Assembly: GCA_002269645.1 (NCBI GenBank)
Contig: NIVC01000572.1
Location: forward strand, 248,001-312,000
Direction: 5' to 3'
From: Macrostomum lignano
Lineage: Eukaryota
DNA length: 64,000 bases
A program made the translations under genes and the position numbers. A model generated the notes under the pieces. The model saw only the letters and a list, made by a program, of their open reading frames with translations, had not been told where the DNA came from and made no database searches. Below are positions 1-64,000 of the stretch, piece after piece; within the stretch, counting starts at the first letter, position 1; each line of letters opens with the position of its first letter.

Positions 1-40
1 GAATGATGAATAAAAAGCGTTCGAATAGGAAGATTCTCAC

Positions 41-1730
41 CTCCAGAGGCGCCCGAAAGCCAAGATATTCAGCGTAGTAGCACATTGTTGTCCAAGAGAC
101 AAACAGTTTTACAAAATGGATCTTTTTCTTCGAACTGATACAGGTCTCCTACAATGTGTTATGTATTATAATGTATTATTAAATAATTACATCAAAGAAT
201 CCTTTGAAACAGCGAATGTTCAAACAAACCCGTTCAATCTCGACGCCAACTTCGATAAGATTGTCTTCGAATTTCTTTCTATGCATCGCCGCTTTTTTTG
301 AAAAATAATCTTCCGTGTCTCTCAAGTCTTCTTCCCAGACAAGGACGTAGTCTAAAGCAAAGTGGGCTAATATTTTTTTTCTTTGCGATTTGTTCATAAT
401 TTGATTCATAATCATTTAAAGTGCAACCAAAAATATGCTCGTGAGGCGTGCGTACATAGGTACCGGTATTTGTTATGCTGAAACACAGTTTTACACGTGA
501 ACTTACCGACTCTACGAATTCCGTCCCTGAAAAAGCAAGTCTTTATTGATTCTCTAGGTGGCGGTTCACTGTCATTTGTTGCTTCACTGACTGGCTTTGG
601 GTTGGATGCAGCATTTGTTGGTTGCTTAGTAGGTACAGAGTTAGTTGGTTGCTGAGTGCGTGCAGAATTGGTTGGTTGCGGAACTAGCTTAGCCTGAGGT
701 GACTGTCGAGTCGGAGAAAAGCTCGCTTGTTGCTGCGGCGATACGGCTTGAGGTGACTGTCGAGTCGGAGAAAAGATCGCTTGTTGCTGAGGCGATCCGG
801 CTTGAGGTGACTGTCGAGTCGGAGAAAAGATCGCTTGTTGCTGAGGCGATACGGCTTGAGGTGACTGTCGAGTCGGAGAAAAGATTGCTTGTTGCTGCGG
901 CGATACGGCTTGAGGTGACTGTCGAGTCGGAGAAAAGATCGCTTGTTGCTGGGGCGATCCGGCTTGAGGTGACTGTCGAGTCGGAGAAAAGATCGCTTGT
1001 TGCTGGGGCGATCCGGCTTGAGGTGACTGTTGAGTCGGAGAAAAGATCGCTTGTTGCTGCGGCGATCCGGTTTGAGATGATTTCTTGGTTGGCGTGAACT
1101 GACTTGGTTGCTGAGGTGAAGTAGTTTGTGGCGACTGTGGGGTCGAAGGAAACTTTTCTGGTAGCTGCGCTGATGTGACTTGTGGTTGTGGCGATGACTG
1201 AGTTGAAGTTGCAGTAGCCAGAGGCGGCTGCCGAGTCGAAGGGAATGTCGCGGGTTGCTTTGAAAATGTTGCTGGTGGTGCAGATTGCCGAGTGGGGGAG
1301 AGTTTACTCTGTTGCCAAGACAATTTCGCTGGCTGATATGGTGATACGGCTTGCGGCGATTTCTGAGTCGCAGGGTATTTTCTTGGTTGCTGTGGTGTCT
1401 TAGAGAACTGAGAGAACTGCTGCTGTTGACCGATCGGGGCTTGCTGCTTAGGCGAGGCGTTCTTTGAAGGCTGCTTGGCTGAGCCGACCTTTCCTGGCTG
1501 CAAAGTTTGGGTCAATGAGACTTTTGCATATTTCAATGTAGAATGGAAAGTCTATTGAGTATTGTCATGATCGACATGCAATTTCAATTTAAATCGAATT
1601 TGAATCGATTCTAATTAGTAGAGTGGCAGCAGTGGTGGCAGCACTAAAAGGTGGCAGCAGGTGGCAGCAGGTGGCAGCAATAAAAACAACTTACCGACGC
1701 ATTTCTGTCAGCGTTCGTCCCCTTTCGCAT
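41..1730 (-). CDS. Anoctamin/TMEM16 paralog A, 5' part (continues off the left edge)
   Basis: Exons 1695-1730 (MRKGTNADRNAS), 507-1551 (S/P/Q/T-rich, ends CFFRDGIRRV), 230-351 (DYVLVWEE...KKFEDNLIEVGVEIER) and 41-148 (ETCISSKKKIHFVKLFVSWTTMCYYAEYLGFRAPLE). All junctions are GT-AG and phase-consistent. These motifs match the anoctamin N-terminal cytosolic domain. Confidence 0.9.
690..1075 (-). repeat. Coding 54-bp tandem repeat (about 7 copies) encoding QQQAIFSPTRQSPQA(V/G)SP in anoctamin A
   Basis: Unit gcttgaggtgactgtcgagtcggagaaaagatcgcttgttgctgcggcgat(a/c)cg, repeated in frame within exon 507-1551. Confidence 0.92.
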
Positions 1731-1999
1731 TTAGATTTGAAACAGTTTAGAAATAATATATTATGAAAATGGTCAGCAAATCTTGCATACCACCAGCGAC
1801 GCTGAGTTCATAACTCAATGCATTCGGTTTGTTTTCTCAGTTGACAAAATTATTATTTTTAATTCATGTTTCCTTCATGTCGATATTTTTGAGCAGCTGA
1901 TATTTTTGTCTATGGACATTAGTGATCCGCAAGAAGTCACTTACCAATCTACCTTAAAAGTTGGCTTAAAATACACTTAGAAATACCTTAAAGTTTCCC

Positions 2000-4390
2000 T
2001 CCAACACGGGGAAACAAGTGGAAGCTTTAGTCCAGCTCTAACCATAACTCTCCACTCTCTCCTCACCAACCTAAGCTGCTGGGGCCTTGTGAAACGAATT
2101 TTATCACCAGAGTTGAGATGAGAACCGCGGGCGTGGTGTGAACTGCGTCACTTAGTGTTGAGATCTGAGCAAAGTTGACTACCGGTTTCGCCAAGGTTCT
2201 CCCTTTTCGGACGCGGTGCAGTAGCCGTAGCCAGAAGCGGAGCGGAGGTTGATTTGGGATCTGTCAGTGAAGCAGTGGATTTTATGGGGTTGCCAGTTGT
2301 CCCTTGCTGCGTGTCGGGAGCGTAGACGGGATTCCGTCTGAGAGGGTCAGCAGATCTCTCGCTGCTTCCAGGGTTCCAGGTCTCGCAGGCTGAGTTTGCC
2401 GTGCGGCTGGAGGTTCCGCTTTTTGAAAGCGAACTGCTTTTGGATGAGGATGCGCGGGTCGAGCAGACCGCAGTTGGTTTTCTTCATTGCTTAATTCCCC
2501 TCTGACAAAGAGATCAAGGGGTAAGGTCCAGGAAGGAGCATGCCAGCAAAGGGCGAATACGCTCGTAGAAGGAGTGGTGGTGGTGGTGGTTCCCGGCCAG
2601 AACTAGTCCGGGGGTGCGTCTGCGTCCCTAATCTCTGGAGATATTCGAACGCGCGAGGGCCGTCGTCAGCGACGACGGACAGCGACGGGTTTAGTCCGAG
2701 GACCTCCGCCCGGATGTCTGCGTGTGCCGGACACAGGATAATGAGGTTTTCGAGGTCCTCGGCTTTACCGCATGCTGGGCTGGTCGCAGATGTCTCCAGA
2801 CCGATACGGTGGCGGTATTTGCGGAGGCGAGGGCTGTGGCCGGTGCGAAGCTGGCCAGGTCACTTGGGCTTTGCGCCCGAAGCCCGGCGGTAGGCGTTTC
2901 GGTGGCCTCCCTTGTGTGGCAGAGCGATGCGTCGTGCAATACTGGTCGTTGACGTAGGCCTGGTTGAGGTCCGAGGCTGTCAGCATAGCGATGGCCGAGC
3001 GGGTGCTGCGGAGGTCCAGAGGGGCGTCTGCTTGGGAAAGCCGAGCCGCGTCGCGCGCTGTGCTGTCCGCCAGGTCTTTGAGACACAGGTCGCAATGTGC
3101 GGGGACCCACTGGATGGTGATGTGGTGGTCTGGCGGGACTCTCCTGAACTGAGCCGCAGAAACAGATGTCCCTGCAGCATGGCGAGAGGCGCGGTGAAGG
3201 GCCAACAAGGAGGCTCCGGAGCAGGGACTGCAAGTCCGTGGCGCAGCGGAGCTTGATGGCCCAGCCGGAGGGCGCACTCCTCGGCTCTGAAGGACGAAGT
3301 GCAACTGCCTGCCGGGGCCAGTAGTCGTTGTGGTGGGTGGCCGGGGATGATCAAGACGGCGCCCGCACCGCCGCACAGAGTGCCGCCGGTCGCAGAGCCG
3401 TCGGTCCAGAGCTGCAAGTCTGGCTGAGGGAGGGCGGCTAGAGTTTCGAGGGTGGCGGCTTTACGGATGTGCGGAGGGTCCTCGCGGGACGTCAAACGAC
3501 AGAGGTCCGGGGCGATGGTGACCCGGCGTGCTGTGCCAGGGCGGGATCGGCGCGTTGTCCATCTCTCTCGGCGCGTCTTCGATGCCGGCGCGGCGGATCA
3601 GTGTCCTTGCGCTGGAGCGCCAGTCCCGGCGGAAGTCGCCGTTGGCGCCGCGGGCGCGAAGTCTCGGAGCGATGTTCAACTCGTCGAGACGGCAGAGGGG
3701 CGTCCGCTGGCGTTGCCTCAGAGTCCTGTCAAGGAGGGTGGCACCAGCGGTCGCAGCGCGCGAGGTGAGAGGTTGGAGCCTGGCTTCTCGAAGGAGTGCC
3801 GCAATAGGTGTGGACCGGCAGCAGCCGGTGATGACCCTGGCGGCCGCATTGTGAGCCGTCTCTACCTCCTGGCGGCATGAGTCCGAAGCGAAGTTCAGCC
3901 AGACTGCCGCCCCATGGAGGATGGTAGATTCGGCGTAGGTGCGGTACAGGCGTGAGAGGGTGTGCGAATCCTGCCCCCAGTCACGGCCGGTGAGGCACCT
4001 CAGGACAGTGGTGCGTTTTTGCAGATTCCTGCGCTGGGTAGAGGCATGGTGGCGGTAAGTGAGCTGCGGATCCAGGTAAACGCCCGTAGAAGGAGTCGCG
4101 CTCATGATAGCTTGGGGAACAAGCTCGGCATTGCACCCTGTTGAGAGCTTCAAGAATATCTTTTACCTTCAGGGCACTGCTTCAAATGGCCGCTCTCGCA
4201 ATGGCAATGTTATTCCACCACAACCACCAGGGCGGCGGGGGTCAAGGCCTCAGGTAGCACCGAAAGCTCTGTGGATCTGCGCGATATTTGCGGAGAGCTT
4301 TGCAGGCTTTGGTTTGGATTTGGAGGTGTGGATGATAGCCACGGTTTTTGACTCAGAGAACTTGAGACCGGTGACTGTGAGTGAGGCTTA
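2000..4390 (-). mobile_element. Old degenerate non-LTR retrotransposon (RT C-terminus plus RNase H, I/Loa-like), split by a younger LINE
   Basis: The right flank reads GLKFSESKTVAII...RAFGAT*GLDPR (a decayed TWGL motif). The frame continues across the insertion site as IMSATPST|SVFAL...LPLDLFVRGE. The left flank reads KIHCFTDRSQINLRSASGYG (decayed RNase H). Stops and frameshifts are present; boundaries are approximate. Confidence 0.7.
2576..4084 (-). mobile_element. 5'-truncated RNase H-bearing LINE (I/Ingi/Nimb-type) with 12-bp TSD and (CCA)n 3' tail
   Basis: RT C-terminus GVYLDPQLTYRHH...RDWG...AARVITGCCRSTPI and RNase H LWTDGSA...SSFRAEECAL lie in shifted frames. TSD cgtagaaggagt is at 2564-2575 and 4085-4096. 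(GGT)5 at 2576-2590 marks the 3' end. Confidence 0.9.
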
Positions 4391-4399
4391 CCAGGTATT

Positions 4400-4740
4400 T
4401 ATCGATTTTCTTGGCGGCACGCTGCGGCTCATTAACCCGCCATTAACCCCCGCTCCTATTCAACCCCTCCACTCTAATATGGCTTTATTATCTTAGCCCG
4501 CGAGAGCCTCAACCCCCCCCCCCCCTATCCTCGCTTATCGATTTTCTTAGCGGCCCGCCGCAACCCATTTAACACACCCACCCGGCATCTCCCTTGCTCC
4601 TGTTCAACCCTTCCACTCTAATATGGCTTTATTATCTTAGCCCGCGAGAGCCTCAACCCCCGCTATCTCCTCTGCTTATCGATTTTAGCGATCCGCCGCA
4701 ACCCATTTAACACACCCACCCCCTTGCTCCTGTTTAACTT
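4400..4740. repeat. Imperfect tandem repeat, about 135-bp unit, about 2.5 copies
   Basis: Recurring blocks ccactctaatatggctttattatcttagcccgcgagagcctcaacccc and cttatcgatttt...gcaacccatttaacacaccc. Confidence 0.75.
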
Positions 4741-4971
4741 TAAAATGATACGACAATACGTTGCGCTTCCTCAGCTTCGTATTTAAGAAGACGGGTGTTA
4801 ATAAAGTGAGGATAGGACACTGCGCATGTTGCTTGTATTATTGTGTATAACAAAAAACTTCGGGTATTTAATGCCCTTTAGTGCAAGCATAGCCACAGTA
4901 TATGCTAATAATATACAGATAGACAAAAAACAAAGTACACATGTTTAAGGTTTTTGTCGTGTTGTTTAAAG

Positions 4972-7900
4972 TTAAGCAAAAAAGTCAACTCTTTTAAATC
5001 GTCTGCCCAGAATGTCCCGATCGATCAGCGACTTTCTGGCCAGATATTTCTGTCGCTGGTTACGATTTTCGACTTGACTCGGCACGTCTGGTATGGCCCA
5101 GCTGACTAAACGGCTCACAGCGAATACGACTTGCTGGAATGGTTTGGATATGAGCATCCAGGTGTTTGGTCTGGCCTTAAATACACAGAAATTCCAGACG
5201 TCAAAAAAGCAACAACTCTTAACCTGAAAACTCAGCGTAAGTATAATCCTAGCGGCCATTAATTTCCAGTAGAACTCGCTGTGCTGGTGCTGGGAGAATC
5301 CGCCATTGTACCGGCACGGTTCCGATGTTGTATTGGGCGGAGCAAAGTTCAGCGTGAAATTTTTGTAACCCTCGAGGCCTTTGTTGTACAGCATTGTGTA
5401 CACAGTTGTGGGCAGAAACTCGGAAGTGAATGCCATTAGAGTGGCCTAAAATGACGAAACAAGACATAATAAGATGGTACACCTAGTCTAGGACTAGGCG
5501 AATAAAAATATTGAATGGATTGCTGATCTAGTCAACAAGGATTAAATGAATCGAATGGATTGCTAATCTAGTCAACAAGGATTGAATGAATCGAATGGAT
5601 TGCTAATCTAGTCAACAAGGATTGAATGAATCGAATGGATTGCTAATCTAGTCAACAGGGATTAAATGAATCGAATGGATTGCTACTCTAATCAACAAGG
5701 ATTAAATGAATCGCATGGATTGCTAATCTAGTCAACTAGGCCACAGCTCACATTAGAAATAGTAGCCAGATACGCGATAAACTTGAGCATAGAGAACCAA
5801 ATTCCGATGCTCTGAGCTCTCTCCGGGCGAGGCCGCCGAGTTTCCAGGACCAGCTTCCTGGCGTCCAACCGGATCTCAACCAGATTGTTGATGAGCGCGA
5901 ACAGTGGCGCGAGCGGGAAAGCCGGCACAAACAATGTGACAAAGCCGAACTGCATGACCGCTTCCAGGTATTCCCAGAACAGTCCGTTTTGGTAGGGGAT
6001 CAACGCGAAATCGGATTCCCATTGCTTGCTGGAATTTTTCTGTTCGGCAGGGAAACCCACGGATCCGCGATGGAGCAGCAAGCACAGCTTCCTTTGTTTG
6101 CGGGTTGGCACAAAAAATTGAATATTTGACATCGTCCCGCATCACCAATGCTGACGGAAATTCTGCTCATTCCGCAGACTCCTGAGAACACACAAACACG
6201 CAATTAATTACACAGGCACAGCACTCATAAACACGCTCACGCGTGTACAGTCGTGCTGACTTTCTAATCGTCAGGCATGTACAATCTCTGTGCCTTGGGG
6301 GGTTGACCCTCATGGCCATCAGAGAATCTTCATAACAAAATCCTCATCAGAGAATCCCATAACAGAATCCCCATCAGAGAATCCCCATAACAGAATCCTC
6401 ATCAGAGAATCCCCATCAGAGAATCCCCATAACAGAATCCCCATAACAGAATCCCCATCAGAGAATCCCCATCAGAGAATCCCCATCAGAGAATCCCCAT
6501 CAGAAAATCTCCATCAGAGAATCCTCATCAGAGAATCCCCATCAGAGAATCCCCATCACATAATCCTCATCAGAGAATCCTCATCAGAGAATCCCCATCA
6601 GAGAATCCCCATAACAGAATCCCCATAACAGAATCCCCATCAGAGAATCCCCATCAGAGAATCCCCATCAGAGAATCCCCATCAGAGAATCCTCATCAGA
6701 GAATCCCCATCAGAGAATCCCCATCAGAGAATCCCCATCAGAGAATCCCCATCAGAGAATCCCCATCAGAGAATCCCCATCAGAGAATCCCCATCAGAGA
6801 ATCCTCATCAGAGAATCCCCATCAGAGAATCCCCATCAGAGAATCCCCATCAGAGAATCCCCATCAGAGAATCCCCATCAGAGAATCCCCATCAGAGAAT
6901 CCCCATCAGAGAATCCCACCGGAAATTAGCGGCTCGAACTCACGGATAAAGCAATTCGCTGGCCTGGGCAAACAGCTGGTTAAAAATGAAGATAATGGCC
7001 AGGTACTGAGTCAGCTCGAACATGCAGCTGCCATTTAAGCATTCCACGAATCTGGATCCAAACAGCCTGTTGTAGTCTCCAGGTTTTCCGGCCAGACTAA
7101 AAATTAGGGCGCAAGTTTAGTGATGTTTAAAATCCCAGTTAGATATGGGACCACCTTTTATCACTTGTTAGATGCGCAATCCCCTGCTAGATACGGGATC
7201 ACCTGTTAGATACGGGATTATAATGTTAGATACGGGATAACCTGTTAGATATGGGATTATATGTTAGATACGGGTGCACCTGTTAGATACGGGATCACCT
7301 GTTAGATACGTGATTATATGTTAGACACGAGATCACTTGTTAGATACGGGATTATATGTTAGATACGGAATTATATGTTAGATACGGAATTATATGTTAG
7401 ATACGGAATTATATGTTAGATACGGAATTATATGTTAGATACGGAATTATATGTTAGATACGGAATTATATGTTAGATACGGAATTATATGTTAGATACG
7501 GGTTCACCTGTTAGATAGGGGATTCTGTTTTAGATACGGGATTATATGTTTGATGCGGGATCACATGTTAGATACGGGATCACCTGTTAGATACGGGATC
7601 ACATGTTAGATACGGGATCACCTGTTAGATACGTGATTATATGTTAGATACGAGATCACTTGTTAGATACGGGATTATATGTTAGATAGGGAATTATATG
7701 TTAGATACGGGATCACCTGTTAGATACGGGCTCACCTGTTAGATACGGGCTCACCTGTTAGATACGAAATCACCTGTTAGATACGGAATCACCTGTTAGA
7801 TACGAGATCACCTGTTAGAAACGAGATCACCTGTTAGATACGAGATCACCTGTTTAGATACGGGATCACCTGTTAGATTCGGGATCACCTGTTAGATACG

Positions 7901-9435
7901 AGATCACCTGTTTAGATATGGGATTATAGATACGGGATTATATGTTAGATACGCGATCACCTGTTAGATACGCGATCACCTGTTAGATAGGGGATCACCT
8001 GTTAGATACGAGATCACCTGCTAGATACGCGATCACCTGTTAGATACGAGATCCCTTGTTAGATACAGAGTCACCTGTCAGACTGTTGATTTCCTAGGAA
8101 TGACAAACGAAACAAACATACAAAAATAACTCACTTGGCTTTAAAAAACGCCGTATAAGAAATGGACAAATAGTAATTGAATAATTCAAACAGGAACACC
8201 TTGATGATGACCTGGTTCTCGAACTCGGTCTGAGTTCGGTGCATCTCTGCGGAAGCCAATAGGGACTAAATTTATACGCTTTTCAAGTCTATTATTAAAA
8301 TGTATTCCCCACCCCATCAAGCCCATTAGTTGAAAGACCCACCCCACTCCGTGGTCCCGAAAGCCACATAGTAGCACAGGTACTCCAGCATCAGCACTAG
8401 TAGGAAGTTCGCGCTAGCCGAAGTTGTGTTGGCTACTGACAAGGCGGCAGAGCGGAACAACTTGTTTTTGAACATTGCTGCCGTGACGACGGCTCGGAAT
8501 AGGAGCATGAGCAGCAGACAGCAGACAGATAAAAACATCTGGAGCGATAACAATAAGGATATAAATTAATTAGGTAAAATTAAGAATGGATTACCCATGA
8601 AAACGGTACCTAGGCGTACAAGCGTTGAATAGTTGTTACCGTTCCCAGAGTCGTTGCAGATAGCACAGGTGAAATAGGCAAGAAGTAACTCTAGACCACT
8701 CTAAAACGACTTGATGTCACGCTAAAAGTCGCTAAAAAGTTGTCAGTCAAAGAGTCAGTTTGAGGTTTCTTTATTGTCTGCGACTCTGAAACGAGTTGCG
8801 TCTAAAGCGCACCAAGTGTCACTTGATACGCTCGTAAATTAGAATCGCATTTCACACTAAAATAACAACTCTATTTAGTCTACTTGAGTTAGTAGAAAGT
8901 TAAGCGCCAACAAACCGATATTTTTGGACGACTTTTTTGCGACTTTTTTTACGATTCTAGAACTCACGTGACGCACTCGTGACTCAACAGTCGCCTCTCC
9001 GTCGCATCGCAGTTGTATGAGTCGTTAAAAAGTCACAAGAGCCACCTTAGCGTCAACTAGTGAGTTGGTTGACTTTAGCGATTCTTGTCACGGTAACATT
9101 TTAAACGGGATTATTAGTCTAGACATTATGAAAAAAGGATAAAAATGAATTGCTAATCTAGCCAAGAGTCCATACCAGGAACAATAAGCTCAATAATCCC
9201 ACTAGCAGCCGAGGCAATCGCTTTGCATGGGAGAAGTGCGGCTCGATCAGACCCGTAATTGGGTCCTCAGCGAATTCAGTGCACTTGGATGTGTACTCAG
9301 GCCGCGCTCGCTCTTGCATCTCGATGTAGTCCACCATGTCCCACCTGGAGGCCAGGATGGCCGACTGACGCTTCCAGCTTTCTAGGAAGCAGCAGGCTGC
9401 GGGGCAGTCAGGCGTGTCAGTCAGTCTGTCTGTCC

Positions 9436-9486
<51 letters not shown>

Positions 9487-9487
9487 A

Positions 9488-9518
<31 letters not shown>

Positions 9519-9953
9519 AGTCAGTCAGTCAATCAGTCAGTCAGTCAGTCTGTCTGTCTGTATCTGTCTGTCTTAGTGTCTGTCTGTCTTAGTGTCTTAG
9601 TGTCTGTCTGTCTGTGTTTGTGTGTGTATGTGGTCTCCGCTGTCAGTCTTTCTATCACATAACTATCCGCAGACCTTTTTCTAATTAAGAGACTCACCCC
9701 AGAAGGAGGCAAACATTGAATAGACAAGGGTGCCGTGATTATCGAATAGGTAAGAGATGAGAATATAGCCGCACATGTCGCTGAGGTACCAGTACTTGCA
9801 TGATTCCGAATCCTTATCGTCGCATAGAGGACACATCTTGAACTCGTTGTGACTGTGGCAAGTCTCCTGCCTGCATGTTTGTTTGCGTTGCAGCCAATTT
9901 TTAGCGTAAAAGTAAAATTACGGAATAGCGAGATATAGGGCAGTGACAGACAC

Positions 9954-9991
<38 letters not shown>

Positions 9992-12900
9992 TGACTGACT
10001 GACTGACTGACTGACTGACTGACTGACTGACTGACTGACTGACTGACTGACAGACAGACAGACAGACAAGAGGATTTACGAGCGTACTTACACGATTACA
10101 TTGTCGCGAAGAGTGCAACAGCCGTAGACAAACACGCCAACACCCATAACGCTGGCGGGCACCAGCCAGGTAGTGTAATGCCCTGTACAGTTTGCAACGG
10201 TTGAATTTTTTAAAAGACTCCGTATGACTTTCAACTATTTTACACTGTTTAAGTCGATGAGCTCACCGATAAAAGCGTAATAGAAGGCCACTTTCTCTCC
10301 AAAGTATTCGCGAATGTGCTCAAGTGGCTGGTACTTGTGCCAGCGGCTCCATCGTGCCCAGTATTTGTGCAGCACTTGGCGAGAATTGAGCTGATGGGCC
10401 GGTTTATCTGCTGGAATCTTCGACGGACCCTGCAGTATTGTTGACGCACTACCGAAATGACAACTATGGAAATGACACACTACCGAAATGACACACTACC
10501 GAAATGACACACTACCGAAATGACACACTACCGAAATGACACTACCGAAATGACACACTACCGAAATGACACACTACCGAAATGACACACTACCGAAATG
10601 ACACACTACCGAAATGACACACTACCGAAATGACACACTACCGAAATGACGCGCTACCAAAAAACACACTATGGAAATGACGCACTATCGAAATGTCACA
10701 CTATGGAAATGACGCACTACCGAAATGACACACTATGGAAACGACGCACTACCGAAATGACACACTATGGAAACGACGCACTACCGAAATGACACACTAT
10801 GGAAACGACGTACTACCGAAATGACGCACTATGTAAATGACGCACTACAGAAATGATACACTATGGAAATAACGCACTATGGAAATGACGCACTATGGAA
10901 ATGATGCACTACCGAAATGACACACTATGGAAAAGACGTACTATGGAAATGACACACTTCAGAAATGACTCACTTTATAAATGACACGCTTCAGAAATGA
11001 CTTACTTCATAAATTACACACTTCAGAAATGACACGCTACAGAAATGACATACTCGAAATTACAGAAACACTACAGATGACACACTGACACTACGTAAAT
11101 TCTATTCCAACAAAAATCTTCTGCAGTACTTTAGTTTCAGAATGGTACTTAAGCTGAATGTTCGTTCATTTTAACGATCTGTACTTGTCCTGGCCTACCT
11201 CATGGGGCGGAAACGCGCACGAATAAATACCCCTCTTTATCATGCTGTCCAGGCCAATCTCGGACAAATCTTTCCGGCCGTACACCTGTGTGCCCAACAC
11301 CTCGTAGGCCACTTCAAAGCGTTGAGTTGGTTTGAAGTAAGTGTCTTTGTTCTCACTGCCTACGTATCTGGAAGGAAAAATTGAAATATTCTTAGAAATA
11401 TCAATTTTCGGAAAACTTTTACAAGTCAAGTGCCAGATAAATAATCTAGATCTTGGATTTGGGCCAGATGAGAGAGGTAAGGAGATGGAATAGATGAGAG
11501 AGAACAGGAAAGAAGGGTTGGAAAATGAGAGAAGAGAGAAGAGGAGGGAAGAGAACTGAGGAGAGACACAAACCTTGAGCGGGTATCGGGTATCGTATTC
11601 AAAACTAACAAAGTGCTATTCTCACTTTTTCAACTTGGATGCTGAAAATGGGCTGGTGTAGTACTGCAGCGGTGCATTTGGAACATCCTGGTCAAACGCA
11701 AAGCTGATCCAGTCTAATGGGTTTCTGTTTTTTCGTGTATCTCCATGGCTTTGTCCTTCTCTACTTGCTGTAACGGTGACGTGAACACGGTCAACTTATT
11801 GTTTAGTTTGTTTTACTACTTAAAATGACGTTTTATTACCATAATTGGAGCACGGAAGCTCAGATACTCGGCATAGTAGCACATTGTCCTCCACGAGATA
11901 AAAAGCTTCACGTAGTGAATTCTTTTCTTTGAACTTGTGCTGACTTCCTTGATAAGATTTTATTTAGAAATGGTTCTCGATAAAATGTAAAGTTATTGAA
12001 TAATTTAATATAAAATTTTTAACTATAGGGTGCCGTGAGGTGAAAGGTGCTGAGGTGGAGGGTGCTGTGAGCTGGAGGGTGATGTAAGGTATCTAGAGTG
12101 TGTTGTTAGGTGAAGGGTGCCATGAGGTGGGTGGAGGGTGCTGTAAAGGGTGCCATGAGGTGGGTGGAGGGTGCTGTAAAGTGAAGGGTGCCATGAGGTG
12201 GGTGGAGGGTGCTGTAAAGGGTGCCATGAGGTGGGTGGAGGGTGCTGTAAAGTGAAGGGTGCCATGAGGTGGAGGGTACTGAAGGGTGAAAAGTGAGAAA
12301 TCAGAATGACGGTGGTACACATTGCAAGAAAGGACAACAGCCATAGAAAAGGCCCAGTTAAAAAAGATGATGAATAAACTCCACCCGCACTCACCCGCTC
12401 CAGTTCCACGCCAGCGCTAATAAGGTTATCTTCGAACTTCTTTCGATAGCCGTGGGCAAATCTGAACCAGTCTTTTTTCTCAGGCGACGGAACCAGATCT
12501 TCCTCCCACACGAGAACGTAGTCTGGTGTTCGATAGTGTTAATAAATAGTAATAGAAACAATAAAAACTCAATACAAACCATATTGAGGCAACACAACAA
12601 AGCAGCTTTCAGACTTACCAACCCTTCGAACCCCATCGTTGAAATAGCAAGCAGACGGGCCTTCGAAAATTTGACTGTCCAGCACAATACTTGACATCGA
12701 GTTCACTTCATCCACAGCGCTCGTGACTGCCGGACGTCTAGCATCTTTCAAACTTGAGAAAGTAAGCTTCTTAGACACGTCGCTCATCAAAGGATTCTGA
12801 GCAGAACCGGCTCGATTCGGAGACGGCTGAGTCCATGCGTCTTTTCGCATCGGCTGGACCATCGCCACATTCGGCGCCTGCCTCGCTGCATCGCCACTTT

Positions 12901-13758
12901 GGTAGGCAGCAGCAGGCGCTTTCTGACTCAATGGGCTCTGAAGCTGTCTCAAATTCTGAGACTGTCTAGCTTCTAATGATGCTTTTTCTTGCTGAAGTTG
13001 CATCGAAATCGAACTGGCATTCAGTGACATTCTAGGAGCCGTTGCAGTCGCACTCTTGCGCGGTTGATGACCTGCTGACGCGTCTGTGGCATGTTTTTGC
13101 TGAGGCGCTGACTTTGTAGCTGGCTTCCGGATCTGCGTGTTTTTTGTTTGAATATGATGTTCGTTGAGACTAGGGTGGGGTTTTCAACAGAAGGATTTTG
13201 AGGATTTGCCAGCGGGGGAGGGGCAGGGCAGAGACGAGTTGCATCCACAGGCCTAGGAGATAGGGGTAGGGGCCACCCAACAAGAGGCATGGGGTACCTA
13301 GCACCTGAGAGACAGGGTTGCCCACAACCTAGATATGTAAGAGACAGCGTCACCAACTTAATAGACTGATCGAGGCACCAACCTCAGGCAGGGACAAGGG
13401 CGCCAACCTAAGAGACGGGGTGCCAACCTAAGAGACGGGGTGCCAACCTAAGAGACAGGGTGCGCCCACGAAACATTAAATATTCGAGGTTGCAGCCAGC
13501 TCGAATTAAAAGCCCTCATACGTACGTCACTGCGCTAGAGCACCCGAGTGCGGCAGTATTGATTTGTGGCAAAAAAAAATTGCCAGTCTTCCTAACTTAA
13601 AACCACTTCGACTCTAAAGTCAATATTAAATGGCAATTAACAATTTTACTTCCCTCCTGACGACAAAAATCACAATTGCAATTTTTAAGGATAAAACGGG
13701 TAAAGGTAAAGTTTTATCTTACCGGCTTTTTCGCGCTGACTTTGATCGACTTTCGCAT
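4972..13758 (-). CDS. Anoctamin/TMEM16 paralog B (complete exon set; apparent frame lesions, possible assembly errors or young pseudogene)
   Basis: Exons 13723-13758, about 12619-13169, 12395-12522, 11840-11947, 11626-11767, 11199-11367, 10267-10429, 10092-10182, 9698-9870, 9176-9396, 8343-8538, 8135-8246, 6944-7096, 6146-6181, 5752-6091, 5224-5445 and 4972-5133. Motifs: [82 protein letters not shown]. Two exons are 1 nt out of phase and there is an in-frame TGA unless 6092-6145 is an intron. Confidence 0.88.
5514..5738. repeat. 40-bp minisatellite, about 5.5 copies (intron of anoctamin B)
   Basis: Unit gaatggattgctaatctagtcaacaaggattgaatgaatc. Confidence 0.9.
6318..6918. repeat. 14-bp minisatellite, about 40 copies (intron of B)
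   Basis: Unit atcagagaatcccc. Confidence 0.95.
7135..8080. repeat. 19-bp minisatellite, about 50 copies (intron of B)
   Basis: Unit gttagatacgggatcacct, with gttagatacggaattatat variants. Confidence 0.95.
8591..9097 (+). mobile_element. Dispersed repeat family (about 0.5 kb, MITE-like), copy 1 of 5
   Basis: Shares blocks (atgaaaacggt..., gactctaaaacgac.gatgtca, gagtcgttaaaaagtcacaagag, gcgattcttgtcacggtaac) with about 15605-16093, 19725-19939, 24938-25400 and 35765-35857. Confidence 0.7.
9413..10068. repeat. Inverted compound microsatellites (GTCT/GTCA)n at 9413-9625 and (AGAC/TGAC)n at 9945-10068 flanking exon 9698-9870
   Basis: The right block is the reverse complement of the left block, including the GTCT-GTCA-GTCT order. 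Confidence 0.9.
10445..11090. repeat. 16-bp minisatellite, about 40 copies, degenerating rightwards (intron of B)
   Basis: Unit gaaatgacacactacc. Confidence 0.93.
12025..12290. repeat. 33/38-bp G-rich minisatellite (intron of B)
   Basis: Unit gggtgccatgaggtgggtggagggtgctgtaaa(gtgaa). Confidence 0.85.
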
Positions 13759-14643
13759 TTAATTCTTTTTGTTATTAACTAGCAGTGACATGCGACGATG
13801 GAAATCGCTTCTTTTTTCTTCGTGTACTGGCTTTAAAGCATGCTTCAATTTTTGTCGATTTTCAATTTTTTCTTGAGAGCAAAACGTGCTCTAGCAGACG
13901 ATCTCATCTATTTTTTAGGCGGCTAAATAGGCACAATGATGCAGCGTTATCAAGGACATAGTTTTTGTCTATGGTGTGAAATGCTTTTAAGAGAATGGTG
14001 AAGGACAAAATATGCTGGAACTTTTTATTTATATATTGCAAAAAGTGGCAATTTTTCAGCACTCATGCACTTGCAGAAGCCGAGGGTCACGGACGATTAG
14101 CTAATTGCTGAGATGCCAAAAGGCAAAGGAGATGCCGATATCTTAGGCTGCAAATCTGAGGCGCTCAGGCCTGACGCTGTTTTGCATTAAACACAATTTT
14201 CTTTAAGAAACTAACAGTATTGTGCACAAGGCTTTCTGCACGTATCGTTTGTTCGGAAATTTCTGTTTCTTTTGTTGTTTCCCCAACGGGGGGCATAGCT
14301 AGTCCACTATACTAAAAATGATTGGTTTCATTAAGTGCAAACAAGTCGACAATTTACTATCTAGCGATTGCATGCGTCCTTAATAATGGCTTTTTCTGAT
14401 AGCAAATGCAAAAAGAAAATCCAAAAACTAAAAAATTCCTAAATTTATCACCAAATGCATTAAATTAAAAAAATTAAGCAAAACAAAAACAAAAACCGTT
14501 CACTTGAAAAAATAGCAGATTTAAATGATATATTGCTTGCTGACAGTGACAATGCTGATAATATAGGCATGTAAGTCAGAAAAAAATTCTATTAAATTCT
14601 AAATTATATGAGAAAAGTCCGATTTCAATTATGGTAAAGATTT

Positions 14644-17600
14644 TTATAAAGCTGCCGAATCTTCGCATACAATGTCTGAACTGTCTGACGCTCTTCTTTG
14701 ACGCACTACGTTCGAATTAATTCGATTATGCGAACGCAAAAGACTCTGCATGCTGCGCTGTTGCGGTCGTTCTTGTTGCTGATTTTCTTCTGTCTGCTGC
14801 TGCTGTTGTTTTTGTTGATCTTGAATTAGTAATTGACTCTGCCGATTATAACACTGCTGCATCACTTGCTGGCGCAACTCAGCGTCCACGAGAGCTTGCC
14901 GGCCAAGATAGTTCTGACGCTCGATTCGTTCGACCAGTTTCTTGGGCACTCTTGGGATGAAAATCAGTACGAGCCTTCGCAGTGAGAATACCAAGTGCTG
15001 TAAAGGGTGTACGGGTGCTTTTGTAAGCGCGTAAGTTAAATAGAATCGGTGAATATTGATATCACAACATGCCGAAGTTGTAGTTCAACTCGCGCAGCTT
15101 GTTGGTAAGTACGAATACCGCATATTTAAAATCATTGTGCCAACCAAACTGATACTTTCAATTCGAGTGAACATTCTACCCCGATTGCTACCAATAACTG
15201 ACATGGAATGTAAAATTACATGGCACGACGAAAGCTCGTAAGATGATCAATTTTCTATGAGTTTGATGGAATGTCATGATGCAAAGGTAAAGCACGCTCG
15301 CATAGCCTACTAAATAAAATGTAAATAAAAAAATGAATTAAACTTGCCTCGAATACAATTACAAAAGATAGCCGAACTACCAGCAGTTTCCAGTAGAATG
15401 GAGTCAAGTTTCCCGAACTGTCTCGATAGTTTCTGTACCGACACGGCTGCGATGTGGTGTTCGGCGGCGACCAAGCCAGCGAGAAGTTGGTGAAGCCGTG
15501 TGTATCTGAACTGTAATCAATTTTGTGCAGCATCCTGGCCAAGAAGTCGGACGTAAAGGCTATCAGAAAGCCCTGCATTGCAGTTGCGCTTCAAGTGTTA
15601 GCTAGCCAATAGTTGAAAACGGTTCCTAGGCCAAGAAGCGTCCTAGAGTTGCTTGCGTCTACCCAGAGTCGTTTCAGAGTCGTTGCAGGTAAAATTGGTA
15701 GAACAAGAAAGAAGTGACTCTAAGATGACTCTAAAACGACTAGATGTCAGTCACATTAAAAGTGGCCAAAAAATCGAGTAAGAGTTTTTCAGAGTCAATT
15801 TGAAGCGTTTGGTTTTTTGCGATTCTCAAACGACTTTGGGGGCAACGCAAGTTGCGTCGAAAGTGCATTTACGTCACTATGAATTCGAATCACTCTTTGA
15901 ATTATAACAACTCTATTTAGTCGACTTTTTCGCGACTCTACGATTCTGCAGTTCTTGAGATGACTAAAAAATCGCTTCATCATTGTATTGCAGTCGTTTA
16001 AGTTGTTAAAAAGTCAGAAGAGTCGCTAGAGTCTCTAAAGTTGCTAAAATGAGTTGTTTACCATGACTCTTCAGTGATTATTGCCACGGTAATATTTTCA
16101 AAGGGTTATCGTTCTATTCATTTGGCATTATATCTACCGTTCTATCCTCCTCCTTCAAAAAGCATTCATTCGACTGTTGTAAAAGAAATCCTGCACTAAT
16201 GGTAGATTGTGGATATGGTTTTGGAGATAGAATGATTAATTTCAATGTCTTCCTAAACAAAAAGAAAATTTGAACAACCCGGTTAAAAATTATCATTTCA
16301 AGTTCAACTGAACCGAAATAGCGATTAGAAGTTTAGCTTCAAAGCAAACAAGTGAGCCTTAAAATCACTTACATTAGATATAACGGACACCACAGCTATA
16401 ACGTCAAGCAGGTTGGACCACATGCCAATGCCTTGAAACTGCAGAGACAGCGGTCGGCGAGTATCCTCAATTAGTCGTTTGGCAATGATTCGAAGGGCGA
16501 GGATATTGTTGAGAAGGGCGAACAGCGGAGCCAGTGGAAAAGCGGCTACAAAAATGGTTGCAAAACCAAATTGCAGCACCAGATGCAAAAAGTCGTTCCA
16601 CAAGCCTTCGAAACTTAACAGGCAGTAGTCCGCCTCCCACGGTTTCAACTTTTGTCCGTTCAATAGCGTCGTTGAAAAACCGGTACGAATGCCTTGTATA
16701 TAGATCTTAATCCTTCTGCAGATGAAAAAGGTGATTATTTATACTCCTAGCATGGGGTTACACTCGTAGATCATAGCAAAGATACTAAAATCGACAAAAT
16801 GACCAACTTACGGCAGGATCAGATCGATGCAATTGCTGAGCGCCTGTCTGCCTATCATAATAATAGCAAGCGTGAGCGTCAGATCTAATAAACAGCCACC
16901 TTCATCGCACTCCTCTGGCCGGTAGCCAAGCAGGGAGTTGTAGTTTCCTGGGTAGCCGGAAAATCTAAAATTGGTGGCATTCGAGGCAGCGTTGCGTTGG
17001 TAACTTGAGACATTTCGTTTTTTTATGATATACTCGAGGTGTGATAGGAGTATCGTAGCATTAATTTTGAGTAGCTATTTACTTCGTACAAGCGTATGAT
17101 CAAGTTAACATAAGTAGAGGAGAGATGAAGAGAGGGAGATGAGAGAGGAGAGAGGAGAGAGGAGAGAGGAGAGAGGAGAGAGGAGAGAGGAGAGAAGAGA
17201 AAGGAGAGAGGAGAGAGGAGAGAGGAGAGAGGAGAGAGGAGAGAGGAGAGAGGAGAGAGGAGAGAGGAGAGAGGAGAGAAGAGAAAGGAGAGAGGAGAGA
17301 GGAGAGAGGAGAGAGGAGAGAGGAGAGAGGAGAGAGGAGAAAGGAGAGAGGAGAAAGGAGAGAGGAGAAAGGAGAGAGGAGAGAGGAGAGAGGAGAGAGG
17401 AGAGAAGAGAAAGGAGAGAGGAGAGAAGAGAAAGGAGAGAGGAGAAAGGAGAGAGGAGAAAGGAGAGAGGAGAGAGGAGAGAGGAGAGAGGAGAGAGGAG
17501 AGAGGAGAAAGGAGAGAGGAGAAAGGAGAGAGGACAGAGGACAGAGGAGAGAGGAGAGAGGAGAGAGGAGAGAGGAGAGAGGAGAGAGAGGAGAGAGAGG

Positions 17601-20600
17601 AGAGAGGAGAGAGGAGAGAGGAGAGAGGAGAGAGAAGAGAGGAGATTCGACTATAGAGCTGAGAAGAGACGCACACCTTAAGCGGGCCGGATTGCTCTTG
17701 TGAAGTTTGAAAGGACCCCCCGGGGGGCCGGAGTTCACCAACTCCTGCTGTAGTGAATGGGGACAGCTGAGCAAACCATGCAATGAGAAAGGATTCGAAC
17801 TGGTTAGAATTCGTTATCATCATCAGACTAACCTGCCTTTGAAGAACGCAATGTAGAATATTGACGAATAATAGTTCCAAATCTCAAATATGAATATCTT
17901 CATTGTAACCTGATCGTCAAATTCCCATTGCGTTTTGTGCGCCTCTGAAATCGGATTAACAAATTCAAACCAGAAATTGAATTAGTATATCTTTGGAAGA
18001 TTATACATCACGATTCGAGGCCGTTACTTGCCCCATTCGGTCAGTCGGTAGGCCAGCTGCTTGTACAAAACTTCCAGGGCCAGCATCAGCAGCAGATGCA
18101 GCAGAGCGCCCAAGGCGTTAGCGATTGCGCGAGCTGTCGTGAGGAGCGCCGGCACGCGAATCAGGTACACAATGACGCTCGATTGAAACGTGATTACGAG
18201 CAGGATGAAAACGATAACTATGACGAGCTGAAGTTTAATTTCGATAGAATAATATGAGCTTTCCTTTTTCCTGTTGAGATGCGTTTGCCTTCGTTTTAAA
18301 TTCCCACATGCCTCTCGCTCTTTCTGATGCAAACCGCATAAATCTCAAGTTTTCATAGGTTTCCGTTAAAAATGTCTGTCTGCTTTAAGTAACTTAAACT
18401 ATAGCACCTTTTTTGCCAGCGGATTTGGCGCCCCCCCCCCTGCACAACAGCTGGGGCGCCCCTGCCTCGGCGCGGTCCCCTAATAACTACATGTAATTTG
18501 GCGTTGGTGCTGGCGCCCCTGATGCTGGCGCCCCCTAGTGCTAAAGCCCCTGGTGCTAAAGCCCCTAGTGCTAAAGCCACTGGAGCTAAAGGTCCTGGTA
18601 CTGGAGCCTCGGGTACTAAATAAGCAACCAGAAAAAAGCCTACCATAAAAAGCAGACAAATGTAGCTGCAAATAATCCTAGGCAGTCGTCGAGTGGAAGG
18701 AAAATGCGGCTCAATGATGCCAGTGATGGGGTTCCGTCTGTGCTGGTCGCATCGCGCGGCGAAGCCAGGCCGGGGCCGGCTGATCTCAACACGATAGTTG
18801 CTCACGCCCCAGCGATGGGCGAGAGTGGCGGTGCGACGCTTCCAGAACTCCAGGAAGATCAGAGCTGATTGATTTTAAGAAAAAAATTAATTTAATACCG
18901 GTTTAATTCTCATTTACTTCGCTGCAGTCTAATGTCACTGACAGTCAAATGTCACTGACAGTCCAATGTCACTGACAGTCAAATGTCACTGACAGTCAAA
19001 TGTCACTGACTGTCAAATGTCACTGATAGTCAAATGTCACTGACAGTCAAATGTCACTGATAGTCCAATGTCGCTGACAGTCAAATGTCATTGATAGTCA
19101 AATGTCACTGACAGTCGAATGTCACTGATAGTCAAATGTCACTGACAGTCAAATGTCACTGACAGTCAAATGTCACTGACAGTCAAATTTCGTTGACCCT
19201 CACACTTTAGTGCCAATAATCTGTTACTCGAAAGTCGTATTTACAATTGATCGCCCAGTATTTTATATCAAACCACTAAGTCTTTGTTGAAGCGTTTGTT
19301 ACATGTAAGTCCATTGATTTAAGGCCAATAACATAACGCTTGAACTCACACCAGATCGACATGAAGACAGCGTAAAACACGGTGCCATAATTGTCGAAAA
19401 CGGCCGCCAACTTCAGTTTCCAGCAGATGTCGCTCAAATACCAAAACGGGCAGCCATCAGCCTCGTCGCAGAATGGGCACATTTTAAATTCCTTTCCAGC
19501 CTTGCAGGTGTTTCGGCTGCAATTGGAAAAATCGTTAAACATATGCGAACTACACGACCTATTATTGAGTTTTATGCAAACAGCAAATCAACTCACTTGG
19601 CAGCATTGAATGGCAGCGATGCCAGACCGTAAACAAAAACGAAGACGCCAACTAGGGTAGCCGGGGCAAGCCAAGTTGTGTAGAAACCTTGAAAATTAGA
19701 TTAATTTGCTTTGTAGGTTTCTGCTTGCCCAATGAAAACTGTACCCAGGAAAAAAGCGTCCCTCTCGTTGCAGGTAACATTGGTAGAACAGAAAAGAAGT
19801 GACTCCAGACGACTCTAAAACTACTTTATGTCACGCTGCAAGTCGCCAAAAAAGTCCCTAGATTCATCTCTAGACTCAGTAAAAAGTCACTACAATGAGT
19901 TGTTTGCAATGACTCGTCAGCGATTCTTGTCACGGCAACATTTTGAACGGGTTAGTGCGCTTTATCTCACCTAGCCAAGCGAAGAAGAAGGCGATCTTCT
20001 CGCCAAAGTAGTCACGCACGTGGTCAAGCGGCTGAAATTTGTACCAACAGCGCCAGTTGGCCCAGTGCAGATGGAGAAGCTGTCTCAGATTGAGTTCGGG
20101 CTTCTGCTGCTGCAGTTCAGCTGTCTCTGGCTGATTGTTCTTGCAGTTTGCATTGCAGCTTTGCCTGGTGGGCTCCCCAGACAGGCCTGGCACTTGGTAC
20201 GGTCCCTGGAAATGAAAGAAGCATGCATGTACATGCTCTCTGTCAGTGTTGGGCACCAGTCCGTTAATAAGCGTTAATCCGTTAATAAGCGTTAATAAGC
20301 GTTAAGATTTTTCATTAACGTTAACGGACTGTCGTTAAGATTTTTTTGAACTAACGGATTAACGAATTTGCGTTAAAAATTTTGTGAATTAACGATAAAT
20401 TCATCGTTAACGGTAGGGTCTATGTCAATGACCAAAGACGCAAAGAAGGAACGAAAAATAGAAGTCTTACAAGAAGTTTAAACATTACGAACGTATTTGA
20501 GCTTACCTATATGCCTAAATATAATCTCTTTATTTATGACGATGATCATACAGACGTACATGTAATTAACAACTTCTTACAAATAAACTTTAAAATAATG

Positions 20601-23600
20601 AATTAAAATAGTGTGAAACTTTATTTCTTGCGCGTGAGCATCGATCGCTTTGATTCACTTCTGTCCCAATCTTTCGCAACTTTCTGCTGCGTCTGCTAAT
20701 GGTACTGAAACAACCTTCCTATGCGTATTTAATTATGAATTTCTCGCTATTAGCTTTTAAGTTTCAAATAAAATAAGTTACTTTTTTACCATATGCTTTA
20801 CTTTTAGTAGCATTATGCATGCAAGTTTTTAAAATGATTATTTATTACTTTTTTAGCTTTCAAATCGCTTAGATGACCTCCGTGTTTCGCTAAAAAGATG
20901 GAATAGCAAAGACGTGCAATACGAAGTCTGTTTTGGAAAAAAAGTGCAAGATTTCCGTATTTTCTGTGTTAACTTTACAGATTAACGCTTATTAACGATT
21001 ATCAGTTAACTTTCAGTTAACTTAACGAAATTAGGAGTTAAAAAGTTAAGATTTTTTTGTTTTAACGCTAACGCTTTTGCTATTAACCGAAGTTAAGATT
21101 TTCATTAACGGTGCCCAACACTGCTCTCTGTGTTTTGGAATTGATGGCAGGAGAAACTCGCGCAGATCAGAGCTACATGTGCGTGTCTGGGTGTGCTTAA
21201 TGTGATATACTTTGTTTGACTCAGTTAACCTCCATTCTCCGTCCCCCGCGCGTCGCTCCGCGTACATTGTCTGTCTGTTGCATTTCTATTCAATGTACAT
21301 CGCTCAAATCCTAAATATCGACAACGATGAAATTAACTGTGGACAGAATTTTTAACCACCCTTAGTTCGCTTGCGCTAAGTCTCCGACTGGAATGTACTT
21401 TAAATAGACAAACTCGGGCAATCCTGACAGAGAACAACTCTCCCTTCCATACACCAGATTCTACTGTATATTACTTATCCTTTTGTAAGTTAACACCACA
21501 ATGATTGAAACTATCAAATACATCGGACTATAGGGGGTACTCGTACATCACATTTGTAGGTGCAACGCAGGAAAAAGTCAGTCAAATCCCTGCAGTGCCT
21601 GATCAGCTATTTGGGTACGGTCTGATAACCGTATACAGAAATCAAGGACAGCTAGCGTTTTAAAAGCTGCATTTGGCGAGCAAACCAGAGAACTGTTTCA
21701 GCTTACCTCGTGCAGCGGAAACGCGCACAGGTAAAATTCATCATTAATCATCCGATCGATACCGATTTCGCCCCTTCGAGAGTTGCCAAACAGCCGAGTG
21801 GACAGCAGCTCGTAGGTCACCAACTGGCGCTGTTTCTGGGAGAAAAAAGAGTCGCCGTTGTGTATCCCGATGAAGCTGCGGACGGATAGGCGATGGACGT
21901 TCGGAGTGAAATTATCCCAGTGACTTATTCTATGAAAATCGAACCGAAGTGCAGGGACATCAGGGCGGTAAACATATCCCTATCAGGCCATTGACCCTAC
22001 TTTTTCTAGCTATCGCTAACTCTAGAGGTACGGTTATTGCGCTCATCAGTTTTGAGAAGTGCAGAGCACTTCATCTACAACAGCACAGCCTCGCTGAACT
22101 CGGTCTAATTATACATTGCTCTGAAATTTTCTCTCTGCAGGGGGACCGCGATGCGAACACCGGCACCACCGGATCTCCCTGCGCGATACCGCAGCACCAG
22201 CTGCCCGTGGTTGCCAGGGGCTAGCAAAATGGGGGTCGACGGCTCCCCGCTGTATCCGGGTGCCCGGAGTCAAGTATAAGTACAGAATTTACTTAGAAAT
22301 GAAGCAGAGGATGGTAAGGAACGCTTGTTTGTGGTTCTGATTCTTATATGATCTTATTCTGATCTTTACGGCATGCTTTCAATGTGAGGTTGCTGGTGTC
22401 TATGGCCGAAGTATCAATTACGACTAAAGCACACACTATCCAACTCACTTGTGCATTTTAGCAGCGGAGAAGCCGCAAGTGTAATACAGCTGAGCTTTCC
22501 TTGGCACAGCTGTTCCCAGCGGAATCTCGTCCATTGGCTAAAAATCGAAAGAGAAAACGCACAGATTTTTTGAAGAGTATTTTATCTTCATTTTTCTATC
22601 TTCAGCACCAAAACTCAAACCTTCAAGGGTGCCCTTAGTTTGAGATTTTCCGCATGGCAGCACATGGCCTCCCAGGTGACGTAGAGCTTGAGAAAGTGCA
22701 ACCGTTTTGTTGACGTCTCCCTTACAGCCTGTGATGTAGGTTAGCAGAGTCATTGTGGATAGATAGATTAGGTAGGGAAACTGTGAACTATAGTGTGAAT
22801 GGCTAAAATAAGCGGCAGGAAGGCTCGTGAAGCTCCCTTGGTTAGAAAAACAGCAGCAATTTTTAAAGCCAACCTTCTCCATTTCTACTCCGGCTTGTTT
22901 CAGATGGTAGTGAAAATTTTGTCTGCACTTCATGCTTCTCTCGGTTTGCAGCGTCTCGGGTGCATTGGGATCTTCTTCCCACACCAGCACGTAGTCTGAG
23001 GGGTCGGGGGGGAGCAGTTGTGAGAGCGACTTTCATTTGGGGCTAGGGGGTCGCTGACTGACTCAATCTCAATTAGGGGGTCGCTGACTGACTCAATCTC
23101 AATCAGGGGGTCACTGACTGACTCAATCTCAATTAGGGGGTCGCTGACTGACTCAATCTCAATTAGGGGGTCGCTGACCGACTCAATCTCAATCGGGGGT
23201 CACTGACTGACTCAATCTCAATTAGGGGGTCGCTGACTGACTCAATCTCAATTAGGGGGTCGCTGACTGACTTAGTGTCAATTTGGGGGGTCACTGAGCG
23301 ACTCAACCTCAATCAGGGGGTCGCTGACTGACTCAATCTCAATCGGGGGTCACTGACTGACTCAATCTCAATTAGGGGGTCGCTGACTGACTTAGTGTCA
23401 ATTTGGGGGGTCACTGAGCGACTCAACCTCAATCAGGGGGTCACTGACCGACTCAATCTCAATCAGGGGGTCACTGACCGACTCAATCTCAATCAGGGGG
23501 TCACTGACTGACTTAATCTCAATCAGGGGTCACTGACCGACTTAATCTCAATCAGGGGTCACTGACCGACTTAATCTCAATCAGGGGGTCACTGACCGAC

Positions 23601-23881
23601 TTAATCTCAATCAGGGGTCACTGACCGACTCAATCTCAATGAGGGATCTCTAGCACTGACCTACTCAGTCTCTCAACAGGTGAAAGAACTTCACTACTGG
23701 AACTACACGTAGAGAATTTCACGAGTATATTCACAGACCCATCTCACTCACCTATTTGCCTAATTCCATCATCAAAATAATAGCCAAACTGATGTTGATC
23801 TCGACTAGACTGGACAAAGACTGATCCTTGGTCGCTGAGCCGAGAATTCTGCCGGTCCAAGGAGACCGGCATTTGCTTCAT
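14644..23881 (-). CDS. Anoctamin/TMEM16 paralog C, 15 exons, 904 aa, degenerate Ca2+-binding site
   Basis: Exons 23752-23881, 22874-22995, 22621-22728, 22449-22537, 21707-21875, 19971-20205, 19597-19687, 19350-19516, 18644-18864, 18032-18227, 17833-17944, 16812-16964, 16373-16715, 15348-15572 and 14644-14997 sum to 2715 nt with consistent phases. Several exon lengths equal those of B or A (108, 169, 91, 221, 196, 112, 153 as in B; 122 as in A). Motifs: [72 protein letters not shown]. The start ATG is uncertain. Confidence 0.92.
17110..17747 (-). mobile_element. hAT(Charlie)-like MITE end carrying a (GGAGAGA)n tract
   Basis: The reverse-complement terminus caggagttggtgaactccggccc is followed by the family block ...ctgagaagagac.ca.accttaagcgggccggatt... 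shared with 11440-11585, 31640-31770, 55304-56080, 59563-59950 and 60110-60444. Confidence 0.65.
18930..19186. repeat. 17-bp minisatellite, about 15 copies (intron of C)
   Basis: Unit aatgtcactgacagtca, containing the internal palindrome tgtca-c-tgaca. Confidence 0.93.
20244..21123. mobile_element. Non-autonomous hAT element, 880 bp (intron of C)
   Basis: Perfect 14-bp TIR cagtgttgggcacc / ggtgcccaacactg, 8-bp TSD ctctctgt (20236-20243 and 21124-21131), and many subterminal cgttaa motifs. No ORF. Confidence 0.93.
23045..23640. repeat. 30-bp minisatellite, about 20 copies (intron of C)
   Basis: Unit gggggtcgctgactgactcaatctcaatta. Confidence 0.93.
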
Positions 23882-25404
23882 CAGATTAGCGTTGATGTGC
23901 TCAGTTCTTGCTCAACACGCGGCAAAAAATATTGCGTGCGAACAGACTAAACGCGTGTTAACTTTAACTTCCTAATTATTTGGCCCATAGAATAGTGACT
24001 ACGTAACGCATTACGGAGTATAGTGTTTCAAGCAAGGACTACTTAAAAACTCAGGACGTTGCACTCACGTGTGGTTAATGATGTCTTTTGATATTGTAGT
24101 AGGGCATTATTTTAGGAACGGGAACTAGTTGCGGGGAAATATGCTTTTTGCCTACTATCAGTAGTTTAAACCCAGGAAAATAATTAGAGCGGGGGTAAAT
24201 CGCTAGTTTTCGGGATCCTTTAGAACTACAGAGCAGTTGGACTCTTGGCATCTGGCTTGCGCGTCTTGCGAACAACAAGGAATTCGGTAAGAAAAGGAAA
24301 TAAAGGGAAATTATAAATTAGGATGGCACAAGAAGAATCTCGCCTCTAAACTAATGGGAGTCTTGCCCAAGCACAATTAAACGGAAATAGGAATCAAGGG
24401 GAATTAATGTAACCAATCTTTTGTACGTTAATGTTTTTCTTTTTTTAAAAACCTTAATAACTGTTGAAATCTCATTGGTGTCCTGACTCAATTCTTTAAT
24501 CTAAAACCAGAATTAGGGAATAGCAGGAACCTGGTGGCAGCGAACTACCAAATCTCAAATCAGTAGGAAGTAAAAATCCACTAAGAAATCCGTAGCAATA
24601 GAAAACCAGTAGCCTAAACCGCAGGTACTACGCCGATTCCAATATGTCTAGCCAAATGGAATGGTATTTTTGAAAATGAGGTGCAATCGCGTGGTTACGT
24701 AGTTCGACCAACCGCACTCAGTCAGTCAGTTTCATTATAGGTACTTGGACGTGTGTCTGGCGATAAAACTGCTGCTGCTCTCCGTATGAGTAGCGGATTT
24801 CGATTAAGTCAATGGTGTGAGAATTGATGTCTACTTCAATTTGCATTACTGATCAATCTGATGTCGGACAATCGATGAGCGGGACGATTGCGCTCACTGA
24901 GGACAAAGACAATGAACGCAGTGTACTGAACTGTTTCAATGAAGACGGTAAGTAGACCAAGAAGCGTTCCCAGAGTCCTTGTAGATGATAAGGTTAAAAT
25001 TGGAAATAAATTACTCTAAACGACGAGATGTCACGGCAAAAGCCCTCCAAAAAACGTCAAAAGATTCGCTCAAAAGTCAGTTTGAAGTGTTTTTATTGTC
25101 TGCGACTCTAATAACGATCCTAAGGTGAAGCAAGCGTCTCTGTCGCGACGATATTAACAGACTCTGAGGCCGAAGAGACGTATATGAGGCAGCTCAGTAG
25201 AATCAGCGGGGTTTGAAGTGCATTTGCGTCGCATACTGAATTGGAGTCATATCTCTAGCAAGAATTGAGCGCCGAAACGATTCTTGGATGACTCTTTCGC
25301 GACTCTTTTACGATTCTAGAACTCGCGTGACGCGCTTGTGACGCAACAGCCGCCTATCCGTCGCATTAGACGCGCTTTAGTCGTTGAAAAGTCACAAGAG
25401 TGTC

Positions 25405-25655
25405 ATGGAATGTGTCATGGAGACTCCAGTGTCATGGAGTCTCTCATGGAATGTCAGTTTGAGTCTCTCATGGAATGTCAGTTTGAGTCTCTCATGGAAT
25501 GTCAGTTTGAGTCTCTCATGGAATGTCGGCTTGAGTCTCTCATGGAATGTCGGCTTGAGTCTCTCATGGAATGTCAGTTTGAGTCTCTCATGGAATGTCA
25601 GTTTGAGTCTCTCACGGAATGTTAGTTTGAGTCTCTCTCGCGGAATGTCATTTTA
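25405..25655. repeat. 24-bp minisatellite, about 10 copies
   Basis: Unit gagtctctcatggaatgtcagttt, growing from the end of the dispersed-repeat copy at 24938-25400. Confidence 0.9.
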
Positions 25656-26023
25656 GTCTCTTGTGGAATTTTTGGCAAGGAGAGGCTTTGGTTTGATGTG
25701 GCTGGGGTGCTGTTTTTTGTCACTCAAATCACATCAGTCATCAATCGCATCACGATCGATTCCCGTAAACTATTCCTGAACATAAATGTAGTGGCATAGC
25801 AGCTTACAACGGTCATGCGTCACGCAATAGACGGAAATGGTTAAAAATTTTAATGACGACAGTTAATTGTACTGAGAAAAATTCATCAATGAAGCAAAGG
25901 TTTTTGCCGCTGCTGCTCGTAGCCAATAAAACTGCATCTGCTGCTATTTAAAAGTGGGATCTTTGCTGCTGCTGTTGTTGCTGCGGCTTCTGCTAGACGC
26001 TCGGCTGCTGTTTTCATCTCAAA

Positions 26024-26794
26024 ATGCTCCGTGAAGCCTCGACTTTTGCTGCAACAGAGGCAGCCATATTTTTGATTCTCTTTGGTGTGACCGCTGCGTC
26101 ATCTTGCAGCTCAAACTCATTCAAGTTCCATCCGATTCAAGGCTTTGACTGCATCAACTCCGACTTCGTTGAGACTCGACCTGATTGTAAAAATGAATTC
26201 TGTTGCTCATTTCTCTGCTCAAAGCGTACAACCTGTCAAGCATTCACCTTTAATGCTGCTCTGTGTCGCCTCTTTGTGTTCAACCAATGCAGCAAGAGAG
26301 TGAAAGACTGCGCCTGCACCAAAACTGCACAAATCTATGTGAAGAAGTACAATGGAGTTAGTGATGGCTCGCTGTGTCCAACCGAATACACACACGATCG
26401 GTGCGGAGTGAAGTACAAACTGCTGACCGATGTGAAGAAATGGCCAGAGCAAAAAGCTGCGTGTGACTCAGACAAAGGCTTGTCAATGATGGCTGATGTG
26501 ATTGATGAAGCAGAGATGCTGCACATTCACAGTTTGGTGAGTCACGGTTGGACAAGTAGCTACCTTCACGTGGGAGGCGAACAGCAGCCAGGTAGCACGG
26601 AACCTGGCGGTGGCTGGCGCTGGCTGTGCGGTGAATCAGTGAACCAGAGCCTGTGGCACAGCGCCCAGCCTAACAACAATGGCGGTGACGAGTCGATAGT
26701 CTATCAAAAGAGAGGCAGCGGTAACGCCCTGTTCGATGGAGGTGTCAATCAACAGTTCCAAGGTCTGTGCGAATGTGTGTCCCCATTCACCTGA
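26024..26794 (+). CDS. Secreted PAN/Apple-like plus C-type lectin domain protein, intronless, 256 aa
   Basis: Hydrophobic signal-like N-terminus, a PAN-like Cys pattern (CSFLC...CQAFTF...CRL) and a CTLD (CP..., WPEQKAAC, VGG, GGGWRW..G, W..AQPNN.GGDE, LCE). Confidence 0.85.
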   Translation: MLREASTFAATEAAIFLILFGVTAASSCSSNSFKFHPIQGFDCINSDFVETRPDCKNEFCCSFLCSKRTTCQAFTFNAALCRLFVFNQCSKRVKDCACTKTAQIYVKKYNGVSDGSLCPTEYTHDRCGVKYKLLTDVKKWPEQKAACDSDKGLSMMADVIDEAEMLHIHSLVSHGWTSSYLHVGGEQQPGSTEPGGGWRWLCGESVNQSLWHSAQPNNNGGDESIVYQKRGSGNALFDGGVNQQFQGLCECVSPFT

Positions 26795-27224
26795 AGGATA
26801 TTACTAAGAGTCGAATGATTTTTCGATTGGGAAAGTTGCTTGTTATGCAGCTGGTATCGTAAAATTTATGCAACTTAATTAATAAACTGATTAACAACAC
26901 TAATTATGATTAAAGTTTAGAAAGTTGATTACTACTCCAATAAATATTGATATTTCACGATTTTCTAGCAGATTTTCTTAACTAAACGATCTTGATCTCC
27001 TTTGTTATATCTCGCTTTAAAATTCTCTCCTACAAATATTTAACTTTCTCTTGCAGATTCCCATGTACTTCTGCGTGTTTTAACATCTTACGTGTAGCAA
27101 ATCTGTGATGTTTGTTTACTAATTCAAATATATTTTTGTAGACCGAGCTATATGACTCGAAAACATTAACCACAAAAATGATATATAAATTCTGAAAAGC
27201 AAATTGTTTAACTTCTGTTATTTT

Positions 27225-27430
27225 CATCCGGTCATTGAGCAGCGTCAGAGGCGGGGCAATCTCAGTGCCCACATGAAGCACCTCGGTCTTCTTCTTGGCG
27301 CTGATCTGCAGACCTACGCGGGCACCCTCCTCGTATTGATTGCTCTCAGGACCTCAGGAGGCCGCGAGCTGCGGCGCTTGGGTGCACCACAAAGCCATCC
27401 TCCTCCTGGCAGAGTCCTGCGGACGAACAG
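27225..27430 (-). mobile_element. Short decayed RTE-like reverse transcriptase fragment
   Basis: The minus strand reads ...YEEGARVGLQISAKKKTEVLHVG, matching the GLxISxxKTEV motif that follows the RT catalytic DD. Confidence 0.6.
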
Positions 27431-28010
27431 CAGGGGGAGAGGGAGAGGAGAGGAAACTACGGTGGGTCCATCGGATGTGTGGACGAAGGCCACAGAAGCG
27501 CTGTACATGTCCATGACTGCCTGCGCTGAGCGAGCAGCCAGGCTATGGCCAGCCTGGTGTCTCTATAAGGTCACCTTACCCTATAGTGTCTATCCACTTA
27601 TCCGTTATTGGCTCCAAGAGCACCTCCTCAGTAATTACTTTAAGGGTACTTCTATAGTTCTGACAGATTATGACTACTTCGGGTACCAAGTTACTATATC
27701 ATCATATGGGTGGGTTTCAGAAACGCGAAACTTCACAACCGCTAAAAATTTTGCAGTCAATTTCATAAGCGACAGTTTTTTAGCGGTTGTGAAGTTTCGC
27801 GTTTGTGAACGCAAACTTGGCATAGCATTAGCTCGTATATTAATAAAGTTGAAATTCAGCTACCATTCCACGTATAGCAATTGAACAGTAAACTACAGCA
27901 CAACGCTGCAAAGTAGAACTGCTGTTTCCAGCAGTAGAGAAAAAGTTTAATTCCCAATTTTTTAATTCACCATTGACAGGTTTGAACAGGCCAGAAAAGT
28001 GTTTGTTGCT

Positions 28011-28553
28011 TGGCTGCACTCAAAGAGCTGCAGCAGCAGCGAAAACTGCAACAGAAATTCCATTGTCTCGAAAGGATGTTGCTTGAGGTGGGGAATAGGG
28101 AACAGGGCGCCACCCCCACTCCCAAACTTTGAGAGCTTTCCTCAAGCTTTGGCTGCACTCAAAGAGCTGCAGCAGCAAAAACTGCAACAGAAATTCCATT
28201 GTCTCGAAAGGATGTTGCTTGAGGTGGGGAATAGGGAACAGGGCGCCACCCCCACTCCCAAACTTTGAGAGCTTTCCTCAAGCTTTGGCTGCACTCAAAG
28301 AGCTGCAGCAGCAAAAACTGCAACAGAAATTCCATTGTCTCGAAAGGATGTTGCTTGAGGTGGGGAATAGGGAACAGGGCGCCACCCCCACTCCCAAACT
28401 TTGAGAGCTTTCCTCAAGCTTTGGCTGCACTCAAAGAGCTGCAGCAGCAAAAACTGCAACAGAAATTCCATTGTCTCGAAAGGATGTTGCTTGAGGTGGG
28501 GGAATAGGGAACAGGGCGCCACCCCCACTCCCAAACTTTGAGAGCTTTCCCCA
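28011..28553. repeat. 136-bp tandem repeat x4
   Basis: Units start at about 28011, 28150, 28286 and 28422 (tggctgcactcaaagagctgcagcagc...). Related single-copy sequence occurs at about 31000-31290. Confidence 0.95.
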
Positions 28554-28762
28554 ACTAGCAATAGTTTCCACTCTTAGTTAGGATATTCTCAAGAGGCAAA
28601 TTTGCCATCGTCATTCATCATCGCCTCAACAACCTGAATGCTGGCAGCAGCAGCACGGATCAGTAAAGTTTCTTTGCAAACCCAATTAACTAAGCAGCCA
28701 GCAAGCAAATAAATAATTTATAAGGCAGTCGCCAAAAATCCAATGACTGCAGCAGCAGCATA

Positions 28763-30092
28763 ATCGCTTTTGACGATCTAAATGGGACTTTGGACAATCA
28801 AAACGGGACGCCATAGACATTGCTATGCACTTTTGGGTGACAATAACACGCGCGTGGGATGCGTGTTAATGTCATTTTGGACATTAACACGAAACGGCAG
28901 TTTAAACAATAACAAAGGGTAAATTTTTTTATGTTAGAAAAACATCAAAAACTGTTCAACAAAGACATCGTATGTTAATCAGTTAATCCCAGGCCTAAAC
29001 AGAAACGTCACTCAAAAAGAATATCGATCAGATTGCGCCTGCCGCCAATGGTCACTTTCATCTTCTGCGCCGTCGGTCTTGATAAACATCCGCACATTCC
29101 TCCATCGTAGCCTCGCCGCTTATTGTGATTGGATTTTGGACGAGCTTGCTTAACGATCTTATTATTGACATTAGTTTCGGAAACTGTATGATTCAGCGCC
29201 TGATCCACAGCCAGAGATGCCCTATACCAACTGCGATCACGTCGCCTCGATAAGTAGCGCTTCACAGTTCGCTCACACTTTTGCTCAGCTTCGCCCCACA
29301 CCCCCATTCTCTACTCTCCCCCCTCCTCGACTCCTTCCGGCGCCAACTAATGCCATAGACGAAAGCGCATAGCAATGTTTCTACTGCACTATTTTTGAGT
29401 GTTAATGTTATCAGACTCGGCCTGCTTGGGAATACACAGCCATAGAATGTGGAATGAACAATAAAAATGGGAATTCGCCAATTTAATGTATTTTTATATA
29501 TCAGGGCCCACTGGGAATATTTAAAAGTGAACAAAGTGAAAGCGCTCAGTCAGCAGTTCAGACAATTCCTTGAGTGTCAAGAAAGGATTTTCATCGAGTA
29601 TTTCAACCAAGAATTCTCTCATTTCCGGATCGGCTTTGCACGATCCAATTCTTTCCGACCACAGCGACGAAGGGATTCCACTCTGCCATCGAGTCGAAAG
29701 TTGGCAGCGATTCGGAATGCGGTTGTTTTCTTGATTTGCAGGATTCTTGCCGCTCCTGTGATGGATGACCCTTGCTCAATCGCATCAATCAGCCGCTGGC
29801 GATCTGCTACAGGAATTGCTGGCGCCATTGAATAGGGTCGCTTTCAGGCCAAAAGACGAGCACACAGGGAAGGGAAGGGACAGAGAGCTGTAAAATCTCA
29901 GTCCGATTCCCGTTTTGAATGGCTTTTTCCCATATTGAATGTCCGAAGTTATAGTCTATGGCCAAGCCTTCCTCAGTAGACTTTGCTAAACTGCTTAAGT
30001 CCATGACTAGGGTGCAATCTGTGGCCTGGCTTGAATGTCTATGGCGTCCCGTTTTGATTGTCCAAATCCCCATTTAGATCGTCAAAAGCGAT
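28763..30092 (-). mobile_element. Decayed Tc1/mariner-type DNA transposon, about 1.33 kb
   Basis: About 60-bp TIRs (atcgcttttgacgatctaaatggg...aaacgggacgccatagacatt at 28763-28822 and its inverse at about 30036-30092). The minus ORF 29619-29828 encodes a paired-type HTH (RQRLIDAIEQGSSITGAARILQIKKTTAFRIAANFRLDGRV). The rest of the transposase is broken. Confidence 0.8.
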
Positions 30093-30102
30093 ATTGCTTT
30101 TG

Positions 30103-30969
30103 TCCTACTATGTGGAACATGTAGTGGGCATCCAAAACGGAACGGGCCATTAGAATTCTATGGCCAAGCGTTTAAACTACTGAGACAGCAAGCCACAGAC
30201 AACTCGATTTGTCCTGCTAGATGGAACGATAAGCCAGAATCGAAGGAACAATTTGAGTTTTATTATAAAAACTGAATCAATAAAGCATATTTTGTCACAA
30301 ATTAGAAGCATCAAAATTACGGTCAAATCTCAAAACAGATGTCGCTGCAAACACAATTCAAACATCTGTTGCAGCACAGCTCCAACCCAGCACTTGTCAG
30401 AAGTGGTTGCTTGGCCAATTAACGGCTTCAGCCGCCCACCTCTCGCTCGAGTAACATCAATCTCCATACTTACTGATCGTGTCAGTTTCTCAGAATTCTT
30501 GTTGAAATTCCGTTCTGTGGGGCCATCCATAAAAATTGCCCAGTTTCCGTTAGGGTCCAGCTGATGGCAGCGGTCTGCTACATGTAAGTGGCAGCTTCCA
30601 ACCTGCGGCTTGTTCAAATGTTGACCAGATGCGGTAAACAGAACAGTTGGATACTCTATCAACACTGACACACCCTTGATAGACAGTCCACGGTGCAAGG
30701 CGGTGACAGTACGCTGACGGTCGCGTACAGAAATTTGCGGACCTATTATGCTTAACTCGATTAGCCGATCGAGTTAACACAGAAGAAAAGGAAAGCGTCC
30801 TGTTGTCTCTGTGAAAAACTCAAACCCTTCCTTCTATTCTGACTCACCGTTCCATCTAGCATGGCAAATCGAGTTGTCTGTGGCTTGCTTTCTCGATTAG
30901 TTCAAAACGCTTGGCTATAAAATTCTATAGCCGTTACGTTTAGCATGCCCACTGTTCCACATAGCACGG
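30103..30969. mobile_element. Fold-back/MITE-like element with about 155-bp imperfect inverted repeats
   Basis: 30105-30260 matches the reverse complement of 30815-30968 (ctatgtggaac...aagccacagacaactcgatttg...gctagatggaacg...tttgagttt). No clear TSD. Confidence 0.75.
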
Positions 30970-32589
30970 ATTATTCACAGGTGGGAAAGAGCCAGAAAAA
31001 TGCTGTTTGCTGCTTAGCTGCACTCAAAAAGCTGCAACTGCAGCACTAACAGCCATAACTCTGCAACTGAAATTCTATTATCTTGGAACCCCCTTGCGCG
31101 GCAGTTGATCTTGCAATCATTGCGCGGGGGTGCCACATGCATAGGAGATGCTGAAGGGATGAAGGGAAGCCCCCTCAGCAGCATTCCATCAGTATGTTTC
31201 TTTGCAAAGCCGTTTAATTAAGCTGCAGCTGCAGCAAGCCAATAAATAATTTATGAACTCTACTTGCAGCAGCGGTAGCAGCAACTGGAAGTTATTTCTA
31301 ATTAGCATCTGACCTACAGAATCATTAACTGCTGCTGCATTTAAGTTAGTACTTCATATAGTAAGAAATATGAAGTACTTCGTAATGTCTTTTTTTAACC
31401 GCAACAGAAACTTCACTGTCACAAAGACATTATTTCAGGCAATGATGTGAATAAATGCTGTTGTGATGTGATGCTGATTTTGAATGCGGGTGAGAGTGAG
31501 ACTGCGATGCTGTTGTGAATTGGGAACGGAGGAGTTAGTGAATGCTGTGACTTGTCGGTTTTGTTGTGCCTGGGGAGACATCACACACGTGTTCATCTGT
31601 GGTCGGTGACACAGTGAGAGTGTGTAAGTGGGTATAAAGTGAGAGTGAGAGAACAAAAGAGAAGAAAGAAGAGGAGAGGAGAGAGGAGATTACACAGAAG
31701 AGCGCTGAGAAGAGATCTACTGTAAACATTGATGAGACCGGATTGCTATTGTGAAGTTTCAAGAGCCGGATGCATCAGCTGCAGTCATTGATGCAGAACA
31801 CCCTTTTACAGAATGCGTATGCAGATGCACAAATCCGCGTCTTTACCGCACCAACTTCCTCTTCTCTCCCTTGTCATCTGTTCCCCCTGGCTACCGGTTC
31901 CTATCCTAATAAAGACGGTTGTTCCAACAAAGAAATACCGATGAACATGTCGAAACGAACTGCTATTTTCAGATATACAAAGAAGCAGCATAAGAATTGC
32001 TCAACAAACGTGCTGTTATAGTTTTTTTACAGATGTACTTTTAAAGCAATACAGCTAATTACACAGCGGCTTAACAACCGTCAAAGAGCAAAGAGTACAC
32101 AATGATTGGTAGCATTGACAAACGGCAGAAAATGCAGCAATGTTAAGACAAATTTACAGAGTTTTCAATTTCGTCAGCATTATGAAGGAAGCTGATCGGT
32201 AGGAGTTGAGAAAATAAATATTATTTAAATGTTATTTAAGCAGCAGCGCATTGCAAGAGGTGATGTAGCAAGCAAGAAATAAAATCGCACCATTTTATCA
32301 GTAGTATCGCATTTGCCTACTCACCCGCAGTAGTAGAGTGTAACGAGTTAATCGTTAATTTTAAGAAAAAGTAAGAAAAATTGGAATTATTCATAGAGTA
32401 AAAATTTGCTGATCTACAAATTTAAACTGCGTTTGCCTCCCAAAACATGCTACTAACAGTAGCCAGTTGGCTGAGAGTGAAAATTAATTGAGCTGAAGTG
32501 AATTCTTCTTAAATATTATAGCGGCTTGTTAAAGACAAAAAGAGTATAACAAATACTGCTGGGAAGTTGAGACAGGAATTAAATATGGA

Positions 32590-32940
32590 ATAAGGAGAAT
32601 AGATAACAGGGGAAACAGGGAAATTAGAGATAAGATAACAGGGAAATTAGAGATGAGATAACAGGGGAATTAGAAATTAGATAACAGGGGAATTAGAGAT
32701 AAGATAACAGGGGAATTAGAGATTAGATAACAGGGGAATTAGAGATTAAATAAAAAGGGGAATTTTAGATTAGATAACAGGGAAATTAGAGATTAAATAA
32801 AAAGGGTAATTATAGATTAGATAACAGGGAAATTAGAGATTAGATAACAGGGGAATTAGAGATTAGATAACAGGGGAATTAGATAACAGATAGCAGGGGA
32901 ATTAGAGATTAAATAAAAGGGGAATTAGAGATTAGATAGG
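32590..32940. repeat. 23-bp purine-rich minisatellite
   Basis: Unit agataacaggggaattagagatt. Confidence 0.9.
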
Positions 32941-33128
32941 ATACCTAAGTTTAATTGAGAATCAGAAAATGACCAACCAACCGCCAAGGTCAAGGTAAAC
33001 AGATTTTAAGATGCTAGCATTGGTGAAACAAAATATTAGCATGGGTGCGTGCGAAACAGCTACCTGGGAAGCATTAGGCACAGAAGCACTAGAAACTACA
33101 GGTACCGCTATTGTACAAATTAATCAGT

Positions 33129-34150
33129 TTAAGCAATTGCGTCTTCGTCATCGTCCGGACACCAGGCGAGGCTGGACTCGTAGAATGCGATGACCAACTC
33201 AGGGCAGCGAATGTTCGCCTCCGAGGCCGGGACCAGCTCCGCCTCGGATGACTGGCTGTTGTCGGTGTCCCGCCAGCGCACCAGCAGGTGCAACTTGCCG
33301 TCCAGCTTTGCGGCGCCGACCACCTTTGGGGGAGGCGGTTGATCAATTTAAATAAAAATACATCTTTTACGACAGATACTACTTATATAAGGTTAATCTT
33401 CAAGGGTAAAATCAACAATCGACAGTCACTACTCACAAATTTCGTATAGATGTTAATTTGCTAGATACAATTAGGGAAACTATTATAAATTAGCTAGATA
33501 CTACTTACTTTTATGTTTCAATCGATGCGTACTATTATTGAAAAAATATTGTAAAAACGGAACATACTACTAACCCAGACATTGTTTTGAAGGACCAACT
33601 AAAGCCACAGTCCCGATGCCAAACTGAAAACCCAGGATGCCATGACACGCGTATACAACAAAAACCCTTTGTTCAAAAACCATTTTCACTACACTACTGA
33701 CTGCATCAGCAGTAGTAGTAAGCAGAGAATTTTCAAGCCAACCTTTTCCGGCTCCAAGCCGCGTTCGAAACCCTCTGGCCCGCTGGGCAGCGGCTCCTCA
33801 TTAAACAGAGCTCCAACAGATGGAGCAGCTTCAGAGGCCACGGATTCTGTTGCCGAGGGAGACTGCGGCTGCACCTGTTGCTGCTTTGGCCGCCTTCCGC
33901 TTCGTTGATTTCTCTTTTTAGCTGCGGATTCTTTGAGAAATTCTTCAATCAGTTCGGTGCAATCGCAGTTCTCCTCGGGCTCCCAGGTGTCTTCCTCTGG
34001 GCCGTAGCCTTTCCAACGGATCTTGAATTGGCGCTTGCCGTGGCGCCTGCGCATGGCCAGGATCTTCTCGACCATGAACTCCTGCCCGGAGTCGGAGCCC
34101 TCCGAGTTCATGCTCGGCTGTTCGCCCGCTGCCTCCTCTGCTGCCGACAT
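33129..34150 (-). CDS. HP1: Heterochromatin protein 1 / chromobox family protein, 200 aa, 2 exons
   Basis: Exon 33743-34150 has a chromodomain (EFMVEKIL...WKGYGPEEDTWEPEEN) and basic hinge. Exon 33129-33323 has a chromoshadow domain (VVGAAKLDGKLHLLVRW...ANIRCPELVIAFYE). GT-AG phase-0 intron. Confidence 0.95.
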
Positions 34151-34229
34151 TGCTTAGGGTGGCTGATGGGGGGTTGACTACAGTCTGTAGATCATGGCTT
34201 ACATAGTGTCTATAGATTATTACATGTAA

Positions 34230-34830
34230 GTTTATCTAGAGCTAATCCATAAGATTATAAAATGTGCATCTATATACATCTAACTGTGTCTATAGACTAT
34301 GGTGTGTACCTGTAGACTATGGTGTGGATCTATAGACTATTGTGTGTATCTATAGACTGTGTGTATCTATAGACTGTGTATCTACTGTATAGACTGTGTA
34401 TCTATAGACTGTGTATCTATAGGACTACGGTGTATATCTATACAGTAGACTATGGTGTGCGTCTATAGATTATGGTGTCTATCTATAGACTCGTGTGTAT
34501 CTATACACTATGGTATGTTTCTATAGACTATCGTGTGTATCTATATACATATCATGCGTATCTATAGACTGTGTATCTATAGACTACGGTGTATATCTAT
34601 ACAGTAGACTATGGTGTACGTCTATAGATTATGGTGTGTATCTATACACCATGTATGTTTCTATAGACTATCGTGTGTATCTATATACTCGTACATATCA
34701 TGCGTATCTATAGATTATCGTTCACATCTATAGACGAGCATACGTAAAGATCATGTGTAATATACTTTCGTGTGTATCTATAGACTATCCTGTACATCCT
34801 GTACATCTGTAGACTATCGTGATGATCTTT
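34230..34830. repeat. Degenerate about 20-bp satellite with palindromic tctataga core, immediately upstream of HP1
   Basis: Recurring gtgtatctatagactat(g/c)g. Confidence 0.85.
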
Positions 34831-35966
34831 AGACTGTTACTAATGGGCATCTATAAAAAGATTCTGATTTCTCTTAAGCCTATAGCTTAGGATAAAACCT
34901 AATTTATAAGACTGAAGGTCAAAAAATGCTTATTTAATTTTATTATTTGTATTTGCATACAATATGGTTATCTAATATTGGAATATATATTGAGTAAAAT
35001 ATATTATGACTCATACCATAAGTCGGGTACTGTATAATGCAATAATAATGCTTATATTATTATTTAACACACACATCTAGTTGCGACGTATTGCACACAA
35101 AATTGACTGGCAACTAAAAATAAAAATAACCAATGAAAAGATGAGTTTCTTAAAGAATAAAGAACATTTGACAAAAAAAGCGACGCAGCAAAAAGCTGGG
35201 AGTGACTAGAGCAAGTACAAAGCATACTACTGATGCCAGTAGCAAAAGCAAGAAAGCTGGCTGTTTCAAAGAAACAAAAAAACAGGAAAAATTGTTTACA
35301 AAAGCATTTTTTCAACAAATAAAACCTGTGAACTTTAATTGGAATTGAATATGTTTTCTCGGCGCGTTGAACCAAGAAACACAGACCTAGTGAGCACCAG
35401 AAAATATGAAAAATGAAAACTTCAAATAACAAAATAGGTATATTTAATGTACAGACGGATTTGAATTTTATTTTATTTCAACTTAAAATTGAAACCCACT
35501 ATTAAAATACTAGGAATAAATTACTATATACACGTTAAATATAAAATATCAAATCATAGTCATAGATAGTAACAACACGAAAAACATTTAATAAAGACTT
35601 CTAAATAAAATAAAATCCTGAATTTACTATTTAACAAAAAATCTAGTAAGTAGTAGGTACAGATTTATGGTTAGAACGATTTTATATAACTTGGCTCAAT
35701 AATTACTAAAATGTACTATCAATGTAATATCGACGCTCTAAACACTAACCTACAACCCATAGTAGTTTGAGTCGTTAAAAAGCCACAAGAGTCGCGCCCA
35801 GACTCGGCTAGTAAGTTGTTAGCAATGACTCTTTAGCGATTTTTGCCATGGTAACGTTATCAACTGAATACTACTCAGATTGAGAATGTTGTCAGTAGCT
35901 GTTTGCGAGTCTGTTTCGAATTTATTATGAGAAATTCCATTTTTCTGTCCTACATACTACTTGCAC

Positions 35967-37629
35967 TCAGATAAGTGTATAGTAGTCTGTGTAGCCCACT
36001 GCTCCAGTTGGCGTCCGCCCAACCCGCCGTTGTTCCCGCTGTCTGCGAACAACCCGACGCCGCTTATTGAGCTGCTTGGCCAGCTTACGAGACAGACAGG
36101 CGCCAAGTAGCTGCACAAACAGCCAGGCAGCGGACGCGCCTACCACCAGCCAAGCGTTGCTAAGCAACCAGCTACCAGTTGCGGTCAAGCAGCCATCGGT
36201 AAAGATTTTAGCGCTAGCATTGGCACCGAGGCTCCGGCCGCAGTTGGGATTGCTAGCCAGAGATTCAGCGCGGCAACAGGAGGCTGGAATGCTGCATCGT
36301 GTTGGCAAGGTATTGGCTGCATCGCAGCTGTAGACTGTGTCCATCACATACCAGTCCCGGTATGCAGTTGGCCCGGCCACACCACAGCAGCCGACTTTTG
36401 CTTGCGCCACTTCTAGCAGCCAAACGCTTGCGTTGGTGAAAATCTTCTCCCGAACCATTGTAGAGTTGGTGGCGTTAATTACTGCCTGTTGCCATGGCAA
36501 CAGTTTAGAGCAGAACGAATCCGACAAGCGGCAACCGAGTAACAGGCTAGTAGCGACCAGCTGGCACAGAGCCAGGAATATCACTGAGATAGCGAACTGG
36601 TTGGGGTGTGGCATGTGTTTGTCTAATTTGAAGATCACATTATTTGACAACAGAATTCCTATTTAGAACTAAGTTTTTTATTGGGGTTTTCTTTTGTAGG
36701 ATTTGATTCCAAACTTGAAATTCGGATTTCCCTTTTTTAGGCCTGGATTCCCGATATAAAATTGGGATTTCCCACCTGAAGGTCGGATTCCTCATTTAGA
36801 ATCATATTCTCCAAATTAGAATTGGGATTCCCCTTTTCAGGACTGGATTGCCCTCATTAGAATTGGGATTCCCCTTTTCAGGACTAGATTGCCCTCATTA
36901 GAATTGGGATTCTCCTTTTCAGGACTAGATTGCCCTCATTAGAATTGGGATTCCCCTTTTCAGGACTAGATTCCCTACATTAGGATTCGGATTCCCCTTT
37001 TCAGGACTAGATTCCCTACATTAGGATTGGGATTCCCCTTTTCAGGACTGGATTTCACTCATTAGAATTGGGATTCCCCTTTTCAGGACTAGATTCCCTA
37101 CATAGGATTCGGATTCCCCTTTTCAGGACTGGATTTCCCTCATTAGAATTGGGATTCCCCTTTTCAGGACTAGATTCCCTACATAGGATTCGGATTCCCC
37201 TTTTCAGGACTGGATTTCCCTCATTAGAATTGGGATTCCCCTTTTCAGGACTAGATTCCCTACATTAGGATTCGGATTACCCTTTTCAGGACTGGATTGC
37301 CCTCATTAGAATTGGGATTTCCCATGTTAAAACGGGATTCTCCACAAAAGGATTAGAATCTGGAACATCTGGATTGGCTTACTAAACATAATTTTGATTT
37401 AGTACAAGAAAGTCAATTAAATAAAATTGCTTATACTTACAAATCTCAAGCAGCAGGGCAGGTCTCGTAGCGACCCAGTGCAAGCGAATGTAGACAGGAA
37501 TAAGACAGTGGAGCAGAATGCCAGCAGCAAAAAGAATGGATCAGTGAGGGCGGCACTGACTGATTGATAGTTGGCAGAGTTGCTAATTAGTTGCCAAACA
37601 GCCAGGCAGCATGCCACGCCTGATGCAAT
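35967..37629 (-). CDS. Tetraspanin (first exon not located)
   Basis: Exon 37441-37629 gives the end of TM1 plus TM2 and ACTGSLRDLPCCLRF. Exon 35967-36596 gives TM3, EC2 with CCG, PxSCC and GC motifs, TM4 and a tail ending YYTLI. GT-AG phase 0. Confidence 0.85.
36750..37330. repeat. 42-43-bp minisatellite (tetraspanin intron)
   Basis: Unit attagaattgggattccccttttcaggact(a/g)gatt(g/t)ccctc. Confidence 0.9.
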
Positions 37630-39309
37630 CTAGACAGATGAGGAAGATCTGTGGGAATTCTTTATTATAAACCTGATAGTCATGCAGGCAAATAAGTCCT
37701 TGTACCTGCATAAATAAATATAAAAACTAAACTAGACTTACTAACTTTTTTATTTTGATACATAAATAATATTTTAATCTATCACTATCATTTTAAATTA
37801 AATTTACAAATAAGCAACATACCCAAACAGCAAAACTTGTAGAGAAGACATAGCACTTTGCGCATTTGCTCACTCTTGGCATGTCAGATAGATCTTGCAT
37901 TGACCAAGAATTTGGCATGGCATTGATTGGAAACCGATAAGCCATATTGGCTTCTGCAATGAATTTCATTAAATTATTTAAATCTGTTTTCATTGCAGCT
38001 TTAGACAAAAAAGTCTCTTTATATGTACAGTTTTTTAATGTATATACTCAGTTCCTTGAATTAAAAAATGTTTAGCCTTAGTTAAATAGCTCAATGTTCT
38101 ATCAAGTGTTCTATTTAACTGATACTTGATACATAGAAATTTCAATATAACATTAAATAACTAACAGACTTTATGATTATTGGATTCAACTTTGTAATGG
38201 AGCTTATAGTTAAATATTAAGAAACAAATATTATTTTAACTAACAAAAAATGGTTTTTAGTAACTGGTAGCATTGCAATTTAATTTTAAGAATAGTAATG
38301 CTAGAATGAGAATCAAATAGGCAAGTCCCATTTATAGTAATGTGTAAGCATTGATGATACAACAATAGTTACCTTGATATACAATTATAGGTTTAATAAC
38401 TATTTAAATGATGAATATTAAATGCATTGTGAATAAATATTTGCATATGATATGGATAAGGTATTAAAATCCTCATGACCTTACCTACACACACTGAATT
38501 TTAGTTCTCTTGTAGGCTTGGCATCAACCTTAGTATAAGCTACTAGTCTTGGATTGCATTCTCTGGACATGTGCAACTAATTTGTATTGCTAGACTTCTG
38601 CTGTCTATAACATATTGTTAAGGTTAGTAACAATATTATCATTAGCATTGGATTAATGCTCAGCATGTATACCAATATGGCAATAGTCCATAAAAAATAA
38701 ATATCTTATTAACTTTGTCACATTTTATAGAGGTCCCACCTTAAACCAAACTTGAATCATTAGCAATTTAGCCAAATTTTTGCCTTCATTTTATCATTGT
38801 GAAGTGAGTACCAGTTTACTATTAGGTGCCCCACTTTAGTCAGTAGTCTCTTGCACCCTTTGAGTTGTTGACTGCCACTGGTCACAGCTCTTCCTTTCTC
38901 CATTTCTTCCCTTTTTGGCTGCCTGCATTCCCTCCCTTGATTTTCCTTTTTCAGTGCATTCTTGTTTTTCAGTGTCTAAGCTTCAAAGCTTCACTGCTTA
39001 GCTTGCTCTTGGTTTATTGCCTGTCTGGCTACCCCTCTTCTGGCTACCCCTACTTTTTAAATGCATATTTCAAGCAAAAATTACAAAAAAACTATTTTGT
39101 TAATCTACAATTTTGTTATTTTGTCCCTAAAAATTATCTTCCTTTATATGCTAGGCTACTGATTCTAAATCCTTTAAATTATTCTTTATTTACTTATCTA
39201 TATTTAAGGTGTTTCAGTTGTAGGGGCTAGACAAGATCTTAATCTTGATTTTAATAATCAAGATTTTGATGCCTTTCTTAATCTTAATTTTGGGCGTTTT
39301 GGCTTAAAG

Positions 39310-39310
<1 letters not shown>

Positions 39311-39360
<50 letters not shown>
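39311..39360. repeat. (TA)n microsatellite
   Basis: About 25 TA units. Confidence 0.97.
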
Positions 39361-39362
<2 letters not shown>

Positions 39363-41454
39363 CATAAGATCTAGGGCCTAATATATAAAAAAGGCAAGAT
39401 TTGTAACTTATGTGACTTTTGGTAGGCCCTTTAACTACAATATTATTATACATAAGCAACTGCTAGCTAGCCAACCTGGCTGATCTAGCCACCATAAATT
39501 GTGGTAGACTAGGGGTAAATTGCAAAAATGCCCAACCCAAGGTCAAGGAATATTATATAAAGGTAGTAGATACTACTAGTACTAATTAGATGACAAAGCA
39601 TTTAGCCTTAATAAGATAGTCATAGTTACTCCTGCTGTTTACCCAAAATTGCATTAATTTTGCTTTAGGCCTAGGGTTTAGACATTGTAAGTTGCATGGC
39701 CAGTGTAGTAAATCAAGGGGGTTACACATGACATACATGATATCATTAGGCCTAGGCCTATATTCATGTTTGATATGATATATATCAAGCTATTAACAAG
39801 CTTAGTATTATATTTCATTTTTAGTATATAGGACAATATTTCATAATTGTTTATCCTTATTATCATCATTGTAACAAATATTAGCATTGATACTGATAGG
39901 CCCTAGATAGAACATAGAAGTGAAAGCAGAAAGCTATAGATATTAAGTCTCAAAAATCTCAAATATGTGATATTGTCCTAGTAAAGGGCTTACATTAGGC
40001 CTATTATGCTTATAAAATATGAATTAAATAGGCCTAGGCCCTAAATGTATCTTTTATTAAGTTTTAATTTTGTTTTATCCATTGTCAATAGACCATGAAC
40101 TTGTAGCGTAGGCCTTATTTTAATCCCAATTGCAGCCTACAGGCATTTACATAATTGTGTGTAGGCCTAACCCCTAATCAATACTTGTTAGACTCTGAAA
40201 AACATACTGATGTAGTGATGTTGAATGGTTCAAGTTCAAGCATGCACCTCGCAAAAAATAGCTAGGCTACCCATACCCAGTAGGTCCCCTGGGCCTGGGC
40301 CTGGGCTACATCGCGGGCCTATAGCTAGCTTCTATTCCGCGGTTGAATCACAGAGCAATTTTTTTCTGAGAAACACGAGTCAAGTTAAGCAAAGGCTTAC
40401 TAAGGAGAACCCCGACCGCCAGAATCCTTAATTCTCTGTTGAGAATAATAAACGTTAAAATAGTAGCTGAATTATCAAACTTTGTTCCACTACGACAATT
40501 ACTGGTTTACCTGGTGACGACTGGCCCACCACTCGATATCCGCTTGAAATGTTGATATTATGCTTCTCGAAGTACGACTAATATATCTTTAATTCTTCTT
40601 CGAAAAAAGCTATGTTGACTGCTTACTCGATATTAATCGGTTTCTAAAGCATTGTTTGGAAAGCATTGTTAGGAGTGCCTAACTTATACATGTAGTGACG
40701 GGCTTATTGGACTGCCCTACTACATGTATTTACAATTAGATTTGAACTGTTTTTAATTAATTTTTAATATTCAATTCAACTACATGTAAATCAATGCCTT
40801 TAAAATTGAAGCCGTGGTAATCCGGATTGTCAGCGTTACAAGCATATCTAATACATTTAGCTGAAGTAGATGAAATATTTTACGAGTTGGATGTGCAGGA
40901 CGTGATCTGCAATAAATAACTTGTATTGACAGCTTAAAATTAAGATGGCGCCACCCATATCTCACTCCGAATTGATGGCCGAGATATACACATAGGCAGT
41001 AAAGGTGATGGCATCGATGTTGTTTAATCCGATTACAATTGGAAAGGCTCGCAAGCTTGCTGCTGTGATTGTACATATGTACAATATTGTACATTTATTT
41101 AAAGAATCTTAGCTAGGTTTCGTAGCTATAGATTCATGTGTGCGCTCGTACTATATTTTTACTCGTGTACAAAGTTCACGAGAATATTGAATTGGAGATA
41201 AATTAGATCATACTTACGGACTCATAGGTGTTTTAGAAACTTTGATTAGTCACTGTTGCAGAATAACTCCATTACTAATTAAACACATACAGCTAATATC
41301 ATTAAGATACTCACACCTTTCGCCTGTCTCTTGTTCTTGTCTGCAGCTCTTATATACACATTTATACAGTACATCCCGTTTGCTGATTTGCCAACTGCGA
41401 GCGAGTTGAAAGAAAAAATTCTAAATGCACATGATGCCTCAGCAAAGTCACAGA

Positions 41455-42302
41455 GTGTCACTGCAGCAAGTGCCACCTCAACAATGTCACAGTGTCACTA
41501 CAGCCAGTGCCACCTCAGCAATGTCACAGTGTCACTACAGCCAGTGTCACCTCAGCAATGTCAGTGTCACTGCAGCAAGTGCCACCTCAGCAATGTCACA
41601 GTGTCACTACAGCCAGTGCCACCTCAGCAATGTCACAGTGTCACTACAGCAAGTGCCACCTCAGCAATGTCACAGTGTCACTACAGCAAGTGCCACCTCA
41701 GCAATGTCACAGTGTCACTACAGCAAGTGCCACCTCAGCAATGTCACAGTGTCACTACAGCAAGTGCCACCTCAGCAATGTCACAGTGTCACTACAGCCA
41801 GTGCCACCTCAGCAATGTCACAGTGTCACTACAGCAAGTGCCACCTCAGCAATGTCACAGTGTCACTGCAGCCAGTGTCACCTCAGCAATGTCAGTGTCA
41901 CTGCAGCAAGTGCCACCTCAGCAATGTCACAGTGTCACTGCAGCCAGTGTCACCTCAGCAATGTCAGTGTCACTGCAGCAAGTGCCACCTCAGCAATGTC
42001 ACAGTGTCACTACAGCAAGTGCCACCTCAGCAATGTCACAGTGTCACTGCAGCCAGTGTCACCTCAGCAATGTCAGTGTCACTGCAGCAAGTGCCACCTC
42101 AGCAATGTCACAGTGTCACTACAGCAAGTGCCACCTCAGCAATGTCACAGTGTCACTACAGCCAGTGCCACCTCAGCAATGTCACAGTGTCACTACAGCA
42201 AGTGCCACCTCAGCAATGTCACAGTGTCACTACAGCCAGTGCCACCTCAGCAATGTCACAGTGTCACTACAGCAAGTGCCACCTCAGCAATGTCACAGTG
42301 TC
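41455..42302. repeat. 37-bp minisatellite (with 35-bp variants), about 23 copies
   Basis: Unit cagtgtcactacagcaagtgccacctcagcaatgtca. It has no stop codons in any plus frame, which explains three overlapping ORFs. Confidence 0.95.
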
Positions 42303-43976
42303 AAAATAATCACTACTACGTCCTCTAGCACTGCGTCATATCTATATTTCTCGAATACCATTTGTAATTGGCTTTCCTGGCGGTGCTGAAGGATTTTTTA
42401 TGTCTGAAGCCTCACTGATGATGAACGGACAGGCAAATTAGGCAAAGCAAATCTTTCATTAAATCAAAGTAAAACTGATTTCGGCAATCATCATAGAATC
42501 TCAAATCCTTGAAAATATAAAATTAAAACCGTTTAATTAGGCCATATCCCAGCCATTCGACACAGTGGCTTAGCTGGTAAGCTAGTCCATGAAGAAAGTG
42601 AAAAGCTTTCCAGGCTCATATCGAAATGTCACGCGATGTTTCACTATAGGGTCTTCCGAACAGAAAAACCCCCAACTAATTGCAGATCTGCAGGATTAAT
42701 TATCTTGTGGAAAAGAACTTGATTAAAGTAAAATTGCAAAGCAAACTCACAAATCATGCGTGTGCTTAATGAATTAATCCTGCTGATCAATGTTTTTCTA
42801 GGATGTCATGATTTTTTGTTGAAGCCAAATTCAAAGTATCATTTCTTTGCGAATTTTCTCGAAAATTTCACTTTTTTGAGAAAAAAAATACCTCAGTTAT
42901 GGCGCAAAAGAAACATAAGTGTGGTGATTTTTCTGCAATATTTCATCACGGCTTCATAAGATCCTCCCAGAGGCATCCTCGATGAACATACTAACCCTGG
43001 CTGCCACAACTCACTTGGAGTCCTTGCCTGTCTGTCTTCATCTTCACCTAAAACCCCCCGGGGAGCCAGCGCCTGCAGGTACAAATCAAAGACTGCTACA
43101 CAAGCGCTTGGTTCAGAAAGATGCAGCCTAGACATGTTTTTCTAGTCTCTAAGAGTGCTTGAATTGCACGTTGCAAAGGCTCAATTAATCGCGAATGGAA
43201 AAAAAGCTTAGGCTTCCACTTAGCCTTGCGTGCTATTATATATTGTGATCGATCGATGTGCAATACGATGTACATAATGGGACGATGGGCCAAAGCTCAA
43301 GCCGATTGGCTGCAGAGGAGAGAAGAACTGAATGGGGTGGGGGTTGAACATTCAAGGGCCGAAGGGTTAAGTTGGCTGGCGGGAAAGTACATTGAATAGC
43401 GGGGCTGACAAGAGCGCGCAGCGCACGGGGACGGCTCACACACGACACACACTTAAATTAGATGCTTCTGATATAATGAACCAAAGCCGTGCATTCGGTA
43501 GCATTATTGTATTCCAAGCGTCGCACCAAAAATAAAATTTGAGCAACTGCTCACTCAATCGACTGAACTGCGTCGAGAATAGCTTTAGTACAATAGGTTG
43601 GTTTGATTAAGCTGCAGAACCTGAACAACAACAAAGGACTGCAGATTGAGTTTGTTCCAAAATGAAATTAATTTTTGTTTTTTTATTGAAGTGATAATAA
43701 AAAGAGCTTGAAGCTTCTAGCAAAGCTCGCACTTGATTTACTGCCCTTACGGGAATTGCGATTGCAGAAATCTCCCCTCAATCTCCTCTCCTCTTGAGCC
43801 AGCCAATCAAACTGCTGCGCGCTAAAGCCAGTGGAAATTTCCTGATGAGAGAAAGGTAAAAAAGCGAGACAGACAGAGCCTGTCTGCAATCCCGCTGCAA
43901 TTGGAAATTGGAATTCCGGAAACTCACTTCGGACTCATTGAACTCTATAAGAAGGTCTCAACAACCTACAACTCAA

Positions 43977-45200
43977 ATGGAAGGCAACAACAGCTCCAAC
44001 GGAACTTTGCCCTTGGCCCAGATCCTGCTAGTTGTAGAAAGAAACTGTCAAAAATCCTCTGTCGATGGTAATTTGTCCGATGCTGTCGCTGGCTTGTCAG
44101 CCCCTGCAAATGGCAGCTCAGGTGCTGATCAGATGCCAGACTTGTCAAGCACCGAGTTCTACTTGTTGCTCTTGATGTCCCTTGCAGCCGTCAACGTAGT
44201 GACTAACATAGCCTGCGTCTATGTGGTACAAAAGCTTCTCAGCAGATGCTTCATCACTGGCCTGCTAGTGTTCCTGTCCGTAGCTGAGGTAGCGTTCAAC
44301 GCCACCCAACTGGTCTATCAGCTGCTGATCTGGTGGTACGGAGTTCGGCAAAGCAGGTTCAACTCGGTAGGCCGTGGCTTAGCCATCGGCTGGGCGTTCT
44401 GGACTGCCATGCTGGCCAGCCAGGCGGCCCTGATGCTGCGCAACTGGGCGGTAGTTCTCATCTCGTGCGCCAGATTTGAACGCTTATACTTCCCGTATCG
44501 CCCAGTGAAGTACGCAACCAAGCGACGCCTGACACCCGCTGTTGCGGCCCTGATGCTGCTCTGCGTCGGCTGCAGCCTCACTAAGGCAATGCGCTACAAC
44601 CTGGTCATCTGCTCCGACTTGCTCACGGTCAGTCAGGAGGCAACTTGGCTATATGAGTCCCGAGCGCGCAAAAGCTTCTTTATTTTGTCGAGCTACGTCA
44701 TGTCCACGCTGGGGCCAGTGATTCTGGTCACGGCTCTCAACGGACTTATTATCTGCGCTCTTAGCCGGCAGCGAAGGCGATTGCAGCGGCATCAGCAGGG
44801 AAATGCCAACACCGCGGCGACTGCTCGTCCGGCAGCGGCACCAGCTGCTGGTGGTGGTGGCAGCGCGGTGAACAAGTCTGTGGACCGGCTCCTGATGCTG
44901 CTGGTGTCCAGTTTTGTCCTGTGCGAACTGCCCGCGTTTGCCGCCGGCCTGCTGGACGGCACATTGTCGGCTGGCGCGACGCACCATCTCATCCACATGG
45001 CTCACCTGGCTACGGCTTTGGACTCAACACTGAACGTGCTATTTTACGTTCTGTCGCAGAAGCCGGGAAAGCTGACTGCCTGTCTGCGGAGGGTGTGCGG
45101 CGCCTGCTCGCAGCAGGGGGCCGCAGCCGTCGGGTCACCTGGCATCGGCGCGGCGAAGGAGATCGAAGCGATTCCTCTGCGTGCGACTGCTGAAAATTGA
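43977..45200 (+). CDS. Intronless rhodopsin-like (class A) orphan/peptide-type GPCR, about 407 aa
   Basis: First ATG at 43977 (MEGNNSSNGT) with N-glycosylation sequons and seven hydrophobic segments. TM1 ...TNIAC, TM2 LSVAE, TM3 RNWAVVLISCARF, TM5 P, TM6 FVLCELP, TM7 DSTLNVLFY. Confidence 0.9.
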   Translation: MEGNNSSNGTLPLAQILLVVERNCQKSSVDGNLSDAVAGLSAPANGSSGADQMPDLSSTEFYLLLLMSLAAVNVVTNIACVYVVQKLLSRCFITGLLVFLSVAEVAFNATQLVYQLLIWWYGVRQSRFNSVGRGLAIGWAFWTAMLASQAALMLRNWAVVLISCARFERLYFPYRPVKYATKRRLTPAVAALMLLCVGCSLTKAMRYNLVICSDLLTVSQEATWLYESRARKSFFILSSYVMSTLGPVILVTALNGLIICALSRQRRRLQRHQQGNANTAATARPAAAPAAGGGGSAVNKSVDRLLMLLVSSFVLCELPAFAAGLLDGTLSAGATHHLIHMAHLATALDSTLNVLFYVLSQKPGKLTACLRRVCGACSQQGAAAVGSPGIGAAKEIEAIPLRATAEN

Positions 45201-46044
45201 CTTTGCATAACTGCCAGCTTCTATGCGATTCTCTGCTTAGTTTTGCACTTTAATAAAAAATATACACAGCTTTGATGTCGATAGTATGCCGTCAACTCGG
45301 ACTCTCGATATTAAGTCCAGTGAACATGACTCTCTCCACTTGCAGATTGCAATAATTTCAATACTGGGATTAAGTTAACAGTGCAGCGCTGCGTGGTGAA
45401 GGGAGAAATGAAATTTCTGAGGATTACGTACTCAGTGGATGGGATCAGCACCCGCTTATCTGTGGAATTAGGCTTGCAATGGAAACGGAAAAATCATTGT
45501 GAAAGCCTGAAAAAAATTAGACGATGCGAACGATTTGGAAGTGGCTTCACTTCCTATTCACGTACGCCTCACCTGGCTGAGGACAGGTTTATGAGAGGCG
45601 CACTTCCTCCTCCATCATAAAGCGATAATCTCCGAGCATTAAGAATGTGAAGCTTCTTATTCCTGGAAAATCCCCTTTTACTAGAGGAAATCAGAATCGA
45701 AAAAATGAACTATAGTACTCCCGAAGTCATTTTTCAGCATTCTTTTCGTTTGTAGAGTTCAAATTTTTTGGGGCTAGCTAATTTCAACGCTTCAATAGAT
45801 TTCGGTCAGTTAGTATCTGTTATAATAAAAGTTGACAACGACCTCGCATTAAAGGTTAAAAAAGGTCATTTATTTCTCTAAATTTGGTGATCACACTCTT
45901 CTATATAGTCTTCCGTGGTCAGCCAGCACCCACTTTCTCAGACATTCCTCTAAGCAGCTGACATAAACAACCCCTAAACCATGCACGCTCTCATACTGCC
46001 CCACGAGTTCAACAACGGTTGGCGGTCATTATGAATGAGCGTAA

Positions 46045-46320
46045 GGTTACCTGTTGATAAAGTTACCTGTTGAGGAGAGTTACCTATTGACGAGGGTTAC
46101 CTGTTGAAGAGGGTTACCTGTTGAAGAGGGTTACCTGTTGAAGAGGGTTACCTGTTGAAGAGGGTTACCTGTTGAAGAGGGTTACCTGTTGAAGAGGGTT
46201 ACCTGTCGAAGAGGGTTACCTGTTGAAGAGGGTTACCTGTTGAAGAGGGTTACCTGTCGAAGAGGGTTACCTGTTGAACTGGGTTACCTGTTGAACTGGG
46301 TTACCTGTTGAATAGGGTTA
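46045..46320. repeat. 17-bp minisatellite, about 15 copies
   Basis: Unit agggttacctgttgaag. Confidence 0.93.
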
Positions 46321-47879
46321 CTTTTTTAAAGGACTACCTGTTACTACGTAGATCGGGTTTATCATGGTCTTTCCAGTTCTCTCGACCAACGTGCACTAGC
46401 ACGCACCACAACCACCTGGGAGTCCCAGAGGCAGAGAATTAATTACTGCCCAGATGCCTCCCTTCCGTCTGCTTGTCGTGCATGCGTCGCCCTCGGATGG
46501 AAGAAATTGATTGAGCCTCTTCTTCTTCTCCAGGCCAAGCAGGTTGAGTTTATTTTTTCGATTTTTTCTCATTAAAAAGAAGTCGAGTCTTTTGAATTCT
46601 TCAAATATCTGACAATGAGAAGTGGACTGGTGATGAAATGAAATAAATATTCTAATAGAAGTCAGTCGAATTGGCTAAGCGTCAGGTTAGTTGACTAATT
46701 TATATTCCATTTTTGCGAGAATTTGCACATCGTTAAGCCCGACAGCTCATGCACGCAAGGAGCCTGTTTTGCTCCGCCCTTGTTGAGTCCTCGACAGAAT
46801 GAGGCCGAGGCAGACCATGCAATTTGGAGACTTATAATTCAGATAAGTGGCTATAAAATTGGGAAATTAGGGAATTAAAAAGATTAGCGCACGTGCCTGC
46901 GTTTCTTCGCTCTGGCGCAGCAAAAACAGTCAGGCGGAATTCCCCTTGGTAGTTCGATGGGCGGTAAAATGGCTAGGTATTGCTACTGTTAAAATTTGGG
47001 TTCCTACTTTTAAAGTACATTCCCTTTTTTGTTGACAAGTATTCAAAATGATAATGGTCGACCGTCTGTATACGGAAGATGGCCCCAAGAAACCGTTTGC
47101 ACATATTTTTTCGTTTTAAATGTCGACTTTTAAAGGAAGTTTTGAACCATAGACATTTCTAACAATGACATCTCAGCGTACTCAAGTTTTGGAGCGGATC
47201 AGATCGAAGTCTGCTCAGGAAAGCGTACATGACAAAGCTCTTGTGGCAGTAGTTGCCAAAATGACTGAGTCCATGCAAGGAAGCATGCACCGGAATGCAC
47301 GAAAGGGTTAAACGATAACCCTAACCCCAACTCGAACGTTAAGTCGGCATCGATAATGTTTGAGAGTTCTGAAAGTTCTGAAAGTTCGACGCAGTTTGAG
47401 TTTGAGCGAGAGCTGCTGAGTCGCATGCAATGCCCTAGAGGACATTCTGTTTCTCAAACTTAGCAGATCTTGTCTCTGTGCCATTCTTAGTAGATCTTCT
47501 CAATCTGCTCGGTTCTTGCAGGATCTTCTAAGAAGGGAGGTACATTTTGTAGTGATCCGCTAGTTTGGTGTCAGGCGGCGGACTATTGTCAGCAGCTTCC
47601 TTCGCCCTCGCCCTCGCCCTGGGTTGCTGTCTGCCGCTGGGCAGCCTCCCCCCCTTTTGCTGCCTGTTCTCTGGCGCCCCCCCCTCTTCTCTGCGCTCTT
47701 GCTTGCAGCCACGAGCTTCTCTGCTGTGGCCTGCTCTGCGGTTCGTTCCTGTCCTGAGCTCACGCTGGCGGCCTGTTTCCCTTGTCATGTGAGCAAGTCA
47801 CCTGACAAGTCTTGTTTTCTCGAAGTCCTAAAGTGCAGTAAACATGTTTACTGCACTCGTTGGCCCGTGTTTACAGGAG

Positions 47880-48112
47880 GAATCACGTGCTTCGGGGCCC
47901 TTGCCTTCTCTAAGGTAATAGGTGACTCATGTTTCTAAAAATAGATTCTGAGTCATGCGGCCTTGTGCACTTTACCCGCAGACCCTGCCTTCTCTAAGGC
48001 AGAGAGTGACGTCAGTTCTAAAAATAGAACAGAGTCACGAGGTCCGGCGCACACTGGTGCAGCGGGGATTTCCTGCCTATAAATACGTGCCCGTCACCCT
48101 TGGTTCAGTCAA
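47880..48112 (+). promoter_or_regulatory. Pol II promoter-like module (possibly a solo LTR)
   Basis: CACGTG at 47884, TGACTCA at 47923, TGAGTCA at 47949, TGACGTCA at 48007, TATAAATA at 48078-48085 and Inr-like TCAGTC at 48105-48110, about 29 nt after the TATA. Confidence 0.5.
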
Positions 48113-49194
48113 GGATTTGTCTTCCTAGTCTCCTAGTTGTCGAATTAGTCTTCTTATTGTCTTCCTGTTGTTCTTCTTTAGTCTAGTTTTCCAGACTCAG
48201 TTCAGTTGCCCATTGGCCTGACTAAACTTAGACGCCCAAGCCTAAGGGAGGCTAAGGGAGGCTAAGTTTACCTACATGTAAGTATTATCATAGCGAAGAT
48301 CTTGCACGTTCTTGCAAGTACTTGTGCAGCAACACAAGAAGATAGATAAGATTTGTTAAGAATCAGCAAATCAATGTCTTCTAGGGTGGTGGGCTCAGCA
48401 CGCCTGTGTAGTATGAGACAGACCAGGCTTACGAGCTAAGGTCTGCGATCCTACACACCTGCACCCCCTCTATTCTGGTGCAGGAATGGCAGGAGAACTC
48501 TCTCCAAGCTGACTCACAAGCCGACCGAGGGATTCACGTCCCGCATGTGTTCAAGGCAGCCCTAGGGCTGCTGGACTGACTGGGCTCTGGTGGCGGCAAC
48601 CCATCCGTGGCCAGCTGGCCGATTTGGGTACGGGCCCCGCCCGGAAGTGAACCTGTGCGTATCAGGTACCTCTGGCCACGGCTCTGAGGAACAGGTACCA
48701 CCCTCTGACCTTAACAGGGTATGCGGCCAGTCTGCAGGCTCCGGGGACAGCCTCTTGTCCCCCTCAAGGGCCCAGTGTAGCACGAAGCATACAGGCCTTT
48801 GGTTCGGCCTCTGGTTTCTCCAAGCCGGGCTCTTAATTAGCCAGGGAGTTTCTCGGTTGCTAGCGGTCGGGCCGGTAAGGGCTTAAGCCACCCCCCAGTC
48901 GCTATCTCTTGGCCTGGCTGGTGGGTTTGGGGTTACGGCCCAGCGGCTTCTCACCTCTAGTCCCCATTCGCCTTTCAGCGACTCATGTGGTCCCCAGGGG
49001 TTAGCGAAATGGGCGGCAACGCCTCCTCGCTCTTTCCGGACGCACGGAGCCCCCTGCAGCTAGGTCAAAAGTAAGAGCTGCTGAGTCAGTTTGCTCACCC
49101 TGCTTGCTCTCAGTCGGCTTAATCATGGATTTCATGGATGATTATTATTATTACTATATTAAGCTAAAACTGGCTGATCACTCTGGATACTTCA

Positions 49195-50229
49195 CAAGGA
49201 CTTCTAGACTAACAGGACGTAAAACTCAAAGATCGTGCAATTTTTTGAAGGCCACGATTTCCTGGAAAAAATACACTGCGAAAATAGGAAAAAATCTGTT
49301 TTTCGTCACAAAATCTGTGATTGTATTTGATCTGGGGCAGTGAAGACTACCATTCTTTTAATTTAACATGCACAACATGTTACTCTATTATATTTTCATA
49401 TAGCTATGTAATGAAGTTTTAATTTTCATATTGTTTTCACTTTATTTCATAAGCCCAAAGTTGCAAACTCACAAGTGGCATTAGGCCTAGCCAAATATCC
49501 AATTCAAGAAAAGAAAAGCTATTCAAATTTGTAATATAATAATATTTTTAGCCTTTAAAATAAAAATTATAAAAGGACTAATCAATGTTTTTTCTTATAG
49601 ATACCTAGTAAAAATGGTTAGGGCCTATTTTTGTGATTAAGTCTATTCTTCTTAAATCTTAGTCTTAAATATAGGCTTGGCTTAAAAACTGATAATACAG
49701 CTTTCTCAAGCCTAGGTAACCAACCATGTGAAACTATGTATTGGTAATCTATAATATAATAAAAAATCATTGTCTAAATTTAATTACTTATTAGGCTAGA
49801 TAGTGTAGTGATAGGTCTAGTTCTAGTAGGCCTAAGAATTAGTATAGTTACTAAACCTACAATAATAGCTTAAGACTAAGAGTACCTACTTGCAATGTTT
49901 TTATACTTTATTTTAAAAAGAACAACACAAAAAGTTTGGCTAATGCCACTTGTGAGTCCGCAACTTTGGGCCCACGAAACAAAGTGAAAACAATATGAAA
50001 ATGAAAACTTCACTACACAGCTATATAAAAATATAATAGAGTAACATGTTGTGCATGTTAAATTAAAAGAATGGTAGTCTTCACTGCCCCAGATCAAATA
50101 CAATCACAGATTTTGTGACGAAAAACAGATTTTTTCCTATTTTCGCAGTGTATTTTTTCCAGGAAATCGTGGCCTCCAAAAAATTGCACGATCTTTGAGT
50201 TTTACGTCCTGTTAGTCTAGAAGTCCTTG
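49195..50229. mobile_element. Non-autonomous long-TIR DNA transposon, 1035 bp (P- or hAT-like)
   Basis: About 290-bp near-perfect TIRs beginning caaggacttctagactaacagg, and an 8-bp TSD atacttca (49187-49194 and 50230-50237). The core is AT-rich and non-coding. Confidence 0.93.
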
Positions 50230-50544
50230 ATACTTCATTGGGCGTCATTAAATCTCGTAATTATTGAATAGCGTCGAGACTCGATGTGATTGATACACAT
50301 ACATTTTGGTGCTGCCTATCGAATGAAGAGGCTGTGATCCTCTTAGTTCTTCATTTCACGATTGATACTTCAGGCACCAATACTATGTACAGATAAAGCA
50401 GAAGGGTGCTACAGTCGCAAATCATGGACAGCTAAAGTGGAAGCAAGCTACACTAGATTTTCTAGAAATGAGTTGGAGACCGATAAGGAACGGGAGCGTG
50501 TATCTGGCGTATTACTTATGCATTTTGTATTGTCCATAGACTAC

Positions 50545-51045
50545 AGAAACGTGTTTATTTGGCCTGGACATAGACTACAGAAACGTATTTATTATGCCTG
50601 GCCATAGACTACAGAAACGTATTTATTATGCCTGGCCATAGACTACAGAAACGTGTTTATTTGGCCTGGACATAGACTACAGAAACGTATTTATTATGCC
50701 TGGCCATAGACTACAGAAACGTATTTATTATGCCTGGCCATAGACTACAGAAACGTATTTATTATGCCTGGCCATAGACTACAGAAACGTATTTATTATG
50801 CCTGGCCATAGACTACAGAAACGCATTTATTATGCCTGGCCATAGACTACAGAAACGTATTTATTATGCCTGGCCATAGACTACAGAAACGTATTTATTA
50901 TGCCTGGCCATAGACTACAGAAACGTATTTATTATGCCTGGGCAGCCTGGCCATAGACAAGCGTAGTTATTTAGAGTTTTATGAGCTATTGCACCAGGCC
51001 AAATAGATACGTTTTTGTAGTCTATGGCCAGGCATAATAAATACG
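50545..51045. repeat. 34-bp minisatellite, about 12 copies, followed by one inverted unit
   Basis: Unit catagactacagaaacgtatttattatgcctggc. An inverted copy tagtctatggccaggcataataaatacg lies at about 51018-51045. Confidence 0.9.
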
Positions 51046-52209
51046 CTTATTATGCATATTATACATATGTTCTCAACTCGTAAACCAATTTTGCAAAGAT
51101 TCCCACAAAACTCGCGTGTCTACTGTATCCAGGAGTGTTCGGGGTGTCGTGTCCCCCCGTCTTCTTAAAGAATGGGGAGGACACAAATGATCTCGTACGG
51201 TTGCTTTGGCTTTGGATTCGTATCCCAGTAGGACACGTAGGCTATAATTTCCCTGGCTAGGATAAAATTACCTTTCCACTTCATCTGACCAGAGTGGTAA
51301 TTAAAGATTCGCATGCTGTCCTCTTTTTCATTTTCAGCAGCTTTCATTTATGCGAGGATCTGAGCAGCCCGCTGAGGCAAATAGCAGCAATCCTGATTAT
51401 GGTTATGCAGGATTAGCTAGTAGTTAAAGTTCTTGTTTGCTGATGGTGCCAACAACAGAGACAGAAAGAAAAGTTATGGCGGCCAGAGGATCAAAGAGGG
51501 TCGCAGGTGGTACAGTTCGCTTTTTTCAGCTCAGTTTGAACTGCTCTGCTTTTGTCAAAAACTCTGTCTATAGTTACATTGGAGAGTTGGCAAAATGTGT
51601 GTACATGTAGATGCCTGACGATTAGAAACTCGTTGTCTCAGTAAGGTTAAAGTAAGATTTCATTCTTACTTAGTTTAAGTGCAATCGAAAACACGAAATT
51701 TGAATCTTTGCCCCACTGCATTGATGTCCTTTAATCGTTGTGCTTCATTGATTTCGAATCTTTCCATTTATTAGAAGATTAAATTAATCTGTGCTATAAT
51801 ATATACTTAGCAACGTCTGCAGAGACGTTTCATTTCATATCTGCAGAGACTTTGATGGCCTGTTTAAATGTTCGAACTGCGTTGCGCAATGCCCCCAGTT
51901 CCTTTATGTCGCTCTGCTACAGCCTTTGCACATGCCCTCTGAATCAACGATGGCACTGATTGTTGTTGATGGATTTTAACTTTAGATGGCAACTATCAAT
52001 CTAGTTCTCAAAAAGCAATGAGCAAAAATTATTCATGCAAATCCATTAAAAGCACATTTACTTAAGAACCGATTCCTTCTTCAGTTTTATAAATCACCTT
52101 TTCGAGATAAATTGACATGAACAAAATGCTTGCTATGAATCTCTTGCTTCTAGAAGTAACAAAAGGACACAACAAAATCAAGTGCCTCACAAAGAGAGCA
52201 CGCATCCCC

Positions 52210-55200
52210 CTAAATAGCAAGCATCCCCCAGATAGCAAGCATCCCCCAGATAGCAAGCATCCCCCAGATAGCAAGCATCCTGCAGATAGCAAGAATCCCC
52301 CAGATAGCAAGAATCCCCCAGATAGCAAGAATCCCCCCAGATAGCAAGCATCCCCCAGATAGCAAGAATCCCCCAGATAGCAAGCATCCCCCAGACAGCA
52401 AGAATCCACCAGATAGCAAGCATCCTATGAATAGCAAGCATCCTGCAGATAGCAAGCATCCCCCAGATAGCAAGCATCCCCCAAATAGCAAGCATCCCCC
52501 AGATAGCAAGCATCCCCCAGATAGCAAGAATCCTGCAGATAGCAAGAATCCCCCAGATAGCAAGCATCCTGCAGATAGCAAGAATCCCCCAGATAGCAAG
52601 AATCCCCCAGATAGCAAGCATCCCCCAGATAGCAAGCATCCCACAGATAGCAAGCATCCCCCAGACAGCAAGAATCCACCAGATAGCAAGAATCCTGCAG
52701 ATAGCAAGAATCCCCCAGATAGCAAGCATCCTGCAGATAGCAAGAATCCCCCAGATAGCAAGAATCCCCCAGATAGCAAGAATCCCCCAGATAGCAAGCA
52801 TCCCCCAGATAGCAAGAATCCCCCAGATAGCAAGAATCCCCCAGATAGCAAGAATCCCCCAGATAGCAAGAATCCCCCAGATAGCAAGCATCCCCCAGAT
52901 AGCAAGCATCCCCCAGATAGCAAGCATCCCCCAGATAAAAGCATCCCCCAGATAGCAAGCATCCCCCAGATAGCAAGCATCCCCCAGATAGCAAGCATCC
53001 CCCAGATAGCAAGCATCCCCCAGATAGCAAGCATCCTGCAGATAGCAAGCATCCCCCAGATAGCAAGAATCCCCCAGATAGCAAGCATCCCCCAGATAGC
53101 AAGCATCCTGCAGATAGCAAGCATCCTGCAGATAGCAAGAATCCACCAGATAGCAAGAATCCCCCAGATAGCAAGAATCCACCAGATAGCAAGCATCCTG
53201 CAGATAGCAAGAATCCCCCAGATAGCAAGCATCCTGCAGATAGCAAGAATCCCCCAGACAGCAAGCACCCTCCAAATAGCAAGCATCCCCCAGATAGCAA
53301 GCATCCCCCAGATAAAAGCATCCTGCAGATAGCAAGAATCCCCCAGATAGCAAGAATCCCCCAGATAGCAAGAATCCCCCAGATAGCAAGCATCCTGCAG
53401 ATAGCAAGAATCCCCCAGATAGCAAGAATCCCCCAGATAGCAAGCATCCCCCAGATAGCAAGAATCCCCAAGATAGCAAGAATCCCCCAGATAGCAAGCA
53501 TCCTGCAGATAGCAAGCATCCTGCAGATAGCAAGAATCCACCAGATAGCAAGAATCCCCCAGATAGCAAGAATCCACCAGATAGCAAGCATCCTGCAGAT
53601 AGCAAGAATCCCCCAGATAGCAAGCATCCTGCAGATAGCAAGAATCCCCCAGACAGCAAGCACCCTCCAAATAGCAAGCATCCCCCAGATAGCAAGCATC
53701 CCCCAGATAAAAGCATCCTGCAGATAGCAAGAATCCCCCAGATAGCAAGAATCCCCCAGATAGCAAGAATCCCCCAGATAGCAAGCATCCTGCAGATAGC
53801 AAGAATCCTGCAGATAGCAAGAATCCTGCAGATAGCAAGAATCCCCCAGATAGCAAGCATCCTGCAGATAGCAAGAATCCCCCAGATAGCAAGAATCCCC
53901 CAGATAGCAAGAATCCCCCAGATAGCAAGAATCCCCAGATAGCAAGCATCCCCCAGATAGCAAGAATCCCCCAGATAGCAAGCATCCCCCAGATAGCAAG
54001 CATCCCCCAGATAGCAAGCATCCCCCAGATAAAAGCATCCCCCAGATAGCAAGCATCCCCCAGATAGCAAGCATCCCCCAGATAGCAAGCATCCCCCAGA
54101 TAGCAAGCATCCCCCAGATAGCAAGCATCCTGCAGATAGCAAGCATCCCCCAGATAGCAAGAATCCCCCAGATAGCAAGCATCCCCCAGACAGCAAGAAT
54201 CCACCAGATAGCAAGAATCCTGCAGATAGCAAGAATCCCCCAGATAGCAAGCATCCTGCAGATAGCAAGAATCCCCCAGATAGCAAGAATCCTCCAGATA
54301 GAAAGCATCCCCCAGATAGCAAGCATCCCCCAGATAGCAAGAATCCTCCAGATAGCAAGAATCCCCCAGATAGCAAGAAACTCCCAGATAGCAAGCATCC
54401 CCCAGATAGCAAGCATCCTGCAGTTAGCAAGCATCCCCCAGATAGCAAGCATCCCCCAGATAGCAAGCATCCCCCAGATAGCAAGCATCCCCCAGATAGC
54501 AAGCATCCCCCAGATAGCAAGCATCCCCCAGATAAAAGCATCCTGCAGATAGCAAGAATCCCCCAGACAGCAAGAATCCCCCAGATAGCAAGAATCCCCC
54601 AGATAGCAAGCATCCCCCAGACAGCAAGAATCCACCAGATAGCAAGAATCCTGCAGATAGCAAGAATCCCCCAGATAGCAAGCATCCTGCAGATAGCAAG
54701 CATCCTCCAAATAGCAAGCATCCCCCTGATAGCAAGCATCCCCCAGATAGCAAGCATCCCCCAGACAGCAAGAATCCCCCAGATAGCAAGAATCCCCCAG
54801 ATAGCAAGCATCCCCCAGATAGCAAGAATCCCCCAGATAGCAAGAATCCCCCAGATAGCAAGCATCCTGCAGATAGCAAGAATCCCCCAGACAGCAAGCA
54901 CCCTCCAAATAGCAAGCATCCCCCAGATAGCAAGCATCCCCCAGATAAAAGCATCCTGCAGATAGCAAGAATCCCCCAGACAGCAAGAATCCCCCAGATA
55001 GCAAGAATCCCCCAGATAGCAAGCATCCCCCAGACAGCAAGAATCCCCCAGATAGCAAGCATCCCCCAAATAGCAAGCATCCCCCAGATAGCAAGAATCC
55101 CCCCAGATAGCAAGCATCCCCCAGATAGCAAGCATCCCCCAGATAGCAAGAATCCCCCAGATAGCAAGAATCCCCCAGATAGCAAGCATCCTGCAGATAG

Positions 55201-55303
55201 TAAGAATGGCCCAGATAGCAAGAATCCCCCAGATAGCAAGAATCCCCCAGATAAAAGCATCCTGCAGATAGCAAGAATGGCCCAGATAGCAAGAATCCTG
55301 CAA
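52210..55303. repeat. 18-bp satellite array, about 3.1 kb
   Basis: Unit cagatagcaag(c/a)atcc(cc/tg), with 16/17-bp variants. Confidence 0.98.
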
Positions 55304-56080
55304 GGAGAGGAGAGGAGAGGAGAGGAGAGGAGAGGAGAGGAGAGGAGAGGAGAGGAGAGGAGAGGAAAGGAGAAGAGAAAAGAGGAGAGGAGAGGAGAGG
55401 AGAGGAGAGGAGAGGAGAGGAGAGGAGAGGAGAGGAGAGGAGAGGAGAGGAGAGGAGAGGAGAGGAGAGGAGAGGAGAGGAAAGGAGAAGAGAAAAGAGG
55501 AGAGGAGAGGAGAGGAGAGGAGAGGAGAGGAGAAAAGAGGAGAGGAGAGGAGAGGAGAGGAGAGGAGAGGAGAGGAGAGGAGAGGAGAGGAGAAGAGAAA
55601 AGAGGAGAGGAGAGGAGGGGAGAGGAGAGGAGAGGAGAGGAGAGGAGAAGAGAAAAGAGGAGAGGAGAGGAGAGGAGAGGAGAGGGGAGGAGAGGAGAGG
55701 AGAGGAGAGGAGAGGAGAGGAGAGGAGAGGAGAGGAGAGGAGAGGAGAGGAGAGGAGAGGAGAGGAGAAGAGAAAAGAGAGAGAGAGGAGAGGAGAGGAG
55801 AGGAGAGGAGAGGAGAGGAGAGGAGAGGAGAGGAGAGGAGAGGAGAGGAGAGGAGAGGAGAGGAGAGGAGAGGAGAGGAGAGAGAGGAGAGAGAGGAGAG
55901 GAGAGGAGAGGAGAGGAGAGGAGAGGAGAGGAGAGGAGAGGAGAGCAGGAGAGATAACTGAGAAGAGACAAACCTTGAGCAGGCTGGATTGTCATTCTAA
56001 TGTGTCCAAGGATCCCGAGGGCCGGATAGAAAGGCTGTGCGGGCCCCCAAAGGCCCGCGGGCCGGAGTAGCCCACCCTTG
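55304..56080 (-). mobile_element. (GGAGA)n tract plus hAT-like MITE terminus (duplicate of 60110-60444)
   Basis: (GGAGA)n from 55304 to about 55945, then the family block, ending in a reverse-complement terminus caagggtgggctactccggcccgcgggcc. Confidence 0.75.
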
Positions 56081-56815
56081 CGTAGTGGAATGGGATTGAG
56101 AACAACATGAAATATAATTACATGCATATCAGTTTGGTACCCTTCTAAAGACTCAGAAAAGCCAAAGCCCAAAACCGGCCGAAACTTGCTTGAAATTAAA
56201 AAAGGGCACTTGCTGGATCATGCAAAAGCCAGGGGTTCCGACACCCCTGACCCCAGATACCAAGCTGCCTAATTTCATAGTTGACAGACGACCCGCAATC
56301 AGCGAGGACGTGCGCAGATTGGCTCCCACTAATTATCATTTTTTTCACCTTACTACTAGTACAGACCGCATACTTTGCTATACACAACAGACAGTAAAAT
56401 ATTCAGAAAATGTACAAATAAAACAGCTTAAGCATTCGCAGAAAGGTCGGTTCACTCGCTGGCTAAATTTTCAAGCCTACTATTACAATGAAATGTCTGC
56501 ACAAAAAAATTCTGCTAGTACTCAATAGAGAATTCTTACTGTGCGCAATCTTCATAGACCATGCAGTCTTTCCTTTCTCTCCATCTTATTCTCTTAGCCC
56601 CCAATGTGAGTGCGCACGAAGACCCGGCGTGCACAATAGACGTCGCTAGTAAGACCCCCCCCATTCTGTCAAGCAAAATGTGGAACACAAACTACTGCAG
56701 TTATACCATCCAGTAATTTCTTCTCTATGACACAGTCTACCTATTTCAAACAAAAGTATTAATTTCGTTTCCGTAACTAACTAGCAGCTATTGCAGTATA
56801 ATTCGGGAATACAAA

Positions 56816-57538
56816 ATGCATCGGCCAATCATAAAACGATGTGAATCGGCTTTTATAGCGACTCTGATATTTTCAGCTATGGCAACCGGCATTTTCTACT
56901 TTGACAGTCACGTCAGTCAGAGTGGTCGACAGAAAGTTCAACTCAAGCAGTCATGGGTAGCTTCAGAGCAGTTCGGAGCAATCTTCGACAAGATCAGTGA
57001 GTAAAATGTGCTAGTGTATGATTGTGTCTGTACTTTCATCAAAGCACCAAACTTGAAATCTATTATATTTTTAGAGAGTAACAGCTTGTTGATGGCAGTC
57101 CAAGCAGCAAAGTCGAGAAGTCCAGCTAACGCAAAGTATCAGTATGCTAAGCTGGACGAAAGCTTTTTAATAAATAATTTTCAACGCCTCAAAACGATAG
57201 TCAGACCTTTGTCAAAAAAGTACACAGCGAAGGTGGACCAGCTGATGGTGCATCGGCTTCCCGTGGTTGACACGAAGCACTGGGAGCTGCACAGACCCAA
57301 CGGTGAGCGGCTGTCTGTTCAAGCAGTGCAGCAGCTGCTCAGAGATCCCAACTACAAAGTGCCGAACGCTGTGCACTACATCCTGCCATTCAGCGATCCG
57401 GTGATCCAGTTTCACCACTTGGTCTGCATCCTGAGCGGCGTGTGGGTTCTGCGACCCGACTTTGTGATCTTCTGGTACAGCAGCGAGCCGAAGGGACAGA
57501 AAAGGGACAGAAGGGACAGATGGCAACTATCAATCTAG
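56816..57538 (+). pseudogene. 3'-truncated duplicate of the GT32 glycosyltransferase (TM anchor and stem, no DXD domain)
   Basis: Matches 61180-61865 at a constant offset of 4364 bp, with exons 56816-56996 and 57075-57501. It then reads through the duplication junction to a stop at 57538 (...SSEPKGQKRDRRDRWQLSI*), about 214 aa. Confidence 0.85.
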
Positions 57539-57744
57539 TTCTCAAAAAGCAATGAGCAAAAATTATTCATGCAAATCCATTAAAAGCACATTTACTTAAG
57601 AACCGATTCCTTCTTCAGTTTTATAAATCACCTTTTCGAGATAAATTGACATGAACAAAATGCTTGCTATGAATCTCTTGCTTCTAGAAGTAACAAAAGG
57701 ACACAACAAAATCAAGTGCCTCACAAAGAGAGCACGCATCCCCC

Positions 57745-59107
57745 TAAATAGCAAGCATCCCCCAGATAGCAAGCATCCCCCAGATAGCAAGCATCCCCCA
57801 GATAGCAAGCATCCTGCAGATAGCAAGAATCCCCCAGATAGCAAGAATCCCCCAGATAGCAAGCATCCCCCAGATAGCAAGAATCCCCCAGATAGCAAGC
57901 ATCCCCCAGATAGCAAGAATCCCTCAGATAGCAAGCATCCCCCAGACAGCAAGAATCCACCAGATAGCAAGAATCCTGCAGATAGCAAGAATCCCCAAGA
58001 TAGCAAGCATCCTGCAGATAGCAAGAATCCCCCAGATAGCAAGAATCCCCCAGATAGCAAGCATCCCCCAGATAGCAAGAATCCCCCAGATAGCAAGAAT
58101 CCCCCAGATAGCAAGCATCCTGCAGATAGCAAGAATCCCCCAGACAGCAAGCACCCTCCAAATAGCAAGCATCCCCCAGATAGCAAGCATCCCCCAGATA
58201 AAAGCATCCTGCAGATAGCAAGAGTCCCCAGATAGCAAGCATCCTGCAGATAGCAAGAATCCCCCAGATAGCAAGAATCCCCTGATAGCAAGAATCCCCA
58301 GATAGCAAGAATCCCCCAGATAGCAAGAATCCCCCAGATAGCAAGCATCCCCCAGATAGCAAGCGTCCTGCAGATAGCAAGCATCCTGCAGATAGCAAGC
58401 ACCCTCCAAATAGCAAGCATCCCCTAGATAGCAAGCATCCCCCAGACAGCAAGAATCCCACAGATAGCAAGAATCCCCTAGAGGGCAAACATTCCCCAGA
58501 TAGCAAGAATCCCCCAGATAGCAAGAATCCCCCAGATAGCAAGCATCCTGCAGATAGCAAGAATCCCCCAGATAGCAAGAATCCCCCAGATAGCAAGCAT
58601 CCCCCAGATAGCAAGAATCCCTCAGATAGCAAGCATCCCCCAGACAGCAAGAATCCACCAGATAGCAAGAATCCTGCAGATAGCAAGAATCCCCAAGATA
58701 GCAAGCATCCTGCAGATAGCAAGAATCCCCCAGATAGCAAGAATCCCCCAGATAGCAAGCATCCCCCAGATAGCAAGAATCCCCCAGATAGCAAGAATCC
58801 CCCAGATAGCAAGCATCCTGCAGATAGCAAGAATCCCCCAGACAGCAAGCACCCTCCAAATAGCAAGCATCCCCCAGATAGCAAGCATCCCCCAGATAAA
58901 AGCATCCTGCAGATAGCAAGAATCCCCCAGATAGCAAGCATCCTGCAGATAGCAAGAATCCCCCAGATAGCAAGAATCCCCCTGATAGCAAGAATCCCCC
59001 AGATAGCAAGAATCCCCCAGATAGCAAGAATCCCCCAGATAGCAAGCATCCCCCAGATAGCAAGCGTCCTGCAGATAGCAAGCATCCTGCAGATAGCAAG
59101 CATCCTG
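57745..59107. repeat. Second 18-bp satellite array, about 1.36 kb
   Basis: Same unit as 52210-55303, and preceded by the same about 230-bp unique flank (57518-57745 matches 51984-52210). Confidence 0.97.
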
Positions 59108-59108
59108 A

Positions 59109-60613
59109 CAGCGGTGTCGGAACCTATTTCAAAGTGGGAGGGGGCTATTGGTCATGGGGCACATTGCACATGATTTTTTTAATCTAAGGGCACCTAATTC
59201 CTGCTGTCATGTCAGTTTGTGACATTGTGACAACCAAGCCAATATTCAATTCTGTGTTGGAAGTAGCCAAAAGTCTAAAAATTCCCTAATTTTCAACTAA
59301 TTCAAACATTGCGCAACTGCACTTCATTATCAATTTTTAGCAAATATCTTAAATGAATGAAAATTGCAGGGGGCAAGATCAATTATTTTCTGGATCTCTT
59401 GGCTGTTTCTTTCAGTTCCTCTTGGCGCTGCCTCTTTATTCTTTTGTCTGACGGCATTTTAGTGATTTTGATTGCAGCTCCAGCAGCGGTTTAAGTCTTG
59501 GGATTGCGGCAGACTCGGAATTCCGATCAGAGATGCCAAAGTAAAATGGCAAAATACTAAAACAGGGGTTGGCAAACTCCAGTCTGAGGGCCAAATGTGG
59601 CCCGCTAGGCCTCTCCATCCGGCCCTTGGGTCCTTGGAATCTTCACAATAACAATCCGGCCCACTCGATGTTTGTGTCTCTTCTCAGCTCTCTTCCCTCA
59701 CCTCTCTCCTCTCATCTCATCTCCTCACCTCTCTCCTCTCATCTCATCTCCTCACCTCTCTCCTCTCCTCTCATCTCCCCTTTCCTCTCCATTCTCTTCT
59801 CCCTTCCCACCTCTCTCCTCTCCTTTCTCCTCTCTTATTTTATCTCTCTTCACGTCTACTCTCTTCTCCTTTATTCCTTCGCCTCCCCTTTCTCCTGCGC
59901 TCGTATTTCTCTTCTCTATTCCCTATCCTCTCTCCCTCCTCTGGCCCGCAATCATCAGGGACTCCTGGGCGCGCGTTTCGCTTAGGGGCCCAGCGAAGCG
60001 GACCCAGAAGGGCAGCCATGCGCTGTTCACAATCTGGCCCTTAAGGTAAAAAGTTTGCTGACGCCTGCACTAAAAGCACTAGGCTTAGGCACATTCGAAA
60101 AAAACTGTTAGTGCTAGGAGGAGAAGAGAGGAGGAGAGGAGAGGAGAGGAGAGGAGAAGAGAAAAAGAGGAGAGGAGAGGAGGGGAGAGGAGAGGAGAGG
60201 AGAGGAGAGGAGAGGAGAGGAGAGGAGAGGAGAGGAGAGGAGAGGAGAGGAGAGGAGAGGAGAGGAGAGGAGAGGAGAGGAGAGGAGAGGAGAGGAGAGG
60301 AGAGGAGAGCAGGAGAGATAACTGAGAAGAGACAAACCTTGAGCAGGCTGGATTGTCATTCTAATGTGTCCAAGGATCCCGAGGGCCGGATAGAAAGGCT
60401 GTGCGGGCCCCCAAAGGCCCGCGGGCCGGAGTAGCCCACCCTTGCGTAGTGGAATGGGATTGAGAACAACATGAAATATAATTACATGCATATCAGTTTG
60501 GTACCCTTCTAAAGACTCAGAAAAGCCAAAGCCCAAAACCGGCCGAAACTTGCTTGAAATTAAAAAAGGGCACTTGCTGGATCATGCAAAAGCCAGGGGT
60601 TCCGACACCCCTG
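59109..60613. mobile_element. Possible non-autonomous DNA element bounded by 16-bp inverted repeats, containing two inverted GGAGA-family MITE copies
   Basis: cagcggtgtcggaacc (59109-59124) against ggttccgacacccctg (60598-60613), one mismatch. No TSD found. Confidence 0.45.
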
Positions 60614-61179
60614 ACCCCAGATACCAAGCTGCCTAATTTCATAGTTGACAGACGACCCGCAATCAGCGAGGACGTGCGCAGATTGGCTCCCACTAATTAT
60701 CATTTTTTTCACCTTACTACTAGTACAGACCGCATACTTTGCTATACACAACAGACAGTAAAATATTCAGAAAATGTACAAATAAAACAGCTTAAGCATT
60801 CGCAGAAAGGTCGGTTCACTCGCTGGCTAAATTTTCAAGCCTACTATTACAATGAAATGTCTGCACAAAAAAATTCTGCTAGTACTCAATAGAGAATTCT
60901 TACTGTGCGCAATCTTCATAGACCATGCAGTCTTTCCTTTCTCTCCATCTTATTCTCTTAGCCCCCAATGTGAGTGCGCACGAAGACCCGGCGTGCACAA
61001 TAGACGTCGCTAGTAAGACCCCCCCCATTCTGTCAAGCAAAATGTGGAACACAAACTACTGCAGTTATACCATCCAGTAATTTCTTCTCTATGACACAGT
61101 CTACCTATTTCAAACAAAAGTATTAATTTCGTTTCCGTAACTAACTAGCAGCTATTGCAGTATAATTCGGGAATACAAA

Positions 61180-62493
61180 ATGCATCGGCCAATCATAAAA
61201 CGATGTGAATCGGCTTTTATAGCGACTCTGATATTTTCAGCTATGGCAACCGGCATTTTCTACTTTGACAGTCACGTCAGTCAGAGTGGTCGACAGAAAG
61301 TTCAACTCAAGCAGTCATGGGTAGCTTCAGAGCAGTTCGGAGCAATCTTCGACAAGATCAGTGAGTAAAATGTGCTAGTGTATGATTGTGTCTGTACTTT
61401 CATCAAAGCACCAAACTTGAAATCTATTATATTTTTAGAGAGTAACAGCTTGTTGATGGCAGTCCAAGCAGCAAAGTCGAGAAGTCCAGCTAACGCAAAG
61501 TATCAGTATGCTAAGCTGGACGAAAGCTTTTTAATAAATAATTTTCAACGCCTCAAAACGATAGTCAGACCTTTGTCAAAAAAGTACACAGCGAAGGTGG
61601 ACCAGCTGATGGTGCATCGGCTTCCCGTGGTTGACACGAAGCACTGGGAGCTGCACAGACCCAACGGTGAGCGGCTGTCTGTTCAAGCAGTGCAGCAGCT
61701 GCTCAGAGATCCCAACTACAAAGTGCCGAACGCTGTGCACTACATCCTGCCATTCAGCGATCCGGTGATCCAGTTTCACCACTTGGTCTGCATCCTGAGC
61801 GGCGTGTGGGTTCTGCGACCCGACTTTGTGATCTTCTGGTACAGCAGCGAGCCGAAGGGACAGAACTGGAACCTGCTGAAGCGAAACCTCACCGAGTCCG
61901 GCGTGTGGTTCACCAAAGTGTTGCTGGCTCACAGAAGTGTGCCAAAGTCGGTGTACACCCAGCCAGTGCTGATCAGAGAGCACCAGTCCGACGTCATTCG
62001 AATGGAGGCGCTGCTGGTTTTCGGCGGAGTGTACTCGGACCTCGACGTGATCTCGCTGAGATCGATGCAGCCGTTGAGAAACTACTCGTTCACCATCGGT
62101 CGGGAGCTGCCTCAGAACCTGTGCAACGGAGTGTTCTTGTCAGCGCCGAACTCAACACTGCTGGCTCTGTGGCACGTGGCCTACCAGTCACTGGACGACT
62201 CCAGCTGGGGTGAGCACTCGCTGATGCTGCCCAACCGGCTGTGCCACGCATTTCCTGAGCACTGCCACGTCGAGCAGGACAGCATGGACCGTCCGAACTT
62301 TCTACCAAGGGAGATTGTGCTCATCTACGGTAAACAGAGAGGCTGGGACTGGCGCAAGAAGAACTACGCAATGCACTTGTGGTACCGTATGCACAAGCGC
62401 AAGTATAGCATGGAGAGCATTAAGCACGTCGACTCAATGCTCGGCGACATGTTTAGATTCGTATTGTTTGGTAACAGCACGCTTGTAACGTGA
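61180..62493 (+). CDS. GT32-family (DXD, alpha-1,4-glycosyltransferase-like) type II Golgi membrane glycosyltransferase, 411 aa
   Basis: Exon 61180-61360 carries the TM anchor, followed by a 78-bp GT-AG phase-1 intron and exon 61439-62493. Motifs: VPNAVHYI, HQSDVIRMEALLVFGGVYSDLDV, NGVFLS, W...W, HLW. Confidence 0.9.
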
Positions 62494-63139
62494 GAAATGT
62501 CACCTGAAGTTTGCAATAAATATTGTAACTGATTCCAAGTTTCTTATTCAGCCAGTAAACTTATTAAACTCTTCTTTTCGAAGCACAGAGAAAAATGCGT
62601 ACTGTAATGTAGAGAGTTCACGTTACTGAATAAATAGTGTCGGTATAAGATTTATGCAATTGTAAATTTTAGAAAGACTTGTGATACACAATATTTTGTT
62701 TGCAATTTTGTTTACCGATCGCACTGCGACAGGTTTACAGGCTAGTGTTGCTGCTAGCCTGTGGTTAACATGTAGAGAACGTCGTGCTCGTGCGGATCAG
62801 ACGACACTAAGGCTTCAATGTTAGTTCATATACTGTATGACTTTATATTCAATTCAACAGTAGCTAATGAACCAGTTAATACGAGCTAGCTTGAATCTCC
62901 TGACTCAGTGATATAGCTGGCAAATGATTTAGGCAAGTCGATTGGGTCCTCTTATTTTGTCAAATTCAATAACATACCTGACATGGAGCACGTGAAAGAA
63001 TTAGTCACGCGCGGGAACTAAAAAACACTGACTACGGAGCACAGGGCAAAGATACCTCACTGAATTTACTAGGTAGTTCTAAATTTCACATCATGGTGTA
63101 AATAGTGGGTCCCATAGTTCATAAATGACCAGATAGGCG

Positions 63140-64000
63140 GAACGCCACGAGGAGACTGGCGCAACTCGATCATGCGCTGGTTCGCATGCGCGAGCGCCGC
63201 CTAGTCACCATGGCTCCACTGGCTCCCCAACCAGACCACCGACCTCTGATCTGCGACTTGCGGCTTAACGACCAGCTCTACCGACCGCCAAAGCAGCAGC
63301 CACGGCGCTACTATCGCGCTCTGTCGAACAGCCGCGTGATGCGTCAATTCGCGGGCGCCTTCGTCGGCGCGCTTGTAGACCAGCGAGGCGAAGTATCTCG
63401 AGCGAAGCCGTTAGAGCCGTTGCGGAGCAGAAGGTCCCGCTGATGCGGCCAGCGCAAAAATCGCTGCCTGTCTGGCAGAGCGACCCGATCATCAGGCAGG
63501 CGCGGTTCAACATCGAGAGAAAAAGACGCGTTTGAGCGCCTTCTAGATAAGCGGCAGCAGGCCGCTCACGACGACGCCGTCCGGTTCATCACTGCAGCTG
63601 GCACCGACGTGAAGAGCGGCAGTGTGGACGGCCGACGGGGCGCAAAAAATGCGTGGCGCTGAATCTAGCCAGCGATACCCTGGAGGAGCGCAGGAATGAA
63701 TCGCACGACTTCTTCGCCGGCATCGTGAACGCGTTCGCGTCGCCGCTGCCTGTCAGTTTTGCACTCCCACCGGACACGCCGCTCCCAGCTGAGGAGGACT
63801 TCTGCAGCAGCCCAATCACCACGGAGGACGTTGTGCTGTTCGTTCAGAAAACATCAGGCGGCAAGGCGCTCGGTCCCGACGAAGTCCCGGTCGAGCCCAG
63901 GTCACAGGCGTCATGAACCGCGTGCTCGCCGGCGCCCCCACGCCCACCAAGTGGACCGTTGGGCACATAGCGCCGATCCCGACGAAGGCAGGGACAACGC
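63140..64000 (+). mobile_element. Decayed RTE/CR1-like LINE ORF2 fragment (endonuclease end to RT start), running off the right edge
   Basis: QLDHALVR...PDHRPLICDLRL (APE C-terminus), PITTEDV...KALGPDEVPVE and KWTVGHIAPIPTK (RT N-terminal motifs), with frameshifts. Confidence 0.85.

What the first reader, a model, noticed from the sequence alone, without database searches (positions are those of the whole stretch)
14940..16830. Intact anoctamin paralog C has lost the family-defining Ca2+-binding residues
Seen: against B, TM7 EYLE becomes DFLH, TM8 NNLVEIRLDARK becomes [12 protein letters not shown] (E to A, D to I), TM6 E becomes D, and the conserved IPDVP after TM10 becomes IPRVP (AGA at 14950-14952). 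The 15-exon, 904-aa frame has no stops and keeps the flanking motifs. Knowledge: these positions correspond to mouse TMEM16A E654, E702, E705, E734 and D738 (main site) and D884 (third site); the vacant acidic site acts as an electrostatic gate, and the fold-related OSCA/TMEM63 and TMC channels lack this site and are mechanosensitive. Inference: C is a Ca2+-independent anoctamin (constitutive, mechano- or lipid-gated, or a regulatory dimer partner). Loss at two separate sites argues for selection rather than decay.
Basis: partly seen in the sequence, partly recalled or inferred. Interest (0 to 1): 0.82.

Follow-up and report, generated by a model that had tools for sequence, protein, structure and literature searches.

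The report
Flatworm anoctamin lacking its calcium sites
One of three neighbouring anoctamin-7-like genes of the flatworm Macrostomum lignano is intact and appears in a transcript-derived annotation, yet it has lost the acidic residues that let every other animal anoctamin sampled here sense calcium, so it probably works without calcium gating, as yeast IST2 does.

Summary
The window is Macrostomum lignano scaffold NIVC01000572.1. Paralog C (minus strand, 23881-14644) has 15 exons and 904 aa, identical to GenBank PAA80633.1, whose annotation derives from RNA-seq transcripts.

Against mouse TMEM16A, C has E654D, E702D, E705H, E734A and D738I. On alpha10 it has D879L and D884R, and N650 is S. About 270 of 292 retrieved animal anoctamins read EEEED at the five main-site positions. 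Only C and its copies read DDHAI.

C is not decaying. It keeps more family-conserved columns than neighbour B. AlphaFold gives a confident TMEM16 fold. The site codons are at least 15 nucleotide changes from ancestral codons, yet the 2.7-kb frame is open. Differences from a second copy avoid conserved positions.

Loss of calcium coordination is sound. "Two sites argue for selection" is weak, because neighbours A and B have also eroded the third site and the alpha6 asparagines.

The closest precedent is yeast IST2, a calcium-site-less, constitutively active scramblase. What C actually does (constitutive transport, another gate, or a silent dimer partner) is untested. I rate it a new variant of a known kind, of moderate interest.

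The parts
14644..23881 (-). Paralog C, an ANO7/TMEM16G-like gene with 15 exons encoding 904 aa (= PAA80633.1, BOX15_Mlig004871g1). Exons: 23881-23752, 22995-22874, 22728-22621, 22537-22449, 21875-21707, 20205-19971, 19687-19597, 19516-19350, 18864-18644, 18227-18032, 17944-17833, 16964-16812, 16715-16373, 15572-15348, 14997-14644.
   Evidence: The model built from the sequence translates exactly to P0122. Pfam Anoctamin 2.2e-139 and Anoct_dimer 7.9e-50. AlphaFold2 pLDDT 82.4, pTM 0.80. Foldseek TM-score 0.85-0.86 to TMEM16F and TMEM16A.
16812..16964 (-). Exon 12, encoding alpha6. G585 (hinge G644) is kept. S590 replaces N650, N591 keeps N651, and D594 replaces E654 (codon 16825-16823).
16373..16715 (-). 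Exon 13, encoding alpha7 and alpha8. D639 replaces E702 (16594-16592). H642 replaces E705 (16585-16583). N667 keeps N730. A671 replaces E734 (16498-16496). I675 replaces D738 (16486-16484).
14644..14997 (-). Exon 15, encoding alpha10 and the C-terminal tail. L798 replaces D879(a) (14967-14965). R803 replaces D884(a) (AGA, 14952-14950). A Q-rich, low-confidence tail follows.
18644..18864 (-). Exon 9, encoding alpha2 with the other half of the third site. Both residues are retained: E376 (= E425) and K379 (= K428).
4972..13030 (-). Paralog B, used as the comparison gene. It keeps the main-site acids E, E, E, E, D. It has N650A, N651Q, hinge G644F and D879(a)S. There is a 1-nt frameshift in exon 4 near 11735.
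1..1551 (-). The first three exons of paralog A. The full protein is P0250, 1131 aa, encoded on the same scaffold. Main site E, D, E, E, D. Third site K, K, N, N.

Best explanation
C is a functional, selectively maintained, fast-evolving ANO7/TMEM16G-like paralog of Macrostomum lignano. It lies in an old tandem trio (A, B, C).

Its orthosteric two-Ca2+ site between alpha6, alpha7 and alpha8 has been dismantled: only two carboxylates and a histidine remain of five carboxylates. The alpha10 carboxylates of the allosteric third site have been replaced by Leu and Arg. The protein keeps the full TMEM16 fold and dimerisation domain, but it cannot be switched on by cytosolic Ca2+ in the canonical way.

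Most likely mechanism (inferred, not shown): removing the negative charges removes both the ligand site and the apo-state electrostatic repulsion and barrier. C would then act as a Ca2+-independent TMEM16 subunit. By analogy with yeast IST2, the favoured form is a constitutively or otherwise-regulated lipid scramblase or leak pathway, working alone or as a heterodimer with A, B or a canonical ANO7.

Shown here: gene integrity, presence in a transcript-derived annotation, residue losses, fold, rarity, and constraint. Inferred: Ca2+ independence, from mutagenesis of other family members. Speculative: the actual activity.
For: Integrity and transcription:
- The 15-exon, 904-aa ORF equals PAA80633.1.
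- GenBank models of this assembly come from StringTie/TACO RNA-seq transcripts plus TransDecoder (PMC5730564). The model includes two GC-AG introns.

Residue losses.

Rarity:
- 268 of 292 retrieved anoctamins read EEEED at the five main-site positions.
- Only C and its copies read DDHAI.

Targeted loss rather than general decay:
- 5 of 5 acidic site columns are changed, against 58 of 283 other conserved columns (p = 4.4e-4).
- C mismatches 63 of 288 conserved columns. B mismatches 79 of 288.

Long-term constraint:
- C against B gives pN 0.38 with synonymous sites saturated (pS 0.77).
- The eight altered site codons need at least 15 nucleotide changes, 0.62 per site. By contrast, 5% random substitution leaves the ORF open in only 0.4% of simulations.

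Recent constraint: 20 of 774 residues differ between C and the second copy C'. Only 6 of the 20 fall in family-conserved columns, against 69% expected (p = 3.5e-4).

Fold: pLDDT 82, pTM 0.80, TM-score 0.85 to TMEM16F and TMEM16A.

Functional inference:
- Neutralising the orthosteric residues severely diminishes Ca2+ activation of TMEM16A (stated in PMC7786149, citing Tien 2014 and Yu 2012).
- D879A/D884A abolishes third-site sensing (PMC7786149).
- IST2 has three of the five acids substituted on alpha7 and alpha8 and is a constitutive scramblase (PMC12618243).
Against: - There are no functional data of any kind.
- No ortholog from another species was found. The next best hit is 44-49% identical. 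Conservation of the loss across species and a proper dN/dS could therefore not be tested.
- No expression level or tissue was found in four papers' supplements.
- Unlike IST2, C has no Lys standing in for Ca2+ at the main site, and it keeps the alpha6 hinge Gly.
- In TMEM16A, neutralising site residues gives channels that stay closed rather than open (own knowledge). Inactivity is therefore as plausible as constitutive activity.
- The constraint tests are indirect. They rest on protein-level differences and on one partly mis-annotated model, P0121.
- The whole A/B/C clade evolves fast (distance about 0.8 to canonical ANO7, against 0.37 between canonical flatworm and oyster ANO7).
Confidence: 0.6

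Rival explanations
1. C is a non-conducting, non-scrambling subunit. It would be a Ca2+-blind regulatory or dominant-negative dimer partner for A, B or canonical ANO7, or a structural or tethering protein, retained for its fold rather than for transport.
For: The dimerisation domain and alpha10 are well conserved and confidently modelled. The three paralogs are adjacent on one strand and all are annotated from transcripts. Neutralising site residues in TMEM16A yields poorly activatable channels (PMC7786149, citing Tien 2014 and Yu 2012). C lacks the Lys mimic that holds IST2 open.
Against: TMEM16 subunits gate independently in concatemers (title and summary of PMC5089934, seen). A silent subunit would therefore halve activity rather than regulate it. 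Transmembrane core columns are conserved as well as in B. No co-expression or interaction data exist.
Confidence: 0.22
2. C is a functionless relic: a young or slowly decaying duplicate in a polyploid, duplication-rich genome. Its ORF happens to be still open, and the site losses are simple decay.
For: The genome is highly redundant (PMC5730564). The A/B/C clade is fast evolving. Neighbour B carries a frameshift in this haplotype. No orthologs were found.
Against: - The ORF of 2715 nt and 28 splice sites are intact in two copies.
- The site codons are at least 0.62 changes per site away from ancestral codons, yet 5% random substitution would already close the ORF in 99.6% of trials.
- Differences between C and C' avoid conserved columns (p = 3.5e-4).
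- C is less diverged than B at conserved columns.
- C is transcribed and spliced according to the annotation.
Confidence: 0.1
3. C still senses Ca2+ or another cation through the remaining ligands (D594, D639, N591, N667, H642) or through substitute residues, with altered affinity or selectivity. Possibilities include one low-affinity Ca2+, Zn2+ through His, or pH sensitivity.
For: Two carboxylates, two Asn and a His remain at the site. The anoctamin-superfamily survey proposes that alternative nearby residues bind Ca2+ in families lacking the canonical ones (PMC5868767).
Against: Both alpha8 ligands are replaced by apolar residues (A, I). The extra alpha7 acid before E702 is N in C, and no new acidic residue appears nearby. 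Single neutralisations at these positions already cripple Ca2+ activation in TMEM16A (PMC7786149).
Confidence: 0.08

Closest known systems
ANO7 / TMEM16G subfamily of metazoan anoctamins
   Same: Best hits across Metazoa are anoctamin-7-like proteins at 41-49% identity over nearly the full length. C has the same two Pfam domains and 10-helix fold. A preprint already lists PAA80633.1, PAA80632.1 and PAA80631.1 as three linked TMEM16G genes of M. lignano (10.1101/2022.04.22.489151).
   Different: All other retrieved ANO7-like proteins, including three canonical M. lignano paralogs, keep E, E, E, E, D and the alpha10 D..D. C has D, D, H, A, I and L..R. C, B and A sit on very long branches.
Yeast IST2 (Saccharomycetaceae TMEM16 homolog)
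   Same: It is a natural TMEM16 protein in which three of the five conserved acidic residues, on alpha7 and alpha8, are substituted, so the regulatory Ca2+ site is absent. It is a constitutively active, Ca2+-independent scramblase (PMC12618243). The position equivalent to E705 (nhTMEM16 E506) is substituted in both: K in IST2, H in C.
   Different: IST2 keeps an alpha8 Asp and uses the Lys as a built-in cation bridging alpha6 and alpha8. It has also lost alpha4 glycines. C has lost both alpha8 acids and has no Lys at the main site. IST2 is fungal and carries a long tethering tail. The two losses are independent, and C's activity is unknown.
Engineered Ca2+-site mutants of mouse TMEM16A (E702/E705/E734/D738 neutralisations; D879A/D884A)
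   Same: The same positions are altered. The mutants show that these residues are needed for micromolar Ca2+ activation, and that the two alpha10 aspartates are needed for third-site sensing (PMC7786149).
   Different: They are laboratory point mutants in a channel paralog. C carries all changes together, in a different subfamily, with hundreds of other substitutions that may compensate.
OSCA/TMEM63 and TMC relatives
   Same: They share the fold superfamily and lack the canonical acidic Ca2+ site (PMC5868767).
   Different: They are separate, anciently diverged families. C is a bona fide anoctamin by sequence. Nothing here indicates mechanosensitivity.

Membership tests
Anoctamin / TMEM16 family (Pfam PF04547) | Full-length match to the Anoctamin transmembrane domain profile | tested here: met
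   PF04547 E = 2.2e-139, profile positions 1-460 of 460, residues 269-815
Anoctamin / TMEM16 family (Pfam PF04547) | N-terminal cytosolic anoctamin dimerisation domain (PF16178) | tested here: met
   PF16178 E = 7.9e-50, positions 1-221 of 221
Anoctamin / TMEM16 family (Pfam PF04547) | Ten-helix TMEM16 fold | tested here: met
   AlphaFold2 pLDDT 82.4, pTM 0.80. Foldseek top hits are TMEM16F and TMEM16A, with target TM-score 0.83-0.86 and E about 1e-41.
Ca2+-activated anoctamins (functional class: CaCC or Ca2+-activated scramblase) | Five acidic residues on alpha6-alpha8 that coordinate two Ca2+ (E654, E702, E705, E734, D738 in mTMEM16A) | tested here: not met
   C has D, D, H, A, I. Three carboxylates are lost outright.
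Ca2+-activated anoctamins (functional class: CaCC or Ca2+-activated scramblase) | Third Ca2+ site between alpha2 and alpha10 (E425, K428, D879, D884) | tested here: not met
   C has E, K, L, R. The D879A/D884A double mutant abolishes sensing in TMEM16A.
Ca2+-activated anoctamins (functional class: CaCC or Ca2+-activated scramblase) | Currents or scrambling activated by cytosolic Ca2+ | not testable with these tools
   Needs electrophysiology or scrambling assays.
ANO7 / TMEM16G subfamily | Closest relatives are ANO7 orthologs, and the protein groups with them in a tree | tested here: inconclusive
   All top hits are anoctamin-7-like, and the preprint classifies the protein as TMEM16G. In my NJ tree, A, B and C form a very long-branched group outside the canonical ANO7 cluster. 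This may be long-branch attraction.
IST2-like constitutive TMEM16 scramblases | Regulatory Ca2+ site absent through substitution of alpha7 and alpha8 acids | tested here: met
   E705H, E734A, D738I, compared with the IST2 description.
IST2-like constitutive TMEM16 scramblases | Basic side chain replacing Ca2+ and bridging alpha6 and alpha8 | tested here: not met
   C has His, not Lys, at the E705 position, and no acidic partner remains on alpha8.
IST2-like constitutive TMEM16 scramblases | Ca2+-independent scrambling in liposomes | not testable with these tools
   Needs purified protein.

The most novel reading that the evidence does not exclude
C is the first natural metazoan TMEM16 that works without Ca2+. 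It would be either a constitutively open scramblase or leak pathway, or one gated by something else (pH or metal through His642, lipids, tension). The A/B/C trio would then be a natural allelic series of graded Ca2+-site erosion: A has lost the third site only, B has lost the hinge glycine and the alpha6 Asn shell, and C has lost both sites. Arg803 at the D884 position might stand in for the third-site Ca2+ by pairing with Glu376. Together the trio shows how Ca2+ gating can be evolved away in this fold.
Probability: 0.25. Interest if true: 0.7.

Novelty: new variant of a known kind. Interest (0 to 1): 0.5.

Why it matters
Ca2+ binding on alpha6-alpha8 is treated as the defining switch of animal anoctamins. 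A survey of 412 invertebrate TMEM16 proteins states that the five Glu/Asp are well conserved, and it lists this very protein without noting the exception.

A naturally maintained animal paralog without the switch, next to two paralogs with partial erosion, offers a ready-made comparative system. It can be used to ask what the TMEM16 fold does when Ca2+ gating is removed, and which compensating changes are needed. The only characterised precedent is fungal IST2.

M. lignano has published transgenesis (PMC5730564), so knock-down or transgenic tests of function look feasible.

The finding does not overturn anything. Loss of the site is known to be possible, and the function of C is unknown.

Tried and rejected
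- My first hand-built 13-exon model skipped two N-terminal exons. A degenerate-looking stretch at 22150-22030 made me suspect a decayed exon 3 and a pseudogene. tblastn with P0122 showed the true exons 3 and 4 at 22728-22621 and 22537-22449, so the pseudogene idea was dropped.
- The first homolog search used a 320-aa fragment and returned only proteins of 560 aa or less and at most 50% identity. The tool seems to limit hit length relative to the query. The full-length query found the species and the gene.
- dN/dS between C and B is uninformative because synonymous sites are saturated (pS 0.77).
I used the distribution of amino-acid differences instead.
- I searched for expression data under 'Mlig004871' or 'anoctamin'. 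There were no full-text hits. The supplements of three M. lignano papers held nothing, and a fourth paper held no supplement text.
- I looked for an alternative canonical exon 13 inside C's introns. tblastn with canonical paralogs finds only the C and B exons.
- The AlphaFold model could not be used for site geometry or groove state, because coordinates are not exposed. Foldseek scores do not discriminate open from closed templates.
- The representative-library search and the second structure job were not used. Orthologs more than 50% identical would be collapsed into one representative and add nothing.
Full report
**What the window is.** A full-length search with the C protein returned Macrostomum lignano proteins as the only close hits. 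P0122 (PAA80633.1, BOX15_Mlig004871g1, 904 aa) is the top full-length match. An exact look-up places that protein on scaffold NIVC01000572.1 of assembly GCA_002269645.1.

Three anoctamin genes lie head to tail on the minus strand:
- A: only its first three exons are in the window (1-1551). The full protein is P0250, 1131 aa.
- B: 13030-4972.
- C: 23881-14644.

A preprint on metazoan TMEM16 evolution already lists PAA80633.1, PAA80632.1 and PAA80631.1 as three linked TMEM16G (ANO7) genes of M. lignano. It says nothing about their Ca2+ sites.

**Checking the observation.** I rebuilt the gene from the raw sequence. My first 13-exon attempt missed two small N-terminal exons, and I briefly suspected a decayed exon. 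tblastn with P0122 located the true exons. The final 15-exon model has 13 GT-AG introns and 2 GC-AG introns, no stops, and translates to exactly P0122.

HMMER alignments to solved mouse TMEM16A chains give the residue mapping without ambiguity for alpha7, alpha8 and alpha10. An alignment with canonical ANO7 proteins, which have the same alpha6 length as C, fixes alpha6.

| mTMEM16A residue | Residue in C | Status |
|---|---|---|
| N650 | S590 | changed |
| N651 | N591 | kept |
| E654 | D594 | conservative change |
| E702 | D639 | conservative change |
| E705 | H642 | lost |
| N730 | N667 | kept |
| E734 | A671 | lost |
| D738 | I675 | lost |
| E425 (third site) | E376 | kept |
| K428 (third site) | K379 | kept |
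| D879 (third site, 'a' numbering) | L798 | lost |
| D884 (third site, 'a' numbering) | R803 (AGA, 14952-14950) | lost |

D884 and D879 follow the 'a' isoform used by Le & Yang, and correspond to D888 and D883 in the 960-aa 'ac' numbering used for the other residues.

The same residues appear in an independent gene model from the older assembly (P0241). The alpha6, alpha8 and alpha10 residues also appear in a second copy that differs by about 2.6% (P0121). Assembly error is therefore very unlikely.

**Is it unusual?** Among the 292 anoctamin sequences retrieved in three searches, 268 read E-E-E-E-D at the five acidic positions. Six A-type M. lignano proteins read E-D-E-E-D. A few fragments are incomplete or vary at the alpha6 position. 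Only C and its copies read D-D-H-A-I.

Three canonical M. lignano ANO7-like paralogs keep every ligand.

In an alignment of 109 full-length ANO7-like proteins there are 288 columns that are at least 95% conserved. All five acidic site columns are changed in C, against 58 of the other 283 (Fisher p = 4.4e-4).

**Is C alive or decaying?** Seven lines of evidence point to a living gene.
- GenBank models for this assembly are not ab initio predictions. They are StringTie/TACO transcripts from RNA-seq with TransDecoder ORFs (PMC5730564). A 15-exon model that uses two GC-AG introns fits that origin.
- C differs from the family consensus at 63 of 288 conserved columns. Its neighbour B, which keeps the acidic site, differs at 79. 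C is thus not more eroded than a Ca2+-site-bearing sister.
- Between C and B, synonymous sites are saturated (pS 0.77) while pN is 0.38. The duplication is therefore old and both lineages were constrained on average.
- The eight altered ligand codons need at least 15 nucleotide changes from any ancestral-type codon, 0.62 per site. The loss is therefore old or was driven. In simulation, 5% random substitution leaves this ORF open only 0.4% of the time.
- The 20 amino-acid differences between C and the second copy C' avoid family-conserved columns: 6 of 20 against 69% expected, p = 3.5e-4. The control pair B and B' behaves the same way.
- AlphaFold2 with a 91-sequence alignment gives a confident model (pLDDT 82.4, pTM 0.80). 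It superposes on TMEM16F and TMEM16A with target TM-scores of about 0.85.
- Pfam matches to both anoctamin domains are full length.

These tests are indirect. No ortholog from another species exists in the searched database, since the next hit is 44-49% identical. No DNA for C' was reachable. A proper dN/dS therefore remains to be done.

**Context that changes the interpretation.** The trio as a whole is derived. Kimura distances of C and B to canonical ANO7 are about 0.8. The distance between canonical M. lignano ANO7 and oyster ANO7 is 0.37.

Each paralog has a different lesion of the Ca2+ apparatus.

| Paralog | Main-site acids | Third site | Alpha6 Asn shell and hinge |
|---|---|---|---|
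| A | kept (E, D, E, E, D) | lost (E425K, D879N, D884N) | N650V, N651Q |
| B | kept (E, E, E, E, D) | D879S | N650A, N651Q, hinge G644F |
| C | D, D, H, A, I | D879L, D884R | N650S |

That does not follow. Third-site erosion is common to the clade, and after the first disabling change at the main site the other ligands are free to drift. What can be said is that the rest of the protein stayed under selection.

**How it most likely works.** From established mutagenesis, neutralising the orthosteric residues severely diminishes Ca2+ activation of TMEM16A, and D879A/D884A abolishes third-site sensing (PMC7786149). C carries apolar residues at both alpha8 ligands, His at E705, and Leu and Arg on alpha10. 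Ca2+ gating through the known sites is therefore very improbable (inference).

The best natural precedent is yeast IST2. Three of its five acids on alpha7 and alpha8 are substituted, and a Lys at the E705-equivalent position replaces Ca2+. The protein scrambles lipids constitutively (PMC12618243). C shares substitution of the same helices and the same alpha7 position. It lacks the Lys and any alpha8 acid, and it keeps the alpha6 hinge glycine.

My estimates:
- Functional, Ca2+-blind TMEM16 subunit of some kind: the sum of the best explanation (0.6) and the silent-partner rival (0.22), about 0.8.
- Within that, constitutive or otherwise-gated transport is slightly favoured.
- Silent or regulatory dimer partner: about 0.2.
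- Functionless relic: about 0.1.
- Residual cation sensing through D594, D639 and H642: below 0.1.

Nothing supports mechanosensitivity specifically.

**Novelty.** The gene is annotated as a hypothetical protein and has been catalogued as a TMEM16G paralog. I found no report of the site loss in searches of the literature library. Loss of the Ca2+ site in a TMEM16 protein is a known phenomenon in fungi. This is therefore a new variant of a known kind: an independent, animal, ANO7-lineage case with different substitutions, embedded in a graded series of paralogs.

Noticed in passing
window 11767-11626 (B exon 4, minus strand), frameshift near 11735/11734: Paralog B has a 1-nt frameshift relative to the other copy B' (P0121 reads ...AMELHRKSRNPLDW...). 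GenBank annotates only a 625-aa N-terminally truncated ORF (P0247, BOX15_Mlig001965g5, window 11243-4972). It could be a real lesion in this haplotype or an assembly indel.
   Followed up: partly
window 4972-13030 (B) and protein P0250 (A; exons 1-3 at window 1-1551): The neighbours show graded erosion of Ca2+ ligands. A has third-site E425K, D879N and D884N, plus N650V and N651Q. B has the alpha6 hinge change G644F, K645N, N650A, N651Q and D879S. Both keep the main-site carboxylates.
   Followed up: partly
window 18031-18026 and 15347-15342 (minus strand): Two of C's 14 introns (introns 10 and 14) have GC-AG boundaries with the donor GCAAGT. The homologous B introns have GT donors (GTGGGT, GTTAAG).
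   Followed up: partly
window about 2000-4400 (minus-strand ORFs, GC 62%): A GC-rich, retroelement-like block of long ORFs lies between A exon 1 and the 3' end of B. The older-assembly gene model P0241 (2505 aa) fuses C, B, this element and A into one protein. P0121 fuses C' and B'.
   Followed up: no
window 17100-17650 (C intron 11); 9400-10100 (B introns); 23030-23530; 25400-25650; 28000-28570: Long microsatellite and minisatellite arrays (CTCTCC-type, GTCTGTCA-type and others) fill introns and intergenic DNA around the anoctamin genes.
   Followed up: no
window 19700-19900 (C intron 6) and 15640-15780 (C intron 13): Both introns share a short repeated element (…TTTTAGAGTC…CACTTCTTT…TTCTACCAAT…TACCTGCAACGA…), probably a dispersed MITE-like repeat.
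   Followed up: no
window 52187-59103: A satellite array several kilobases long gives spurious ORFs of up to 1038 aa in several frames.
   Followed up: no
window 33689-34150 (-), 35967-36650 (-), 43908-45200 (+), 61372-62493 (+) and 57008-57538 (+), 26024-26794 (+): Other gene fragments: a chromodomain protein (Pfam Chromo 7e-18), a tetraspanin (2.5e-14), a rhodopsin-type GPCR (2e-8), and a DXD-motif glycosyltransferase (2e-9). The glycosyltransferase's first ~164 residues are duplicated identically 4.4 kb upstream. A Cys-rich secreted-looking ORF has no Pfam match.
   Followed up: partly
window 22150-22030 (C intron 4, minus strand): This stretch loosely resembles anoctamin exon 3 when read across shifted frames (…EVLC…, …VPLEL…). 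It first misled me into suspecting a decayed exon. It may be a relic of an exon duplication or a chance resemblance.
   Followed up: partly
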